Below, piece by piece: positions 1 through 64,000 of a stretch of DNA of 64,000 nucleotides. The translations under genes were made by a program, and so were the position numbers. Every line of letters begins with the position of its first letter. Positions within the stretch are counted from its first letter, which is position 1. The stretch lies in contig CATNEN010000027.1 in the NCBI GenBank assembly GCA_950097015.1, forward strand, positions 186,001 through 250,000, read 5' to 3'. A model generated the notes under the pieces. That model was given only the letters and a program-made list of their open reading frames with translations, had not been told where the DNA came from and ran no database searches. This stretch comes from Macrostomum hystrix. Lineage: Eukaryota > Animalia > Platyhelminthes.

Positions 1-183
1 AATACTCTTTCAGATACTTTGTATAGGCCTATCAAAGAGTATTTACTGTTGGCTAGCCATCCTTGTATTTCTATGGTAATTATTGATTTAAAAATATGTT
101 TTCTTTACTTTTCCAGCACATCACTCTTAGTCAATAATTGGTTGTAACTGTGAGTAGCAAGTCTTCTCAAATTGGTGCTCCTG

Positions 184-480
184 ATGTCTTCATTTGTCAA
201 TTTGCCAAAGCCCTCTCAGGTGAAGCCGCCAGACAAAGGCTCATTTCCTCTGGATCACTATGGCGAGTGCAAACAAGAAATGACAGAATACATGCATTGT
301 CTAAAGTTGAATGACAGCGACCAGTCGCAATGCAAGCACCTGTCTAAGAGATATTTTCAGTGTCGCATGGACAACAGACTGATGGCGCGGGAGGATTTAG
401 AATTTCTCGGCTTTCACAATAATCAGCAGCAGCAGCAGCAGCAAAACCCAGTCGGTAGTGCTGCAAAAAAGGACATTTGA
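184..480 (+). CDS. COX19: Cytochrome c oxidase assembly protein COX19 (twin CX9C)
   Basis: ATG at 184 gives MSSFVNLPKPSQVKPPDKGSFPLDHYGEC-x9-C...C-x9-C. PPDKGSFPLDH plus twin CX9C is the COX19 signature. AATAAA near 540. Confidence 0.95.
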   Translation: MSSFVNLPKPSQVKPPDKGSFPLDHYGECKQEMTEYMHCLKLNDSDQSQCKHLSKRYFQCRMDNRLMAREDLEFLGFHNNQQQQQQQNPVGSAAKKDI

Positions 481-597
481 CCGAGCGTGAAAAACACTCT
501 GCATTTTCCGCTAAATAACTATTTAACTTATAGATTTTAAATAAACATTGTTAGTTGTTTTCCCTAAAGTGAAGCAAACTGGATTTTGGGATTACCT

Positions 598-1300
598 CAC
601 CTGAAACAACTGTGGGATTCCCCTTAACTGCAACAGCCTGGACTGTGGGATTCCCCTTAACTGCAACAGCTTGAACAGTGGGATTCCCTCACATGAAACG
701 ACCTGGACTGTCGGGATTCCCCTCAACTGCAACAGCCTGGACTGTGGGATTCCCCTCAACTGAAACAACCTGGACTGTCGGGATTCCCCTCAACTGCAAC
801 AGCCTGGACTGTCGGATTCTCCTCAACTGCAACAGCCTGGACTGTCGAATTCTCCTCAACTGCAACAACCTGGACTGTCGGATTCCCCTCAACTGCAACA
901 ACCTGGACTGTCGGATTCCCCTCAACTGCAACAACCTGGACTGTAGGATTCCCCTCAACTGCAACAACCTGGACTGTCGGATTCTCCTCAACTGCAACAA
1001 CCTGAACTGTCGGATTCTCCTCAACTGCAACAACCTGGACTGTCGGATTCTCCTCAACTGCAACAACCTGGACTGTCGGATTCTCCTCAACTGCAACAAC
1101 CTGGACTGTCGGATTCCCCTGAACTGCAATAACCTGGGCTGTAGGATTCCCTTCAACTGCAACAGCCTGGACTGTGGGATTCCCCTCAACTGCAACAGCC
1201 TGGACTGTGGGATTCCCCTCAACTGCAACAACCTGGACTGTCGGATTCCCCTCAACTGCAACAACCTGGGCTGTAGGATTCCCCCCTACTAAAACAACCT
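598..1300. repeat. 33-bp minisatellite (CTCAACTGCAACAACCTGGACTGTCGGATTCCC)n
   Basis: About 21 tandem units; explains the repetitive ORFs at 678-1304. Confidence 0.95.
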
Positions 1301-1580
1301 GCATTGTGGGATATTCTCTTTTGGTATTCAGGATTGCTGTTTTGGTTGCAGTTTTAAATCCTAGTTTGTGTTAGCGTGATCTATTTAAACAATAATTAAG
1401 ACTGAAAGTATCAATTCATTCTAATAGTTGTTGTGTATTTTAGAACATATGTTTAAGAGATAATCGCATTCTAATATTTATAGTTAGTATTTCATAGGTG
1501 ATATTGCTGCAAAATATATGCGATTTGTCTGTTCGACTTATGCTTTATTCAATTTAGCTCTCTTTTTATTACTTTATATA

Positions 1581-1853
1581 GTAATTACTAATTATAATTG
1601 ATCAACACCTGCCCCAATTCGGCCATGTGCAGCCCACGGCACAGCCGCAGCTATTGCTCGGTGCATCTGAAGGCTGCGTACGCCTGTTCAGTCCATGGAC
1701 TGGGGGGACGCCAAACCCACCCTTAATTACCCCAGCTGATGCTGGTACCCATTTAACAGCTGGGTGAACTGAAGCAATGCAGAGTTAAGTGTCATGCTAA
1801 ATGATACAAATTGTTACAGTTAAGTTGGGAATCGAACCGCCGACCTTCCTCCT
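1581..1853 (-). mobile_element. tRNA-derived CORE-type SINE copy (A box missing)
   Basis: Minus strand reads B box GGTTCGATTCCC (1838-1827), then a CORE-like segment TTTAGCATGACACTTAACTCTGCATTGCTTCAGTTCACCCAGCTGTTAAATGGGTACC, then the tail GCACAT..GGCC.AATTGGGGCAGGTGT and an AT-rich end. Alignable by eye to 30683-30940. Confidence 0.8.
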
Positions 1854-1856
1854 AGG

Positions 1857-1970
1857 AGGGGTTGTAGCCTAGTGGTTAGAGCGTCGGACTTCCCCTCTGT
1901 AGGTCTGAACTTGGCTGAACAGCCGTGCGCAGCCTTTGAGATGCGCCGCGCAATAGCTGCGACCGGTTTT
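1857..1970 (+). mobile_element. Internally deleted SINE copy, head-to-head with the previous one
   Basis: tRNA-like head GGGGTTGTAGCCTAGTGGTTAGAGCGTCGGACTT (A box) joined to the body segment CTGAACAGCCGTGCGCAGCCTTTGAGATGCGCC, which matches 30830-30860. Confidence 0.65.
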
Positions 1971-2080
1971 AGAGTCCATGTGTTTGATGAATAGAGTTTA
2001 TTTTCCTGAATATCTGCAGCCGCTCGCCCCTGAGTCTATGCCTGCACGCAGTCTATGCAATATGCTCGTAGTAGACGAAG

Positions 2081-2776
2081 TGAAGTGTTACAATTTAAAC
2101 TATGCGATTTTTACATCTAGGCGCGATTAGAATATGCAGCTCTCCTGCGCGAGGATGCATTTGCAGGAGCTCTAGGATTAGCCTAAAGACTCCTGCCCTA
2201 TGGCAGCCTTTGGCCGGATGAGTATAAAAGTTCTTGCACTGAGAGAAAGTAAGACCGCCCCCGCTCGCCCGTTCCTTCTTCGCTTGCTATTCAATCTCCT
2301 AGCTAGATCCGATATCTATTAGTCGCTAGCCTTTGCTATCCCTGGCTAACCCATGCAAGATCCAGATAATTAAGAATACCTTATTGAAATTGGAATTGTG
2401 ACTCCTGGAAACTTCACCCAGATCTTACCTTGAACCCTTTTCCATATCTTGGTTACTGACTCAGGATCCGTGAGTAACAATCAAATACTTGTGCTTGGGA
2501 ATTACCTTCTCTCAGTGATTGTAATAATTGTAATAATTTATAGTGAGTTGTCATCTTTTAACTGTTTGCCGTAAGACCAACAAAATATAATCCGATTGAG
2601 AGTATAAGACCGAAAGTGAGTGCAACATCAGGAAAAGATAGTCGATTTTCCACGCCTCCTCATTACTTAGAAATAGCCGTGTACAATTGGCTCTTGTCAA
2701 AGACAACTAGTAAAGATAATAAGAATACTCATTAAACTAGACATTGATAGACCAGAGACGAATCTAAAATATTTCA
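2081..2776 (+). repeat. 5' LTR (696 bp)
   Basis: TGAAG...TTTCA termini, TATAAAA at 2223-2229, AP-1-like TGACTCA at 2457-2463. No mismatch to the 3' LTR found by eye. Confidence 0.97.
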
Positions 2777-2777
2777 C

Positions 2778-2791
2778 TGGTTCCCTGACCG
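2778..2791 (+). promoter_or_regulatory. Primer-binding site complementary to the tRNA-Glu 3' end
   Basis: TGGTTCCCTGACCG lies one base after the LTR. It is the reverse complement of ...CGGTCAGGGAACCA, the 3' end of animal tRNA-Glu(CUC) as I recall it. Confidence 0.85.
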
Positions 2792-3691
2792 TCTTTTCCT
2801 CCATGCACTCACTTTATTTCTACACCATGACTAAATTCATTATGGGCTAATCGCTTAAGGCATGGCTGAGGGGCGTGGGGGGAGTAATCTGGCAATTCCT
2901 TTCTGCAATTAATATTAAATTTTGTCGAGTTCGAAACAATCTTGTGTTCTCCCGTGTTTCACTGCGTCCTCAATGAAATTCGAGGGCCCTCTTAAACCAC
3001 AGTCAGTCAGTCGACTAGAAAGTCGATTATCGATAAATCAGTTTAAATGGAGAAAATAAAGCTTGAGGTGTTGGCGCGCAGATATAAATTAAAATCCTCT
3101 CAAGACTTTTAATAAGTCATAGTCGGCAAAACCTCTTTCTTCAACACCTTTCCGAGTCGTCAAGTTAGGTTTAGATTTCGTTGAATGTATTCAACACTCT
3201 CTAAATAACTTCTCAACTCAAACCATTTCCCTCCAACTCTGCAAGTGTATAGCCTCCCTATTGTTGAAATTTGTTGGAAATTCCTCAAGTCAATTGTTAA
3301 ATCAGACGGCAAGTCTTCTAAACGAAGATTTCTCTACTCCCCCAACGTAGAGAATCCTGCAGGTTGTCTTCTAAAAAGACAATTCTGACTAATATTTTAT
3401 CTTAGACGCTTTCACATATAGAACTTTTAGCAACAAAAAACTTTCTCAAATTAACACGAAATCCTATAGCTACGCATTATCCTCGCTTTTCCGCTGGGAC
3501 AGCGTTTTTTTTTTTCTTTAATCAAACTTCGTTCTCCCGACGCGGCTTTCCGTCGTGTGGTCCATGCATACAAACACGCGCGCTTATTTCCCCAGTGCCT
3601 CCACTCATCAATCAACAAAAAACTTTTTTGGAAAACTTTTTCGCCCAAATTAATTACCAGGCTCGACGCTGCGTTAGGCAAAAAAGCCTTT

Positions 3692-4020
3692 TTCTCATTT
3701 ATTTTCGCAAAAATCCAATTACTTGCCCAGATCTCATTTCCTAGCTGTCAGCCTCACTTTCTCATTTATTTTCGCAAAAATCCAATTACTTGCCCAGATT
3801 TCTCTTCATGTGAGCACAAATCTTATTTCCTAGCTGTCAGCCTCACTTTCTCGTAGATCGATCTCCAAAATCCAATTAACTGCTTTAGCCTTCTTTGCAT
3901 GTGAACTCTACTCCTATCTCCTAGCTGTCAGCCACACTTTCTCGAAGAGCCATCACAAAATCCAATCAACCGCTTCAGCCTCCTTCGCATTTAATCAAAA
4001 ATTTCATTTTCTGGCGGTCA
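3692..4020 (+). repeat. Four diverged 70-95 bp tandem units inside the LTR element, upstream of an internal TATA
   Basis: Recurring AAAATCCAATT...TCCTAGCTGTCAGCCTCACTTTCTC blocks. Confidence 0.8.
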
Positions 4021-4038
4021 ACCGCAATTTCCCGTCAC

Positions 4039-4098
4039 TATAAAAAGCCTTCACCCTCTATTCACAGTCAATACTCTCAAACCTAATTCAACTCAGTC
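4039..4098 (+). promoter_or_regulatory. Putative internal core promoter (TATA plus Inr-like motif)
   Basis: TATAAAA at 4039-4045, ACAGTC at about 4064, TCAGTC at 4093. Precedes ORF 4328-4606. Confidence 0.5.
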
Positions 4099-4327
4099 AC
4101 TCTGCGCTCCTCTGCACTTCGACCTACTTGCTGCATCCTTCGCCGTGTCTGCTGAAGATCTACTGGTGCCATTCTGCTTGACGCCGGCCACTCCACTCTT
4201 CCTCGCTGCCGGAACCTCTAACTGCCAGACACACCTAGTTTGATCGCGGCCCCGTGACTGCCTTCTGATCACATTTCTCTTTTTATCTATATTTCTCGTC
4301 TCACTCTTCTTCCACTTTCTCTCCAAA

Positions 4328-4606
4328 ATGGACAAATCATGTGCTCTACTCAACTTCTACACATACTGGCGTTATCTCTCCCTCTGTCCTAGTTCTCTTG
4401 AACGATTTATTCTTCTCCTAGGTGAGCTCGGTTGGGGTCCCATTCTAGCCGGCATCACTGGTAATCCTCCTCGGAAAGCCATCCTTACTCTTCCCTCTAC
4501 TATCATTCATCTCATTACTCTTTTTTATACCGTTTCTACAGTACTAACTTTATCATTTCTCATTCTTCGTCTGCTTCTTCAACCACTTTTAACCAGACAC
4601 ATCTAA
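4328..4606 (+). CDS. Small hydrophobic accessory ORF of the LTR element (92 aa, putative membrane protein)
   Basis: Good ATG context (AAAATGG), hydrophobic C-terminal half, upstream TATA, AATAAA at 4938. No family recognised. Confidence 0.45.
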   Translation: MDKSCALLNFYTYWRYLSLCPSSLERFILLLGELGWGPILAGITGNPPRKAILTLPSTIIHLITLFYTVSTVLTLSFLILRLLLQPLLTRHI

Positions 4607-5474
4607 CGCTGTAAATATACTTGATATGCTTACAAAATTCTATAAAAAAGCACAAAAATATATACATTTTCATATCATATATAACATTACCTACTTAAGC
4701 TGTATATAATTATTTAACTATCTCTCTCTATGCTTACACACGCCAACGTTTCTATATATATTTCCTCGTTCACAAACGAACATTTATCTAATAGGATGTA
4801 TAATGAAGTTCCGCACTACACAAATTATATATATTGCTTTCCTTTGAACATATCCTCTTGTAAATACATCTTTTCATACGTAACGACATGTGTATACCTG
4901 TCTTAATACTTATACTTTCTATAAAAGTGGTAAAAAGAATAAAAACATATAAAACTCAAAAAAATAACAAAAATATATTACCATCTAACTTGTCTTCGTT
5001 TATAACGTGAATATATATATATAACCAAAAAACTAAAAATCACAAAATCAAAAAGCAAATAAAAATAGCAATATTAGAAAACAAAATAAAAGCAGTAATC
5101 TAGAAAGCGTCTAATGATATAAATATTCCTACAAAAATCCCTCCTCGCTATTACACTTTGCATTCTTTGCCTGACTCCAAAACCACGTGGTACCTATTTG
5201 TTAATTAATTATTCGCCGTGCTGATTCAATCTGAACGGAGAACACATTCCCCACTCAGACGCAGATGAACACGTTTAAATAAAAGCCGCATTACTTATTC
5301 TGAATCCCCAAAATTGCCAGAACTCCGGACCACGTGCCCGAAAGCCGTTGCCTGTTGCGACAAACCCTCTTCTTACTACTCGCAGTAACCAATACTTGCT
5401 TCACTATCAAGTTCTTACTCCGCCTTATTCGAATCTTGTTTTGCATTCAACTCCACAAGAGAGTTTAAAAGTAC

Positions 5475-8400
5475 ATGAATTTATTGCCTAGTTATACTCG
5501 CTCTGGAAGAAATTATCAATCATTGAAATTGGAGGACCCACAGCAATCTCAAATACCGAATCAGTCCATAGACCCTGATTCTATAGTTGAGGACAATCCA
5601 AACGGCACAAACCCCTCCGTCTTGTCCACACCTCAGAATAGAACTGTTACAGGCGCATCAACTTCCGTCACTTTTGGAGACTTACCGTCATACAGAGACA
5701 GTACATTACAAGGTCCACCACTCGCTTCCGTCGATAGTGACAACGACACGTCTGAGGACCAGAGAGACCTGGAAGATAACGACGATCAAAACGTCCAAGT
5801 CCCAAACATGGAAGAAGCCGCAGCAGCTTTACGACAATTTACTGACACAATGAACCGAGCTATGGGCACCGGCGCTGAACAACCGGTGTCAGCGACGGTT
5901 CTCGCTGAGGTCCGCAATTGTGTCAAAGGCATCAATCAGATGCATGACTTCCCGACTTTTGTAGCCGAATTCGACCTGGCTGCCCGAACTTTTGGATTAT
6001 CGAATACCACCAAAATTCGCATATTTCCACGACTACTGGACGACTTACTCAAGCTCGAATTTGGAAGGCTCGATGCCCAGACTCAAAATTCGTTCCCCGA
6101 TACTATTCGAGCTCTCACGGAACGCCTACGAGAGATTTCTATCGGCTCGACACTAACATTACATAATGCAACATCTCGTAAACAACAGCCAGGCGAACCA
6201 TTCCTACAGTACTTTACTGATTTACGCCGGAAAATGCGTGCTACCTTACCGGCTATAGCACCTATATATGCCGAGGGTACTGAACCCGAAACCCCTCCTA
6301 CGAACTTGGGAGCAATGCAACAACGCGACAGAGACTTTACCACCACCTTTGTCGCTACAGTCATCAACAATTCACTGCCTTACCTGCGGTCAGACCTGCT
6401 TAAGCGCAACATTTCCTCTGAGGCAGAACTGCTCAACAAGGCCTTGAGAATTGAACAGACTCGCGACTCCACTCTGGACTCGGACGAGTCTGACATTAAA
6501 AAATTGACTGAACGACTTAATGCTCTCTTGAATACCACCCAAGAGTCTAATGAACAGTTATTGGCTACATTGAATCGCACTGCCAGGAAGTCGCAGCACA
6601 CACGTCCGGAAGTCAAGACCTGCTACACTTGTGGTAAAATCGGTCACACATCCGCACGGTGTTGGGCAGGAAGTGGACCTACAACTCAGCAGGATGACAG
6701 ATATCGACACCAAAATCGCCAGCCGATGAACACTTATGAGACGGCAAACTTACCTGGAGCGGCCATCCGACAAAAATTTCAAGGTTACACACCCCAGGGA
6801 CAAGGCCATGGTAACCAGTATCGCAGTCCACAGTGGCAGCCAGACAGGGGTTGCAGCTATTGCAGACACCCTGGCCACATCATCGATGTCTGCCGAAAAC
6901 GCATGGCACAAAGCCAACCACGTTATTCACCGCCTTATACACAGCCCTGGCGACACAACAATCAACACATGCGACACAATATCCGAACGATCACAGTGCC
7001 ACACTATGAGGATCAACAAGAGTCTGAATGGCATCACCGCGACCACCCCGCGTCGCTTATGACACTTCAGTCTACGGATGACCCAACCCCGGATGACGGA
7101 CGAATCTATAGGTTCACTGGCGATTCTAGACAGTTAGAAAACTTACTGCACAATCAAGACCCTAAACCTGCTCAGATTAACACACTCCGATTGGTATCAC
7201 TTCCGACCGAACACACAACCAACGGCGTGGCCACTGTTAAGCTTGTTGTCAGCAATAGCACGACTCAGACCGAGCCGCGACAGACTCCGTTAGCTCCGCC
7301 ATCACCACCGCCAACTTCGCCTCCGTCTCCCCCTGTATCGACTGTCTCCGTCGGAGTTGGCGATTTCGACGTTCGCATAGTCGCTGAGCAACATACAGAG
7401 CGGCCAACTTCAACCAAGTCCTGCAGCCCAGATATCGCCGCAATCGTCATGTCCTCAGCTGAGTGCCGCGTGCTGAAACTAATCGACACCGGGTCGAATT
7501 TGTCCATACATACGCACGACACGTCTACGCAGGATTCCGGATTATTATTTGATAAGCAGCCGCAAGAACAGGCGACCAGGAAATCTTCATCGACCACCTT
7601 ATCGAGCAATTACTGTTGCCAGCAATCTATTCAGCAGCAGCACCAACAGCAGCAGCAGAACCAGAACCAGGAAACTGAACTACTCCACCAGCAACAGTTG
7701 GATCAAATCGAACGCGAGCATGTGACCATCGTAAATGAACTCCGATCAATTATTACTGAACTGGAGACTCAGTTGAGCACTTATCAGACTACGGTGATCG
7801 AACTACAGCAGTCCGCCACTTCGGCCAAGTCAATTCGTCGACGCAACGTTGGCTTAATTGTGAAGCCGTCCTGCCACGACGTCGATATCAACTTCGTCGC
7901 CGAGGAGGCCAAGCTGGCTCAGCGGTTCGTTGGAATCAGCGTGGAACTTCAACCAACGCCGCCAACACCGCCGCCTCTACCGCCACCGCCACCATCACAG
8001 TCCGATACTAAGATTGGCACATGTCCACTGCCTCCACCATCACCTCCTGTGGAGTTGCAAATGGAAGCGTTAGTTCCGCCACAAGGAAGACGACCAAAGC
8101 CACCACCTCCACCTATCCCACAGTGGCCAGCTTCCTACGCTTGCGCCATCAAACATGCCATCACCGCAACAATGATCCAGCTACGGTGCCAAGGCACACG
8201 ACAGACGCGCTACAAATGCACAGCACTCATTGACAGTGGCGCCTCGATCTCCTGCATTTCCTCTGAATTCGCAAGAAAACTCGGCACTCCAATACAGAAC
8301 ACCAATTTAAGCGCAGTTTGCGCAGGAGGACAACAGCTTTCACTCAATCAGAAAACTACTCTTAAATTGGAGATCGGACGACAAGAACATTCAATAACCG

Positions 8401-8591
8401 CCTTTGTATTGGACTCCACATTGCCAGACTATGACCTCCTCCTGGGAGTAGAAACCTTTAAAACACTTGGAATCCCACTACGGTTTGACTACTCCAAGGC
8501 GATCGCCACACTCGGCAATGAAGAATTTGCCCTGATTAATTCACTCACACCTCAGAGTGAAACATCAGAAATCATGACGAAAAGACAATGA
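5475..8591 (+). CDS. gag: Gag-protease polyprotein (1038 aa)
   Basis: Gag capsid-like region (QQPGEPFLQYF), CCHC knuckles CYTCGKIGHTSARC (6621-6662) and CSYCRHPGHIIDVC (6852-6893), aspartic protease ALIDSGASISCIS...LLLGVETF (catalytic Asp at 8232). Stop follows the protease. Confidence 0.92.
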   Translation: MNLLPSYTRSGRNYQSLKLEDPQQSQIPNQSIDPDSIVEDNPNGTNPSVLSTPQNRTVTGASTSVTFGDLPSYRDSTLQGPPLASVDSDNDTSEDQRDLEDNDDQNVQVPNMEEAAAALRQFTDTMNRAMGTGAEQPVSATVLAEVRNCVKGINQMHDFPTFVAEFDLAARTFGLSNTTKIRIFPRLLDDLLKLEFGRLDAQTQNSFPDTIRALTERLREISIGSTLTLHNATSRKQQPGEPFLQYFTDLRRKMRATLPAIAPIYAEGTEPETPPTNLGAMQQRDRDFTTTFVATVINNSLPYLRSDLLKRNISSEAELLNKALRIEQTRDSTLDSDESDIKKLTERLNALLNTTQESNEQLLATLNRTARKSQHTRPEVKTCYTCGKIGHTSARCWAGSGPTTQQDDRYRHQNRQPMNTYETANLPGAAIRQKFQGYTPQGQGHGNQYRSPQWQPDRGCSYCRHPGHIIDVCRKRMAQSQPRYSPPYTQPWRHNNQHMRHNIRTITVPHYEDQQESEWHHRDHPASLMTLQSTDDPTPDDGRIYRFTGDSRQLENLLHNQDPKPAQINTLRLVSLPTEHTTNGVATVKLVVSNSTTQTEPRQTPLAPPSPPPTSPPSPPVSTVSVGVGDFDVRIVAEQHTERPTSTKSCSPDIAAIVMSSAECRVLKLIDTGSNLSIHTHDTSTQDSGLLFDKQPQEQATRKSSSTTLSSNYCCQQSIQQQHQQQQQNQNQETELLHQQQLDQIEREHVTIVNELRSIITELETQLSTYQTTVIELQQSATSAKSIRRRNVGLIVKPSCHDVDINFVAEEAKLAQRFVGISVELQPTPPTPPPLPPPPPSQSDTKIGTCPLPPPSPPVELQMEALVPPQGRRPKPPPPPIPQWPASYACAIKHAITATMIQLRCQGTRQTRYKCTALIDSGASISCISSEFARKLGTPIQNTNLSAVCAGGQQLSLNQKTTLKLEIGRQEHSITAFVLDSTLPDYDLLLGVETFKTLGIPLRFDYSKAIATLGNEEFALINSLTPQSETSEIMTKRQ

Positions 8592-9400
8592 TGAAGTCTG
8601 CGCAAAAACTCGATCAGTGATCAGCATTCTTTAATACGTAAACATTGCTTTATACGTTACCCACATTTCTATTTCGTTATAATTTAATTCCCTTCTTCAC
8701 CCTTGATGCTTTATATAGAATATCATCACTTTTCCACACCTCTAATATCCGTCTTCTCTAGTACACATTATATGCCTGGATATCACTTTTGTCAATCCAA
8801 AAACACAAAAAACTACAAAAAATACCACTTTTCAATACACATTATTTAGTTTCTCGCTTATCCTATTTCTTTTCATAATTATAGATAATTTTATATATTA
8901 CCTAAACTCGACATGCGGCTTCACCTATATTTATTCGCTACCTTTATTACCTCCTCATACATATGTTACTCAGCTACGACTATTTCGAAGACAGACCTCT
9001 TCTCCTTACACTTGTTCTAAACATTCTTTCCAATATCTTTTCTTTCTGTCCCTTATTCCACATTCGCCTCATTGAGGCTCGACCGTGTGACTAATCTGAT
9101 GACCTGGCGATTGGCTAACCTGATGACCCGAAGTCTCACCGAATACCGCTGAAGCCGACACCGTGGCCTACACTAACACGCTGTCATTCATCCAGCTATC
9201 GACTTCATCCCATACTGTCTTAGCGTTTACACCGACAGCGGCACAAGCGTCTCTCCCATCAATCAAGTCTCTCTGCCCGACTCCTGCAATTGCGATCTCT
9301 CGTGTCCGACACGAAGCAGAAACAGAAGCCTCATTTCAACGTGGTGGCCCTGAGAAGGGCCGTTTTAACGTTCACAATGGGCTAACATCATACTGTGCAG

Positions 9401-9679
9401 TCAACAGAGCGACCCCGCAGCGAAATCGGCACCGTCTAGAGCAACTGCCGGACTAACCGACCGCTGCTCTGGATGATGGGTATTTCGCCGTGGATATCGA
9501 CATCTGCAGCCACAGCAGATGCACACCCACACAACCAGACTGACTAAGATGAAGGCGCCTAACAGCGCCCACAGGCTAATCAGCTGCCACTCGACGATCT
9601 GCAGTCGCTTGTCGAGACGCTCGACCTGAACACCGAGATCTGTTAAAAGCCAGCGCAGATTTGAAATTTGGTCTTGCAT
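9401..9679 (-). CDS. Antisense small transmembrane protein of the LTR element (92 aa; heptad-TM-Cys cluster-basic)
   Basis: Heptad-like N-terminus, TM LISLWALLGAFILVSLVVWVCIC, then CCGCRCRYPRR. GC-rich island in AT-rich DNA. Minus-strand TATAAA at 9768-9763 and AATAAA at 8948-8943. Confidence 0.6.
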   Translation of the reverse strand: MQDQISNLRWLLTDLGVQVERLDKRLQIVEWQLISLWALLGAFILVSLVVWVCICCGCRCRYPRRNTHHPEQRSVSPAVALDGADFAAGSLC

Positions 9680-10288
9680 TGCCAGTTGAGAAACAGTTTA
9701 ACTTTTAGAAACTCGCTAGAAGTCAAATGTTGCACGCATAGAGCCCCACGTTTTTCTGTCCCTTTATATCACTTTTCGTCGCTTTAATCCAAACCTCTCC
9801 TTTCCTTTACTTTCTAACTCAATAAACTTAACTGGACATGTACATTACTCGCGCACATAGTCTATGGCACTTCTCTGCGCTTCGCTTTATCTCTACCCCA
9901 CTCCCTTTGTGCACCCTCCTTGACCCTGTCTAAGGTCTTGTATATGCCACTTGTTTTGACACTCCTAATCGATCGTGTTTTTCTATCATATTCTTATACC
10001 AACTATGCATATAACCTTTACACGCCATCTCACATTTTTATACCTCCTACAAGTGTTATCAAAAGCTAGACTTCGAAATCAATTGTCAATTGTTAGGACA
10101 TTTTCAATTCTTATTTCTCAAACTCGCACTATTTATACTGTACAGTTTTTTTCGCGCTTTATCATTTTCTTTAAATCTGTTTCCGAATGCCTCTTATACC
10201 GTCATCTTTTACCCCCACAAATGTTAATCAACCTCCTATAATATCTAACATATTGTTATCTATGAGCTCGGAGGACCTTCGCTTCTGT

Positions 10289-10297
10289 AAAAAAGGG
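10289..10297 (+). promoter_or_regulatory. Short polypurine tract
   Basis: AAAAAAGGG four bases before the 3' LTR, preceded by CTCGGAGGACC, which resembles a Gypsy 3' motif. Confidence 0.65.
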
Positions 10298-10301
10298 CTA
10301 A

Positions 10302-10997
10302 TGAAGTGTTACAATTTAAACTATGCGATTTTTACATCTAGGCGCGATTAGAATATGCAGCTCTCCTGCGCGAGGATGCATTTGCAGGAGCTCTAGGATT
10401 AGCCTAAAGACTCCTGCCCTATGGCAGCCTTTGGCCGGATGAGTATAAAAGTTCTTGCACTGAGAGAAAGTAAGACCGCCCCCGCTCGCCCGTTCCTTCT
10501 TCGCTTGCTATTCAATCTCCTAGCTAGATCCGATATCTATTAGTCGCTAGCCTTTGCTATCCCTGGCTAACCCATGCAAGATCCAGATAATTAAGAATAC
10601 CTTATTGAAATTGGAATTGTGACTCCTGGAAACTTCACCCAGATCTTACCTTGAACCCTTTTCCATATCTTGGTTACTGACTCAGGATCCGTGAGTAACA
10701 ATCAAATACTTGTGCTTGGGAATTACCTTCTCTCAGTGATTGTAATAATTGTAATAATTTATAGTGAGTTGTCATCTTTTAACTGTTTGCCGTAAGACCA
10801 ACAAAATATAATCCGATTGAGAGTATAAGACCGAAAGTGAGTGCAACATCAGGAAAAGATAGTCGATTTTCCACGCCTCCTCATTACTTAGAAATAGCCG
10901 TGTACAATTGGCTCTTGTCAAAGACAACTAGTAAAGATAATAAGAATACTCATTAAACTAGACATTGATAGACCAGAGACGAATCTAAAATATTTCA
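10302..10997 (+). repeat. 3' LTR (696 bp)
   Basis: Direct repeat of 2081-2776 at an offset of 8221. Confidence 0.97.
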
Positions 10998-13734
10998 GAA
11001 GCAGCACCAGCGCCAGCTCAGGCCTCAATCGCAATCCTCTAGTGTCTCCGTCAGTGTCCAGGCCGGTGTCAGAAGGCGTGACCCTGCTAGAGGAGCTCGT
11101 CAGCTTCTTGTCTGGCCGGCCGTACGCAACTAGCGACGAATTTCGCTCCCACCTGCGCGCCAACGCTAGGCGTCAATTTACCGACCTGTTTTGCCGCTCA
11201 GCCGACGGCTGGCGCGCCTGGGTGCCGCCTAGCGTCGTCGGCGACGAGATCGAAACCGCTTCCCGGCGATCACTGTTCGAATTTTTTCGATCGGCCCGCG
11301 GCGATTTCATAGATCACGATCTGATTGACCTGCTTGAGCGCTGGCACCGGATGCTGCGATTGGCTAGCGACACAGGCCCGCCTGCCTCCCCGCGTTGGCT
11401 AGCCGGCACCCCAGACCGATTTGTCAACCAATTAAATGCGCACTTCTCTGCTCACACTGATTTTCTATGTCGACAGAATATTTGTCTAGAGGATGTCGTG
11501 TTTCTCTATCGGTAAGTTATATTTTCTGATCATTTGTTGGGACCTCTGTTCTGGTCTCGCCGTATTCACTAACCGCTCACACCTGGTAGCTTGTGGCCCG
11601 TGTATTCTTGTAGTATCGATTGTGTCTAGCTTAACACAAAGTTAGCGAGTTGGAGAAGGGAGATAAGAATCCTTACCTTACTTTTATACAGCATGGTCTA
11701 AAGCTGACATTCGTTTTCGCGTTTGCAGCAAAGTGCATCGGATGGAAAGTATGCAAGTGCATTAGTAAGAAAAGTTCACAACGCGTTTGAGTCGAAATGA
11801 TCTAATTATAGTGTTTAGTGCCCAAGGGAGACAATTCGGTGTCCTTGATCGAGACACAAGCTGTCAAATGGGTCAACCAGCGTCAACCGAATTTTTTATA
11901 CGTTTTCGCTCGTGTGTCGCACTCCCCATAGTCCATGGACTGAGTAGCTGTTCACAGTCAGAGTCTTTGTCAGCAACTGTCTGTTCTTTGTTTTGCCAGC
12001 CGCTTCGGCATTGTGCCCATCGAAGCCGACCCAGACTGTCTCAGGCGCATGGTCCGCGCAATCGAATGGGCTTCCAGGCAGTTCGGCTTCCTGTTTGCCC
12101 GGTTCCGCGAGCCGCCTTTCACTCTGGAAGACCGCTGCTCATTCTGCCGACTGAGTCCGCCTCAGGTGGTCGCCGAATTCGACACAGTCAGCGCGTTGGC
12201 CGTCGCCCGCGTCGAGAATCATAAGCTGCGACTGTGCTCTCCGTGCTCGGAGTTTGTGCGCAAAATTTCCGGCCCGCCGCCGATCTGTCCCTGCTGCGAG
12301 AGAAATATTCTGCGAGCCAAGGAGAGGCGCCTTTGAGTCCTCTGCTCTGGCTCACGCGATACTCCGTAGCAGTATCATCAAGGACCACTAAGAATGCAAG
12401 ACGCCAAAATATTTTGTCCTTGCGTCCTCTATTTTCTGTAGTGCCTTGGTGTATGTACTTTTCTTATAGCTGGTTTTAAAAATTAGCTTTTTTTCATTAA
12501 ATGACATTTGTGTTTTTTTCAGTGTGAATGTGAATGTAATCGTTTGTTTACTCGTAATGTATAGATTGAGTGTTCTTGTTCTTTTGTGTTGATAATGCTT
12601 CCAATTCGACAGTTATTATTATTTGTTTTCATATTTAACGCCACACTGTACACTGTACACATTTGAGTTATTAAACGCAGAACTGCAGTTTTAGGTGCAG
12701 AACAATTTCCATGCACCTAAACTATGTGAGATTACAATCTGCTTGCCTTGTGGTTATCGTTATGGCTCGCTCAAACATTCGCTTTTTCTTAGTAAACCAG
12801 CAAATTATGTAATTGCTATTGTATAAGCTATCATTTTTTAAAACATGCTTTGCATGCCAATTGTGTATTATATACCATCAGCTAAAGTCCCGTATTTTAT
12901 GGTCTAATAGAACGCGGCGAATTAGGATTATTATTGCTGCACTTTTAAGTTTAAGAAAAGTTTAACTTTTATTTTTGAGATAAAAAAGAACAAGATTTCT
13001 TGTTTTATAGATTCAAGATTCAAGATTCTAGTTTTCAAGATTTCTTTAGTAGAGTCACAACAATAATATAGCTGTGTTGGTTCTTAAAATGTGTACGTTT
13101 AAAGTCGATACTAAAAATCCTTTGGTACGAACACTTGTCTCTAGCCTCACTTATTTTAGTTACAGTTTCTATGCGGTTCTGTATGACAATAGTTTAATAA
13201 AATTATTACTATTAAAATAAAATGTAATAATATGAAATTATCCAAATTAATTTATATACGTATCTAATTCGGGTTGACACTTATGAAAGATAGGGACAGT
13301 AGTAGAAAGCTTTAAAATGTTTTTTCTATAGAAGTCTAACCCCTAGTGACTTCAGGAAAAACAAAAATGAAAACAAAGAAAACAAACCCTTGTAGGTTGG
13401 CAGGTTTGCATGCTTGCAGACTTGCAGGTTTGTGCATTTCGCTTTAGCACAAAAACGGCATGCCCTGCATAATTTGACACGGCATTGTTCATAATTTTGC
13501 GCCCTTGAAATTAAAGCAACAAAAAATTCCAAAAGTATACTTTATTATGATCTCCAGAAGTTATATTGAATCCTCTGGCTCAATTTTTAAAAAATGACAA
13601 AATATTTACATTTATAAACTTTTAAGAATTATTACTCTTTTGCTAATTTGAATTTTTTCTCAGAAACAGTAGGGCAAAATTCATAGCTATTTATTGGCAA
13701 GAAGACAACTGGCAACGTGATAAATTTCTAGGCT

Positions 13735-16700
13735 ATGGCTGGTGTGACGTCCCAAAATTTTCTAAAGGATGTCGATGTTGTTACTGTAAATGGGGGATTT
13801 ACTGTTGTATTGTTCACTATTGTTTTATTTACTTTACTAAACCGCTTAGTTAATTTCATCGGGACGCCATCTGTTGTTGTAAGCAATGCAAAGAACAAAG
13901 AGGAATCGTGGAAATGGAGAAATCTAACTCTGTCGTGGATTCATGCACTTATAATTGGCACGTGGGACCTTTCATGGTAAGTTTTTGTTTCAGTATACGA
14001 TTTTTATTGTCATAAATATGTAGTGCTAAATAAGTCATAAATGTCATAAGAACACCTAATTGTCATACATGCTGTTTTCGTATTCATGCACTAAGTTATC
14101 ATATTTATGCACAGAATTAGATAGTAATAATTCTAGACAACAAGATTTTACAGACATTAAAATAGCAATTGTATTTGTCTAGTAGATTAATTTAGGAAAG
14201 TTCATTCAACATAAACTTTATAAATTTATTAAGTTGTAACAGTCTATAGGGCCTAGGCCTACTAAGATAGACATTTGGAAAAAGTAATATATTAATTTTT
14301 CTAAATTTATGACAATAGTTTAAAGGCTTTAGTTAAAAAACTCTCTTAGTGGCTGTTCTCAAAAAACGTAATAATTTAAAAGATTTGAAACTTTTTTGTG
14401 AATCATTTACACAAAAATAATATTATATTAATATTGACATTGATTAATGAAACTTTCTAAATTGCAGTTTCTATTTCTATCCAGAAGTGTGGCAAGATCT
14501 GATTGCACACATATCACCATATACCTATTATATGGTTGCTGTTTCTACAGGTTAGTTTATTTATTTTTCTTTAGTTGTAATTTTCCCATTGTGTTATATC
14601 CATATTCAATGCATACTTTTTAATTATTTTATTCAAGGATACTTCATTTATGACTTTCTGGACCTTCTGCTTCAGAGAAGATTGTTTAAAGAATGGGAAC
14701 TTAGTCTGCACCATGTTGCTGTAAGTTTATGACTTTTTCTAAGAATCATTTCCTATACTGATGAAATAAATGCATGTCAGCTTTGTTTGCACTGATAACA
14801 AATATAAGTTGAGGTCATCACTAAACTTAAAAGCCTCAATATTAGTTCCATTGACACACATGCACAACACCTGGATGATAATAGAGATGAAACAGGTTTG
14901 TCTCGCCAAGAAGACCAAACAATGGCCAGTGGTTACTGACAAGCTAGAAACTTGGGCTGAATAGTCATTTATGTAAGCACTCGAGTGCAAAGACCACAGC
15001 TAGAACTTCCTTTTCGAGCTGCAAAAAGTAAAAGTACTTCAGCTCTGCATCATGCTCAGATCTCAAGGCAAACAGGATTGGCTAGTCCACTCGGGCTTCA
15101 TGATGGCAGAGCACAGCCCTGATGCCACAGTGTAGCCTGTCGCATTCCAACACAAGCGGTTTGCTTTTTTTGAAGTGCACTAGGACTAGTACCTGGCCAA
15201 GCAGTAGCTCGCACTTCCTGAATGCCTCGTCTTGATATTATTCTCAGTCACCAGCTCTCAAGAGAGGTTGGGAAGAAATGTTTCGTAAAAATTTGCTTTC
15301 TTTAGCGTCCTTGTCGATCTGGTGCCCGATGTACATCACACTTAGTTGTAGGAAGGCGCACTTAGCCGAGCAACGAAGTGCTATGTTGAAAACAACTGCT
15401 TATCTGCCAGCAGCTCCTTTAGCTTAGCGGGGTGGCTTGAGCAGGTGCTCCGCTGTATCTGTTTAAGTTCTGCCACTCTGCCAGTTTAGCGCCAGCTCGG
15501 ACAGCCAGTCTCGTCCCAACAGGGCCCTTTTACGACTAGTAGAGGCAGCAGCTTTATCGTCCCTTCCAGTTGCTCGCGCACCTGGATGAGGCGCAACACC
15601 GGGACTGACTAACCAGAATCCGTACACAACTGAGTGTTGGCCAAGTCCAGGCGAGGCCGTCTGCTCAGCACCGCGGGAAAAGTTGCGTCAGAGATAATTG
15701 ACACTGAACGCACCAGTATCCACCTCCATGTGCATGGGCTTGCCGTTGAGATCGATGGTGGTCTCGATCGGCGGCACCTTGTTTGAGCGAAATGTGATGA
15801 CATTGAGTGAGACGGCTTCGTCTTCCTGCTCGTTTCCCAGCTTTTCTAGCTCCTGGACGGTTTGGCCTTCCCGCAGAAATGCTTCGCTGACAGATGTAGG
15901 TAACAGCGCTTCGTTTTCTTTGCTGCTGATCCCGATAGCATGGACTGCGTCTTGACTTAAATAACAGATAACACTAAACAGCAGGTTGTGCGTCCTGCCA
16001 CAGACACTTTAAACTTCTCTGGTATGATATCAATATCGTTGGAAGATCAGTACTGCTACGCTCGTATAAGCGCTCCTGGTATTGCGGCCAAGAATCCGCG
16101 CCCTCCTCAAAAGGTCCGATTGAGCCAATCATACTCAGAGCCTTGTCGTCACTGATAAGACGTCATTTTGGTTTGCAGTGATGCAGACTAGGTAGGTCTC
16201 CTAACTTTAAAGCCTCAATCACATATATTTCATTCACACATACGCACGATACAAATTTAAATAAGCATTTGTACATCTTAGGAAAGGAAATGCCGATGCA
16301 TTGGACGTTACACCATTTACCAATTGATATCTCACAATGCCTTGGCAATACATTGTTTTTTATTACACCTGCCCCAATCAGGCCTGATGTGCACCCAACA
16401 GCACGGCCGCTAGTTACCCATTAAACATTAAGCTGGGTGAACTTTTAGGTGTGTTGCTAAAGAAATTAGAATCGAACCCACGACCCTTAAGTCGTGAGTC
16501 CATCCACGATTTAACCACAACCCTGTACAATGCTCCCCAATTTTCAGGTGATATCAATTTTCGTCTACAATTTGTGGAACCGCACCTGTATCGGCTACAC
16601 AGCTGTGGCCCTATTAACTGAAGTGAATTCGATATTTTTACACCTGCGCAAACTGATGCAGATGCTCCGCCTGCCGTTCTGCAGCCTGTCATACAGACTT

Positions 16701-16979
16701 AACGCACTGATGAATTTAGGCACGTTTTTAGTTTGCCGCGGCTACTGCTTGGCCCGCATCACCTACGGAATGGTGATTGAGCGGAGTCGACTGGGCACCA
16801 GATATTTGTGCCTGCTGGGCGGCGCCATGTTCATTATGAACCTCATCAATCCGGCCCTGTTCGTTATTCTGCTGCGCAACGATGTGCTTCGTCCACCATC
16901 GCCTAAGAAGAGTCGAAATCAGTTAGACGAAACTGCTGCTAAGGCTAACGGGCAGCAAAATGGCAGACTTGTGGGCTAA
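13735..16979 (+). CDS. TLCD2: TLC (TRAM/LAG1/CLN8) domain protein, TLCD1/2-like, 4 exons, 279 aa
   Basis: join(13735..13976,14468..14550,14638..14720,16548..16979) is 840 nt with GT-AG junctions in phase. Motifs WRNLTLSWIHA, GYFIYD, WELSLHH and EVNSIFLHLRKL match TLCD1/2. Paralog assignment is uncertain. Confidence 0.9.
14790..16150 (-). mobile_element. Decayed Ty3/Gypsy (Mag-like) gag-pol relic in TLCD intron 3
   Basis: Minus-strand fragments with stops and frameshifts: protease INGKPM-like LNGKPMHMEVDTGA/SVSII...LGRDWL, RT end AKCAFLQLSVMYIGHQID, RNase H KPLVLECD...QLEKEVLAVVFA. Confidence 0.8.
16355..16528 (-). mobile_element. Short SINE copy of the same family
   Basis: Minus strand: tRNA-like head with B box GGGTTCGATTC, degenerate CORE (TTCACCCAGCT...AATGGGTA), shared tail GCACATCAGGCCTGATTGGGGCAGGTGTAAT. 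Confidence 0.7.
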
Positions 16980-17796
16980 TTCTTCCTAGAACATCTTTAA
17001 TCTGATGTGCAGTGTCACATTGTGCATGTTTTTTATAGAAACTTTTTGCATGCTTTGATTAATCGTATTTTAGTTCAATTCGGCCTTCTTGTGAGTGCCA
17101 GAAAACTTCCATTTTTATTGAAAATTTTTCTTTTTAAAAATAATTACGAGTGCTCTTTGCGGCTACCGATTTTTAATTATGAGCCCATCTTTAGCTCCCC
17201 TGCCGGGAATGATATTTTTATTGTACCTTATTATATAGTTTTGTCACAAAAAGTATTTTGCTATTTGGCTTCGGCATCTCCTTCAGTGCCAATGCCAAGC
17301 TCTTCATAGCTACATTAGCTGGCAGCAGGCGATATTCACAAATGCTGAGAACCTAGCTGTACAAACAGTACAAAACCTGATGCCCACGCCAAGCCATCAG
17401 TTATCAGACAAGATTATTCGTATACTTATAATAATCCTACTTTCAATTCCACTTTTTCTTGTTGTCTGTTCACACATTATTGTTAATTTTTTATCAGACT
17501 CATTTGTTTTTTGTATTTCAAAGTTTTTACTGCCGATATAGCTATATATGCGATCACATAACGAAACTATTAAATATATTTTCCAACTCAAAGTTGTTTT
17601 GAAGTAACCATGCAGACAGGCGGTTTAGCTGCACAAATAACATAATATAATTTTGCAGTGCAGTTGCAGAAACTCTTTGATGTGTTAATAAGGAATGGTA
17701 TATGTATAGTAAATATCAATAAAAGATAAGTATGAAGAACCAAAGGAATACGGACGGAGAAGCGATTGCAGGTAGTGAGGTGATAATCTAATTCGG

Positions 17797-19443
17797 TCAG
17801 TCGGTAAAAATAGACGCAGTGAAGGCCTCAGCCGGGCCGAAGCTCTCGCAGAGACACCAGCGATCTTGCACCAGACGGCCAACGAGTGATAGCGGCTCCT
17901 CCGCAGCAACGCTGCCAAATCTGGGGCTACCTAGATTCAGGACCAGCTGCTGCGGAAGCCATGCCGCGGATGCGCGATTGTCAAACGACGCGTGGGCTGT
18001 TGGGTCAGTGAGGCGAACCAGATTAGGCGGCAGGGCCGACTGGAGCAGTGGCTGGAGGCTGTCGTGCACCCCGACCGGGGCGCTAATACTCAAGCAGCGC
18101 AGATTATCGAAGCCAAATTCCGCAATGGCTCCAGTTTCGCTTACAACATCTTCGAATTTAACGGCTTCCCCATTTAAGCCAGTTTCGATTGTCGTATTGT
18201 CCAAATCGAATTTGGAGCCATAGAAACCAGTCACCACCGCTAAGAGACGAAGGCGGCGCAGACGGCGCAGATGTCCGTTCTGTATACGCGTGCTAGGCAT
18301 TGGCCACAGCAGTAGCCGATGCAGTGTTCGGGTGCCGACTCCGCAGTTAAGAAAGGCGACTCGTCGCAGTCCAGGCGCAGAGCGCGCCGCTGCGGCTGCG
18401 TGTCTATCAGTGAATCGTCGCAGTCCGATGGTTAGGGAGCGAAGCGCCGGCATGCGACGTCGCAAAACAGCATCGATGGCCTCCGGCGGACAGCAGGCGT
18501 CGGGCAATGCGGCAGATGATGTTTCGACAAGGCGAAGACAGCGGAGGCGACGGCGAAGCTGATGACCCACCTCGGCTAGAGAAGTCGGCGGCAGACGAGC
18601 GAAAAAGTTACCATCGAGCCCCAGACAGGTAAGGCAGGCAGCATTCAGCAGCGGTCGAAGACTTTCGTCGGGATCAGGCAGTTTAATGCTCGACAAGTCC
18701 AACGATAACAGCCGTAGCTGAGACATTGCAGCCGCTGGAAGCGCGTTTAGCAGGGCTTCAATGCGGCAGTTTCCACGGCCGCAGTCACTACCGACGCCGA
18801 AGCGGAGGCGGCGAAGATGCCCATACAATGGGGCTAGAGCCAACAAAGCGTTGACCGCTTCGCCAGCGCTGGCAGCGTTGAGCGCCAGACTCCTCAGTTT
18901 AGGAAATCGACGAGCAATGCTAGCAAAGAAGCGCTGAGTTGCGCCGACATCTGGGCTGATTCTGTCTAAGCGGAGACTGCTCAGACAGCCGCAGCTTGGC
19001 TTGCTGTCGTCTAAGAACTCTGACAGCCGACTGCCGGCCGAGTCAAGCAGCTGCAGGTGTCGCAGGTTTGGCCATAGTCTCAGCGCTAATGTTAAAAAGT
19101 CATCGACTCCGACAACCTTACCGGTGGCTGAGGCGTCTGATGCCAGAACGAGGCGACGAAGGCGGCGACAGCGGCTTCGCTGCAGGCGCATTAGTCGCTG
19201 AGCCGCTGGTCGGGCCAGTCGCGTCAGGCAGGCGAAATCCAGTCGGCAACTCTGCGCGGCCGACTCTCGTACAACGGCGGCCAGCCGGGGACAGACAAAC
19301 GGCGCAGTCAGCAGACGGTCGGGCAGCGACAGGCTGGCCACGATGCGCAGCAGCAGCCGGTGCGGCAGTTGGCAGCAGAGTGGGCTGCTGCAACCGTTGC
19401 GACTGACTTCCGAAGACTCCTCCTCATTAGCCGTGTGACTAGT
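17797..19443 (-). CDS. F-box / leucine-rich-repeat protein (FBXL-like); 5' end unresolved
   Basis: The frame of ORF 17797-19341 stays open to 19482 and adds an F-box LPHRLLLRIVASLSLPDRLLTAPFVCPRL. Repeated LRxLxL motifs follow. No in-frame ATG; candidate acceptor CAG at 19446-19444. Confidence 0.8.
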   Translation of the reverse strand, partial: TSHTANEEESSEVSRNGCSSPLCCQLPHRLLLRIVASLSLPDRLLTAPFVCPRLAAVVRESAAQSCRLDFACLTRLARPAAQRLMRLQRSRCRRLRRLVLASDASATGKVVGVDDFLTLALRLWPNLRHLQLLDSAGSRLSEFLDDSKPSCGCLSSLRLDRISPDVGATQRFFASIARRFPKLRSLALNAASAGEAVNALLALAPLYGHLRRLRFGVGSDCGRGNCRIEALLNALPAAAMSQLRLLSLDLSSIKLPDPDESLRPLLNAACLTCLGLDGNFFARLPPTSLAEVGHQLRRRLRCLRLVETSSAALPDACCPPEAIDAVLRRRMPALRSLTIGLRRFTDRHAAAAARSAPGLRRVAFLNCGVGTRTLHRLLLWPMPSTRIQNGHLRRLRRLRLLAVVTGFYGSKFDLDNTTIETGLNGEAVKFEDVVSETGAIAEFGFDNLRCLSISAPVGVHDSLQPLLQSALPPNLVRLTDPTAHASFDNRASAAWLPQQLVLNLGSPRFGSVAAEEPLSLVGRLVQDRWCLCESFGPAEAFTASIFTD

Positions 19444-21089
19444 CTGGGTCCATGGGTTCCAAATGAGAGCAAAGTCAGCGAGTTAATTTTGCGGACTAAA
19501 CACGTTGGGCTCGTGCTATCTAGATAAGTTATACTTTCAAAAGATAAGCTACTCATCTCCTATCTCGGCAGTGTAAATTTTTGCCCTTAGGATTGAACTT
19601 AGGGATTACGCAAGCTTTGTAATGAGGGTCCTTTTGATATGTACGAGAGCAGGCCGCGTATTTTCTAATTAGGCAAGAAACGGGCTTGCGGTGGTGTGAG
19701 CACGAGATCGATAATGTGTGCTCGAAGTTATAGAAGATCATTAATTTGCACATTAAGTTTAAATTAAAGACAATCATTAATTAAACTAACGAAATAAAAC
19801 ATTCAACGATGCCAAACCACTACGGGAAGGACCTGGGAGGCACATTTTTGTTGGTTGCTAACTGTAAGTAAAACATACTTCTCGAACTAAATGTTACAGG
19901 CTATATTATTTATCATAATACTTACATTTTATTTGACATTAAAGGGCAACTGTGAGAGGCGTAGTGAAAATTAATATTTTTCAGCGCTTTGAAGCCACAT
20001 AATGAAATTAATGTGTCTAAATTGTATAACATTGCCATGTAGTATTGAATTGAATTGAGGAGACAACAAAATTCAGTTTTAATCCCTAGGATTCTTCACC
20101 ATTACTGTCCTGGTGACGTGTCATGCCAGAAAAAACATGTTTATTTTTTCTTATAAATCAGATTTTCGATTACAGCTCTTCTACTTTCAAAACGTTACAT
20201 AAGGCAAATCTGGTGCACTCGAAACAGACAATATCATTGACTGGATCTTTGACGGGCAAAATCTGGCAAAACGCGAAAAATCACTGGAAAAAAACGACTG
20301 GGAAAAAACTTGGACCAAGAGAAATGATTTTTAAAAAAACGCACGACTAATAAGCCGCAAACAGCAACAGTGATGATTCTTGGATTATTGCGAACGCCCC
20401 GATACACCAACATACAGCTCAAGTCTAGAGCGTAAATAAAATCATGGATTTGTCTTTCTAGGAATTCTTAGAACATGTAGAAAATTGTTTTAGAAGCTTT
20501 AATTGCACTAATAGTAAATATAATATTAATACTAGGTACTACATGCTTTAAGGACTTCTAAATTTAGTACCAGTAAGTACTGAGTACGGCATGAAGTCTG
20601 ATTTCTAAATCTAGTACCGAATAGGAGCAGTTTAAGGAATTTCAAATACTTCATCACTATGCTCGAGCAGGACTTGGTCACGCCAAGTTTTAAAAACGAT
20701 AGTTAAAAAAGAACTTGTGTAGTAAAGACTCAAACAAGCACATCAAAAAAATCAATCAATTAATCAATCAAAGGGCTTCAAGCGTATCAAAATGAACACC
20801 TACCAGAAAAACATGCTTAGCGAAATAATATTGAAGTCTAAAAAAACAAAGTCACCTTTTAACAAAAAAACTTGGTAGGAAAGCGAAAAATGTCACATTT
20901 CTTGAAAAAACTCGAGACCAACCCCTCAACCTTAAGGCTGCCATTTAGGCGAGAAAAAACTGCATCGGAAAAAATTCGTCAGCTTAGTTGTCAATCAGAC
21001 ATGAATTTTGTAATGCAGAAAATTACTTTCCTAGCTTCTAAATTTATTGCGGTCAAGAGAATATCAATTTCCTAGAAAACTAGTATTTT

Positions 21090-22343
21090 CTACTTCTTCT
21101 TTCGCTTATCGGCCTTAACGGCGGACCGCTGCTGCTTGACCGAGTAGCCGCGCAGCTGACAATAGTCCAGCAGCAGCGCCAGCAGGTTTAGGCCATAGAT
21201 AGTGACACAGACCGGGCACATGTGCTGCAGCACAAAGAACAATACGTAGGCTAGCCAGGCACTGCCGGCGGCTAGAACTACTGAGTTGAGTAGGCGGAGG
21301 CACAGGCCGAACTTGCTGGCCGCGAAGCACACTGCGCGAAAGTTTAAACTTTTTTTGTTTATTTGGTAGGCCTATGCAAATTTAGAAGCTAAAATATTTG
21401 CCAGCCAAAATTTGCTAGGTTAAATTGACATGGATAGACCATACTAATGCATCATAGATCTTGGTCACTATTTTCTCATCGTCAGGCAGTGAATAAGCTA
21501 ACCTACGAGAGCCCCCTGGATTTTTCCCTTCGCGAGCTTTGCCTTTGGCGAGCTTTGCCTGTTGCGAGCTTTTTTCGGTTATTCAAATTCCAGAAATTCC
21601 AGTCGATCGGTAGGGAGCAATTGAATTTCTAATAGAGAACTTTTAATCTAATCTAATCTACATGTTGCTATTAATCGTATAATATGAAAGAAATCATAAG
21701 ATTGTGACAAAAATAAATTATCCAATATGAACATAAAATATCGACGGTCGTAAAAAGCTCATGCGGGGCTACCCTCCCGCTTTAGTTGTCTGTATAATGA
21801 GCGTAAAAGCTAGATTTTGTTGCAGCCTCGCCCGCGGATTCGAGCTCTGGGATATTTGGCGTGAAAAAAAATGGACGCGTTGCAGCTCCGCTACTAATAC
21901 ACTCTACACCATTAATTAAATAATGAGGATTGAAAGATAGAAAAAAACACATATTCGCTATTCTTACCCAACAGTAAGTGCATCAGAAAGAAGATGACGC
22001 CATAGACTCCATTGTTCTGGTTCAAAACGTGATCCTCGCCAAGTAGGGGACCGATCAATCCGAATCCAGTGCCATAGCTGGAATGTGGACCATCCACCAT
22101 CAACGATATATATTCTATGCATACACTACTATTCCAATGTAAAAAAGACAAGATTACAATGCAATAAAAATTGACTCACCTCGAGTTGAATGTCTTAGAG
22201 CAGGTGATGTAACTGGATACATCGCAATGTGCCTTGTAGTCTGGCGAGCTATTAACCATCTGTTTCACATACAGACTGTAAACTGACAAGCCAATACGAC
22301 CCGAGTCGAGCAGTACAGATAGTGCTACACCAGCCTTGCCCAT
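21090..22343 (-). CDS. VKORC1: Vitamin K epoxide reductase VKORC1-like, 3 exons, 171 aa
   Basis: complement(join(21090..21331,21968..22077,22180..22343)) is 516 nt in phase. Loop cysteines HCDVSSYITCSK, GFGL, LNQNNG, active-site CPVC, C-terminal dilysine KKK. Confidence 0.95.
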
Positions 22344-23659
22344 TGCGATTTCGGAGCTGAAAGAGACCAGATTTATTTCCAATTAATTATTTTAAATTTA
22401 CACTTACTTGACTAAAAGAAGTAAATGTAGAATACAGATTTTGTATAGCATATATATTATCAGCCGAAATTTATAACCATCATGATGATTCTTCCCTGTT
22501 CGATTTTACTGGCTGGAGACATACTACAATAATGAGAATCTTCCAGAGTGGACACTTAAGGTGACATTGGATTCTCATCCTATAAACCTGAACTGTGATC
22601 CCACACATAAAAGTGCACCTTTTAACAGGCAAACAACTGCTTGTACTAAGTGCAAGTACCATGGCTATTAAAAAAGTATGACCTCTAGAACTGCCAAATA
22701 TCTTCATGAATTAGTTGAACTTACTTAGATGGAAAATTTACTCTTCCTCTGTACAACAGATTCCATTATCCTTTTTCCTATTATGACATTCCATTCATAA
22801 GCAAACACATTTATAAATTACATTTACTCTAATAATCAATGTAATTGAATGATTCAAATACTATAGACTATACAAAAATAGTTTAGCAAGTTCTTTTAAT
22901 TGTTACTAAATAAAAGCAAAGGCTTACAACAATGTCTAGGCCAAGAGTGCACATAGTGCATGTTAAAGCAAGAAACATAATCAAGACTATCACTGCCAGA
23001 CATTGATACAGGCCAGTGGAAGTAACAGTTGTCAAGAACAGGAATACATACATGCACAACCTCCTAAATCTTAGCCAGCCATGCGACTTAGTTTTTGCTC
23101 TATTTACGACTTAGTTTGCTCTCATTTGCTCTCTTTTTCTCTCCCCTTTTTCCTTTTCTTCACGCCTTCCTTTTTTGTCCCTTGGTCCCCCCTTTGATTT
23201 TTTTGCACTTGGTTGATTGGTTTATGCGACTTACCTTGCTTGGCACTCCGTTCAGCTGGGCCGGGTGTTGGGCATGTATGCAGGAATATATTCATTCAAA
23301 TACATTTAAAATTCAAGAATGAAACCTGGGATTCATTTCTACACTAGGCTATCATCCTAAATGCATGTGCTCTAAATATATTGCTGACAAAGTGACCAGG
23401 CTTTAAATAGTTCTCTTCATGGGAAAATATATTTATATTTTTTTATTATTGCTATATTAGAACTTACATTGATTAAGGTTCACCAGTATATAAACTGACT
23501 AGCTCTCTGGGTCTCTGAGTATAGAAGTTACCATAGTAGATTATATTGTGTTCACCAGAAATTTTAGACATTAAAATTTGGAAATTTAAATGACCTCATT
23601 ATACTTAGCATAAAAGTCTATACAAGTGTATTGGCAAAAAAATAAGTAATTGCAATAAG

Positions 23660-25142
23660 TAGGGACCGACCAAACAGAAGAAAAAATTGTTGGGCGGGAT
23701 CGGGCGGGAATTTTTTTTTTTCTCGGGATTGGTCGGGATCAGGAGTTGGGAGATGGGAGACGGTTATATATATAATATATATATGAATATGACGGATAAT
23801 GACATGCAGACATAGTACATATATATACTCATTAATACTACTATATATATAAAATAATATAATATAATTATATAATATATGTTAATTTCCAATAATTATT
23901 GCAATATATGAATGAATATTAATATAATAATTATATTATATACAACAATATAATAAATTCCTATGTCAATGTCCTTTAATATTTATTATTCTTTATATTT
24001 GATATCATAGATTAATAGAATATGCCTAAGCCTATATATTCCTCATGTGCCTCATGACCATGTCAATGTTATCATCATTATGACATTGTTATCATGGAAT
24101 CAGATGGATATTATATATATATATATATGTATGTATAATACTTAGTAAGTAAGTATTAAATATTAAGTCTGCAATTCTGCATAGTGCATAAGTACGTAAT
24201 ATGTATTGTATAGGTAGTAGCCAAGCTAGCCTTTAGCCATGCCAGCCACTCGCCAGTAGGTAGTTAGGTAGGTAGCAGGTTGGCAAGTAGTAGGTAAGGT
24301 AGGCACTAGCGGCACTATTGCTATAATAGGATTAGTAGGCCTAAATAAGTACTAGATATTAGGTTAGGGCAATCACTTTGTTTTGTGATATTATTCATAT
24401 TCAAATTCATGCAAAATTAGAAACATGTTTTAAAAGTATGCCATTTTTCTCGCGTAAGGTTGTAAATGCATAAGTTCATGCTCAGCTTCTATTTTCGTGT
24501 TACTTGATATTTTTACTTCGTAATTAGGTACTCAATTATGAGCTTCGAGCGATGTAAGTACTGTTGACATAGCTCGATTTTATGTAGTCCGCTTTTTGTT
24601 TATTTTTTTGCGGTTTCTATTCTGTTATAGAGACCGTCAAATGCAGCACTTCCATCCTTAAGTCCTTTTAAACGTAGGTTCATCTTTTGAAACTGAAGTG
24701 CGTGAAATGAAATATAACAACTTTATGACAAGACCATATCATCCTTACATCCTATTGACTGTAAGTTTTGGTTTAGAAAATTCAGAACTATTTTTCTAAT
24801 TGTGCCTTCCTTTCTATAAAATATTCTGATAGGCAAAAAATGAACCAGCGAATGAAAAAATTAACTGGTGTTTAATTCTACAAGTTTGATTGAATCTACT
24901 TTTTATACTTTCAGTTTCTGGTTCCTACATGTACACTCTTCCAATTTCGTAATTTTCTCTTTACTAATATTCTGTCTAATCCCTCTTCTCTTTCATCTTC
25001 CTTGCATTTTCTTCTTTCTTGCACTCACTCCCGCCCGACTTTTCCCGACTCCCAAGTTTCATTCCCGAGTTGTCGGGAATGGTGAAAAAAAGCCCAACTC
25101 CCGAGTTTTCGGGAGTTGGGATCGGGTCCCGGTCGGTCTCTA
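23660..25142. mobile_element. Non-autonomous hAT DNA transposon (1,483 bp)
   Basis: TIRs TAGGGACCGACC / GGTCGGTCTCTA (11/12 match), 8-bp TSD GCAATAAG (23652-23659 and 25143-25150), subterminal CGGGA/TCCCG motif clusters at both ends. Confidence 0.9.
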
Positions 25143-27764
25143 GCAATAAGTAAATAGTGCAAAAGGTGGCATAACTAATGCATGACTGGATTTTTGGGTA
25201 TAGATAACATGATCCAGACAACAGTTATATAGCCAAAAACTAAACAACTTGGTATAAGTGCAAAGCCTTGGAGCTATTTTTCTGCTAATTTAATTTTCAT
25301 AAGTAGTAAGCAAACAAAATGTTTTAGCAAACATTATGAATGCCTGTAAAATTCTACCATATATGGCCAGCATGATCTGACCAACTATTTTCATCTATTT
25401 ACTTGTCCATTCGAATTAGCAACACAAAACCTGGCTATGCTGCCCTGTAGGCCCTATTAGATATGGTAAAAGCCAATGAATGTCATAAGGTTCATAGGCC
25501 TAGTTCATAATATTAAAAAAGAGTAATGAAGAATGGATAATATATCATTATAAATTAATATTTTTGGTTTTTTTAAATATATTATTCTTTACTTTCTCTT
25601 CAAATTTATTTTCATATGTCGCCAACTTAACTGACTGCGATTAGTTTATCGTCCTGTACTGGCTATTGTTTATTATTTTTATCCTATATAAATAATATAG
25701 CAAAACATTCCACATAGCCTAAAAAATAATATGTCCATACGGTACTTAAATGTAGCATTAATATTTGTAGGCTTAATCAATCAGCACAGTTAAAATGACT
25801 AAAAGATCACTTAACATAATTAAATGACCGGCTTTAGACTGAAGTAAAACTGCTAACATAAGCATGGACGACCAGAATGACGTGATGTGAATTTTAAATT
25901 AGCTAATTGTCTGGTAGACAAAAGTTTACTGTTGAATATTATTATTTATTTATATATATTATATTACCTTTTCAATTATTTGATTAAAGCAGCACAGAAA
26001 AAGAAAAGAAAATAGATTGATTTTCTTATAACTAATTAAACGAAGTGTCCAATATACAGTCAAAACGAAACTTACACCCTACCTGATATGACGCCGCCAG
26101 AGTAAAAATCTATTCAAATGTTGTTTCCATTCGTTTTTAAGAATTGGTGTTGCTTGCTCACAAGTCTCCAGTAAATTTCTATCTTTTTCCTGTTTTATTT
26201 GTAAATTAACCATATTTCCTTCAATATTTATATGTAAATAAAACTTTTTTGTAAATAAAACACACGAACGGCATTCCGGGAGCGCGACATTTAGCCAGCC
26301 AACTGATGCCTGCCAGACGACGCTGGCATATTGCGTACATAGAAAGTCGAACTTAAACTGCAAACGTCTGCAAACGGCCGGCTGGCAAACAATTCTGCTG
26401 GTAAACGTCGGCTAGCAAATGTCGTGCATCTGCTGGCATGTCCCGCAGGCAAATGGCCGGCTGACAAACATTCGGCTGGCTGGCTATATCGTTCACCCGA
26501 TATTCCTATTAAAATTCAACCATTTAGACCAATCGATAAACAAAAAATGGCAATCTGTGATACGTAATATGCACTTATGCATGACTTTTAGGGTTTGGTA
26601 AGAGATCAAACTATTACCAATTTACAAATTTATTACCAATGCCAATTACCAATGTGACATGGGGTTGATACTAGTGCACTTCGTCTTGCATTCGTATAGC
26701 TTCATTCGCGTAATAGCCCTGTGGCTTCCGTGACCTCCCAATAAGCGAGTGTAAAAGAGTCGTAAAAAGTTGATTGCCTCGCAAATTGCTTTTCAATATG
26801 CAAGTGCAGGTGGAAGCGTAGAGAGAGGCAGTTTGATAGAGCTTAGTATTTTTTGTTTAATACTGCTCCGCGTGTGTATTTTTGGCAAAAAAGCAAGACC
26901 ATAAGCATTTCAAAACCAATGGAATGATACGGCATAAACGCAATTTATTTTAACAATCTTGGAGTTGCGCATATTGAAATCGATTGATCTTGTTTCCTTT
27001 TATAGTCAGTTACACAAATCGATTCACATTAGCAGCGATCATTTTCTATAGTTTGCGAGAGCTTGCTTGAGTAGCTTGTAATATGAAACAATGGGAATTT
27101 CATTATTCCTGCACCTACAGTAAAATTAATTTCTTGTCGATGCCATTTCTGGCTTGCGACAGCACAGCATATGCAGATTTTCATCAGTGAGTTTGAATAG
27201 ATCAGTCAAGGATGATATACTCGTACATTGAAAAGGGCTGCGCATAGATACTGCACTTCATGCATATATAGGGTACTTTGGACAGATTAAATTGACTTTA
27301 GAATCTATATTCAACAAAAACTGCAGCACACGCTGTCATGCCTCACTGTAGCCTTCAATGGTCCTTGAATGTGCGGAAATTCATGAGCAGAGAAGGAGAT
27401 TAAAGTACTTTTTTTGCTCGTTGCTAGGCGCCTTTTCCCTACCACCACACGTGACTGAGCCAGATAATTCCAGTAAATAGTGCAAAATGTAACTGCGCAG
27501 AAATCGATAGTTAAAAAACCATGAGCTTTCACGTTTTCTATTCCGATTTGAATCAATACGCAATGCAATATACGAGCTGCATTAGCTGGCTGCTAGCTCG
27601 AGCTGCAGTCGGTGATCGTGATAAATCCCGGATTGTCTGAGAGAGACTGAAATTCTGAGGACAATGTGGCACGTGGTGACTTTTCACTAACGTACGCTCG
27701 TATTTAGCAGGTTTTCTATTTCTCGTACTTTCATTCTATATGCCTTGACTGTAGGTAATAATGC

Positions 27765-29172
27765 TACGGATCCAGCTGCGATTCTAGCTTAATGTGGCTA
27801 CGGATCCTGCTGCGATTCTAGCTTAACGTGGCTACGGATCCTGCTGCGATTCTAACTTAATGTAGCTGCGGATCCTGCTGCGATTCTAGCTTAATGTGGC
27901 TACGGATCCTGCTGCGATTCTAACTTAATGTAGCTACGGATCCTGCGATTCTATAGCTTAATGTAGCTGCGGATCCTGCTACGATTCTAGCTTAATGTAG
28001 CTACGGATCCTGCTGCGATTCTATAGCTTAATGTATCTACGGATCCTGCTGCGATTCTAGCTTAATGTAGCTACGGATCCTGCTGCGATTCTATAGCTTA
28101 ATGTAGCTACGGATCCTGCTGCGATTCTAGCTTAACGTAGCTACGGATCCTGCTGCGATTCTATAGCTTAATGTAGCTACGGATCCTGCTGCGATTCTAG
28201 CTTAATGTAGCTACGGATCCTGCTGCGATTCTAGCTTAATGTAGCTACGGATCCTGCTGCGATTCTAGCTTAATGTAGCTACGGATCCTGCTGCGATTCT
28301 AGCTCAATGTAGCTACGGATCCTGCTGCGATTCTATAGCTTAATGTAGCTACGGATCCTGCTGCGATTCTAGCTTTATGTAGCTACGGATCCTGCTGCGA
28401 TTCTAGCTTAATGTATCTACGGATCCTGCTGCGATTCTATAGCTTAATGTAGCTACGGATCCTGCTGCGATTCTAGCTTAATGTAGCTACGGATCCTGCT
28501 GCGATTCTATAGCTTTATGTAGCTACGGATCCTGCTGCGATTCTAGCTTAATGTATCTACGGATCCTGCTGTGATTCTAGCTTAATGTATCTACGGATCC
28601 TGCTGTGATTCTAGCTTAATGTAGCTATACGGATCCTGCTGCGATTCTAGCTTAATGTAGCTACGGATCCTGCTGCGATTCTAGCTTAATGTATCTACGG
28701 ATCCTGCTGCGATTCTAGCTTAATGTAGCTACGGATCCTGCTGCGATTCTAGCTCAATGTAGCTACGGATCCTGCTGCGATTCTATAGCTTAATGTAGCT
28801 ACGGATCCTGCTGCGATTCTAGCTTTATGTAGCTACGGATCCTGCTGCGATTCTAGCTTAATGTATCTACGGATCCTGCTGCGATTCTATAGCTTAATGT
28901 AGCTACGGATCCTGCTGCGATTCTAGCTTAATGTAGCTACGGATCCTGCTGCGATTCTATAGCTTTATGTAGCTACGGATCCTGCTGCGATTCTAGCTTA
29001 ATGTATCTACGGATCCTGCTGTGATTCTAGCTTAATGTATCTACGGATCCTGCTGTGATTCTAGCTTAATGTAGCTATACGGATCCTGCTGCGATTCTAG
29101 CTTAATGTAGCTACGGATCCTGCTGCGATTCTAGCTTAATGTAGCTACGGATCCTGCTGCGATTCTAGCTAA
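27765..29172. repeat. 34-bp minisatellite (AGCTTAATGTAGCTACGGATCCTGCTGCGATTCT)n
   Basis: About 41 units, some with 2-bp insertions. Contains a 450-bp higher-order duplication. Confidence 0.95.
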
Positions 29173-30336
29173 ATGCGCCCCATTTTTCTTAGATGAAAGT
29201 GCTGGAGAGCATAACTTTAGGTCCATGATTACAAGTATTTCTCTTTTTTTATCCTCAGATAATGTCCAGCGTGATTGAGAAGCAGAAAAGTACAAAGTTA
29301 ATGAGAGAACATATTTTCCCGGAAATATTGCTAAGTTGATGCTGCTGATTCTAACACTAGCACGGTTTAATTTATAATCTATACATCCATATATACTCGT
29401 TTCAATCTAGCTACATAATTCTCAGTCACTGCTCGCCCTAAAATTTCTTTACCCATGCCTAACCCTCAAGCTGCAGCGCAAAGATACATTGGAATAACAT
29501 TCAATAGCTAGTAGGTTAGTGCACAGCTTGGAGCTAATGACTAATGACTAACTAAGCGTTAAATAAAATACTCCGTTTAGCATTGAATGAAGCAGGCATA
29601 AAAACGGCGTAAGTTATTTAATTGACACTTGACAGGCGGGAAAGCATTGCATTATTCTTCGCTCCTTCTTACACGCACTTAGTACCCTAACCCTAACCCA
29701 TAAGCTCGTCTTCGGTAGTCGAATGAATGTACATTGTACACGAGCTAACTGGCTTCTTCTTGAACTTCTTCCCCACCCCACTAAATATATCAGCTCGCAC
29801 TAGGGACACACTGAGGCCGCCAGATAGCGCACTTGTCGGCGGCTCTCTTAGAGGGAACGAGAGGAGGAGGTGGGGTTGGCAGATGCGCGACCCTGACTGA
29901 TCACGCGACGCAATTTCAACTCCGCGTGGGCACACACCCACCCCACCACATCAACTCCACCCTAAGCTTACGAAATCTAGAGCTGCTGCAGACCAACCAA
30001 GCCCGAGGCCCCACCCCATTTCACCCCCCTCTCCACCCCACTGTGAAGCGTGTTGCGCCTTTGCCCATAGGGGCAGCCAGAGGTTAGGGAGAGGAGGAAG
30101 AAAAGGAGGGCGAGGAGGGTGACGACTGGCGGCTGCTTCACGAGCGGAGGATGGGGTGGGTGCATTTAGTACAAATCCACGCAGGGGCTAAGGCCAAATT
30201 ATATGGGAAGCCTTCTTGCTCTTTTAGCTCCCTTCCACATCTCTCTGAGCTTGGAATCTGCTTTAATCCCAGAGCTTTCGAGAAATTTTTAAAGAGGTTG
30301 TTAAAATCGAAACTTGTTAAATAGCGGCTTCTCTAC

Positions 30337-30905
30337 ATGAGTGCCATCATTTTTGACATGAACATTGCCAGCCAGTCTAGCATGGAGATTGCGAAGCCGA
30401 TCATTACCAACAGTCTGGTGATGGAATTGCCGCCATTGTCTGCCGCCTGCGAGCCTGCAGTTACATCATGCGATTGGTATCAATCTGTTGCAGAATTTAA
30501 CAAGGCCATTTCTGCCGATAAAGCCGAATTCGATCATCAGCAGCAATTGCAGCAGCAGCCTACTATCACAATCAGGTATGAAGCCCGGATGCATTTTTTC
30601 TAAAGACATTGGAATTGTTTTAAGTACAAGTGGCAACTAGGCGACAATGAAACTGGTTTCCTTTAAACGAATTTTACAATCCACTGAAACAATTTGTGTC
30701 CTTTAGCAAGACACTTAACTCTGCATTGCTTCAGTCCACCCAGCTGTTAAATGGGTGCCAGCATCAGCTGGGATAATTGAAGGTGGGTGTGGCGTCCCCC
30801 CAGTCCATGGACTGAACAGCTGTACGCAGCCTTCAGATGCGCCACGCTATAGCTGCGGCTGTGCTGTCGGCTGCACATCTGGCCCGATTGGGGCAGGTGT
30901 AATCA

Positions 30906-30937
<32 letters not shown>

Positions 30938-31807
30938 AATTTAAAAAGATCTAACAGGTTCAGCTTCTATGACTCAGTCATATAATGCGTTATTGGCTTT
31001 CTTAAAGCCCTCTAGATCTGGCAACTCTCCAAATCTGACAGCTCTTTCTCTAGACATAACAAGTCCTTCTCTAGATCTGAATTGTCATTCCCTAGATCTG
31101 AAATGTCTTTCCCTAGATCTGAATTGTCATTCCCTAGATCTGAATTGTCATTCCCTAGATCTGAAATTTCTTTCCCTAGATCTGAATTGTCTTTCCCTAG
31201 ATCTGAATTGTCATTCCCTAGATCTGAAATTTCTTTCCCTAGATCTGAATTGTCTTTCTCTAGATCTGAAATGTCTTTCCTAGATCTGACAGGTGTTCAA
31301 GCATATATTAATCAGGTTGTAAGAAAAATCCTAGCTCTAAGACATCAGCTGGATAAAAACCTTCTCAGGTCCACCGTGAGCCATGGGCTACTCGGGGACT
31401 TTCTTCAGCAGCAGCAGCAGCAGCAGCAGCAGAAAACAGACTCAGCGGAAGACTCGGCTGATGCTGCCGAGGCGGAAACGGACGCAGACACAGATCCAGA
31501 CGCCGAACTGTTGAAGCCCAACCTGGATCGGTTGCGCAGTTCGATGCACTCCCTTCGTCTCGGCCAGGATGCGTCAGGAATTGCGGGCCGCTGTCCGCAC
31601 AGGCAGCCAATGTCCCGCGGCGGCAGGCCGGCCGGAGTGTGTTCCAGGCGTCGCAGCAGCGCCATCTCGGCCAAATCCAAGGCGCAGTACTTGACGCAAT
31701 ACAAATATAACAAATTGGGTTATTTCAAAGCCGTGGTAAATGGCCAGGCGCCCGTTAAAGATCGAAAATCCTCAGCCGCTGGACCAGAGTTTGATCACCG
31801 GCAATGA
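30337..31807 (+). CDS. Hypothetical protein, probably 2 exons (about 225 aa), with polyQ and acidic tracts
   Basis: Donor GTATGA at 30576. The phase-compatible acceptor CTTCTCAG at 31368 gives join(30337..30575,31369..31807), 678 nt. GC-rich, coding-like. The acceptor choice is uncertain. Confidence 0.5.
30683..30940 (+). mobile_element. 5'-truncated CORE-type SINE with (ATT)n tail
   Basis: GTGTCCTTTAGCAAGACACTTAACTCTGCATTGCTTCAGTCCACCCAGCTGTTAAATGGGT...GATTGGGGCAGGTGTAATCA(ATT)n. Reverse complement of 1581-1825. Confidence 0.8.
31060..31290. repeat. 21-bp minisatellite (CCCTAGATCTGAATTGTCATT)n
   Basis: About 11 units. Confidence 0.9.
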
Positions 31808-32124
31808 CTGAATCGACACGGAACAGTGAGGGCCGAACTGACCGGCTGATGTTAGGGATCCTTTGTGTGATTCTCCATTCAATAGTGCCCTGTGTCGCTT
31901 ATTCTGAGAAATATTGTATGCTCTGAAAATTCGCCGCATTTTTAATTATTACGAATACCTGTCGTCTCGTGGAATTTTCCTGATCTTAGCACCCCGTGGT
32001 ATTTCAGTCTAGTGACCACCTGTGAAATATTTCCTTTCCCAACGCTCTTGGAATTCATATTTCCTAATGACCCATGGAATTTTCCATTCCTCAACACCCC
32101 GTGGAATTCTCCGATCCTCAACAC

Positions 32125-32375
32125 CCTTAACATCCGTGGAATTTTCCGTTCCTCAATGCCCGTGGAATTTTCCGTTTCTCAATGCCCGTGGAATTTTCCG
32201 TTCCTCAATGCCCGTGGAATTTTCCGTTCCTCAACGCCCGTGGAATTTTCCGTTCCTCAATGCCCGTGGAATTTTCCGTTCCTCAATGCCCGTGGAATTT
32301 TCCGTTCCTCAACGCCCGTGGAATTTTCCGTTCCTCAACGCCCGTGGAATTTTCCGTTCCTCAACGGCCCGGGGA
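32125..32375. repeat. 26-bp minisatellite (CCCGTGGAATTTTCCGTTCCTCAATG)n
   Basis: About 9 clean units, with degenerate copies from about 31960. Confidence 0.9.
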
Positions 32376-33317
32376 ATTAAACTTTTGCAGTCATTCTGTC
32401 ATTCAAGTAGTGCATTTTTAGTTGAAAATGCAGAAAGTTAGAAAGTTTGTTAGTTATCTTCGTACAATTTGCCCATTTTCCTGTGGGAAATGCGAAAATG
32501 TCCCATGCATATGACTACAACATCAAACAATTCGAGCTATCGCTGGCCATGTCCGATCGGAGAGGCACGGTTTGTGTAACCATTTACTAAGCAGCTTTTG
32601 TAAATTACAATAAAAGCAGAGAAATCAGCTTCTTAAAAGTACATATTTGAACTTTTGAACCGCATTCGAGCATCAAGGAAACATTTGTTCAGAACTAATT
32701 ATTGCTATAAGTAAGTCTTGTCAATAATTTTGTGTTTTGGAGAATTGTGCGTCAGAAAATTCCTCAATTGCTTTTCTATCTTGTTTAAAAAGTTTTGTAT
32801 CTGTAAATGATAATCTTGTCCATTATTTTTCGCTTTTCTATCAGCAATATGATGCTCTTGCTTCTGTGAAAGTCAAAGAGATTTCATTTCATTTTGTTTA
32901 ATTTTCGTTGCAATGTGTATAACTGTTTGACAGTTGAAGAAAAACTTCAAATCTGTTTTGTTTTGTGGCTTAAGATTTCTCTCGAAAAATTGCAACTAAG
33001 TAAGGCAAGCAACTTCTAACTTTTTTCGACTCAAATTCATTGAGCACTAGCAAAAGGAAATATAGAAAAACTTGGTATGAACATTAAATATTCTGATTTC
33101 TATTCTCTTTGACAGCCAAATACGTATTAGAGCCTTTCTACTAACTTAGTATTTTCTGCTTGAAAGAACTAATGAAACAACTGTAGAACAACAGAACTGT
33201 AACAGTTAGTGATTTTTTTCCATCCCAATGAGCCCCCAATTAAAATAGCTGTTATCCGCGAATGCGAACTGCGAAAAAGTTGAAATCAGAAAAAAGGAAC
33301 TAACAGTGGCATTAAAC

Positions 33318-33958
33318 CAGGGGTCGGCAAACTCCGGCCCGTGGGCCAGATGCGGCCCTCGAAGCTCCCAAATTCGGCCCGTTGCCCCTTCCGACACCTA
33401 CAGTATCCTGTTAAATCTTTCCCCTGTTTCATCTTTCCCCTGTCTCGTCTCTTCCGTGTCTCATCTCTCCGCTGTCTCATCTCTCCCATGTCTCGTCTCT
33501 CCCATGTCTCATCTCTCCCATGCCTCATCTCTCCTCAGTCTCGTCTCTCCCGTGTCTCGTCTCTCCAGTCTCATCTCTCCCATGCCTCATCTCTCCTCAG
33601 TCTCGTCTCTCCCGTGTCTCGTCTCTCCACAGTCTCGTCTCTCCCGTGTCTCGTCTCTCCTCAGTCTCGTCTCTCCCGTGTCTCGTCTCTCCACAGTATC
33701 GTCTCTCCCGTGTCTCATCTCTCCTCAGTCTCATCTCTCCGCTGTCTCATCTCTCCTCAGTCTCGTCTCTCCCGTGTCTCATCTCTCCGCTGTCTCATCT
33801 CTCCTCAGTCTCGTCTCTCCCATGTCTCATCTCTCCTCAGTCTCGTCTCTCCCGTGCCCCAGCTCTCCCCTATCTCATCTTTCTACAGTCAATGCGGCCC
33901 GCTGCCGTCTTTTAGGTTCTCTTTTTGGCCCACTAGCTAATAAGTTTGCCGACCCCTG
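33318..33958. mobile_element. hAT/Charlie-type MITE (641 bp) with an internal 16-bp minisatellite
   Basis: Perfect 15-bp TIRs CAGGGGTCGGCAAAC / GTTTGCCGACCCCTG, 8-bp TSD CATTAAAC (33310-33317 and 33959-33966), subterminal GGCCCG motifs. Interior 33420-33880 is (TCTCRTCTCTCCYSWG)-like tandem units. Confidence 0.93.
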
Positions 33959-35274
33959 CATTAAACTGTCAGAAAAAATAATTTAATAATAGGGCAACTG
34001 TCCTATTGTGATTTGATCTGTGGATCCAAATCAGGTTTTAACAGAATTACAGAATAGATCTACTCAATTGAGGCGTGACCCTGCAACATACCATCCATCA
34101 CACAGTCATGATTCCTAATTACGATTGTGTGAATAAAAAGATTGTCAATAATCTTCTCCTTTGTTGGCTGGCACGCGAAAGGAAGTTCAAAAAGATGTGT
34201 TCAGAAAATTGGCCAAACGGCTTGTAACTTAGGGCTTCGGACTGATTAATTGGCTGAGTTGTGTGTACTTTTAGCATCTAGACTTTGCACTAATACGCAG
34301 ATGCTGATTTGTCCAATGAGGACTTCTGACATTCATTCAGCTCAGATCCCCTATGAATTCCTAGTGATTAACAGATAAGAAAATATTATTCTTTTACTGC
34401 GCCTTTCTAAGAAATAGACTTTGCGTTGGGCTTAAAAGCATTGTTCACTGTTGTGTATCGGGGATAAGTTCTTTTAAACGAAAATGAGGCAACTTAAATA
34501 GCAAACTACTGAAGTACTCATAACTGCGTCTTTGAGGAACGGAAAATTTTATGCGTCAATCAATTAGAAGAAGCATTTTGTACTCGCTGCGCTATCTAAG
34601 AAAATGACCTTAAATTGTGCTAATGCACTTCGCTTAATAGGGATAGGGATTAGGGATACGTATATTTTAATTAAATTAAGTTACTTCACTAATAAGCGAT
34701 TCACAGCTTCGTTACTGACAGTTTCTAGTGAATTATTCATTTGGCTCGCATGTCATCGAAGTTGATGGCGGCGCCGTGTTGATGGCCTGCTGAAGTATGC
34801 AGAAGAACAGGTAATGGGCTATCAGCACGGCAGCCTAAAAGTGCAGAGCTTATACTCATGTCCCTCTCATCCTCCTCTCCTCATTTCCTCTTCTCGACTC
34901 CGTATCTGGCTTAGTCATCAATAAAAGTGCAGGCCAATAAAAGTACACGTGCATTGACTATTGCCTACCGCGGAGTTGAGGTGGGTGCAATGGACTGCCG
35001 GTTCAAATCAGCCGATTCCGTCTCATTCTCTCTCGCCTTTCAATAGACCTTTTAGTCTATTTAGCCCAATCGCGAGTGAGCTGCTCTGGGGAATGCTCCG
35101 TGCTGACATTCCCTACCCCTGTTCCATTGTGGGGAGCTATTGAAGGGCTTTATTCTCAATCGATAAAGATACTCTGTACTTTTAACCAGCTGCGCAACTG
35201 AGAAGTGCAGAAAGTCCTTTCCTGCCCTAGTCCTAGATGGAAGTCCTAGATGGAAGTCAAGATGAATTTGTCCA

Positions 35275-35304
35275 CCTATCTATCTATCTATCTATCTATC
35301 TATG

Positions 35305-35387
<83 letters not shown>

Positions 35388-35420
35388 GTATCTATCTATG
35401 TATCTATCTATCTATCTATG

Positions 35421-35451
<31 letters not shown>

Positions 35452-35516
35452 GTATCTATCTATCTATCTATCTATCCATCTATCTATATATCTATCTATC
35501 TATCTATCTATCTATG

Positions 35517-35551
<35 letters not shown>

Positions 35552-35572
35552 GTATCTATCTATCTATCTATG

Positions 35573-35611
<39 letters not shown>

Positions 35612-35620
35612 ATATCTATG

Positions 35621-35663
<43 letters not shown>

Positions 35664-35664
35664 G

Positions 35665-35699
<35 letters not shown>

Positions 35700-35722
35700 G
35701 TATCTATCTATCTATCTATCTA
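35275..35722. repeat. (TATC)n tetranucleotide microsatellite
   Basis: About 110 units with TATG variants. Confidence 0.98.
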
Positions 35723-36387
35723 GATAGTCCTTGAGTTGGAAAGATTCTGTAACTAGCAATAATACCATTGACTTAGCTGCAGGTTTGGTGCGTCCGACAG
35801 GCGGACACCAATGCCATAACCAATTTTCGAAAGCGGATCTCCTGCATACTACTCCTTCTGGATAGAGTAGTCTGGATAGTAAATTTCTCTACAATTTCGT
35901 GGAACGGGCTGAGGTGAGACGCCCACACAAACCTTCAATATCTGGCAGCAGGCTGAGCAGTTTTTAACAAACTCGTTTTTGGGGACTACAGTTGAGACCT
36001 GAATTTGGGACAAATTGAAGGGGCCCAGGCGGCGGTTGTGGCTGAAGGTGGGGTCGCCAAATTTACTGTTTTTTTGGTTGGCCGAAATTGCCATTAGTTC
36101 TTTTAGCATTGGCCCCGATTCTAGCCACCAATTCTGGTTCGTCACCGGGCGCAGAAATCTTCTCTCTCTTTTTCAGCGTATTTCTTTCATATGTTGAAAT
36201 AAATTCGACTTTAACTAGCAAGGATTTTCTTCATAAAAAGAAGACAGAATTATTGAGAGGTACAGCTGGAACGAATCGTTTCCCGGAAAAACGTTGCGTT
36301 TCGGCAGCGCGAGCGACAGAAAGACTGAGCCATTGTCACCTGACTGGCAGTATCACAATCCAAGGTGAGCTGGTAAACAACTAGAGC

Positions 36388-36830
36388 TTAACTGCCTGTG
36401 TGACGGCCTGTGTGACTGCATGTGTGACTGCCTGTGTGACTGCCTTTGTGACTGCCTGTGTGACTGCCTGTGTGACTGCCTGTGTGCCTGCCTGTGTGAC
36501 TGCCTGTGTGACTGCCTGTGTGACTGCATGTGTGACTGCCTGTGTGACTGCCTGTGTGACTGCCTGTGTGACTGTCTGTGTGACTGCCTGTGTGACTGCC
36601 TGTGTGACTGCCTGTGTGACTGCCTGTGTGACTGCCTGTGTGACTGCCTGTGTGACTGTGTGAATGCCTGTGTGACGGCCTGTGTGCCTGCCTGTGTGAC
36701 TGCCTGTGTGACTGCCTGTGTGACTGCCTGTGTGACTGCCTGTGTGACTGCCTGTGTGACTGCCTGTGTGACTGCCTGTGTGAATGCCTGTGTGACTGCC
36801 TGTGTGCCTGCCTGTGTGACTGCTTTTACG
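36388..36830. repeat. 12-bp minisatellite (ACTGCCTGTGTG)n
   Basis: About 36 units. Confidence 0.95.
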
Positions 36831-37257
36831 CAGTGACATAGTCAGTCGCCAATTAATTGTTAGTTTCTTTTGAATCAAAGCTTTTGTTGTGGAATCATAA
36901 ATTGGATCAATGTGACTGTTTCAAAGGATTACTCAGTGCTATTGTGTGGGCCTAGGCAGTTAATGAAATGTATTTCCTTATTACTTCACACCCTTAAATT
37001 TTCATTATGCCCCTTCACACTCCAAGTGGCAATTTTTTTCTCTAAAAAAACTGCTTGCAAATTTATGCTTTCGCTCGTAAATTAAACTAACAACGCGGCT
37101 GCTTCCATGGGCTAAGATAGGATAGCACAAAACTGTTTCAAAAACAGCGCATTTCCATATTTTCGCAGTCAACCCGTTAATTCTTAAAATAATTAAATTA
37201 ATGCCTGCTTAAAATGCAACATCATTGCACAACGGAGCCTTCATGAAGAAGATTTTC

Positions 37258-37840
37258 TACAACCAACCAGACACCCAACCAGACACCCTACAAGACACCC
37301 TACCAGACACACTACCAGACACCCTACCAGACACCCAACCAGACACCCTACCAGACACCCTACCAGACACCCAACCAGACACCCTACAAGACACCCTACA
37401 AGACACCCTACCAGACACCCAACCAGACACCCTACAAGACACCCTACAAGACACCCAACCAGACACCCTACCAGACACCCTACAAGACACCCAACCAGAC
37501 ACCCTACCAGACACCCTACCAGACACCCTACAAGACACCCACTAGACACCCAACCAGACACCCTACCAGACACCCTACCAGACATCCAATCAGACACCAT
37601 ACCAGACACCCTACCAGAAACCCAATCAGACACCCTACAAGACACCCACTAGACACCCAACCAGGCACCCGACCAGACACCCTACCAGACACCCTATCAT
37701 ACACCCAACCAGACACCCTACCAGACACCCTACCAGACACCCTATCAGACACCCAACCAGACACCCTACCAGACACCCTACCAGACACCCTATCAGACAC
37801 CCAACCAGACACCCTACCAGACACCCAACCACACCCAACT
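37258..37840. repeat. 12-bp minisatellite (AGACACCCTACC)n
   Basis: About 48 units. Confidence 0.95.
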
Positions 37841-38427
37841 AGACGTTATGGCTTAGCAAGAGAATCGATTTATGATTGCTAAGCCATATTCGAATCATGA
37901 AATATTTCTGTCTGCTAAACTTGGTTTAGAGCTAAGTGGACCCCAAGAACCGCAGGAAAAAGCTACATAAATTTCATTTCGTATTTTTCATTCAGACATC
38001 GTACACAAAGTGGCCGTTGAAAACCACTTTTTGATATCCCACTGGAGATGAAATAAATAAAAAAGTTGCGTTACTATTAGAAAGGTATTGATTAGCCCCA
38101 GGGGGATATTAGGAGGGTCATAAATTTCAATATTCTTTTTAAACTAATCCGCCTTTTCATTCTCAGGGGAAATGGGAACTGGGCTGCCGTTATAGGATAT
38201 TTCTCCCATTAGTGCAGCCATTCACATTTGTCCTGCTTCGTGCAATTTTCCCCCTAAGCTGGTTGGTGTTTGACTGATGAAAATCTACCTAATTAATTTT
38301 TGTCTGAACAAAATGCCTTCCAATAGGGTCAATTTCACATCTCTCGGGTTGTAATGCCTTCGTTTAGTTTGATTGTCCTTATCTCAAATTTTGAAAAGGA
38401 CTGTTAGAGACAGGAAATATCAAATGC

Positions 38428-41400
38428 CGCTTGTTCGATACCAAACTGCAGCTTGTTCGATACCAAACTGCAGCTTGTTCGATACCAAACTGCAGTTGCT
38501 TCGATACCAAACTGTAGCTTGTTCGATACCAAACTGTAGCTTGTTCGATACCAAACTGCAGTTGCTTCGATACCAAACTGCAGCTTGTTCGATACCAAAC
38601 TGCAGTTGCTTCGATACCAAACTGCAGCTAGTTCGATACCAAACTGCAGCTAGTTCGATACCAAACTGCAGCTTGTTCGATACCAAACTGCAGCTAGTTC
38701 GATACCAAACTGCAGCTAGTTCGATACCAAACTGTAGCTAGTTCGATACCAAACTGTAGCTTGTTCGATACCAAACTGCAGTTGCTTCGATACCAAACTG
38801 CAGCTAGTTCGATACCAAACTGCAGCTTGTTCGATACCAAACTGCAGCTTGTTCGATACCAAACTGCAATTGCTTCGATACCAAACTGCAGCTTGTTCGA
38901 TACCAAACTGCAGCTTGTTCGATACCAAACTGCAATTGCTTCGATACCAAACTGCAGCTTGTTCGATAAAAAACTGTAGCTTGTTCGATACCAAACAGCA
39001 GTTGCTTCGATACCAAACTGCAGCTTGTTCGATACCAAACTGCAGCTTGTTCGATACCAAACTGCAGCTTGTTCGATACCAAACTGCAATTGCTTCGATA
39101 CCAAACTGCAGCTTGTTCGATAAAAAACTGTAGCTTGTTCGATACCAAACAGCAGTTGCTTCGATACCAAACTGCAGCTTGTTCGATACCAAACTGCAGC
39201 TAGTTCGATACCAAACTGCAGCTAGTTCGATACCAAACTGCAGCTAGTTCGATACCAAACTGCAGCTAGTTCGATACCAAACTGTAGCTAGTTCGATACC
39301 AAACTGTAGCTTGTTCGATACCAAACTGCAGTTGCTTCGATACCAAACTGTAGTTTGTTCGATACCAAACTGTAGCTTGTTCGATACCAAACTGTAGCTT
39401 GTTCGATACCAAACTGCAGCTAGTTCGATACCAAACTGCAGCTTGTTCGATACCAAACTGCAGCTTGTTCGATACCAAACTGCAGCTAGTTCGATACCAA
39501 ACTGCAGCTAGTTCGATACCAAACTGTAGCTAGTTCGATACCAAACTGTAGCTTGTTCGATACCAAACTGCAGTTGCTTCGATACCAAACTGTAGCTTGT
39601 TCGATACCAAACTGTAGCTTGTTCGATACCAAACTGTAGCTTGTTCGATACCAAACTGTAGCTAGTTCGATACCAAACTGCAGCTTGTTCGATACCAAAC
39701 TGCAGCTAGTTCGATACCAAACTGTAGCTTGTTCGATACCAAACTGTAGCTAGTTCGATACCAAACTGTAGCTTGTTCGATACCAAACTGCAGTTGCTTC
39801 GATACCAAACTGCAGCTAGTTCGATACCAAACTGCAGCTTGTTCGATACCAAACTGCAGCTTGTTCGATACCAAACTGCAATTGCTTCGATACCAAACTG
39901 CAGCTTGTTCGATACCAAACTGCAGCTTGTTCGATACCAAACTGCAATTGCTTCGATACCAAACTGCAGCTTGTTCGATAAAAAACTGTAGCTTGTTCGA
40001 TACCAAACTGCAGTTGCTTCGATACCAAACTGCAGCTTGTTCGATACCAAACTGCAGCTTGTTCGATACCAAACTGCAGCTTGTTCGATACCAAACTGCA
40101 GCTTGTTCGATACCAAACTGCAGCTTGTTCGATACCAAACTGTAGCTTGTTCGATACCAAACAGCAGTTGCTTCGATACCAAACTGCAGCTTGTTCGATA
40201 CCAAACTGCAGCTTGTTCGATACCAAACTGCAGCTTGTTCGATAAAAAACTGTAGCTAGTTCGATACCAAACTGTAGCTTGTTCGATACCAAACTGCAGC
40301 TAGTTCGATACCAAACTGCAGCTAGTTCGATACCAAACTGCAGCTAGTTCGATACCAAACTGCAGCTAGTTCGATACCAAACTGTAGCTAGTTCGATACC
40401 AAACTGCAGCTTGTTCGATACCAAACTGCAGTTGCTTCGATACCAAACTGTAGTTTGTTCGATACCAAACTGTAGCTTGTTCGATACCAAACTGTAGCTT
40501 GTTCGATACCAAACTGCAGCTAGTTCGATACCAAACTGCAGCTTGTTCGATACCAAACTGCAGCTTGTTCGATACCAAACTGCAGCTAGTTCGATACCAA
40601 ACTGCAGCTAGTTCGATACCAAACTGTAGCTAGTTCGATACCAAACTGTAGCTTGTTCGATACCAAACTGCAGTTGCTTCGATACCAAACTGTAGTTTGT
40701 TCGATACCAAACTGTAGCTTGTTCGATTCCAAACTGTAGCTTGTTCGATACCAAACTGCAGCTAGTTCGATACCAAACTGCAGCTTGTTCGATACCAAAC
40801 TGCAGCTTGTTCGATACCAAACTGCAGCTAGTTCGATACCAAACTGCAGCTAGTTCGATACCAAACTGTAGCTAGTTCGATACCAAACTGTAGCTTGTTC
40901 GATACCAAACTGCAGTTGCTTCGATACCAAACTGTAGCTTGTTCGATACCAAACTGTAGCTTGTTCGATACCAAACTGTAGCTTGTTCGATACCAAACTG
41001 TAGCTAGTTCGATACCAAACTGCAGCTTGTTCGATACCAAACTGCAGCTAGTTCGATACCAAACTGTAGCTTGTTCGATACCAAACTGTAGCTTGTTCGA
41101 TACCAAACTGTAGCTTGTTCGATACCAAACTGTAGCTTGTTCGATACCAAACTGCAGCTAGTTCGATACCAAACTGTAGCTTGTTCGATACCAAACTGTA
41201 GCTTGTTCGATACCAAACTGCAGCTAGTTCGATACCAAACTGTAGCTTGTTCGATACCAAACTGTAGCTTGTTCGATACCAAACTGTAGCTTGTTCGATA
41301 CCAAACTGTAGCTTGTTCGATACCAAACTGTAGCTTGTTCGATACCAAACTGTAGCTTGTTCGATACCAAACTGTAGCTTGTTCGATACCAAACTGTAGC

Positions 41401-41492
41401 TTGTTCGATACCAAACTGTAGCTTGTTCGATACCAAACTGCAGTTGCTTCGATACCAAACTGCAGCTTGTTCGGTACCAAACTGCAGCTAGT
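38428..41492. repeat. 22-bp satellite (GCTTGTTCGATACCAAACTGCA)n with higher-order structure
   Basis: About 139 units; variant blocks recur at offsets of 242, 1012 and 1100 bp. Confidence 0.97.
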
Positions 41493-41845
41493 ATTTCGAA
41501 GTCCGTGCTTCAAGCCCACAGATTACCAAATTAGCTGAAGGTTGAGCACTCCTATCTGAGCAGATGTTTTATAAAACTCAGTTGATATTTTAGCTAAAAT
41601 CTTTTCTCCTGGCGATAATTAGAAACACAATGTGGAAGCGCAGCTGACAGTTGCCATGCAGTGGGTCGCAGGGTGGGCGGTTGGAGGCTAAACTGCCTAG
41701 CTGTCCTAGTTTCCAGCTCCGCATGCAGCGAACCGAATACATTTGAGTAGCTGCCCCAACAAAATAGGATTGAAATCCTCGAATTACACGCATTTAGGGG
41801 TTCGTTTTTAAAAAACAACTACTCACTCACAAAAAATTGTCAGGC

Positions 41846-41995
41846 ATGCTGAGCACGACAGCGAACTCCGATCTGCTCAAGGACAATTGTTGCTCATCCT
41901 GCAGTTTGGACAGTCAGACAGAACCGATGGGGGGTCGGCTACAGGTGCATAAGAAACGCAGAATTAAAACATCCGACCCGGCCCTGCAAAGTCAG

Positions 41996-42048
<53 letters not shown>

Positions 42049-45000
42049 CACATGCGAATGCACGGTATGCGGTGACAAAGCACTTGGCTACAACTTTGAT
42101 GCAATCACGTGCGAGTCCTGCAAAGCCTTCTTCCGGCGTAACGCATTGAAGAGCAAGGTAAGGTATCACTTTTGAGTTCAATTTACTCAATTGTCTCATT
42201 GCCAAATTCACTAAATCGCTTTCACACTAATATTCAGATTCAAAAGTGCAACTTTGACTCCAGCTGCAGCATCACCGTGATCACTCGCAAATTCTGCCCA
42301 GCCTGCAGACTGGCGAAGTGCTTGAAAGCGGGCATGAAGAAGGAGTGGATCCTCAGTGAGTGCCTGCGGATTTGCCTTCACTGCTCACTCCAGCGTTGAG
42401 CACGGTTTTCATTGGTCATAAATAATGACTTAAAATAGTCATTGAGCTAGATTATCAATGGTCATAGGGCTAGATTATCAATGGTCATAGGGCTAGATTA
42501 TCAATGGTCATAAAGCTAGATTATCAATGGTCATAGGGCTAGATTATCAATGGTCATAGGGCTAGATTATCAATGGTCATAGGGCTAGATTATCAATGGT
42601 CATAAAGCTAGATTATCAATGGTCATAGGGCTAGATTATCAATGGTCATAAAGCTAGATAATCAATAGTCATAGAGCTAGATTATCAATGGTCATATAGC
42701 AAGATTATCAATGGTCATAGAGCTATATTATCAATGGTCATATAGCAAGATTATCAATGGTCATAGAGCTAGATTATCAATGGTCATAGAGTTAGACTAT
42801 AAATGGTCATAGAGAGCTAGATTATCAATGGTCATAGAGCTAGATTATCAATGGTCATAGAGCTAGACTATAAATGGTCATAGAGCTAGATTATCAATGG
42901 TCATAGAGCTAGATTATCAATGACCATAGAGCTAGATTATCAATGACCATAGAGCTAGACTATAATGGTCATAGAGCTAGATTATCAATGGTCATAGAGC
43001 TAGATAATCAATGGTCATAGAGCTAGATAATCAATGATCATAGAGCTACATTATCAATGGTCATAGAGCTAGATTATCAATGGCCATAGAGCTAGATTAT
43101 CAATGGCCATTACTTGCCAAACCCATCATTGTTCAGATGCGACACAGCTGCAGATGAGACGACAGAAGACACTAGAGAATAGACGTGTTCGTTTGTCACA
43201 GCATTGGCAAGGTCATGAAGAGCAACAGCAACAGCATCAGCAGCAGCCGCCGCAGCACCAGCCGCAGATGGAAGAGCCAGTGACTGTCCTGCAGCTTCTA
43301 AGTGATTCGGATCAGGACGAGACAGCAATGGGCGACCACGCCTGGTCTCAATATCGGCGACTGTCCGGCACCTCCTTGGCGCTGATTAACCACATCCAGG
43401 CCGCGCTAAATGACGAGGTAAACTGTCTGGAGAGCGGCGAGTCCGAGGACATTGTCAGCCGGCTGAGCGCGTCGGGTGGCGGCTTGGCCGCCGCTGAGAC
43501 GCCCTTCATTGTCACCCTGTCATTTGTCAAAAGATTTATTCGATTTGTCAAGCGGCTGCCGGAATTCTCGCTAATCAGCCGGCGAGATATTGGAAGCCTC
43601 ATTAAGGTGAGCGCGAGGTGAAAGAAGAACTGACTCGTCTGTCTCTAATAATCTCACAGTCTGTCTCTGATAATCTCACAGTCTGTCTCTAATAATCTCA
43701 CAGTCTGCCTCTGACAATCTCAAAGTCTGTCTCTGATAATCTCACAGTCTGTCTCTGATAATCTCACAGTCTGTCTCTAATAATCTCACAGTCTGTCTCT
43801 GATAATCTCACAGTCTGCCTCTGACAATCTCACAGTCTGTCTCTAATAATCTCACAGTCTGTCTCTGATAATCTCACAGTCTGCCTCTGACAATCTCAAA
43901 GTCTGTCTCTGATCATCTCACAGTCTGTCTCTGATAATCTCACAGTCTGTCTCTGATAATCTCACAGCCCGTCTCTAATAATCTCACAGTCTGTCTCTGA
44001 TAATCTCACAGTCTGCCTCTGACAATCTCAAAGTCTGTCTCTGATAATCTCACAGTCTGTCTCTGATAATCTCACAGTCTGTCTCTGATAATCTCACAGT
44101 CTGTCTCTGATAATCTCACAGTCTGTCTCTGATAATCTCACAGTCTGTCTCTAATAATCTCACAGTCTGTCTCTAATAATCTCACAGTCTGTCTCTAATA
44201 ATCTCACAGTCTGTCTCTAATAATCTCACAGCCCGTCTCTAATAATCTCACAGTCTGTCTCTGATAATCTCACAGTCTGTCTCTGATAATCTCACAGTCT
44301 GTCTCTAATAGTCTCACAGTCTGTCTCTGATAATCTCACAGTCTGTATCTAATAATCTCACAGTCTGTCTCTAATAATCTCACAGCCCGTCTCTAATAAT
44401 CTCACAGTCTGTCTCTGATAATCTCACAGTCTGTCTCTGATAATCTCACAGTCTGTCTCTAATAGTCTCACAGTCTGTCTCTGATAATCTCACAGTCTGT
44501 CTCTGATAATCTCACAGTCTGTCTCTAATAGTCTCACAGTCTGTCTCTGATAATCTCACAGTCTGTCTCTGACAATCTCAAAGTCTGTCTCTGACAATCT
44601 CAAAGTCTGTCTCTGATAATCTCACAGTCTGTCTCTGATAATCTCACAGTCTGTCTCTGATAATCTCACAGTCTGTCTCTGATAATCTCACAGTCTGCCT
44701 CTAATAATCTCACAGCCCGTCTCTGATAATCTCACAGTCTGTCTCTGATAATCTCACAGTCTGCCTCTGATAATCTCACAGTCTGTCTCTGATAATCTCA
44801 CAGTCTGTCTCTGATAATCTCACAGTCTGTCTCTGATAATCTCACAGTCTGCCTCTAATAATCTCACAGCCCGTCTCTAATAATCTCACAGCCCGTCTCT
44901 TATAATCTCACAGTCTGTCTCTGATAATCTCACAGTCTGTCTCTGATAATCTCACAGTCTGTCTCTGATAATCTCACAGTCTGCCTCTGATAATCTCACA

Positions 45001-48000
45001 GCCCGTCTCTAATAATCTCACAGTCTGTCTCTGATAATCTCACAGTCTGTCTCTGATAATCTCACAGTCTGTCTCTGATAATCTCACAGTCTGTCTCTGA
45101 TAATCTCACAGTCTGTCTCTGATAATCTCACAGTCTGTCTCTAATAATCTCACAGCCCGTCTCTAATAATCTCACCCGTCTGTCTCTGATAATCTCACAG
45201 TCTGTCTCTGATAATCTCACAGTCTGTCTCTGATAATCTCACAGTCTGTCTCTGATAATCTCACAGTCTGCCTCTGATAATCTCACAGTCTGTCTCTGAT
45301 AATCTCACAGTCTGTCTCTGATAATCTCACAGTCTGTCTCTGATAATCTCACAGTCTGTCTCTACTAATCTCACAGTCTGTTTCTGATAATCTCACAGTC
45401 TGTCTCTGATAATCTCACAGTCTGTCTCTGATAATCTCACAGTCTGTCTCTGACAATCTCACAGTCTGTCTCTAATAATCTCAGTCTGTCTTTAATAATC
45501 TCACAGTCTGTCTCTGACAATCTCAAAGTCTGTCTCAAATAATCTCACAGTCTGTCTCTAATAATCTCAGTCTGTCCTTAATAATCTCAATTTTGATCAT
45601 ATAGTCTCAAATAGCCTCTATAGTCTCAAATGTCTCACTAGACTCAAATAGTCTCACTGTCGATCATTAATAATCACACTGTCAAATTCCCATCGTCAAT
45701 TTCCTACATTCTAGGAAAGTTTCAATAGATTTAATTTTGAAAAGCTATGCTAATTTGGCCTCAAATAAAATTGGTAAATATGTTTTGTTGCGAAAAAAAA
45801 TTCCACAATGTTCTTGAAAAGACTTGGCATTAGACTGCCTGGTGGACTGCTGTGCTAGAAAAACTCGCTTGGCAGTAGATTCATTTTCGCATAGTTACAG
45901 GCGAAGGCATTTCTATATGACAATTGCGCAAGCATCGTTTGTGATTTCCTTGAACGCAGAAACAATTTCATATGCCCACGCTTTTGTTGAAACAAAATCA
46001 ACTGCGCAACTTTTGAAGCTCTTGAAAGTACTTTTGTTAGTCCGGGAATCGGGCTGCACACACACAGGGCCGTCTAGGAGACAACTCGATAGTCTCACTG
46101 TCTACTTTCACTTTTCTCATTGAAATGTCTGTCTCTAATAATCTCACAGTCTGTCTCTGATAATCTCACAGTCTGTATCTAATAATCTCACAGTCTGTCT
46201 CTGATAATCTCACAGTCTGTCTCTAATAATCTCACAGCCCGTCTCTAATAATCTCACAGTCTGTCTCTGATAATCTCTCATTGATGTTCTGCGCCCGCTC
46301 AGCTGTCCTACCCTGTTAGGGAACTGCTGACAACTTCACTGACACCCACTGCCTCTCACTGACACCACTGCCTCTCACTGACACACCCACTGCCTCTCAC
46401 TGACACACCCATTGCCTCTCACTGACACCACTGCCTCTCACTGACACACCCACAGCCCCTCACTGACACCCACAGCCTCTCACTGACACCCACTGCCTCT
46501 CACTGACACCCACAGCCTCTCACTGACACCCACAGCCTCTCACTGACACCCACAGCCTCTCACTGACACCCACTGCCTCTCACTGACACCCACAGCCTCT
46601 CACTGACACCCACTGCCTCTCACTGACACCCACAGCCTCTCACTGACACCCACAGCCTCTCACTGACACCCACAGCCTCTCACTGACACCCACTGCCTCT
46701 CACTGACACCCACAGCCTCTCACTGACACCCACTGCCTCTCACTGACACCCACAGCCTCTCACTGACACCCACAGCCTCTCACTGACACCAACTGCCTCT
46801 CACTGACACCAACTGCCTCTCACTGACACCCACAGCCTCTCACTGACACCCACTGCCTCTCACTGACACCCACTGCCTCTCACTGACACCCACTGCCTCT
46901 CACTGACACCCACTGCCTCTCACTGACACCCACTGCCTCTCACTGACACCCACTGCCTCTCACTGACACCACTGCCTCTCACTGACACCCACTGCCTCTC
47001 ACTGACACCCACTGCCTCTCACTGACACCCACTGCCCCCAGAATTCCTCTAGCATCGCATCGACAACCAGTTTAAACAGTTCGGAGAAACGCTGGCTGAA
47101 ATGGCAAACTATAAATAAATAGCGATAAGAGAGACAAAGCCGGAGGCACGAGAGGTTTCCCGGAAAAGAGCTCGCCCGGACTGAAACGGGCCGCGCTGTA
47201 GCCTGGATTCCGGACCCCAAGTCATCCCTACCTTACTCGTTTCGTAGGCCCCTTCCCGAAGCACCCCTAGCGAACCCGGAGACGCAGAATTTTTCCCATT
47301 GTCCCAGTTGCTGACCGCCCGGGCACTTCTGCTTGGCTTTCCTATCATCAGAGGACTGTAGGTGGGGTTGGCGTCACCACTGAGCAACTCGCTTATGCAG
47401 CTGATTCAGCCGGGGCTGGACCTCGATGGGGGCCAAATGTTTTTTCTTGAACTTCTGCTACAATGCAAGCTAAGCCAGTTAGCACTAAACATTAGCGATG
47501 CTGCATTATTACCTGAAACTTCATTTGCTAGCGGGCTATTCTTTGGACTGACAAAATCACATGCTACTTACTGATAGAATATTTTGATACCCAGTGTGAG
47601 ACTTCTTTGGGATAAAACGAAAAAAGAGTATGGTAAAATAAATTATCAATAGCCGAAAATAGAAATCCTCAAACAGGCAACCCAAAACTGGCAACCCAAA
47701 ACTGGCAACCCAAAACTGGCAACCCAAAACTGGCAACCCAAAGCAGGCAACCCAAAACAGGCACCCCAAAACAGGCAACCCAAAACAGGCACCCCAAAAC
47801 AGGCACCCCAAAACAGGCACCCCAAAACAGGCACCCCAAAACAGGCACCCCAAAACAGGCACCCCAAAACAGGCAACCCAAAACAGGCAACCCAAAACAG
47901 GCAACCCAAAACAGGCACCCCAAAACAGGCACCCCAAAACAGGCACCCCAAAACAGGCACCCCAAAACAGGCACCCCAAAACAGGCACCCCAAAACAGGC

Positions 48001-48877
48001 AACCCAAAACAGGCAACCCAAAACAGGCAACCAAAAACAGGCAACAAAAAACAGGCACCCCAAAACAGGCACCTCAAAACAGGCAACCCAAAATAGGCAC
48101 CTCAAAACAGGCACCTTAAAACAGGCAACCCAAAACAGGCAACCCAAAACAGGCACCTTAAAACAGGCAACCCAAAACAGGCACCCCAAAACAGGCAACC
48201 CAAAACAGGCAACCCAAAACAGGCACCTCAAAACAGGTAACCTAAAACAGGCACCTCAAAACAGGTAACCCAAAACAGGCAACCCAAAGCAGGCAACCGC
48301 CGCCCCACCCGCCCCACAGTGCGGCGCATTCAACTTCATCCTGATGCGGGGCGTGATCATCTACGATTCGTCAAGCGACAGTTTCGCCTTCAGGCAGTCG
48401 GGCAGCGGCAAGCTGCACTCCGTGCCGCTCAGCGCCCTGGCTCAGTCGCTGTCTGGGAGTCCGCTGGGCCAGCAGCTGGTTGCCGACTATCGCGAATTCC
48501 TGCTCCGCTACCATCAGGACAGCAACGGCGACCAGCTGGCCCTGACGCTCCTTCAGCTCGTGGATTTCTACAATCCGGCACGGGCGCAGCTGGAAGACAT
48601 GCAGTGCGTTGACAGCATTCAGCAGGGCTACCTGATGCTGCTGAAGAGGTACACCGATAGTGTCTGGCCGAAGCAGGTGACTCGTGGAGTGTTTTTTAAA
48701 CTGCTGCACCGACTGACTGAATTGGACAGCCTGGCAACGAGATTCAGCAGCCTATGCAACACCGTGGGATTTCGCTACGAAGAATTGAATCCATTGCTGA
48801 CTGCTCTGTTCCAGCGACAGAAGTGCAACTGCTGCCAGTGTTGTCAGGGCGACACCATTAACAAACCAGAAGGTTGA
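41846..48877 (+). CDS. Hr96: Nuclear hormone receptor, NR1J (HR96/DAF-12/NHR-8) type, 4 coding exons, about 485 aa
   Basis: join(41846..42157,42238..42355,43137..43606,48320..48877) is 1458 nt in phase. [32 protein letters not shown] (CESCKA P-box typical of NR1J), [34 protein letters not shown]|[13 protein letters not shown]-2-like LNPLLTALF. An upstream exon is possible. Confidence 0.9.
42445..43110. repeat. 23-bp minisatellite (AGCTAGATTATCAATGGTCATAG)n in nuclear receptor intron 2
   Basis: About 29 units, ending about 26 nt before the acceptor. Confidence 0.95.
43635..46278. repeat. 22-bp minisatellite (TCTCACAGTCTGTCTCTGATAA)n, interrupted by unique DNA at about 45660-46125
   Basis: About 88 units to 45590, resuming at 46128-46278. 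Confidence 0.95.
46335..47037. repeat. 20-bp minisatellite (CTCACTGACACCCACWGCCT)n
   Basis: About 35 units; reverse complement of the array at 48990-49470. Confidence 0.95.
47670..48297. repeat. 14-bp minisatellite (CCCAAAACAGGCAM)n
   Basis: About 44 units, ending about 22 nt before the exon 4 acceptor. Confidence 0.95.
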
Positions 48878-48989
48878 GGCCTACCGTTGAACACGAAACT
48901 TGCTAGAAAAAGCACCTTGCTTTATTTTTACCGTTCGTTCGCTTTACATGCAGTCTAAGCTGATATGGCAACCGTTAGCGTTTGGAGGC

Positions 48990-49470
48990 AGTGCGTGTCA
49001 GTGAGAGGCTGTAGGTGTTAGTGAGAGGCAGTGGGTGTCAGTGAGAGGCTGTGGGTGTCAGTGAGAGGCTGTGGGTGTCAGTGAGAGGCTGTGGGTGTCA
49101 GTGAGAGGCTGTGGGTGTCAGTGAGAGGCAACGGGTGTGTCAGTGAGAGGCAGTGGGTGTCAGTGAGAGGCAGTGGGTGTCAGTGAGAGGCAGTGGGTGT
49201 CATTGAGAGGCAATGGGTGTGTCAGTGAGAGGCTGTGGGTGTCAGCGAGAGGCTGTGGGTGTCAGTGAGAGCTGTGGGTGTCAGTGAGAGGCTGTGGGTG
49301 TCAGTGAGAGGCTGTGGGTGTCAGTGAGAGGCTGTGGGTGTCAGTGAGAGGCTGTGGGTGTCAGTGAGAGGCTGTGGGTGTCAGTGAGAGGCTGTGGGTG
49401 TCAGTGAGAGGCTGTGGGTGTCAGTGAGAGGCTGTGGGTGTCAGTGAGAGGCTGTGGGTGTCAGTGAGAG
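48990..49470. repeat. 20-bp minisatellite (GTCAGTGAGAGGCWGTGGGT)n, inverted copy of 46335-47037
   Basis: About 24 units, starting about 110 nt after the nuclear receptor stop codon. Confidence 0.95.
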
Positions 49471-50424
49471 TGAGTACCTTTGTCGTTCACTGAGTTAAGC
49501 AATGATCGCGCCATAAAAGTAAATTATTTTGTGAATAATGTTTTGTGAACGCATGCCGATATGCAGTTCAAGAATTGTCAATTTGGTTAAAATGTTTATC
49601 AGACTCTGGCTCAGTCGAAATCGCGGCCAGTACAACTCAGGTGTTGGACGCGCTGCAAAATGTAATGTCGTTACAAAAAATTCGATACTTTATTATGCTG
49701 CACAACAATATCCATCCAATATCCATCCCAAATATGTATTCAGTTAATCAAAGTCGGTTGACTTGTCGCTGTTCTTTGCATTAACTTGTCAATGCATTGT
49801 GCATCTACATTTTCGATTGAAGATTGCTAGTTAGTCCGTTAAATTTTGTGTCATTTTTCATATTTAACGCATATAATTTCCTAACTGAATTTTCCAGTTT
49901 TGTTTTTTATATTTATTAACGATCACAGTGGATGACGCATCAGGGCACCAACCTCATGTACCGTTCATCAGTACATTTCCTTATTGAGTGCATATATTTT
50001 CTAGAATTTTTCCTGATATCCTGATTATTTTGAGCTAACAAAATGTTTTTTCTGAGTACAACAATTACAGTGCACTTGCATTAAGCGTGATTTTTTAAAT
50101 ATCTAGCTTTTTCAAGAAATTCGAGGCCGATGAAGACAAAATCTCATGAAGTTTTGATCATTAAAATCTTTTTAAACTTTTAAATGAATGTCTTTTTCGG
50201 CTAGCAGAGTTCAAATGGCAGTTTTTTTACTTTATCTTAGAAACCTTGATACTCGCTTTGCGAGATTTCGAACAGTTGCACTTTTAGAAAAGAATCAACA
50301 CTTTTGATTATAAAAATTTACCGTTTCGTGTCTAAATAAATTTCTATGCTTCTAAATCGGCTTGTTTGACCAGCATAAATCCGCTTAAGTGTACCTCGCC
50401 TAAATCACCTCGTTATCTCTCCAT

Positions 50425-51588
50425 CCCAGCAGGTCATTGGGTAGGGTCTACACACCCATCAGGTCATTGGGTAGGGTCTACACACCCATCAGGTCATTGG
50501 GTAGGGTCTACACACCCATCAGGTCATTGGGTAGGGCCTACACACCCATCAGGTCATTGGGTAGGGCCTACACACCCATCAGGTCATTGGGTAGGGTCTA
50601 CACACCCATCTGGTCATTGGGTAGGGTCTACACACCCATCAGGTCATTGGGTAGGGTCTACACACCCATCAGGTCATTGGGTAGGGCCTACACACCCATC
50701 GGGTCATTGGGTAGGGCCTACACACCCATCAGGTCATTGGGTAGGGTCTACACACCCATCAGGTCATTGGGTAGGGTCTACACACCCATCAGGTCATTGG
50801 GTAGGGTCTACACACCCATCAGGTCATTGGGTAGGGCCTACACACCCATCAGGTCATTGGGTAGGGCCTACACACCCATAAGGTCATTGGGTAGGGCCTA
50901 CACACCCATCAGGTCATTGGGTAGGGTCTACACACACATCAGGTCATTGGGTAGGGTCTACACACACATCAGGTCATTGGTAGGGCCTACACACCCATCA
51001 GGTCATTGGGTAGGGTCTACACACACATCAGGTCATTGGGTAGGGTCTACACACCCATCAGGTCATTGGGTAGGGTCTACACACCCATCAGGTCATTGGG
51101 TAGGGTCTACACACCCATCAGGTCATTGGGTAGGGCCTACACACCCATCAGGTCATTGGGTAGGGCCTACACACCCATCAGGTCATTGGGTAGGGCCTAC
51201 ACACCCATCAGGTCATTGGGTAGGGCCTACACACCCATCAGGTCATTGGGTAGGGCCTACACACCCATCAGGTCATTGGGTAGGGTCTACACACCCATCA
51301 GGTCATTGGGTAGGGTCTACACACCCAGCAGGTCATTGGGTAGGGTCTACACACCCATCAGGTCATTGGGTAGGGTCTACACACCCATCAGGTCATTGGG
51401 TAGGGTCTACACACCCATCAGGTCATTGGGTAGGGTCTACACACCCATCAGGTCATTGGGTAGGGTCTACACACCCATCAGGTCATTGGGTAGGGCCTAC
51501 ACACCCATCAGGTCATTGGGTAGGGTCTACACACCCATCAGGTCATTGGGTAGGGTCTACACACCCATCAGGTCATTGGGTAGGGCCT
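50425..51588. repeat. 30-bp minisatellite (AGGTCATTGGGTAGGGYCTACACACCCATC)n
   Basis: About 39 units with no spacers. Confidence 0.97.
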
Positions 51589-51879
51589 TGAGTTTCACGT
51601 TTAATAAGATTTAAAAGTAAATATATTCTTGGCGATGGTATTAAGTGCAACAAAACCTTCAACTTAAAAAGGTAATTATTTTAATTTTTTAGATATTAGA
51701 TGTTTAACATTTTCATGAGCACATGATACAATCTGCAAATTAAAGTAAAACAAAAGTTTTTACTAGGCACCGCTGGATGAGATATCTGTGCGAATCGGAG
51801 AATCTGAATAGATAGCAATCGCCATAACAACAAAGACTAAATATTCGTGCATAGGTAAAATCTGTATATAGCAGCCTAA

Positions 51880-52190
51880 ACGATGGGGAATCCTGAAACG
51901 ATGATGAACCCCCAAATGATAAGGAATCCCCAAATGATTGGGAATCCCGAAGCGAAGGGGAATCCCCAATTGGTGGGGCGTCCCGAAACGATGGGGAATC
52001 CCGAAAAGATGGGGAGTCCCGAAACGATGGGGAATCCTGAAAAGATGGGAATCCCGAACGGTTGGAAATCCTGAAAAGATGGGGAGTCCCGAAACGATGG
52101 GGAATCCTGAAAAGATGGGAATCCCGAAACGATGGGGAATCCCGAAATAAAGTGGAATTCCGAAAAAAATTTGAAATTCCGAAATGATGG
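51880..52190. repeat. Degenerate 17-18 bp tandem repeat (GAAACGATGGGGAATCCY)
   Basis: Recurring GATGGGGAATCCCGAAA units. Confidence 0.8.
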
Positions 52191-52518
52191 GTAAATCTGA
52201 ATTTTTTGGAATTATCATGGACAATTTTAAAACAGTCGTTCAATGAGTATTTAGCTATTGAAATCGTGAAGAAGCTAAAAGTTATGTTTAAAATTGTACG
52301 AGTAGAAAGATAAAAAACAAATCCATTGTAAAAGCATCGATCAGCTCGATAGATTGGGCATAAAAGGGTAGACGCGGTAAAATATTACCAAATATTGTGT
52401 TTTTAAGTAAAACACTTCTAGTGACTTTAGATAGCATAGAAGAGCCTTTGAACAAAAGAACAGACGAATACCCACAGACACAGAACAAAGACCAATATAC
52501 AACAATTGGCAGCAGCTG

Positions 52519-57559
<5,041 letters not shown>

Positions 57560-59584
57560 TAAATACAATTAGTTCATTTTTACAATCCAGACAATAAAAC
57601 AGCACATAAAATTCATCTCATAGTTTATAATACGCTAATTTTTATGAATAGAATCAGCTAGTAAACGACAAGTTAATTTACTCCTTAAGAATTACTTCTA
57701 AAAAATTATCTTTGTGTTAGACATTCATAAATACAATCTAAAAGACTTTCAAAGAACATTTAAAAAACATTATTGCTTCTTTGAACAGAAAAATACTTAC
57801 ACGGTAGTATAGATATTGTATGTGGTAGGCATGTAATATATCTTTCAATAATATACATTAAATTTATTTATAATCGATTCCTGTCTCTTTTTTAAATTTC
57901 GATTTAAATTATAAACAGAAAAAATTATTTTGTTTCTTAAAAAATCATTTGAAGTCAACAAAAAATATAAAAGCTTGCGATACAGGAAATATACAAAAAT
58001 ACAAAAAATAAAGAACTACAATAATATTATTTCATAAGACTAAACTAACGACGCTAAAATTGGATATATATATACTTTTTATGTTTATCAGGATAATATA
58101 CAACACGTATGACTTGTTCACTTCTTTATTTTTATAGTATACAACAATTTATCTATTTCCTGCTGTAAAAAAAGATTAAAAAACGTTTTTTATTCCAAAT
58201 TCCCCTTTTTAAGAAAAACTTATTTTAATGTCTAGTCTAGGTAATGAATTAACGAATGCGTTAACGCTGATTTTAAATTTCTCTATTTCGTATTATCACC
58301 TATTACTCATTTTTCGTTTTTAACGACACACTGCAAACAAAATAATAAAAGGCTTTTAAATATTTTTATAAGATGCGTGAACGCATGCATTGAAATGAGA
58401 TAGCTGCACGATTTTTCATCATTCGGGGCATGCTTTCATTTTCAAATGCCAATCCTTTTATTTTTGTTCATCTCGTTTCGAACAGATAATATACAGAATG
58501 GTGCTCAAATAATTATTCCCTTCATTGATTTGAACAAATGCAAATGAAAGTAATTTATAGAAATACATCGTAAGGAGCAGGATTTTTCATTATTTTGTTA
58601 GCTAAACGAAATTTACAAATAAAGTTTTGTAACTTCTTTTATGAAACTGCTTTACACGTTGTTGAAGTAGGCACAACGTTTCGACTTCGTGATCTTTAGT
58701 GGAGGCAAATATTTAATTTCCGTGTTTAATTAATAACGATAAGTTTATTTCAAAATACAATGTTTGATAAAAACAAATGCGAAAGCGAAGCACGTGGCCA
58801 GCACACATGCCCATTTAATTATCTACTTTGTCTAATCTACAAAGGGCCAATATATTTCACTTTATTGGGCTTTGTCACGCAAGCAGGTATCTCAATTTCA
58901 TGCCGCATCGGTTTGGAAGTTTATTTGGAACTATGAATCAGCTAGTAACGCTTGCCAAAGCTGCGACAGTGCATACCGACCATTTTATTATTTATACGAT
59001 GGTTCTATCGATTGTTATAAATTTATGCGGGTCTCGGAGTTTCCTACTACGGCAGCTATAATCCCGGAAAATGATCAGTTGAACATCTTTATGTGCATAC
59101 GCCGTTATCAATTATGCACAGAGCACTGATGCCCAGTCTATAGCTCTATTTGAGCAGACAGAACTGAGTGTTCATTGTTTATGGGTGCCAAACCAAGCTA
59201 GTCCTTCTTGACTCGCAGTGTTGGCCTGCACTTTTAAGCAATAACCATCTTGGCATCTGACATTGCAGTGGACCATCTAAAGGTAGTTAAAGTATTTAAC
59301 AGGTTGATCAGGTAGACATCACGAAGTCATTCGGTATTCGTCAAAAGTTTCAACAAAGTTTCGACAGTACACGGCTGTCTGTAATTTAACTACCCAATAT
59401 CCAGAGTTTTCACTTTTCTGCAGTTTCGGAAAACGCTGAACAGAATTTTTGCTATTTCGTTTGATTCAATTTTGCTTTACAGCTCTGCATTATGCATGAG
59501 CTTTTCTACTAGGCGTCTGAGAATTGAGAACTTCACTCATCCGGGACCGCTTGCGTGGCTGAGATAAGAGGGGCCTGCATTTGA

Positions 59585-59585
<1 letters not shown>

Positions 59586-59630
<45 letters not shown>
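59586..59630. repeat. (CA)n microsatellite
   Basis: Seen directly in the sequence. Confidence 0.97.
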
Positions 59631-59633
<3 letters not shown>

Positions 59634-60361
59634 GGGATTCGTTTCGAGTGTGAACTCGGACACACTTGGACGATTTTTTTTGTTGTTTTTGTGTGTCTCC
59701 TCCTGTCTCGTCCGCCGTCACTGTGAACTGGTGGGTCCCTACTATAGCTATCAGACTGCAGGGAGTAGATCTTTCACTACTCAAGATTTCTAATGAAATG
59801 TTGCCCGGGAAATCGACACAGAGAGTGGCAGTCTCATCTCTGTAGCAATCGCCCATGCAGTTCCCCCTCAACCCCTTTGACCATTTCCCAGCTAAAATGG
59901 GAATCGATGTGGACTATTTGAGATCCCAATTGGTGAGTTAGTTATCAGTCTCAGTTCTCAGGTTGCGGTGGCTTATCCAATGTACGGTGATGAATTAAAT
60001 TGGACACGATGTGAAACTAGGCATTCTTCCCAAAGAGCCAAAAAAGGGATTATTTAAGGCACTAGCGGTATGCATATTTCATCGGCCAGTGCTGTGTATT
60101 CGGTGAAGAGGATATTGCTCCGCAAAAGAATAATCAATCTGTACATGTCTTTCGGTGTCTCTTGAAACCTTTTTTCCCAATTAGCCAGATAGAGGATTTG
60201 GGACTTTGGCATGCTGGGGATTTCGGCAATCCAGCCAATCACGTTGCATCCCGTTGGCACCAATCGAGTGGCTCTGAGAATCTGAAAGAAGTGAATAGAA
60301 AGGGGGAGACAGCATCCGGGTAGCAACCAGGGATTCATCCGAGCTCGGCAGCTGCTCAACC

Positions 60362-63181
60362 ATGGCCCTCGTCAATCGTCGCGGTTTCGAAGACTTCGAT
60401 GAGAGCTGCTTGAAGTTCAGCAAAAGCCATCCAGGCAAAGGTGGCGTCTGCCCCGGCCCCAACGCCTACTATTATCCCGCCCTGTCTGGCCCGTCCTACG
60501 GCCAGATCCAGCTGGCCACAACCAGTCTGGATGGCAACGGTCGGGCCGCGGTGTCTCTGGCCGCCTCCGGCGACAACCGCAAGCGGCCGCTGCTGGCGAG
60601 CGTCAAGCCAGACATCGAAACTGGCGGCAACGGATCGTCCGCCGTCGGTGCTGAAACGGCCGATCCCGGACCGTCGGCAGCCAGACGGCGTAGGGAGAAA
60701 TTCCTGTGCTGCTGCTGCGGTGTGCTCACGGCTGGGCTGCTGGCGGTCAGCGGCTTCCTGCTGCTCAGCTACCTGCCCGCGTTCCGGCCGCCGTCGTCAA
60801 ACTCGCCAGCGCCTTCAATGTCAGGCGGTGCGTCATGCGAAGGTCTCGGAGCAGCTTTCGGTGGTGGCGCGTCAACAGCATCAGCTGCGGGCCAGTCGCC
60901 GATTAGTCCAGACGGTGGAGTCTGCCTCGGTCACGCGTGTCTGAAGGCGGCCGCCGAGATGGAGGAGGCTCTCAATCGATCGATTGATCCGTGCGGAGCC
61001 GGCGGCGGCGACTTCTTCTCGTTCGCCTGCGGCGGCTGGCTAGCCGAGAACCACATGCCGCCCACCGTGTCCGTCTGGTCCAGGCAGGAGAAGCTGCTGA
61101 CGGCCACGCGAGGCCACCTGCAGGAGGTGCTGGAGGAGTCCGACCAGGCGTCTTCGTCTGGCCAGACTAGCTGGGAGGCCAAGCTAAGGACCTTCTACAA
61201 GGCGTGCGCCAACCTGGAGGACCCTCGGGTTGCTCAGTGCCACGCGGCGTCCGCGACGGCGCAGGCGACTGGCGAAGGCGCTGATGGCGGCGTCGGCGGA
61301 GGCGTCGCCGAGGACGAATTCCAATCGCTGCTGAAGCACTGCCAGAGGAAAGGAATGCGGCGACTGTGTGAGTCGGCTGGGATCTGGGCACCGACTGGCG
61401 TGGGTGTCAGGGGTCAGAATATTGGTCTGAGGTGGGGGTCAGAGAAGTGGGTCATGTTTGGGTCAGGTGGGGGTCAGGCTGGGATCAGGTGGGGGTCAGG
61501 CTGGGATCAGGTGGGGGTCAGGCTGGGATCAGGTGGGGGTCAGGCTAGGATTAGGTGGGGGTCAGGCTGGGATCAGGTGGGGGTCAGGCTGGGATCAGGC
61601 TGGGATCAGGCTGGGATCATGGGGGGTCAGGCTGGGATCAGGTGGGGGTCAGGCTGGGATCAGGTGGGGGTCAGGCTGGGATCAGGTGGGGGTCAGGCTG
61701 GGATCAGGTGGGGGTCAGGCTGGGATCAGGTGGGGGTCAGGCTGGGATCATGGGGGGTCAGGCTGGGACAAGTTGGGGGTCAGGCTGGGATCAGGTGGGG
61801 GTCAGGCTGGGATCAGGTGGGGGTCAGGCTGGGATCAGGCTGGGATCATGGGGGGTCAGGCTGGGATCAGGTGGGGGTCAGGCTGGGACCAGGTGGGGGT
61901 CAGGCTGGGATCAGGTGGGGGTCAGGCTGGGATCAGGCTGGGATCATGGGGGGTCAGGCTGGGACCAGGTGGGGGTCAGGCTGGGATCAGGTGGGGGTCA
62001 GGCTGGGATCAGGTGGGGGTCAGGCTGGGATCAGGCTGGGATCATGGGGGGTCAGGCTAGGATTAGGTGGGGGTCAGGCTGGGATCAGGTGGGGGTCAGG
62101 CTGGGATCAGTTGGGGGTCAACGACTGAGGTGGAGGTCAGGGGGTCAGATTATTGGTCTGAGGTGGGGGTCAGTGAAGGGGGTCATGTTTGGGTCAGGTT
62201 GGGGTCAGGTTGGGGTCAGGCGGGGTCAGGCGGGGTCAGGTGGGGTCAGCTTCTGCGAAGGGGTCAGTCGCCAATCTTCCACACATGTTGATAAACTGTG
62301 GCCTGCAGGCCAATATTTCCGTTGCACATGAAATTTCCTCTCCGATATACATATATATATTTCTATTGATAAATTGGAGTGCTGGGCCAAAGTCACTGAA
62401 ATTAAGTGCATTGCTTCTTGTCTGACTATTCCTATTTATTTAACCCATTGCCGCATCAAATCTGGATATTGATTGGGGGAACTAGGATCAACAATGAAGG
62501 CTTTATACGTAGCCAGGCTTAATGCCCCAATCATGCCAATTTATTTGACAGCCTTTGCCCGACCGGATAAACAGATGCGCTCGGATTGTAGACCTTGACA
62601 TGATTAACTCACAACTTCAGTGTGAGATGTCCATATTCAGTGTGAGATGTCCATATTCAGTGTGAGATGTCCATATTCAGTGTGAGATGTCCACATTCAG
62701 TGTGAGATGTCCACATTCAGTGTGAGATGTCCATATTCAGTGTGAGATGTCCATATTCAGTGTGAGATGTCCACATTCAGTGTGAGATGTCCACATTCAG
62801 TGTGAGATATCCATATTCAGTGTGAGATGTCCACATTCAGTGTGAGATGTCCACATTCAGTGTGAGATGTCCATATTCAGTGTGAGATGTCCATATTCAG
62901 TGTGAGATGTCCATATTCAGTGTGAGATCAATGATTTGTAAAGTCGAAGTACATGACAGCGGTCAGACAGTTTAACTGAAGCGCATTCAATAGTCCAGTA
63001 TCCTGGATATTTAGTGTGCTGTGGATGCAATGGGGCTTCCTATTCTCCACACAGAAGCCCCCCCATCTGTTCTCTAACAGCGGACCGCATCATCTGCATC
63101 GCAGTGGACCAAGGAGTGGACGCCCTGTTCAGACTGCGCGTGGTGGCCTCACCTTGGCAATCTGGCAAGCAAGTACTGCTG
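60362..63181 (+). CDS. M13 metallopeptidase (neprilysin/endothelin-converting enzyme-like), first two coding exons; gene continues beyond the window
   Basis: Type II topology: cytoplasmic tail, TM after RRRREKFLCCCC, then VCLGHACLKAA...LNRSIDPC...DFFSFACGGW...KLRTFYKAC. Exon 1 is 60362..61367 (donor GTGAGT). Exon 2 is 63081..63181 (SDRIICIAVDQGVDALFRLRV...VLL) and in phase. The catalytic HExxH is not in the window. Confidence 0.88.
61430..62250. repeat. G-rich 22-bp minisatellite (GGCTGGGATCAGGTGGGGGTCA)n in M13 gene intron 1
   Basis: About 35 units; explains the spurious Gly/Trp-rich ORF extension. Confidence 0.95.
62617..62928. repeat. 20-bp minisatellite (TCAGTGTGAGATGTCCAYAT)n
   Basis: About 15 units. 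Confidence 0.95.
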
Positions 63182-63519
63182 GTGAGTCTGGGGTGGGCAG
63201 GTGGATACCAGTACAGTTTTTGAGGCGGCGGAGGTTGGGCCGTTTGATATTTAACTGCTGGGAGCTGGCCATATATGGGATATGTTTTGCATTGCTACAT
63301 TATTTATCATATTATCTCCCTATCACAATGCCGCTCAGTTGACAGGCATTGTGATAGGGATTGTTTGTTTCATTTCTAGCCAGCCTCTGCCGCGTGTTGG
63401 CGGCTGCGAGAAATGAAAAATATGAATTTGTTTTTTACACTCTTGGAGTAAGTGTAAGTCCAGAATGAGTAAATTCACAATGACTCCAACAACAGTAAAA
63501 ACAAAAAGCAAGACTAAAC

Positions 63520-63985
63520 TCCCCCACAATGACTCCAATCACCCCACAATGACTCCAATCACCCCACAATGACTCCAATCACCCCACAATGACTCCAATC
63601 ACCCCACAATGACTCCAATCACCCCACAATGACTCCAATCACCCCACAATGACTCCAATCACCCCACAATGACTCCAATCACCCCACAATGACTCCAATC
63701 ACCCCACAATGACTCCAATCAACACACAAAGACTCTAATCACCCCACAATGACTCTAATCACCCCACAATGACTCCAATCACCCCACAATGACTCCAATC
63801 ACCCCACAATGACTCCAATCACCCCACAATGACTCCAATCACCCCACAATGACTCCAATCACCCCACAATGACTCTAATCACCCCGCGATGACTCCAATC
63901 ACCCCACAATGACTCCAATCACCCCGCGATGACTCCAATCACCCCACAATGACTCCAATCACCCCAAAATGACTCCAAAAACCAC
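63520..63985. repeat. 20-bp minisatellite (ACCCCACAATGACTCCAATC)n
   Basis: About 23 units, running almost to the window end. Confidence 0.95.
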
Positions 63986-64000
63986 ACACCCACAACAATT

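Follow-up and report, generated by a model that had tools for sequence, protein, structure and literature searches.

Introduction

Among the closest described systems are the TR-GAG elements of plants, in which one particle-protein ORF lies between the LTRs with their PBS and PPT, RT and IN are missing, and mobilisation by autonomous partners is presumed (PMC4350172). Other plant elements, namely Grande, RIRE2 and Retand, contain an antisense ORF between pol and the 3' LTR, which is conserved across copies and transcribed (PMC7264820). For flatworms, hundreds of Ty3/Mdg4 families have been reported from Macrostomum lignano, some of them strongly transcribed, and published LTR surveys are RT-based and therefore blind to pol-less elements (PMC12801592).

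Here, we analysed a 64-kb stretch of Macrostomum hystrix DNA (contig CATNEN010000027.1, positions 186,001 to 250,000), in the following called the window, which harbours an LTR element of 8917 bp with an interior of about 7.5 kb. Like TR-GAG, this element has one particle-protein ORF between its LTRs and no RT or IN. However, TR-GAG elements encode Gag only, stay below 4 kb and belong to plants, whereas the M. hystrix element also encodes a protease, keeps 4.4 kb of non-coding interior within its larger length and is an animal element with relatives among flatworm proteins. It further differs from LARD and TRIM elements, which have no coding capacity, by its intact Gag-PR ORF of 1038 aa, and from endogenous retroviruses and other env-bearing elements by the lack of an envelope or fusion glycoprotein gene. 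The element is a pol-less LTR element of an already known sort, defective or helper-dependent.

Results

Ends and age of the element

The boundaries of the element and its insertion site are defined by the following features:

2081-2776, + strand: 5' LTR, 696 bp, TG..CA ends
10302-10997, + strand: 3' LTR, 696 bp, same sequence as the 5' LTR
2077-2080, no strand: target-site duplication GAAG, left copy
10998-11001, no strand: target-site duplication GAAG, right copy
2778-2795, + strand: PBS-like motif starting with TGG, about 1-2 nt past the 5' LTR
10289-10297, + strand: PPT-like purine run, 4 nt upstream of the 3' LTR

The two LTRs can be aligned with 0 mismatches over 696 bp (100% identity), and a 4-bp duplication such as GAAG would arise by chance with a probability of about 1/256. 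Both the mismatch-free LTR pair and the duplication, which an earlier reading of the sequence alone (the sequence-only reading) had described, could be confirmed, and together they show a single recent integration of the present structure. The LTR element and its Gag-PR ORF each lie far outside chance expectation. Regarding PBS and PPT, a TGG motif and a purine run are present at the expected places and are PBS-like and PPT-like; neither the 64-kb window nor L001 contains a tRNA gene with which the PBS-like motif could be compared. Rfam families were likewise absent from the window. Within the 5' LTR, TATAAA is found at 2223 and ATTAAA at 2731, and the LTR contains no three-unit heat-shock elements of the kind known from some M. 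lignano families.

Gag-PR coding region and classification

The coding region of the element consists of one ORF, in which a capsid-like region, NC, a host-like module and PR follow each other in this order:

5475-8591, + strand: Gag-PR ORF, 1038 aa, no stops, no frameshifts
5904-6488, + strand: capsid-like region of Gag, approximate bounds, from profile and fold matches
6621-6893, + strand: nucleocapsid (NC) with two CX2CX4HX4C zinc knuckles (6621-6662 and 6852-6893)
7344-7955, + strand: in-frame host-like module separating NC from PR, residues 624-827, similar to an ankyrin-repeat gene of M. lignano
8172-8480, + strand: retropepsin-type aspartyl protease (PR), residues 900-1002, D-S-G-A active-site motif at residue 920

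The uninterrupted Gag-PR ORF ending after the protease, as proposed before, could be verified, with aspartyl protease and CCHC knuckles both detected. Openness of the ORF is in itself little evidence in so young an insertion. Compared with solved structures, the protein sequence by itself returned noise only, and the profile search succeeded: the capsid region matched the dArc2 capsid (6taq_B, E 1.6e-5) and Ty3 Gag (6r22, E 3e-3), and the knuckles gave a profile match at E 3e-7. In a Foldseek search with the AF2 model of the capsid region, the top matches were all retroviral CA, though weak (E ~0.05). Gag hence unites a retroviral-type capsid with a CCHC nucleocapsid, as in the Ty3/Mdg4 superfamily. 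Residue 671 marks a second motif, D-T-G-S, which made us consider an internal duplication of the protease; this was discarded, since the two regions are dissimilar and the motif lies inside the host-like module.

When the entire ORF was used as query, a word-indexed protein search had no match, probably owing to an excess of words rich in Q and P, and an exhaustive protein search retrieved 26 relatives. The nearest full-length ones are M. lignano polyproteins with the order Gag-PR-RT-RH-IN and 40-63% identity. Domains of P0002 and P0003 are, in order, PR, RVT_1, RT_RNaseH, Integrase_H2C2 and rve, with PR-RT-RH-IN held within one ORF in P0002 as well as in the P0001/P0003 family. The element shares with these Ty3/Mdg4 elements (P0001, P0002, P0003) the Gag core at 37-51% and the protease at 44-63% identity, the order Gag-spacer-PR, the capsid-like and CCHC NC domains and the TG..CA LTR ends; it differs in that RT, RNase H and integrase, encoded in the same ORF in the relatives, are absent. 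Given the Ty3/Mdg4 order of its nearest relatives, and, in an element that has no RT, through kinship of Gag and PR only, it is near certain that we are dealing with a pol-less Ty3/Mdg4 (gypsy-type) derivative.

Host-like module between NC and PR

Over about 200 residues, the module is 56% identical in aa sequence to the first exon (exon 1) of a cellular M. lignano gene, which has five exons, encodes ankyrin repeats and shows no similarity to retroelements in 24.8 kb. Since synonymous sites are saturated between the module and this gene, the module is old, and its absence from the spacer of the autonomous relatives P0001 and P0002, which sets the element apart from them, points to an old in-frame capture from a host gene as the probable origin, with the direction of transfer inferred from parsimony only. 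The sequence shared with a cellular ankyrin-repeat gene is a candidate example of an animal LTR retrotransposon that captured host sequence, an event that has rarely been documented. If so, the element would be comparable to maize Bs1 and other LTR retrotransposons with transduced host gene fragments (Elrouby and Bureau 2010, cited in PMC7264820), in which the ORF of a defective element joins element and host coding sequence in sense orientation. In contrast to Bs1, the module discussed here lies between NC and PR instead of replacing pol, is old, and would have come from the host by parsimony.

The interior outside Gag-PR

The remaining 4.4 kb of the interior are composed as follows:

2777-5474, + strand: non-coding 5' part of the interior, 2.7 kb, in places rich in pyrimidines, in others AT-rich; none of the frames matches a protein family
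3691-3990, + strand: tandem repeats, about 4 units of 67-91 bp, TATAAAA downstream at 4039
4328-4606, + strand: sense ORF, 92 aa, on a T/C-rich strand
8592-10301, + strand: 3' part of the interior, 1.7 kb, AT-rich stretch followed by an island of higher GC content, without a protein family and without similarity to pol or env
9401-9679, - strand: antisense ORF, 92 aa, one strongly hydrophobic stretch

On the + strand, C exceeds G throughout the interior but not in the flanks, and this interior-wide skew fits parts that have long been transcribed together in a single RNA. The sequence-only reading had interpreted the two 92-aa ORFs, with their TATA and AATAAA motifs and AT-rich stretches, as small membrane-protein units, one sense and one antisense, of what is possibly a satellite system resembling a retrovirus, which would provide the particle as well as the two membrane proteins itself. 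All of these elements are present, but the ORF lengths lie within chance expectation: when the two regions are shuffled with dinucleotides preserved, 28% and 21% of the shuffles contain an ORF that starts with ATG and reaches 92 aa or more, and the 7.5-kb interior contains 7 TATAAAA and 13 AATAAA motifs. A search of 5.8 billion proteins of similar length returned no homologue of either ORF, Pfam assigned neither to a family at threshold, and the two ORFs share no relationship. That the sense ORF is hydrophobic, to a degree that 42% of composition-matched random ORFs equal, results from the pyrimidine-rich strand, and this ORF is most likely a chance ORF.

In favour of the proposed system, the antisense ORF shows, in this order, a coiled-coil-like stretch, a strongly hydrophobic stretch and a Cys-rich stretch, its 19-residue hydropathy of 2.78 is reached by 0.4% of composition-matched random ORFs, and it is placed between coding region and 3' LTR, where the conserved antisense ORFs of some plant elements sit (PMC7264820). 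Unlike in Grande, RIRE2 and Retand, however, it is of chance length and known from one copy, and 12 of 273 stop-free stretches elsewhere in the window are as hydrophobic, leaving its interpretation as a membrane-protein gene unsupported. Pfam fusion or env families were not found in the element interior, and env or gB-like remnants were dismissed, as the interior has no similarity even to the gB-like parts of the relatives P0005 and P0010, which possess gB-like fusion domains. With chance-length ORFs and no env-like gene, neither the small membrane-protein units nor the satellite system find support, and we regard such a system as highly improbable.

Absence of pol

A Pfam search for RT, RNase H and integrase, which had been suggested as a check of the pol-less interior, returned no match in the 86 stretches of 30 aa or more without a stop codon from all six frames of 2777-5474 and 8592-10301. 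In agreement, tblastn of the relatives' polyproteins against the ~4.4 kb outside Gag-PR gave no match with E up to 50 allowed (best E 0.28), so that the claimed absence of a pol ORF or remnant is upheld. Gag/PR similarity to the full-length relatives includes the protease and lasts until the ORF ends, with nothing after it, as far as the outer bounds of the alignments tell. Furthermore, the 4.4 kb outside Gag-PR are unrelated to every relative's protein, and it is consequently not obvious that the element is simply a full-length one from which a piece is missing.

These observations bear on a one-off origin, in which the RNA of a full-length parent would have been packaged with its own enzymes and the stretch from RT to IN skipped by template switching during reverse transcription; the resulting insertion would have been inactive from the outset, founding no lineage. 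A similarity that ends with the ORF and has nothing beyond it would be expected in this case, as would the lack of any further copy in the window and in exact look-ups, and young proviruses and LTR elements commonly show large internal deletions. However, this origin requires a parent of ~12 kb that already contained a 4.4-kb non-coding interior, and it left no pol remnant on either side. We therefore consider a one-off defective copy unlikely, though a serious contender.

Alternatively, an autonomous element could have inserted and lost RT-RH-IN from the genome afterwards. An early stop after the protease would be expected here too, but the 1392 bp of LTR sequence are still free of substitutions, and a clean loss of several kb in so short a time would be less likely than the alternatives, which makes a post-integration deletion improbable.

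Discussion

We tentatively favour, with a probability of roughly 0.45, that the element belongs to a non-autonomous lineage mobilised in trans. Its RNA would already have been devoid of pol at the time of copying, and packaging, reverse transcription and integration would have been performed by enzymes that an autonomous close relative produced in the same cell. Since Pol of the relatives is the tail of a Gag-PR-RT-RH-IN polyprotein, helper Pol would reach the particles only via Gag-Gag contacts, and the helper would consequently have to be closely related, with Gag, LTR ends and PBS that are compatible. As chance ORFs, the two ORFs of 92 aa would have no role in this mechanism. Such helpers are plausible, given the hundreds of Ty3/Mdg4 families in M. 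lignano, of which some are strongly transcribed (PMC12801592).

The sequence-only reading had concluded from the very recent insertion that RT and IN must come in trans. Of this, the very young age stands, and autonomous relatives with RT-RH-IN do exist, but trans supply is not proven by identical LTRs, because a deletion during reverse transcription or after integration looks alike. The structure of this one copy would be the same in a lineage member and in a one-off deletion. The 64-kb window contains no second copy, solo LTR or partner element, and exact look-ups of three window ORFs gave no match. A sole RT-like trace in the window (14902-15177, minus strand, E 0.001) was rejected as a partner element, as it is without Pfam support, and matches to the host-gene Pfam families INTS6, PSMD3 and RPN5 in the window proved to be artefacts of translated minisatellites.

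A more far-reaching version of mobilisation in trans would see the element as a member of a long-lived, propagating animal lineage of Gag-PR-only elements that make particles and parasitise autonomous Ty3/Mdg4 elements, with the captured coiled-coil module under purifying selection and maybe some use of the antisense ORF; we regard this as distinctly unlikely.

The basic classification of the element is unaffected by these points. A young, structurally perfect copy encoding only Gag and PR shows that such elements exist in flatworms and are being made now. Should its copies prove numerous, the element would be for animals what the TR-GAG class is for plants and would also bear on the sharing of particle proteins among single-ORF Ty3/Mdg4 elements.

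Structure and age of the element

The 8.9-kb element is bounded by two 696-bp LTRs that start with TG and end with CA, and repeat-pair comparison found zero mismatches between them (0 differences at 696 sites), which limits LTR divergence to at most about 0.43% (95% upper bound). GAAG stands on either side. The element comprises the following features:

2081-2776, 5' LTR
starting 2 nt past the 5' LTR, PBS-like motif beginning with TGG
4328-4606 (+), sense 92-aa ORF
5475-8591 (+), Gag-PR ORF
7344-7955 (+), host-like module within the Gag-PR ORF
9401-9679 (-), antisense 92-aa ORF
ending 4 nt short of the 3' LTR, PPT-like run of nine purines
10302-10997, 3' LTR

The sole long ORF encodes 1038 aa, is free of stops and frameshifts, and carries a retropepsin-type protease at residues 900-1002 (Pfam, best E 1.8e-8). 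The Pfam match to a zinc knuckle stayed below threshold, and inspection of the sequence revealed CX2CX4HX4C twice, along with D-S-G-A as the active-site motif. A Gag-core profile built with seven distant relatives matched the Drosophila Arc2 capsid (6taq_B, E 1.6e-5), Ty3 Gag (6r22, E 3e-3) and numerous nucleocapsid knuckles. For the AlphaFold model of the Gag region (mean pLDDT 74.7), the top Foldseek matches were retroviral capsid proteins only, at a weak E of about 0.05. The ORF is Gag-PR. The sequence-only reading, which had proposed a recent LTR insertion with an uninterrupted Gag-PR ORF, is thereby confirmed on both counts: exact LTRs and GAAG on both sides mark the insertion as real and very young, and the protease, the knuckles and the capsid profile matches identify the ORF.

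Directly upstream of TATAAAA at 4039, the 5' internal region carries a tandem repeat of about four units (3691-3990; 67-91 bp each), which could be a regulatory array.

Relatives and classification

An exhaustive HMMER search returned just 26 proteins related to the ORF at E up to 0.001, and all close relatives among them belong to Macrostomum lignano. P0002, a relative of 2852 aa, displays the domain order Gag, PR, RVT_1, RT_RNaseH, Integrase_H2C2, rve. P0003 (PR-RT-RH) and P0001, a chimeric gene model in which a retroelement polyprotein is fused to laminin domains, form a single family (99.7% identity across 370 aa), which shares 51% identity in Gag and 63% in PR with the ORF of the element. 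Relatives such as P0002 carry Gag-PR-RT-RH-IN domains, and by its kinship to them in Gag and PR we assign the element to Ty3/Mdg4; judged by its sequence, it is a very young, pol-less member with an intact Gag-PR ORF, a kind already known.

Two further observations concern the protein set. P0007, a Gag relative filed under a bacterial MAG (Kangiellaceae), is probably eukaryotic contamination of that MAG. The related protein P0005 and the nematode protein P0010 feature gB-like fusion-glycoprotein domains alongside proteases.

Absence of pol and its origin

Pfam searches of the flanking interiors (2777-5474 and 8592-10301) covered every stop-free stretch of 30 aa or more in all six frames, 86 in total and each searched as its own sequence; none matched the families for RVT, RNase H, rve or integrase. 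In tblastn of the closest full-length relatives against the element, Gag and PR were matched and nothing more. With relaxed settings, the search of both flanking interiors yielded noise only (563 alignments, best E 0.28). The whole RT, RNase H and integrase portion is missing, which we count as one loss, leaving no remnant in which to score additional breaks. The earlier claim that pol is lacking thus holds, in the HMM check as well as by tblastn. Outside the element, the M. lignano RT fragment P0029 gave a weak tblastn match at 14902-15177 (-) (E 0.001); Pfam searches of stop-free stretches nearby did not confirm this RT-like match.

The single copy is compatible with three histories. Because 4.4 kb of the interior is unrelated to the relatives and a uniform C-over-G skew runs through the entire interior, we lean tentatively (probability roughly 0.45) towards mobilisation of the pol-less RNA in trans by a near relative, which would supply the enzymes. 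In the relatives, Pol is the tail of a single polyprotein, so that a helper would have to co-assemble with the product of the element through Gag, and a close sibling is therefore predicted. Neither the LTRs nor the interior have look-alikes elsewhere in the whole 64-kb window, and exact look-ups with three ORFs of the window gave no match. That a second copy is not seen there is in line with loss of pol from a full-length parent by deletion during reverse transcription, which we rate as somewhat less likely than mobilisation in trans; deletion of pol once the element had integrated appears improbable.

Small open reading frames

Both 92-aa ORFs exist and each contains one hydrophobic stretch. 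However, after dinucleotide shuffling of the two regions, 28% and 21% of the shuffled sequences still contain an ATG-initiated ORF of 92 aa or more. The two are unrelated to each other, a length-matched protein search found homologues of neither, and neither reaches Pfam thresholds. T and C make up 67% of the sense-ORF strand, and among random ORFs of this composition 42% are as hydrophobic as the sense ORF. The antisense ORF is more protein-like, with a 19-residue hydropathy of 2.78 that is matched by 0.4% of random ORFs. In the rest of the window, a hydropathy of 2.5 is reached by 12 of 273 stop-free stretches, and one such stretch is therefore expected among the 17 of the interior. We treat both as probable chance ORFs; the antisense one may still be genuine, given that some plant elements have conserved antisense ORFs in the same place (PMC7264820). 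With ORFs of chance length, lacking homologues and Pfam families, the proposed membrane-protein units find no support, and neither does the satellite-virus reading.

Genomic surroundings

Minisatellite arrays (27763-63978 and 609-1312; periods 4-39 bp, copy number up to 140) make up about 27% of the window, a load that fits the published composition of the M. lignano genome, in which LTR elements account for 21% and simple plus tandem repeats for 15% (PMC5730564). The host is probably a Macrostomum, and we do not regard the contig as human. Pfam matches to INTS6, PSMD3 and RPN5 were rejected as genes, being translated arrays, as were long ORFs in several frames within arrays. Two 20-bp arrays, at 46336-47036 and 48985-49470, have units that are reverse complements bar one base and form an inverted pair spaced by about 2 kb. 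Two real host coding pieces were found:

56801-57568 (-), UTP-glucose-1-phosphate uridylyltransferase exon (E 1e-61)
about 61010-61354 (+), M13 peptidase, partial (E 6e-12)

From the insertion site on, 11000-11512 (+) comprises 171 stop-free codons of GC-rich, non-repetitive sequence in which no Pfam family was detected. By frame arithmetic this frame would run 15 more codons into the left flank, and the insertion may therefore lie in or beside a coding exon.

A host-like module in Gag-PR

Between NC on one side and the protease on the other, ORF residues 624-827 align with residues 585-776 of the M. lignano protein P0004 at 56% identity (E 5e-55), a segment that the sequence-only reading overlooked. 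P0004 is encoded by a cellular gene of five exons (NIVC01000309.1), its counterpart of the module lies within the 872-codon exon 1 (7762-8319 of the extracted locus), and no similarity to Gag, PR, RT or IN was found over the 24.8 kb of this locus. Cluster mates of P0004 carry ankyrin repeats at the C-terminus, and a third M. lignano protein, P0009, matches the second half of the module at 37-42% identity. P0004 has nothing in common with P0001 and P0002, and the module is missing from these autonomous relatives. Between the element and the P0004 gene, dN amounts to 0.25 and synonymous sites are saturated, with dN/dS of about 0.1, which argues for an old split and for retention of the module under constraint at the protein level. 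On grounds of parsimony, transfer from the host into the lineage of the element is the favoured direction, and we consider this host-like module the most interesting detail of the element.
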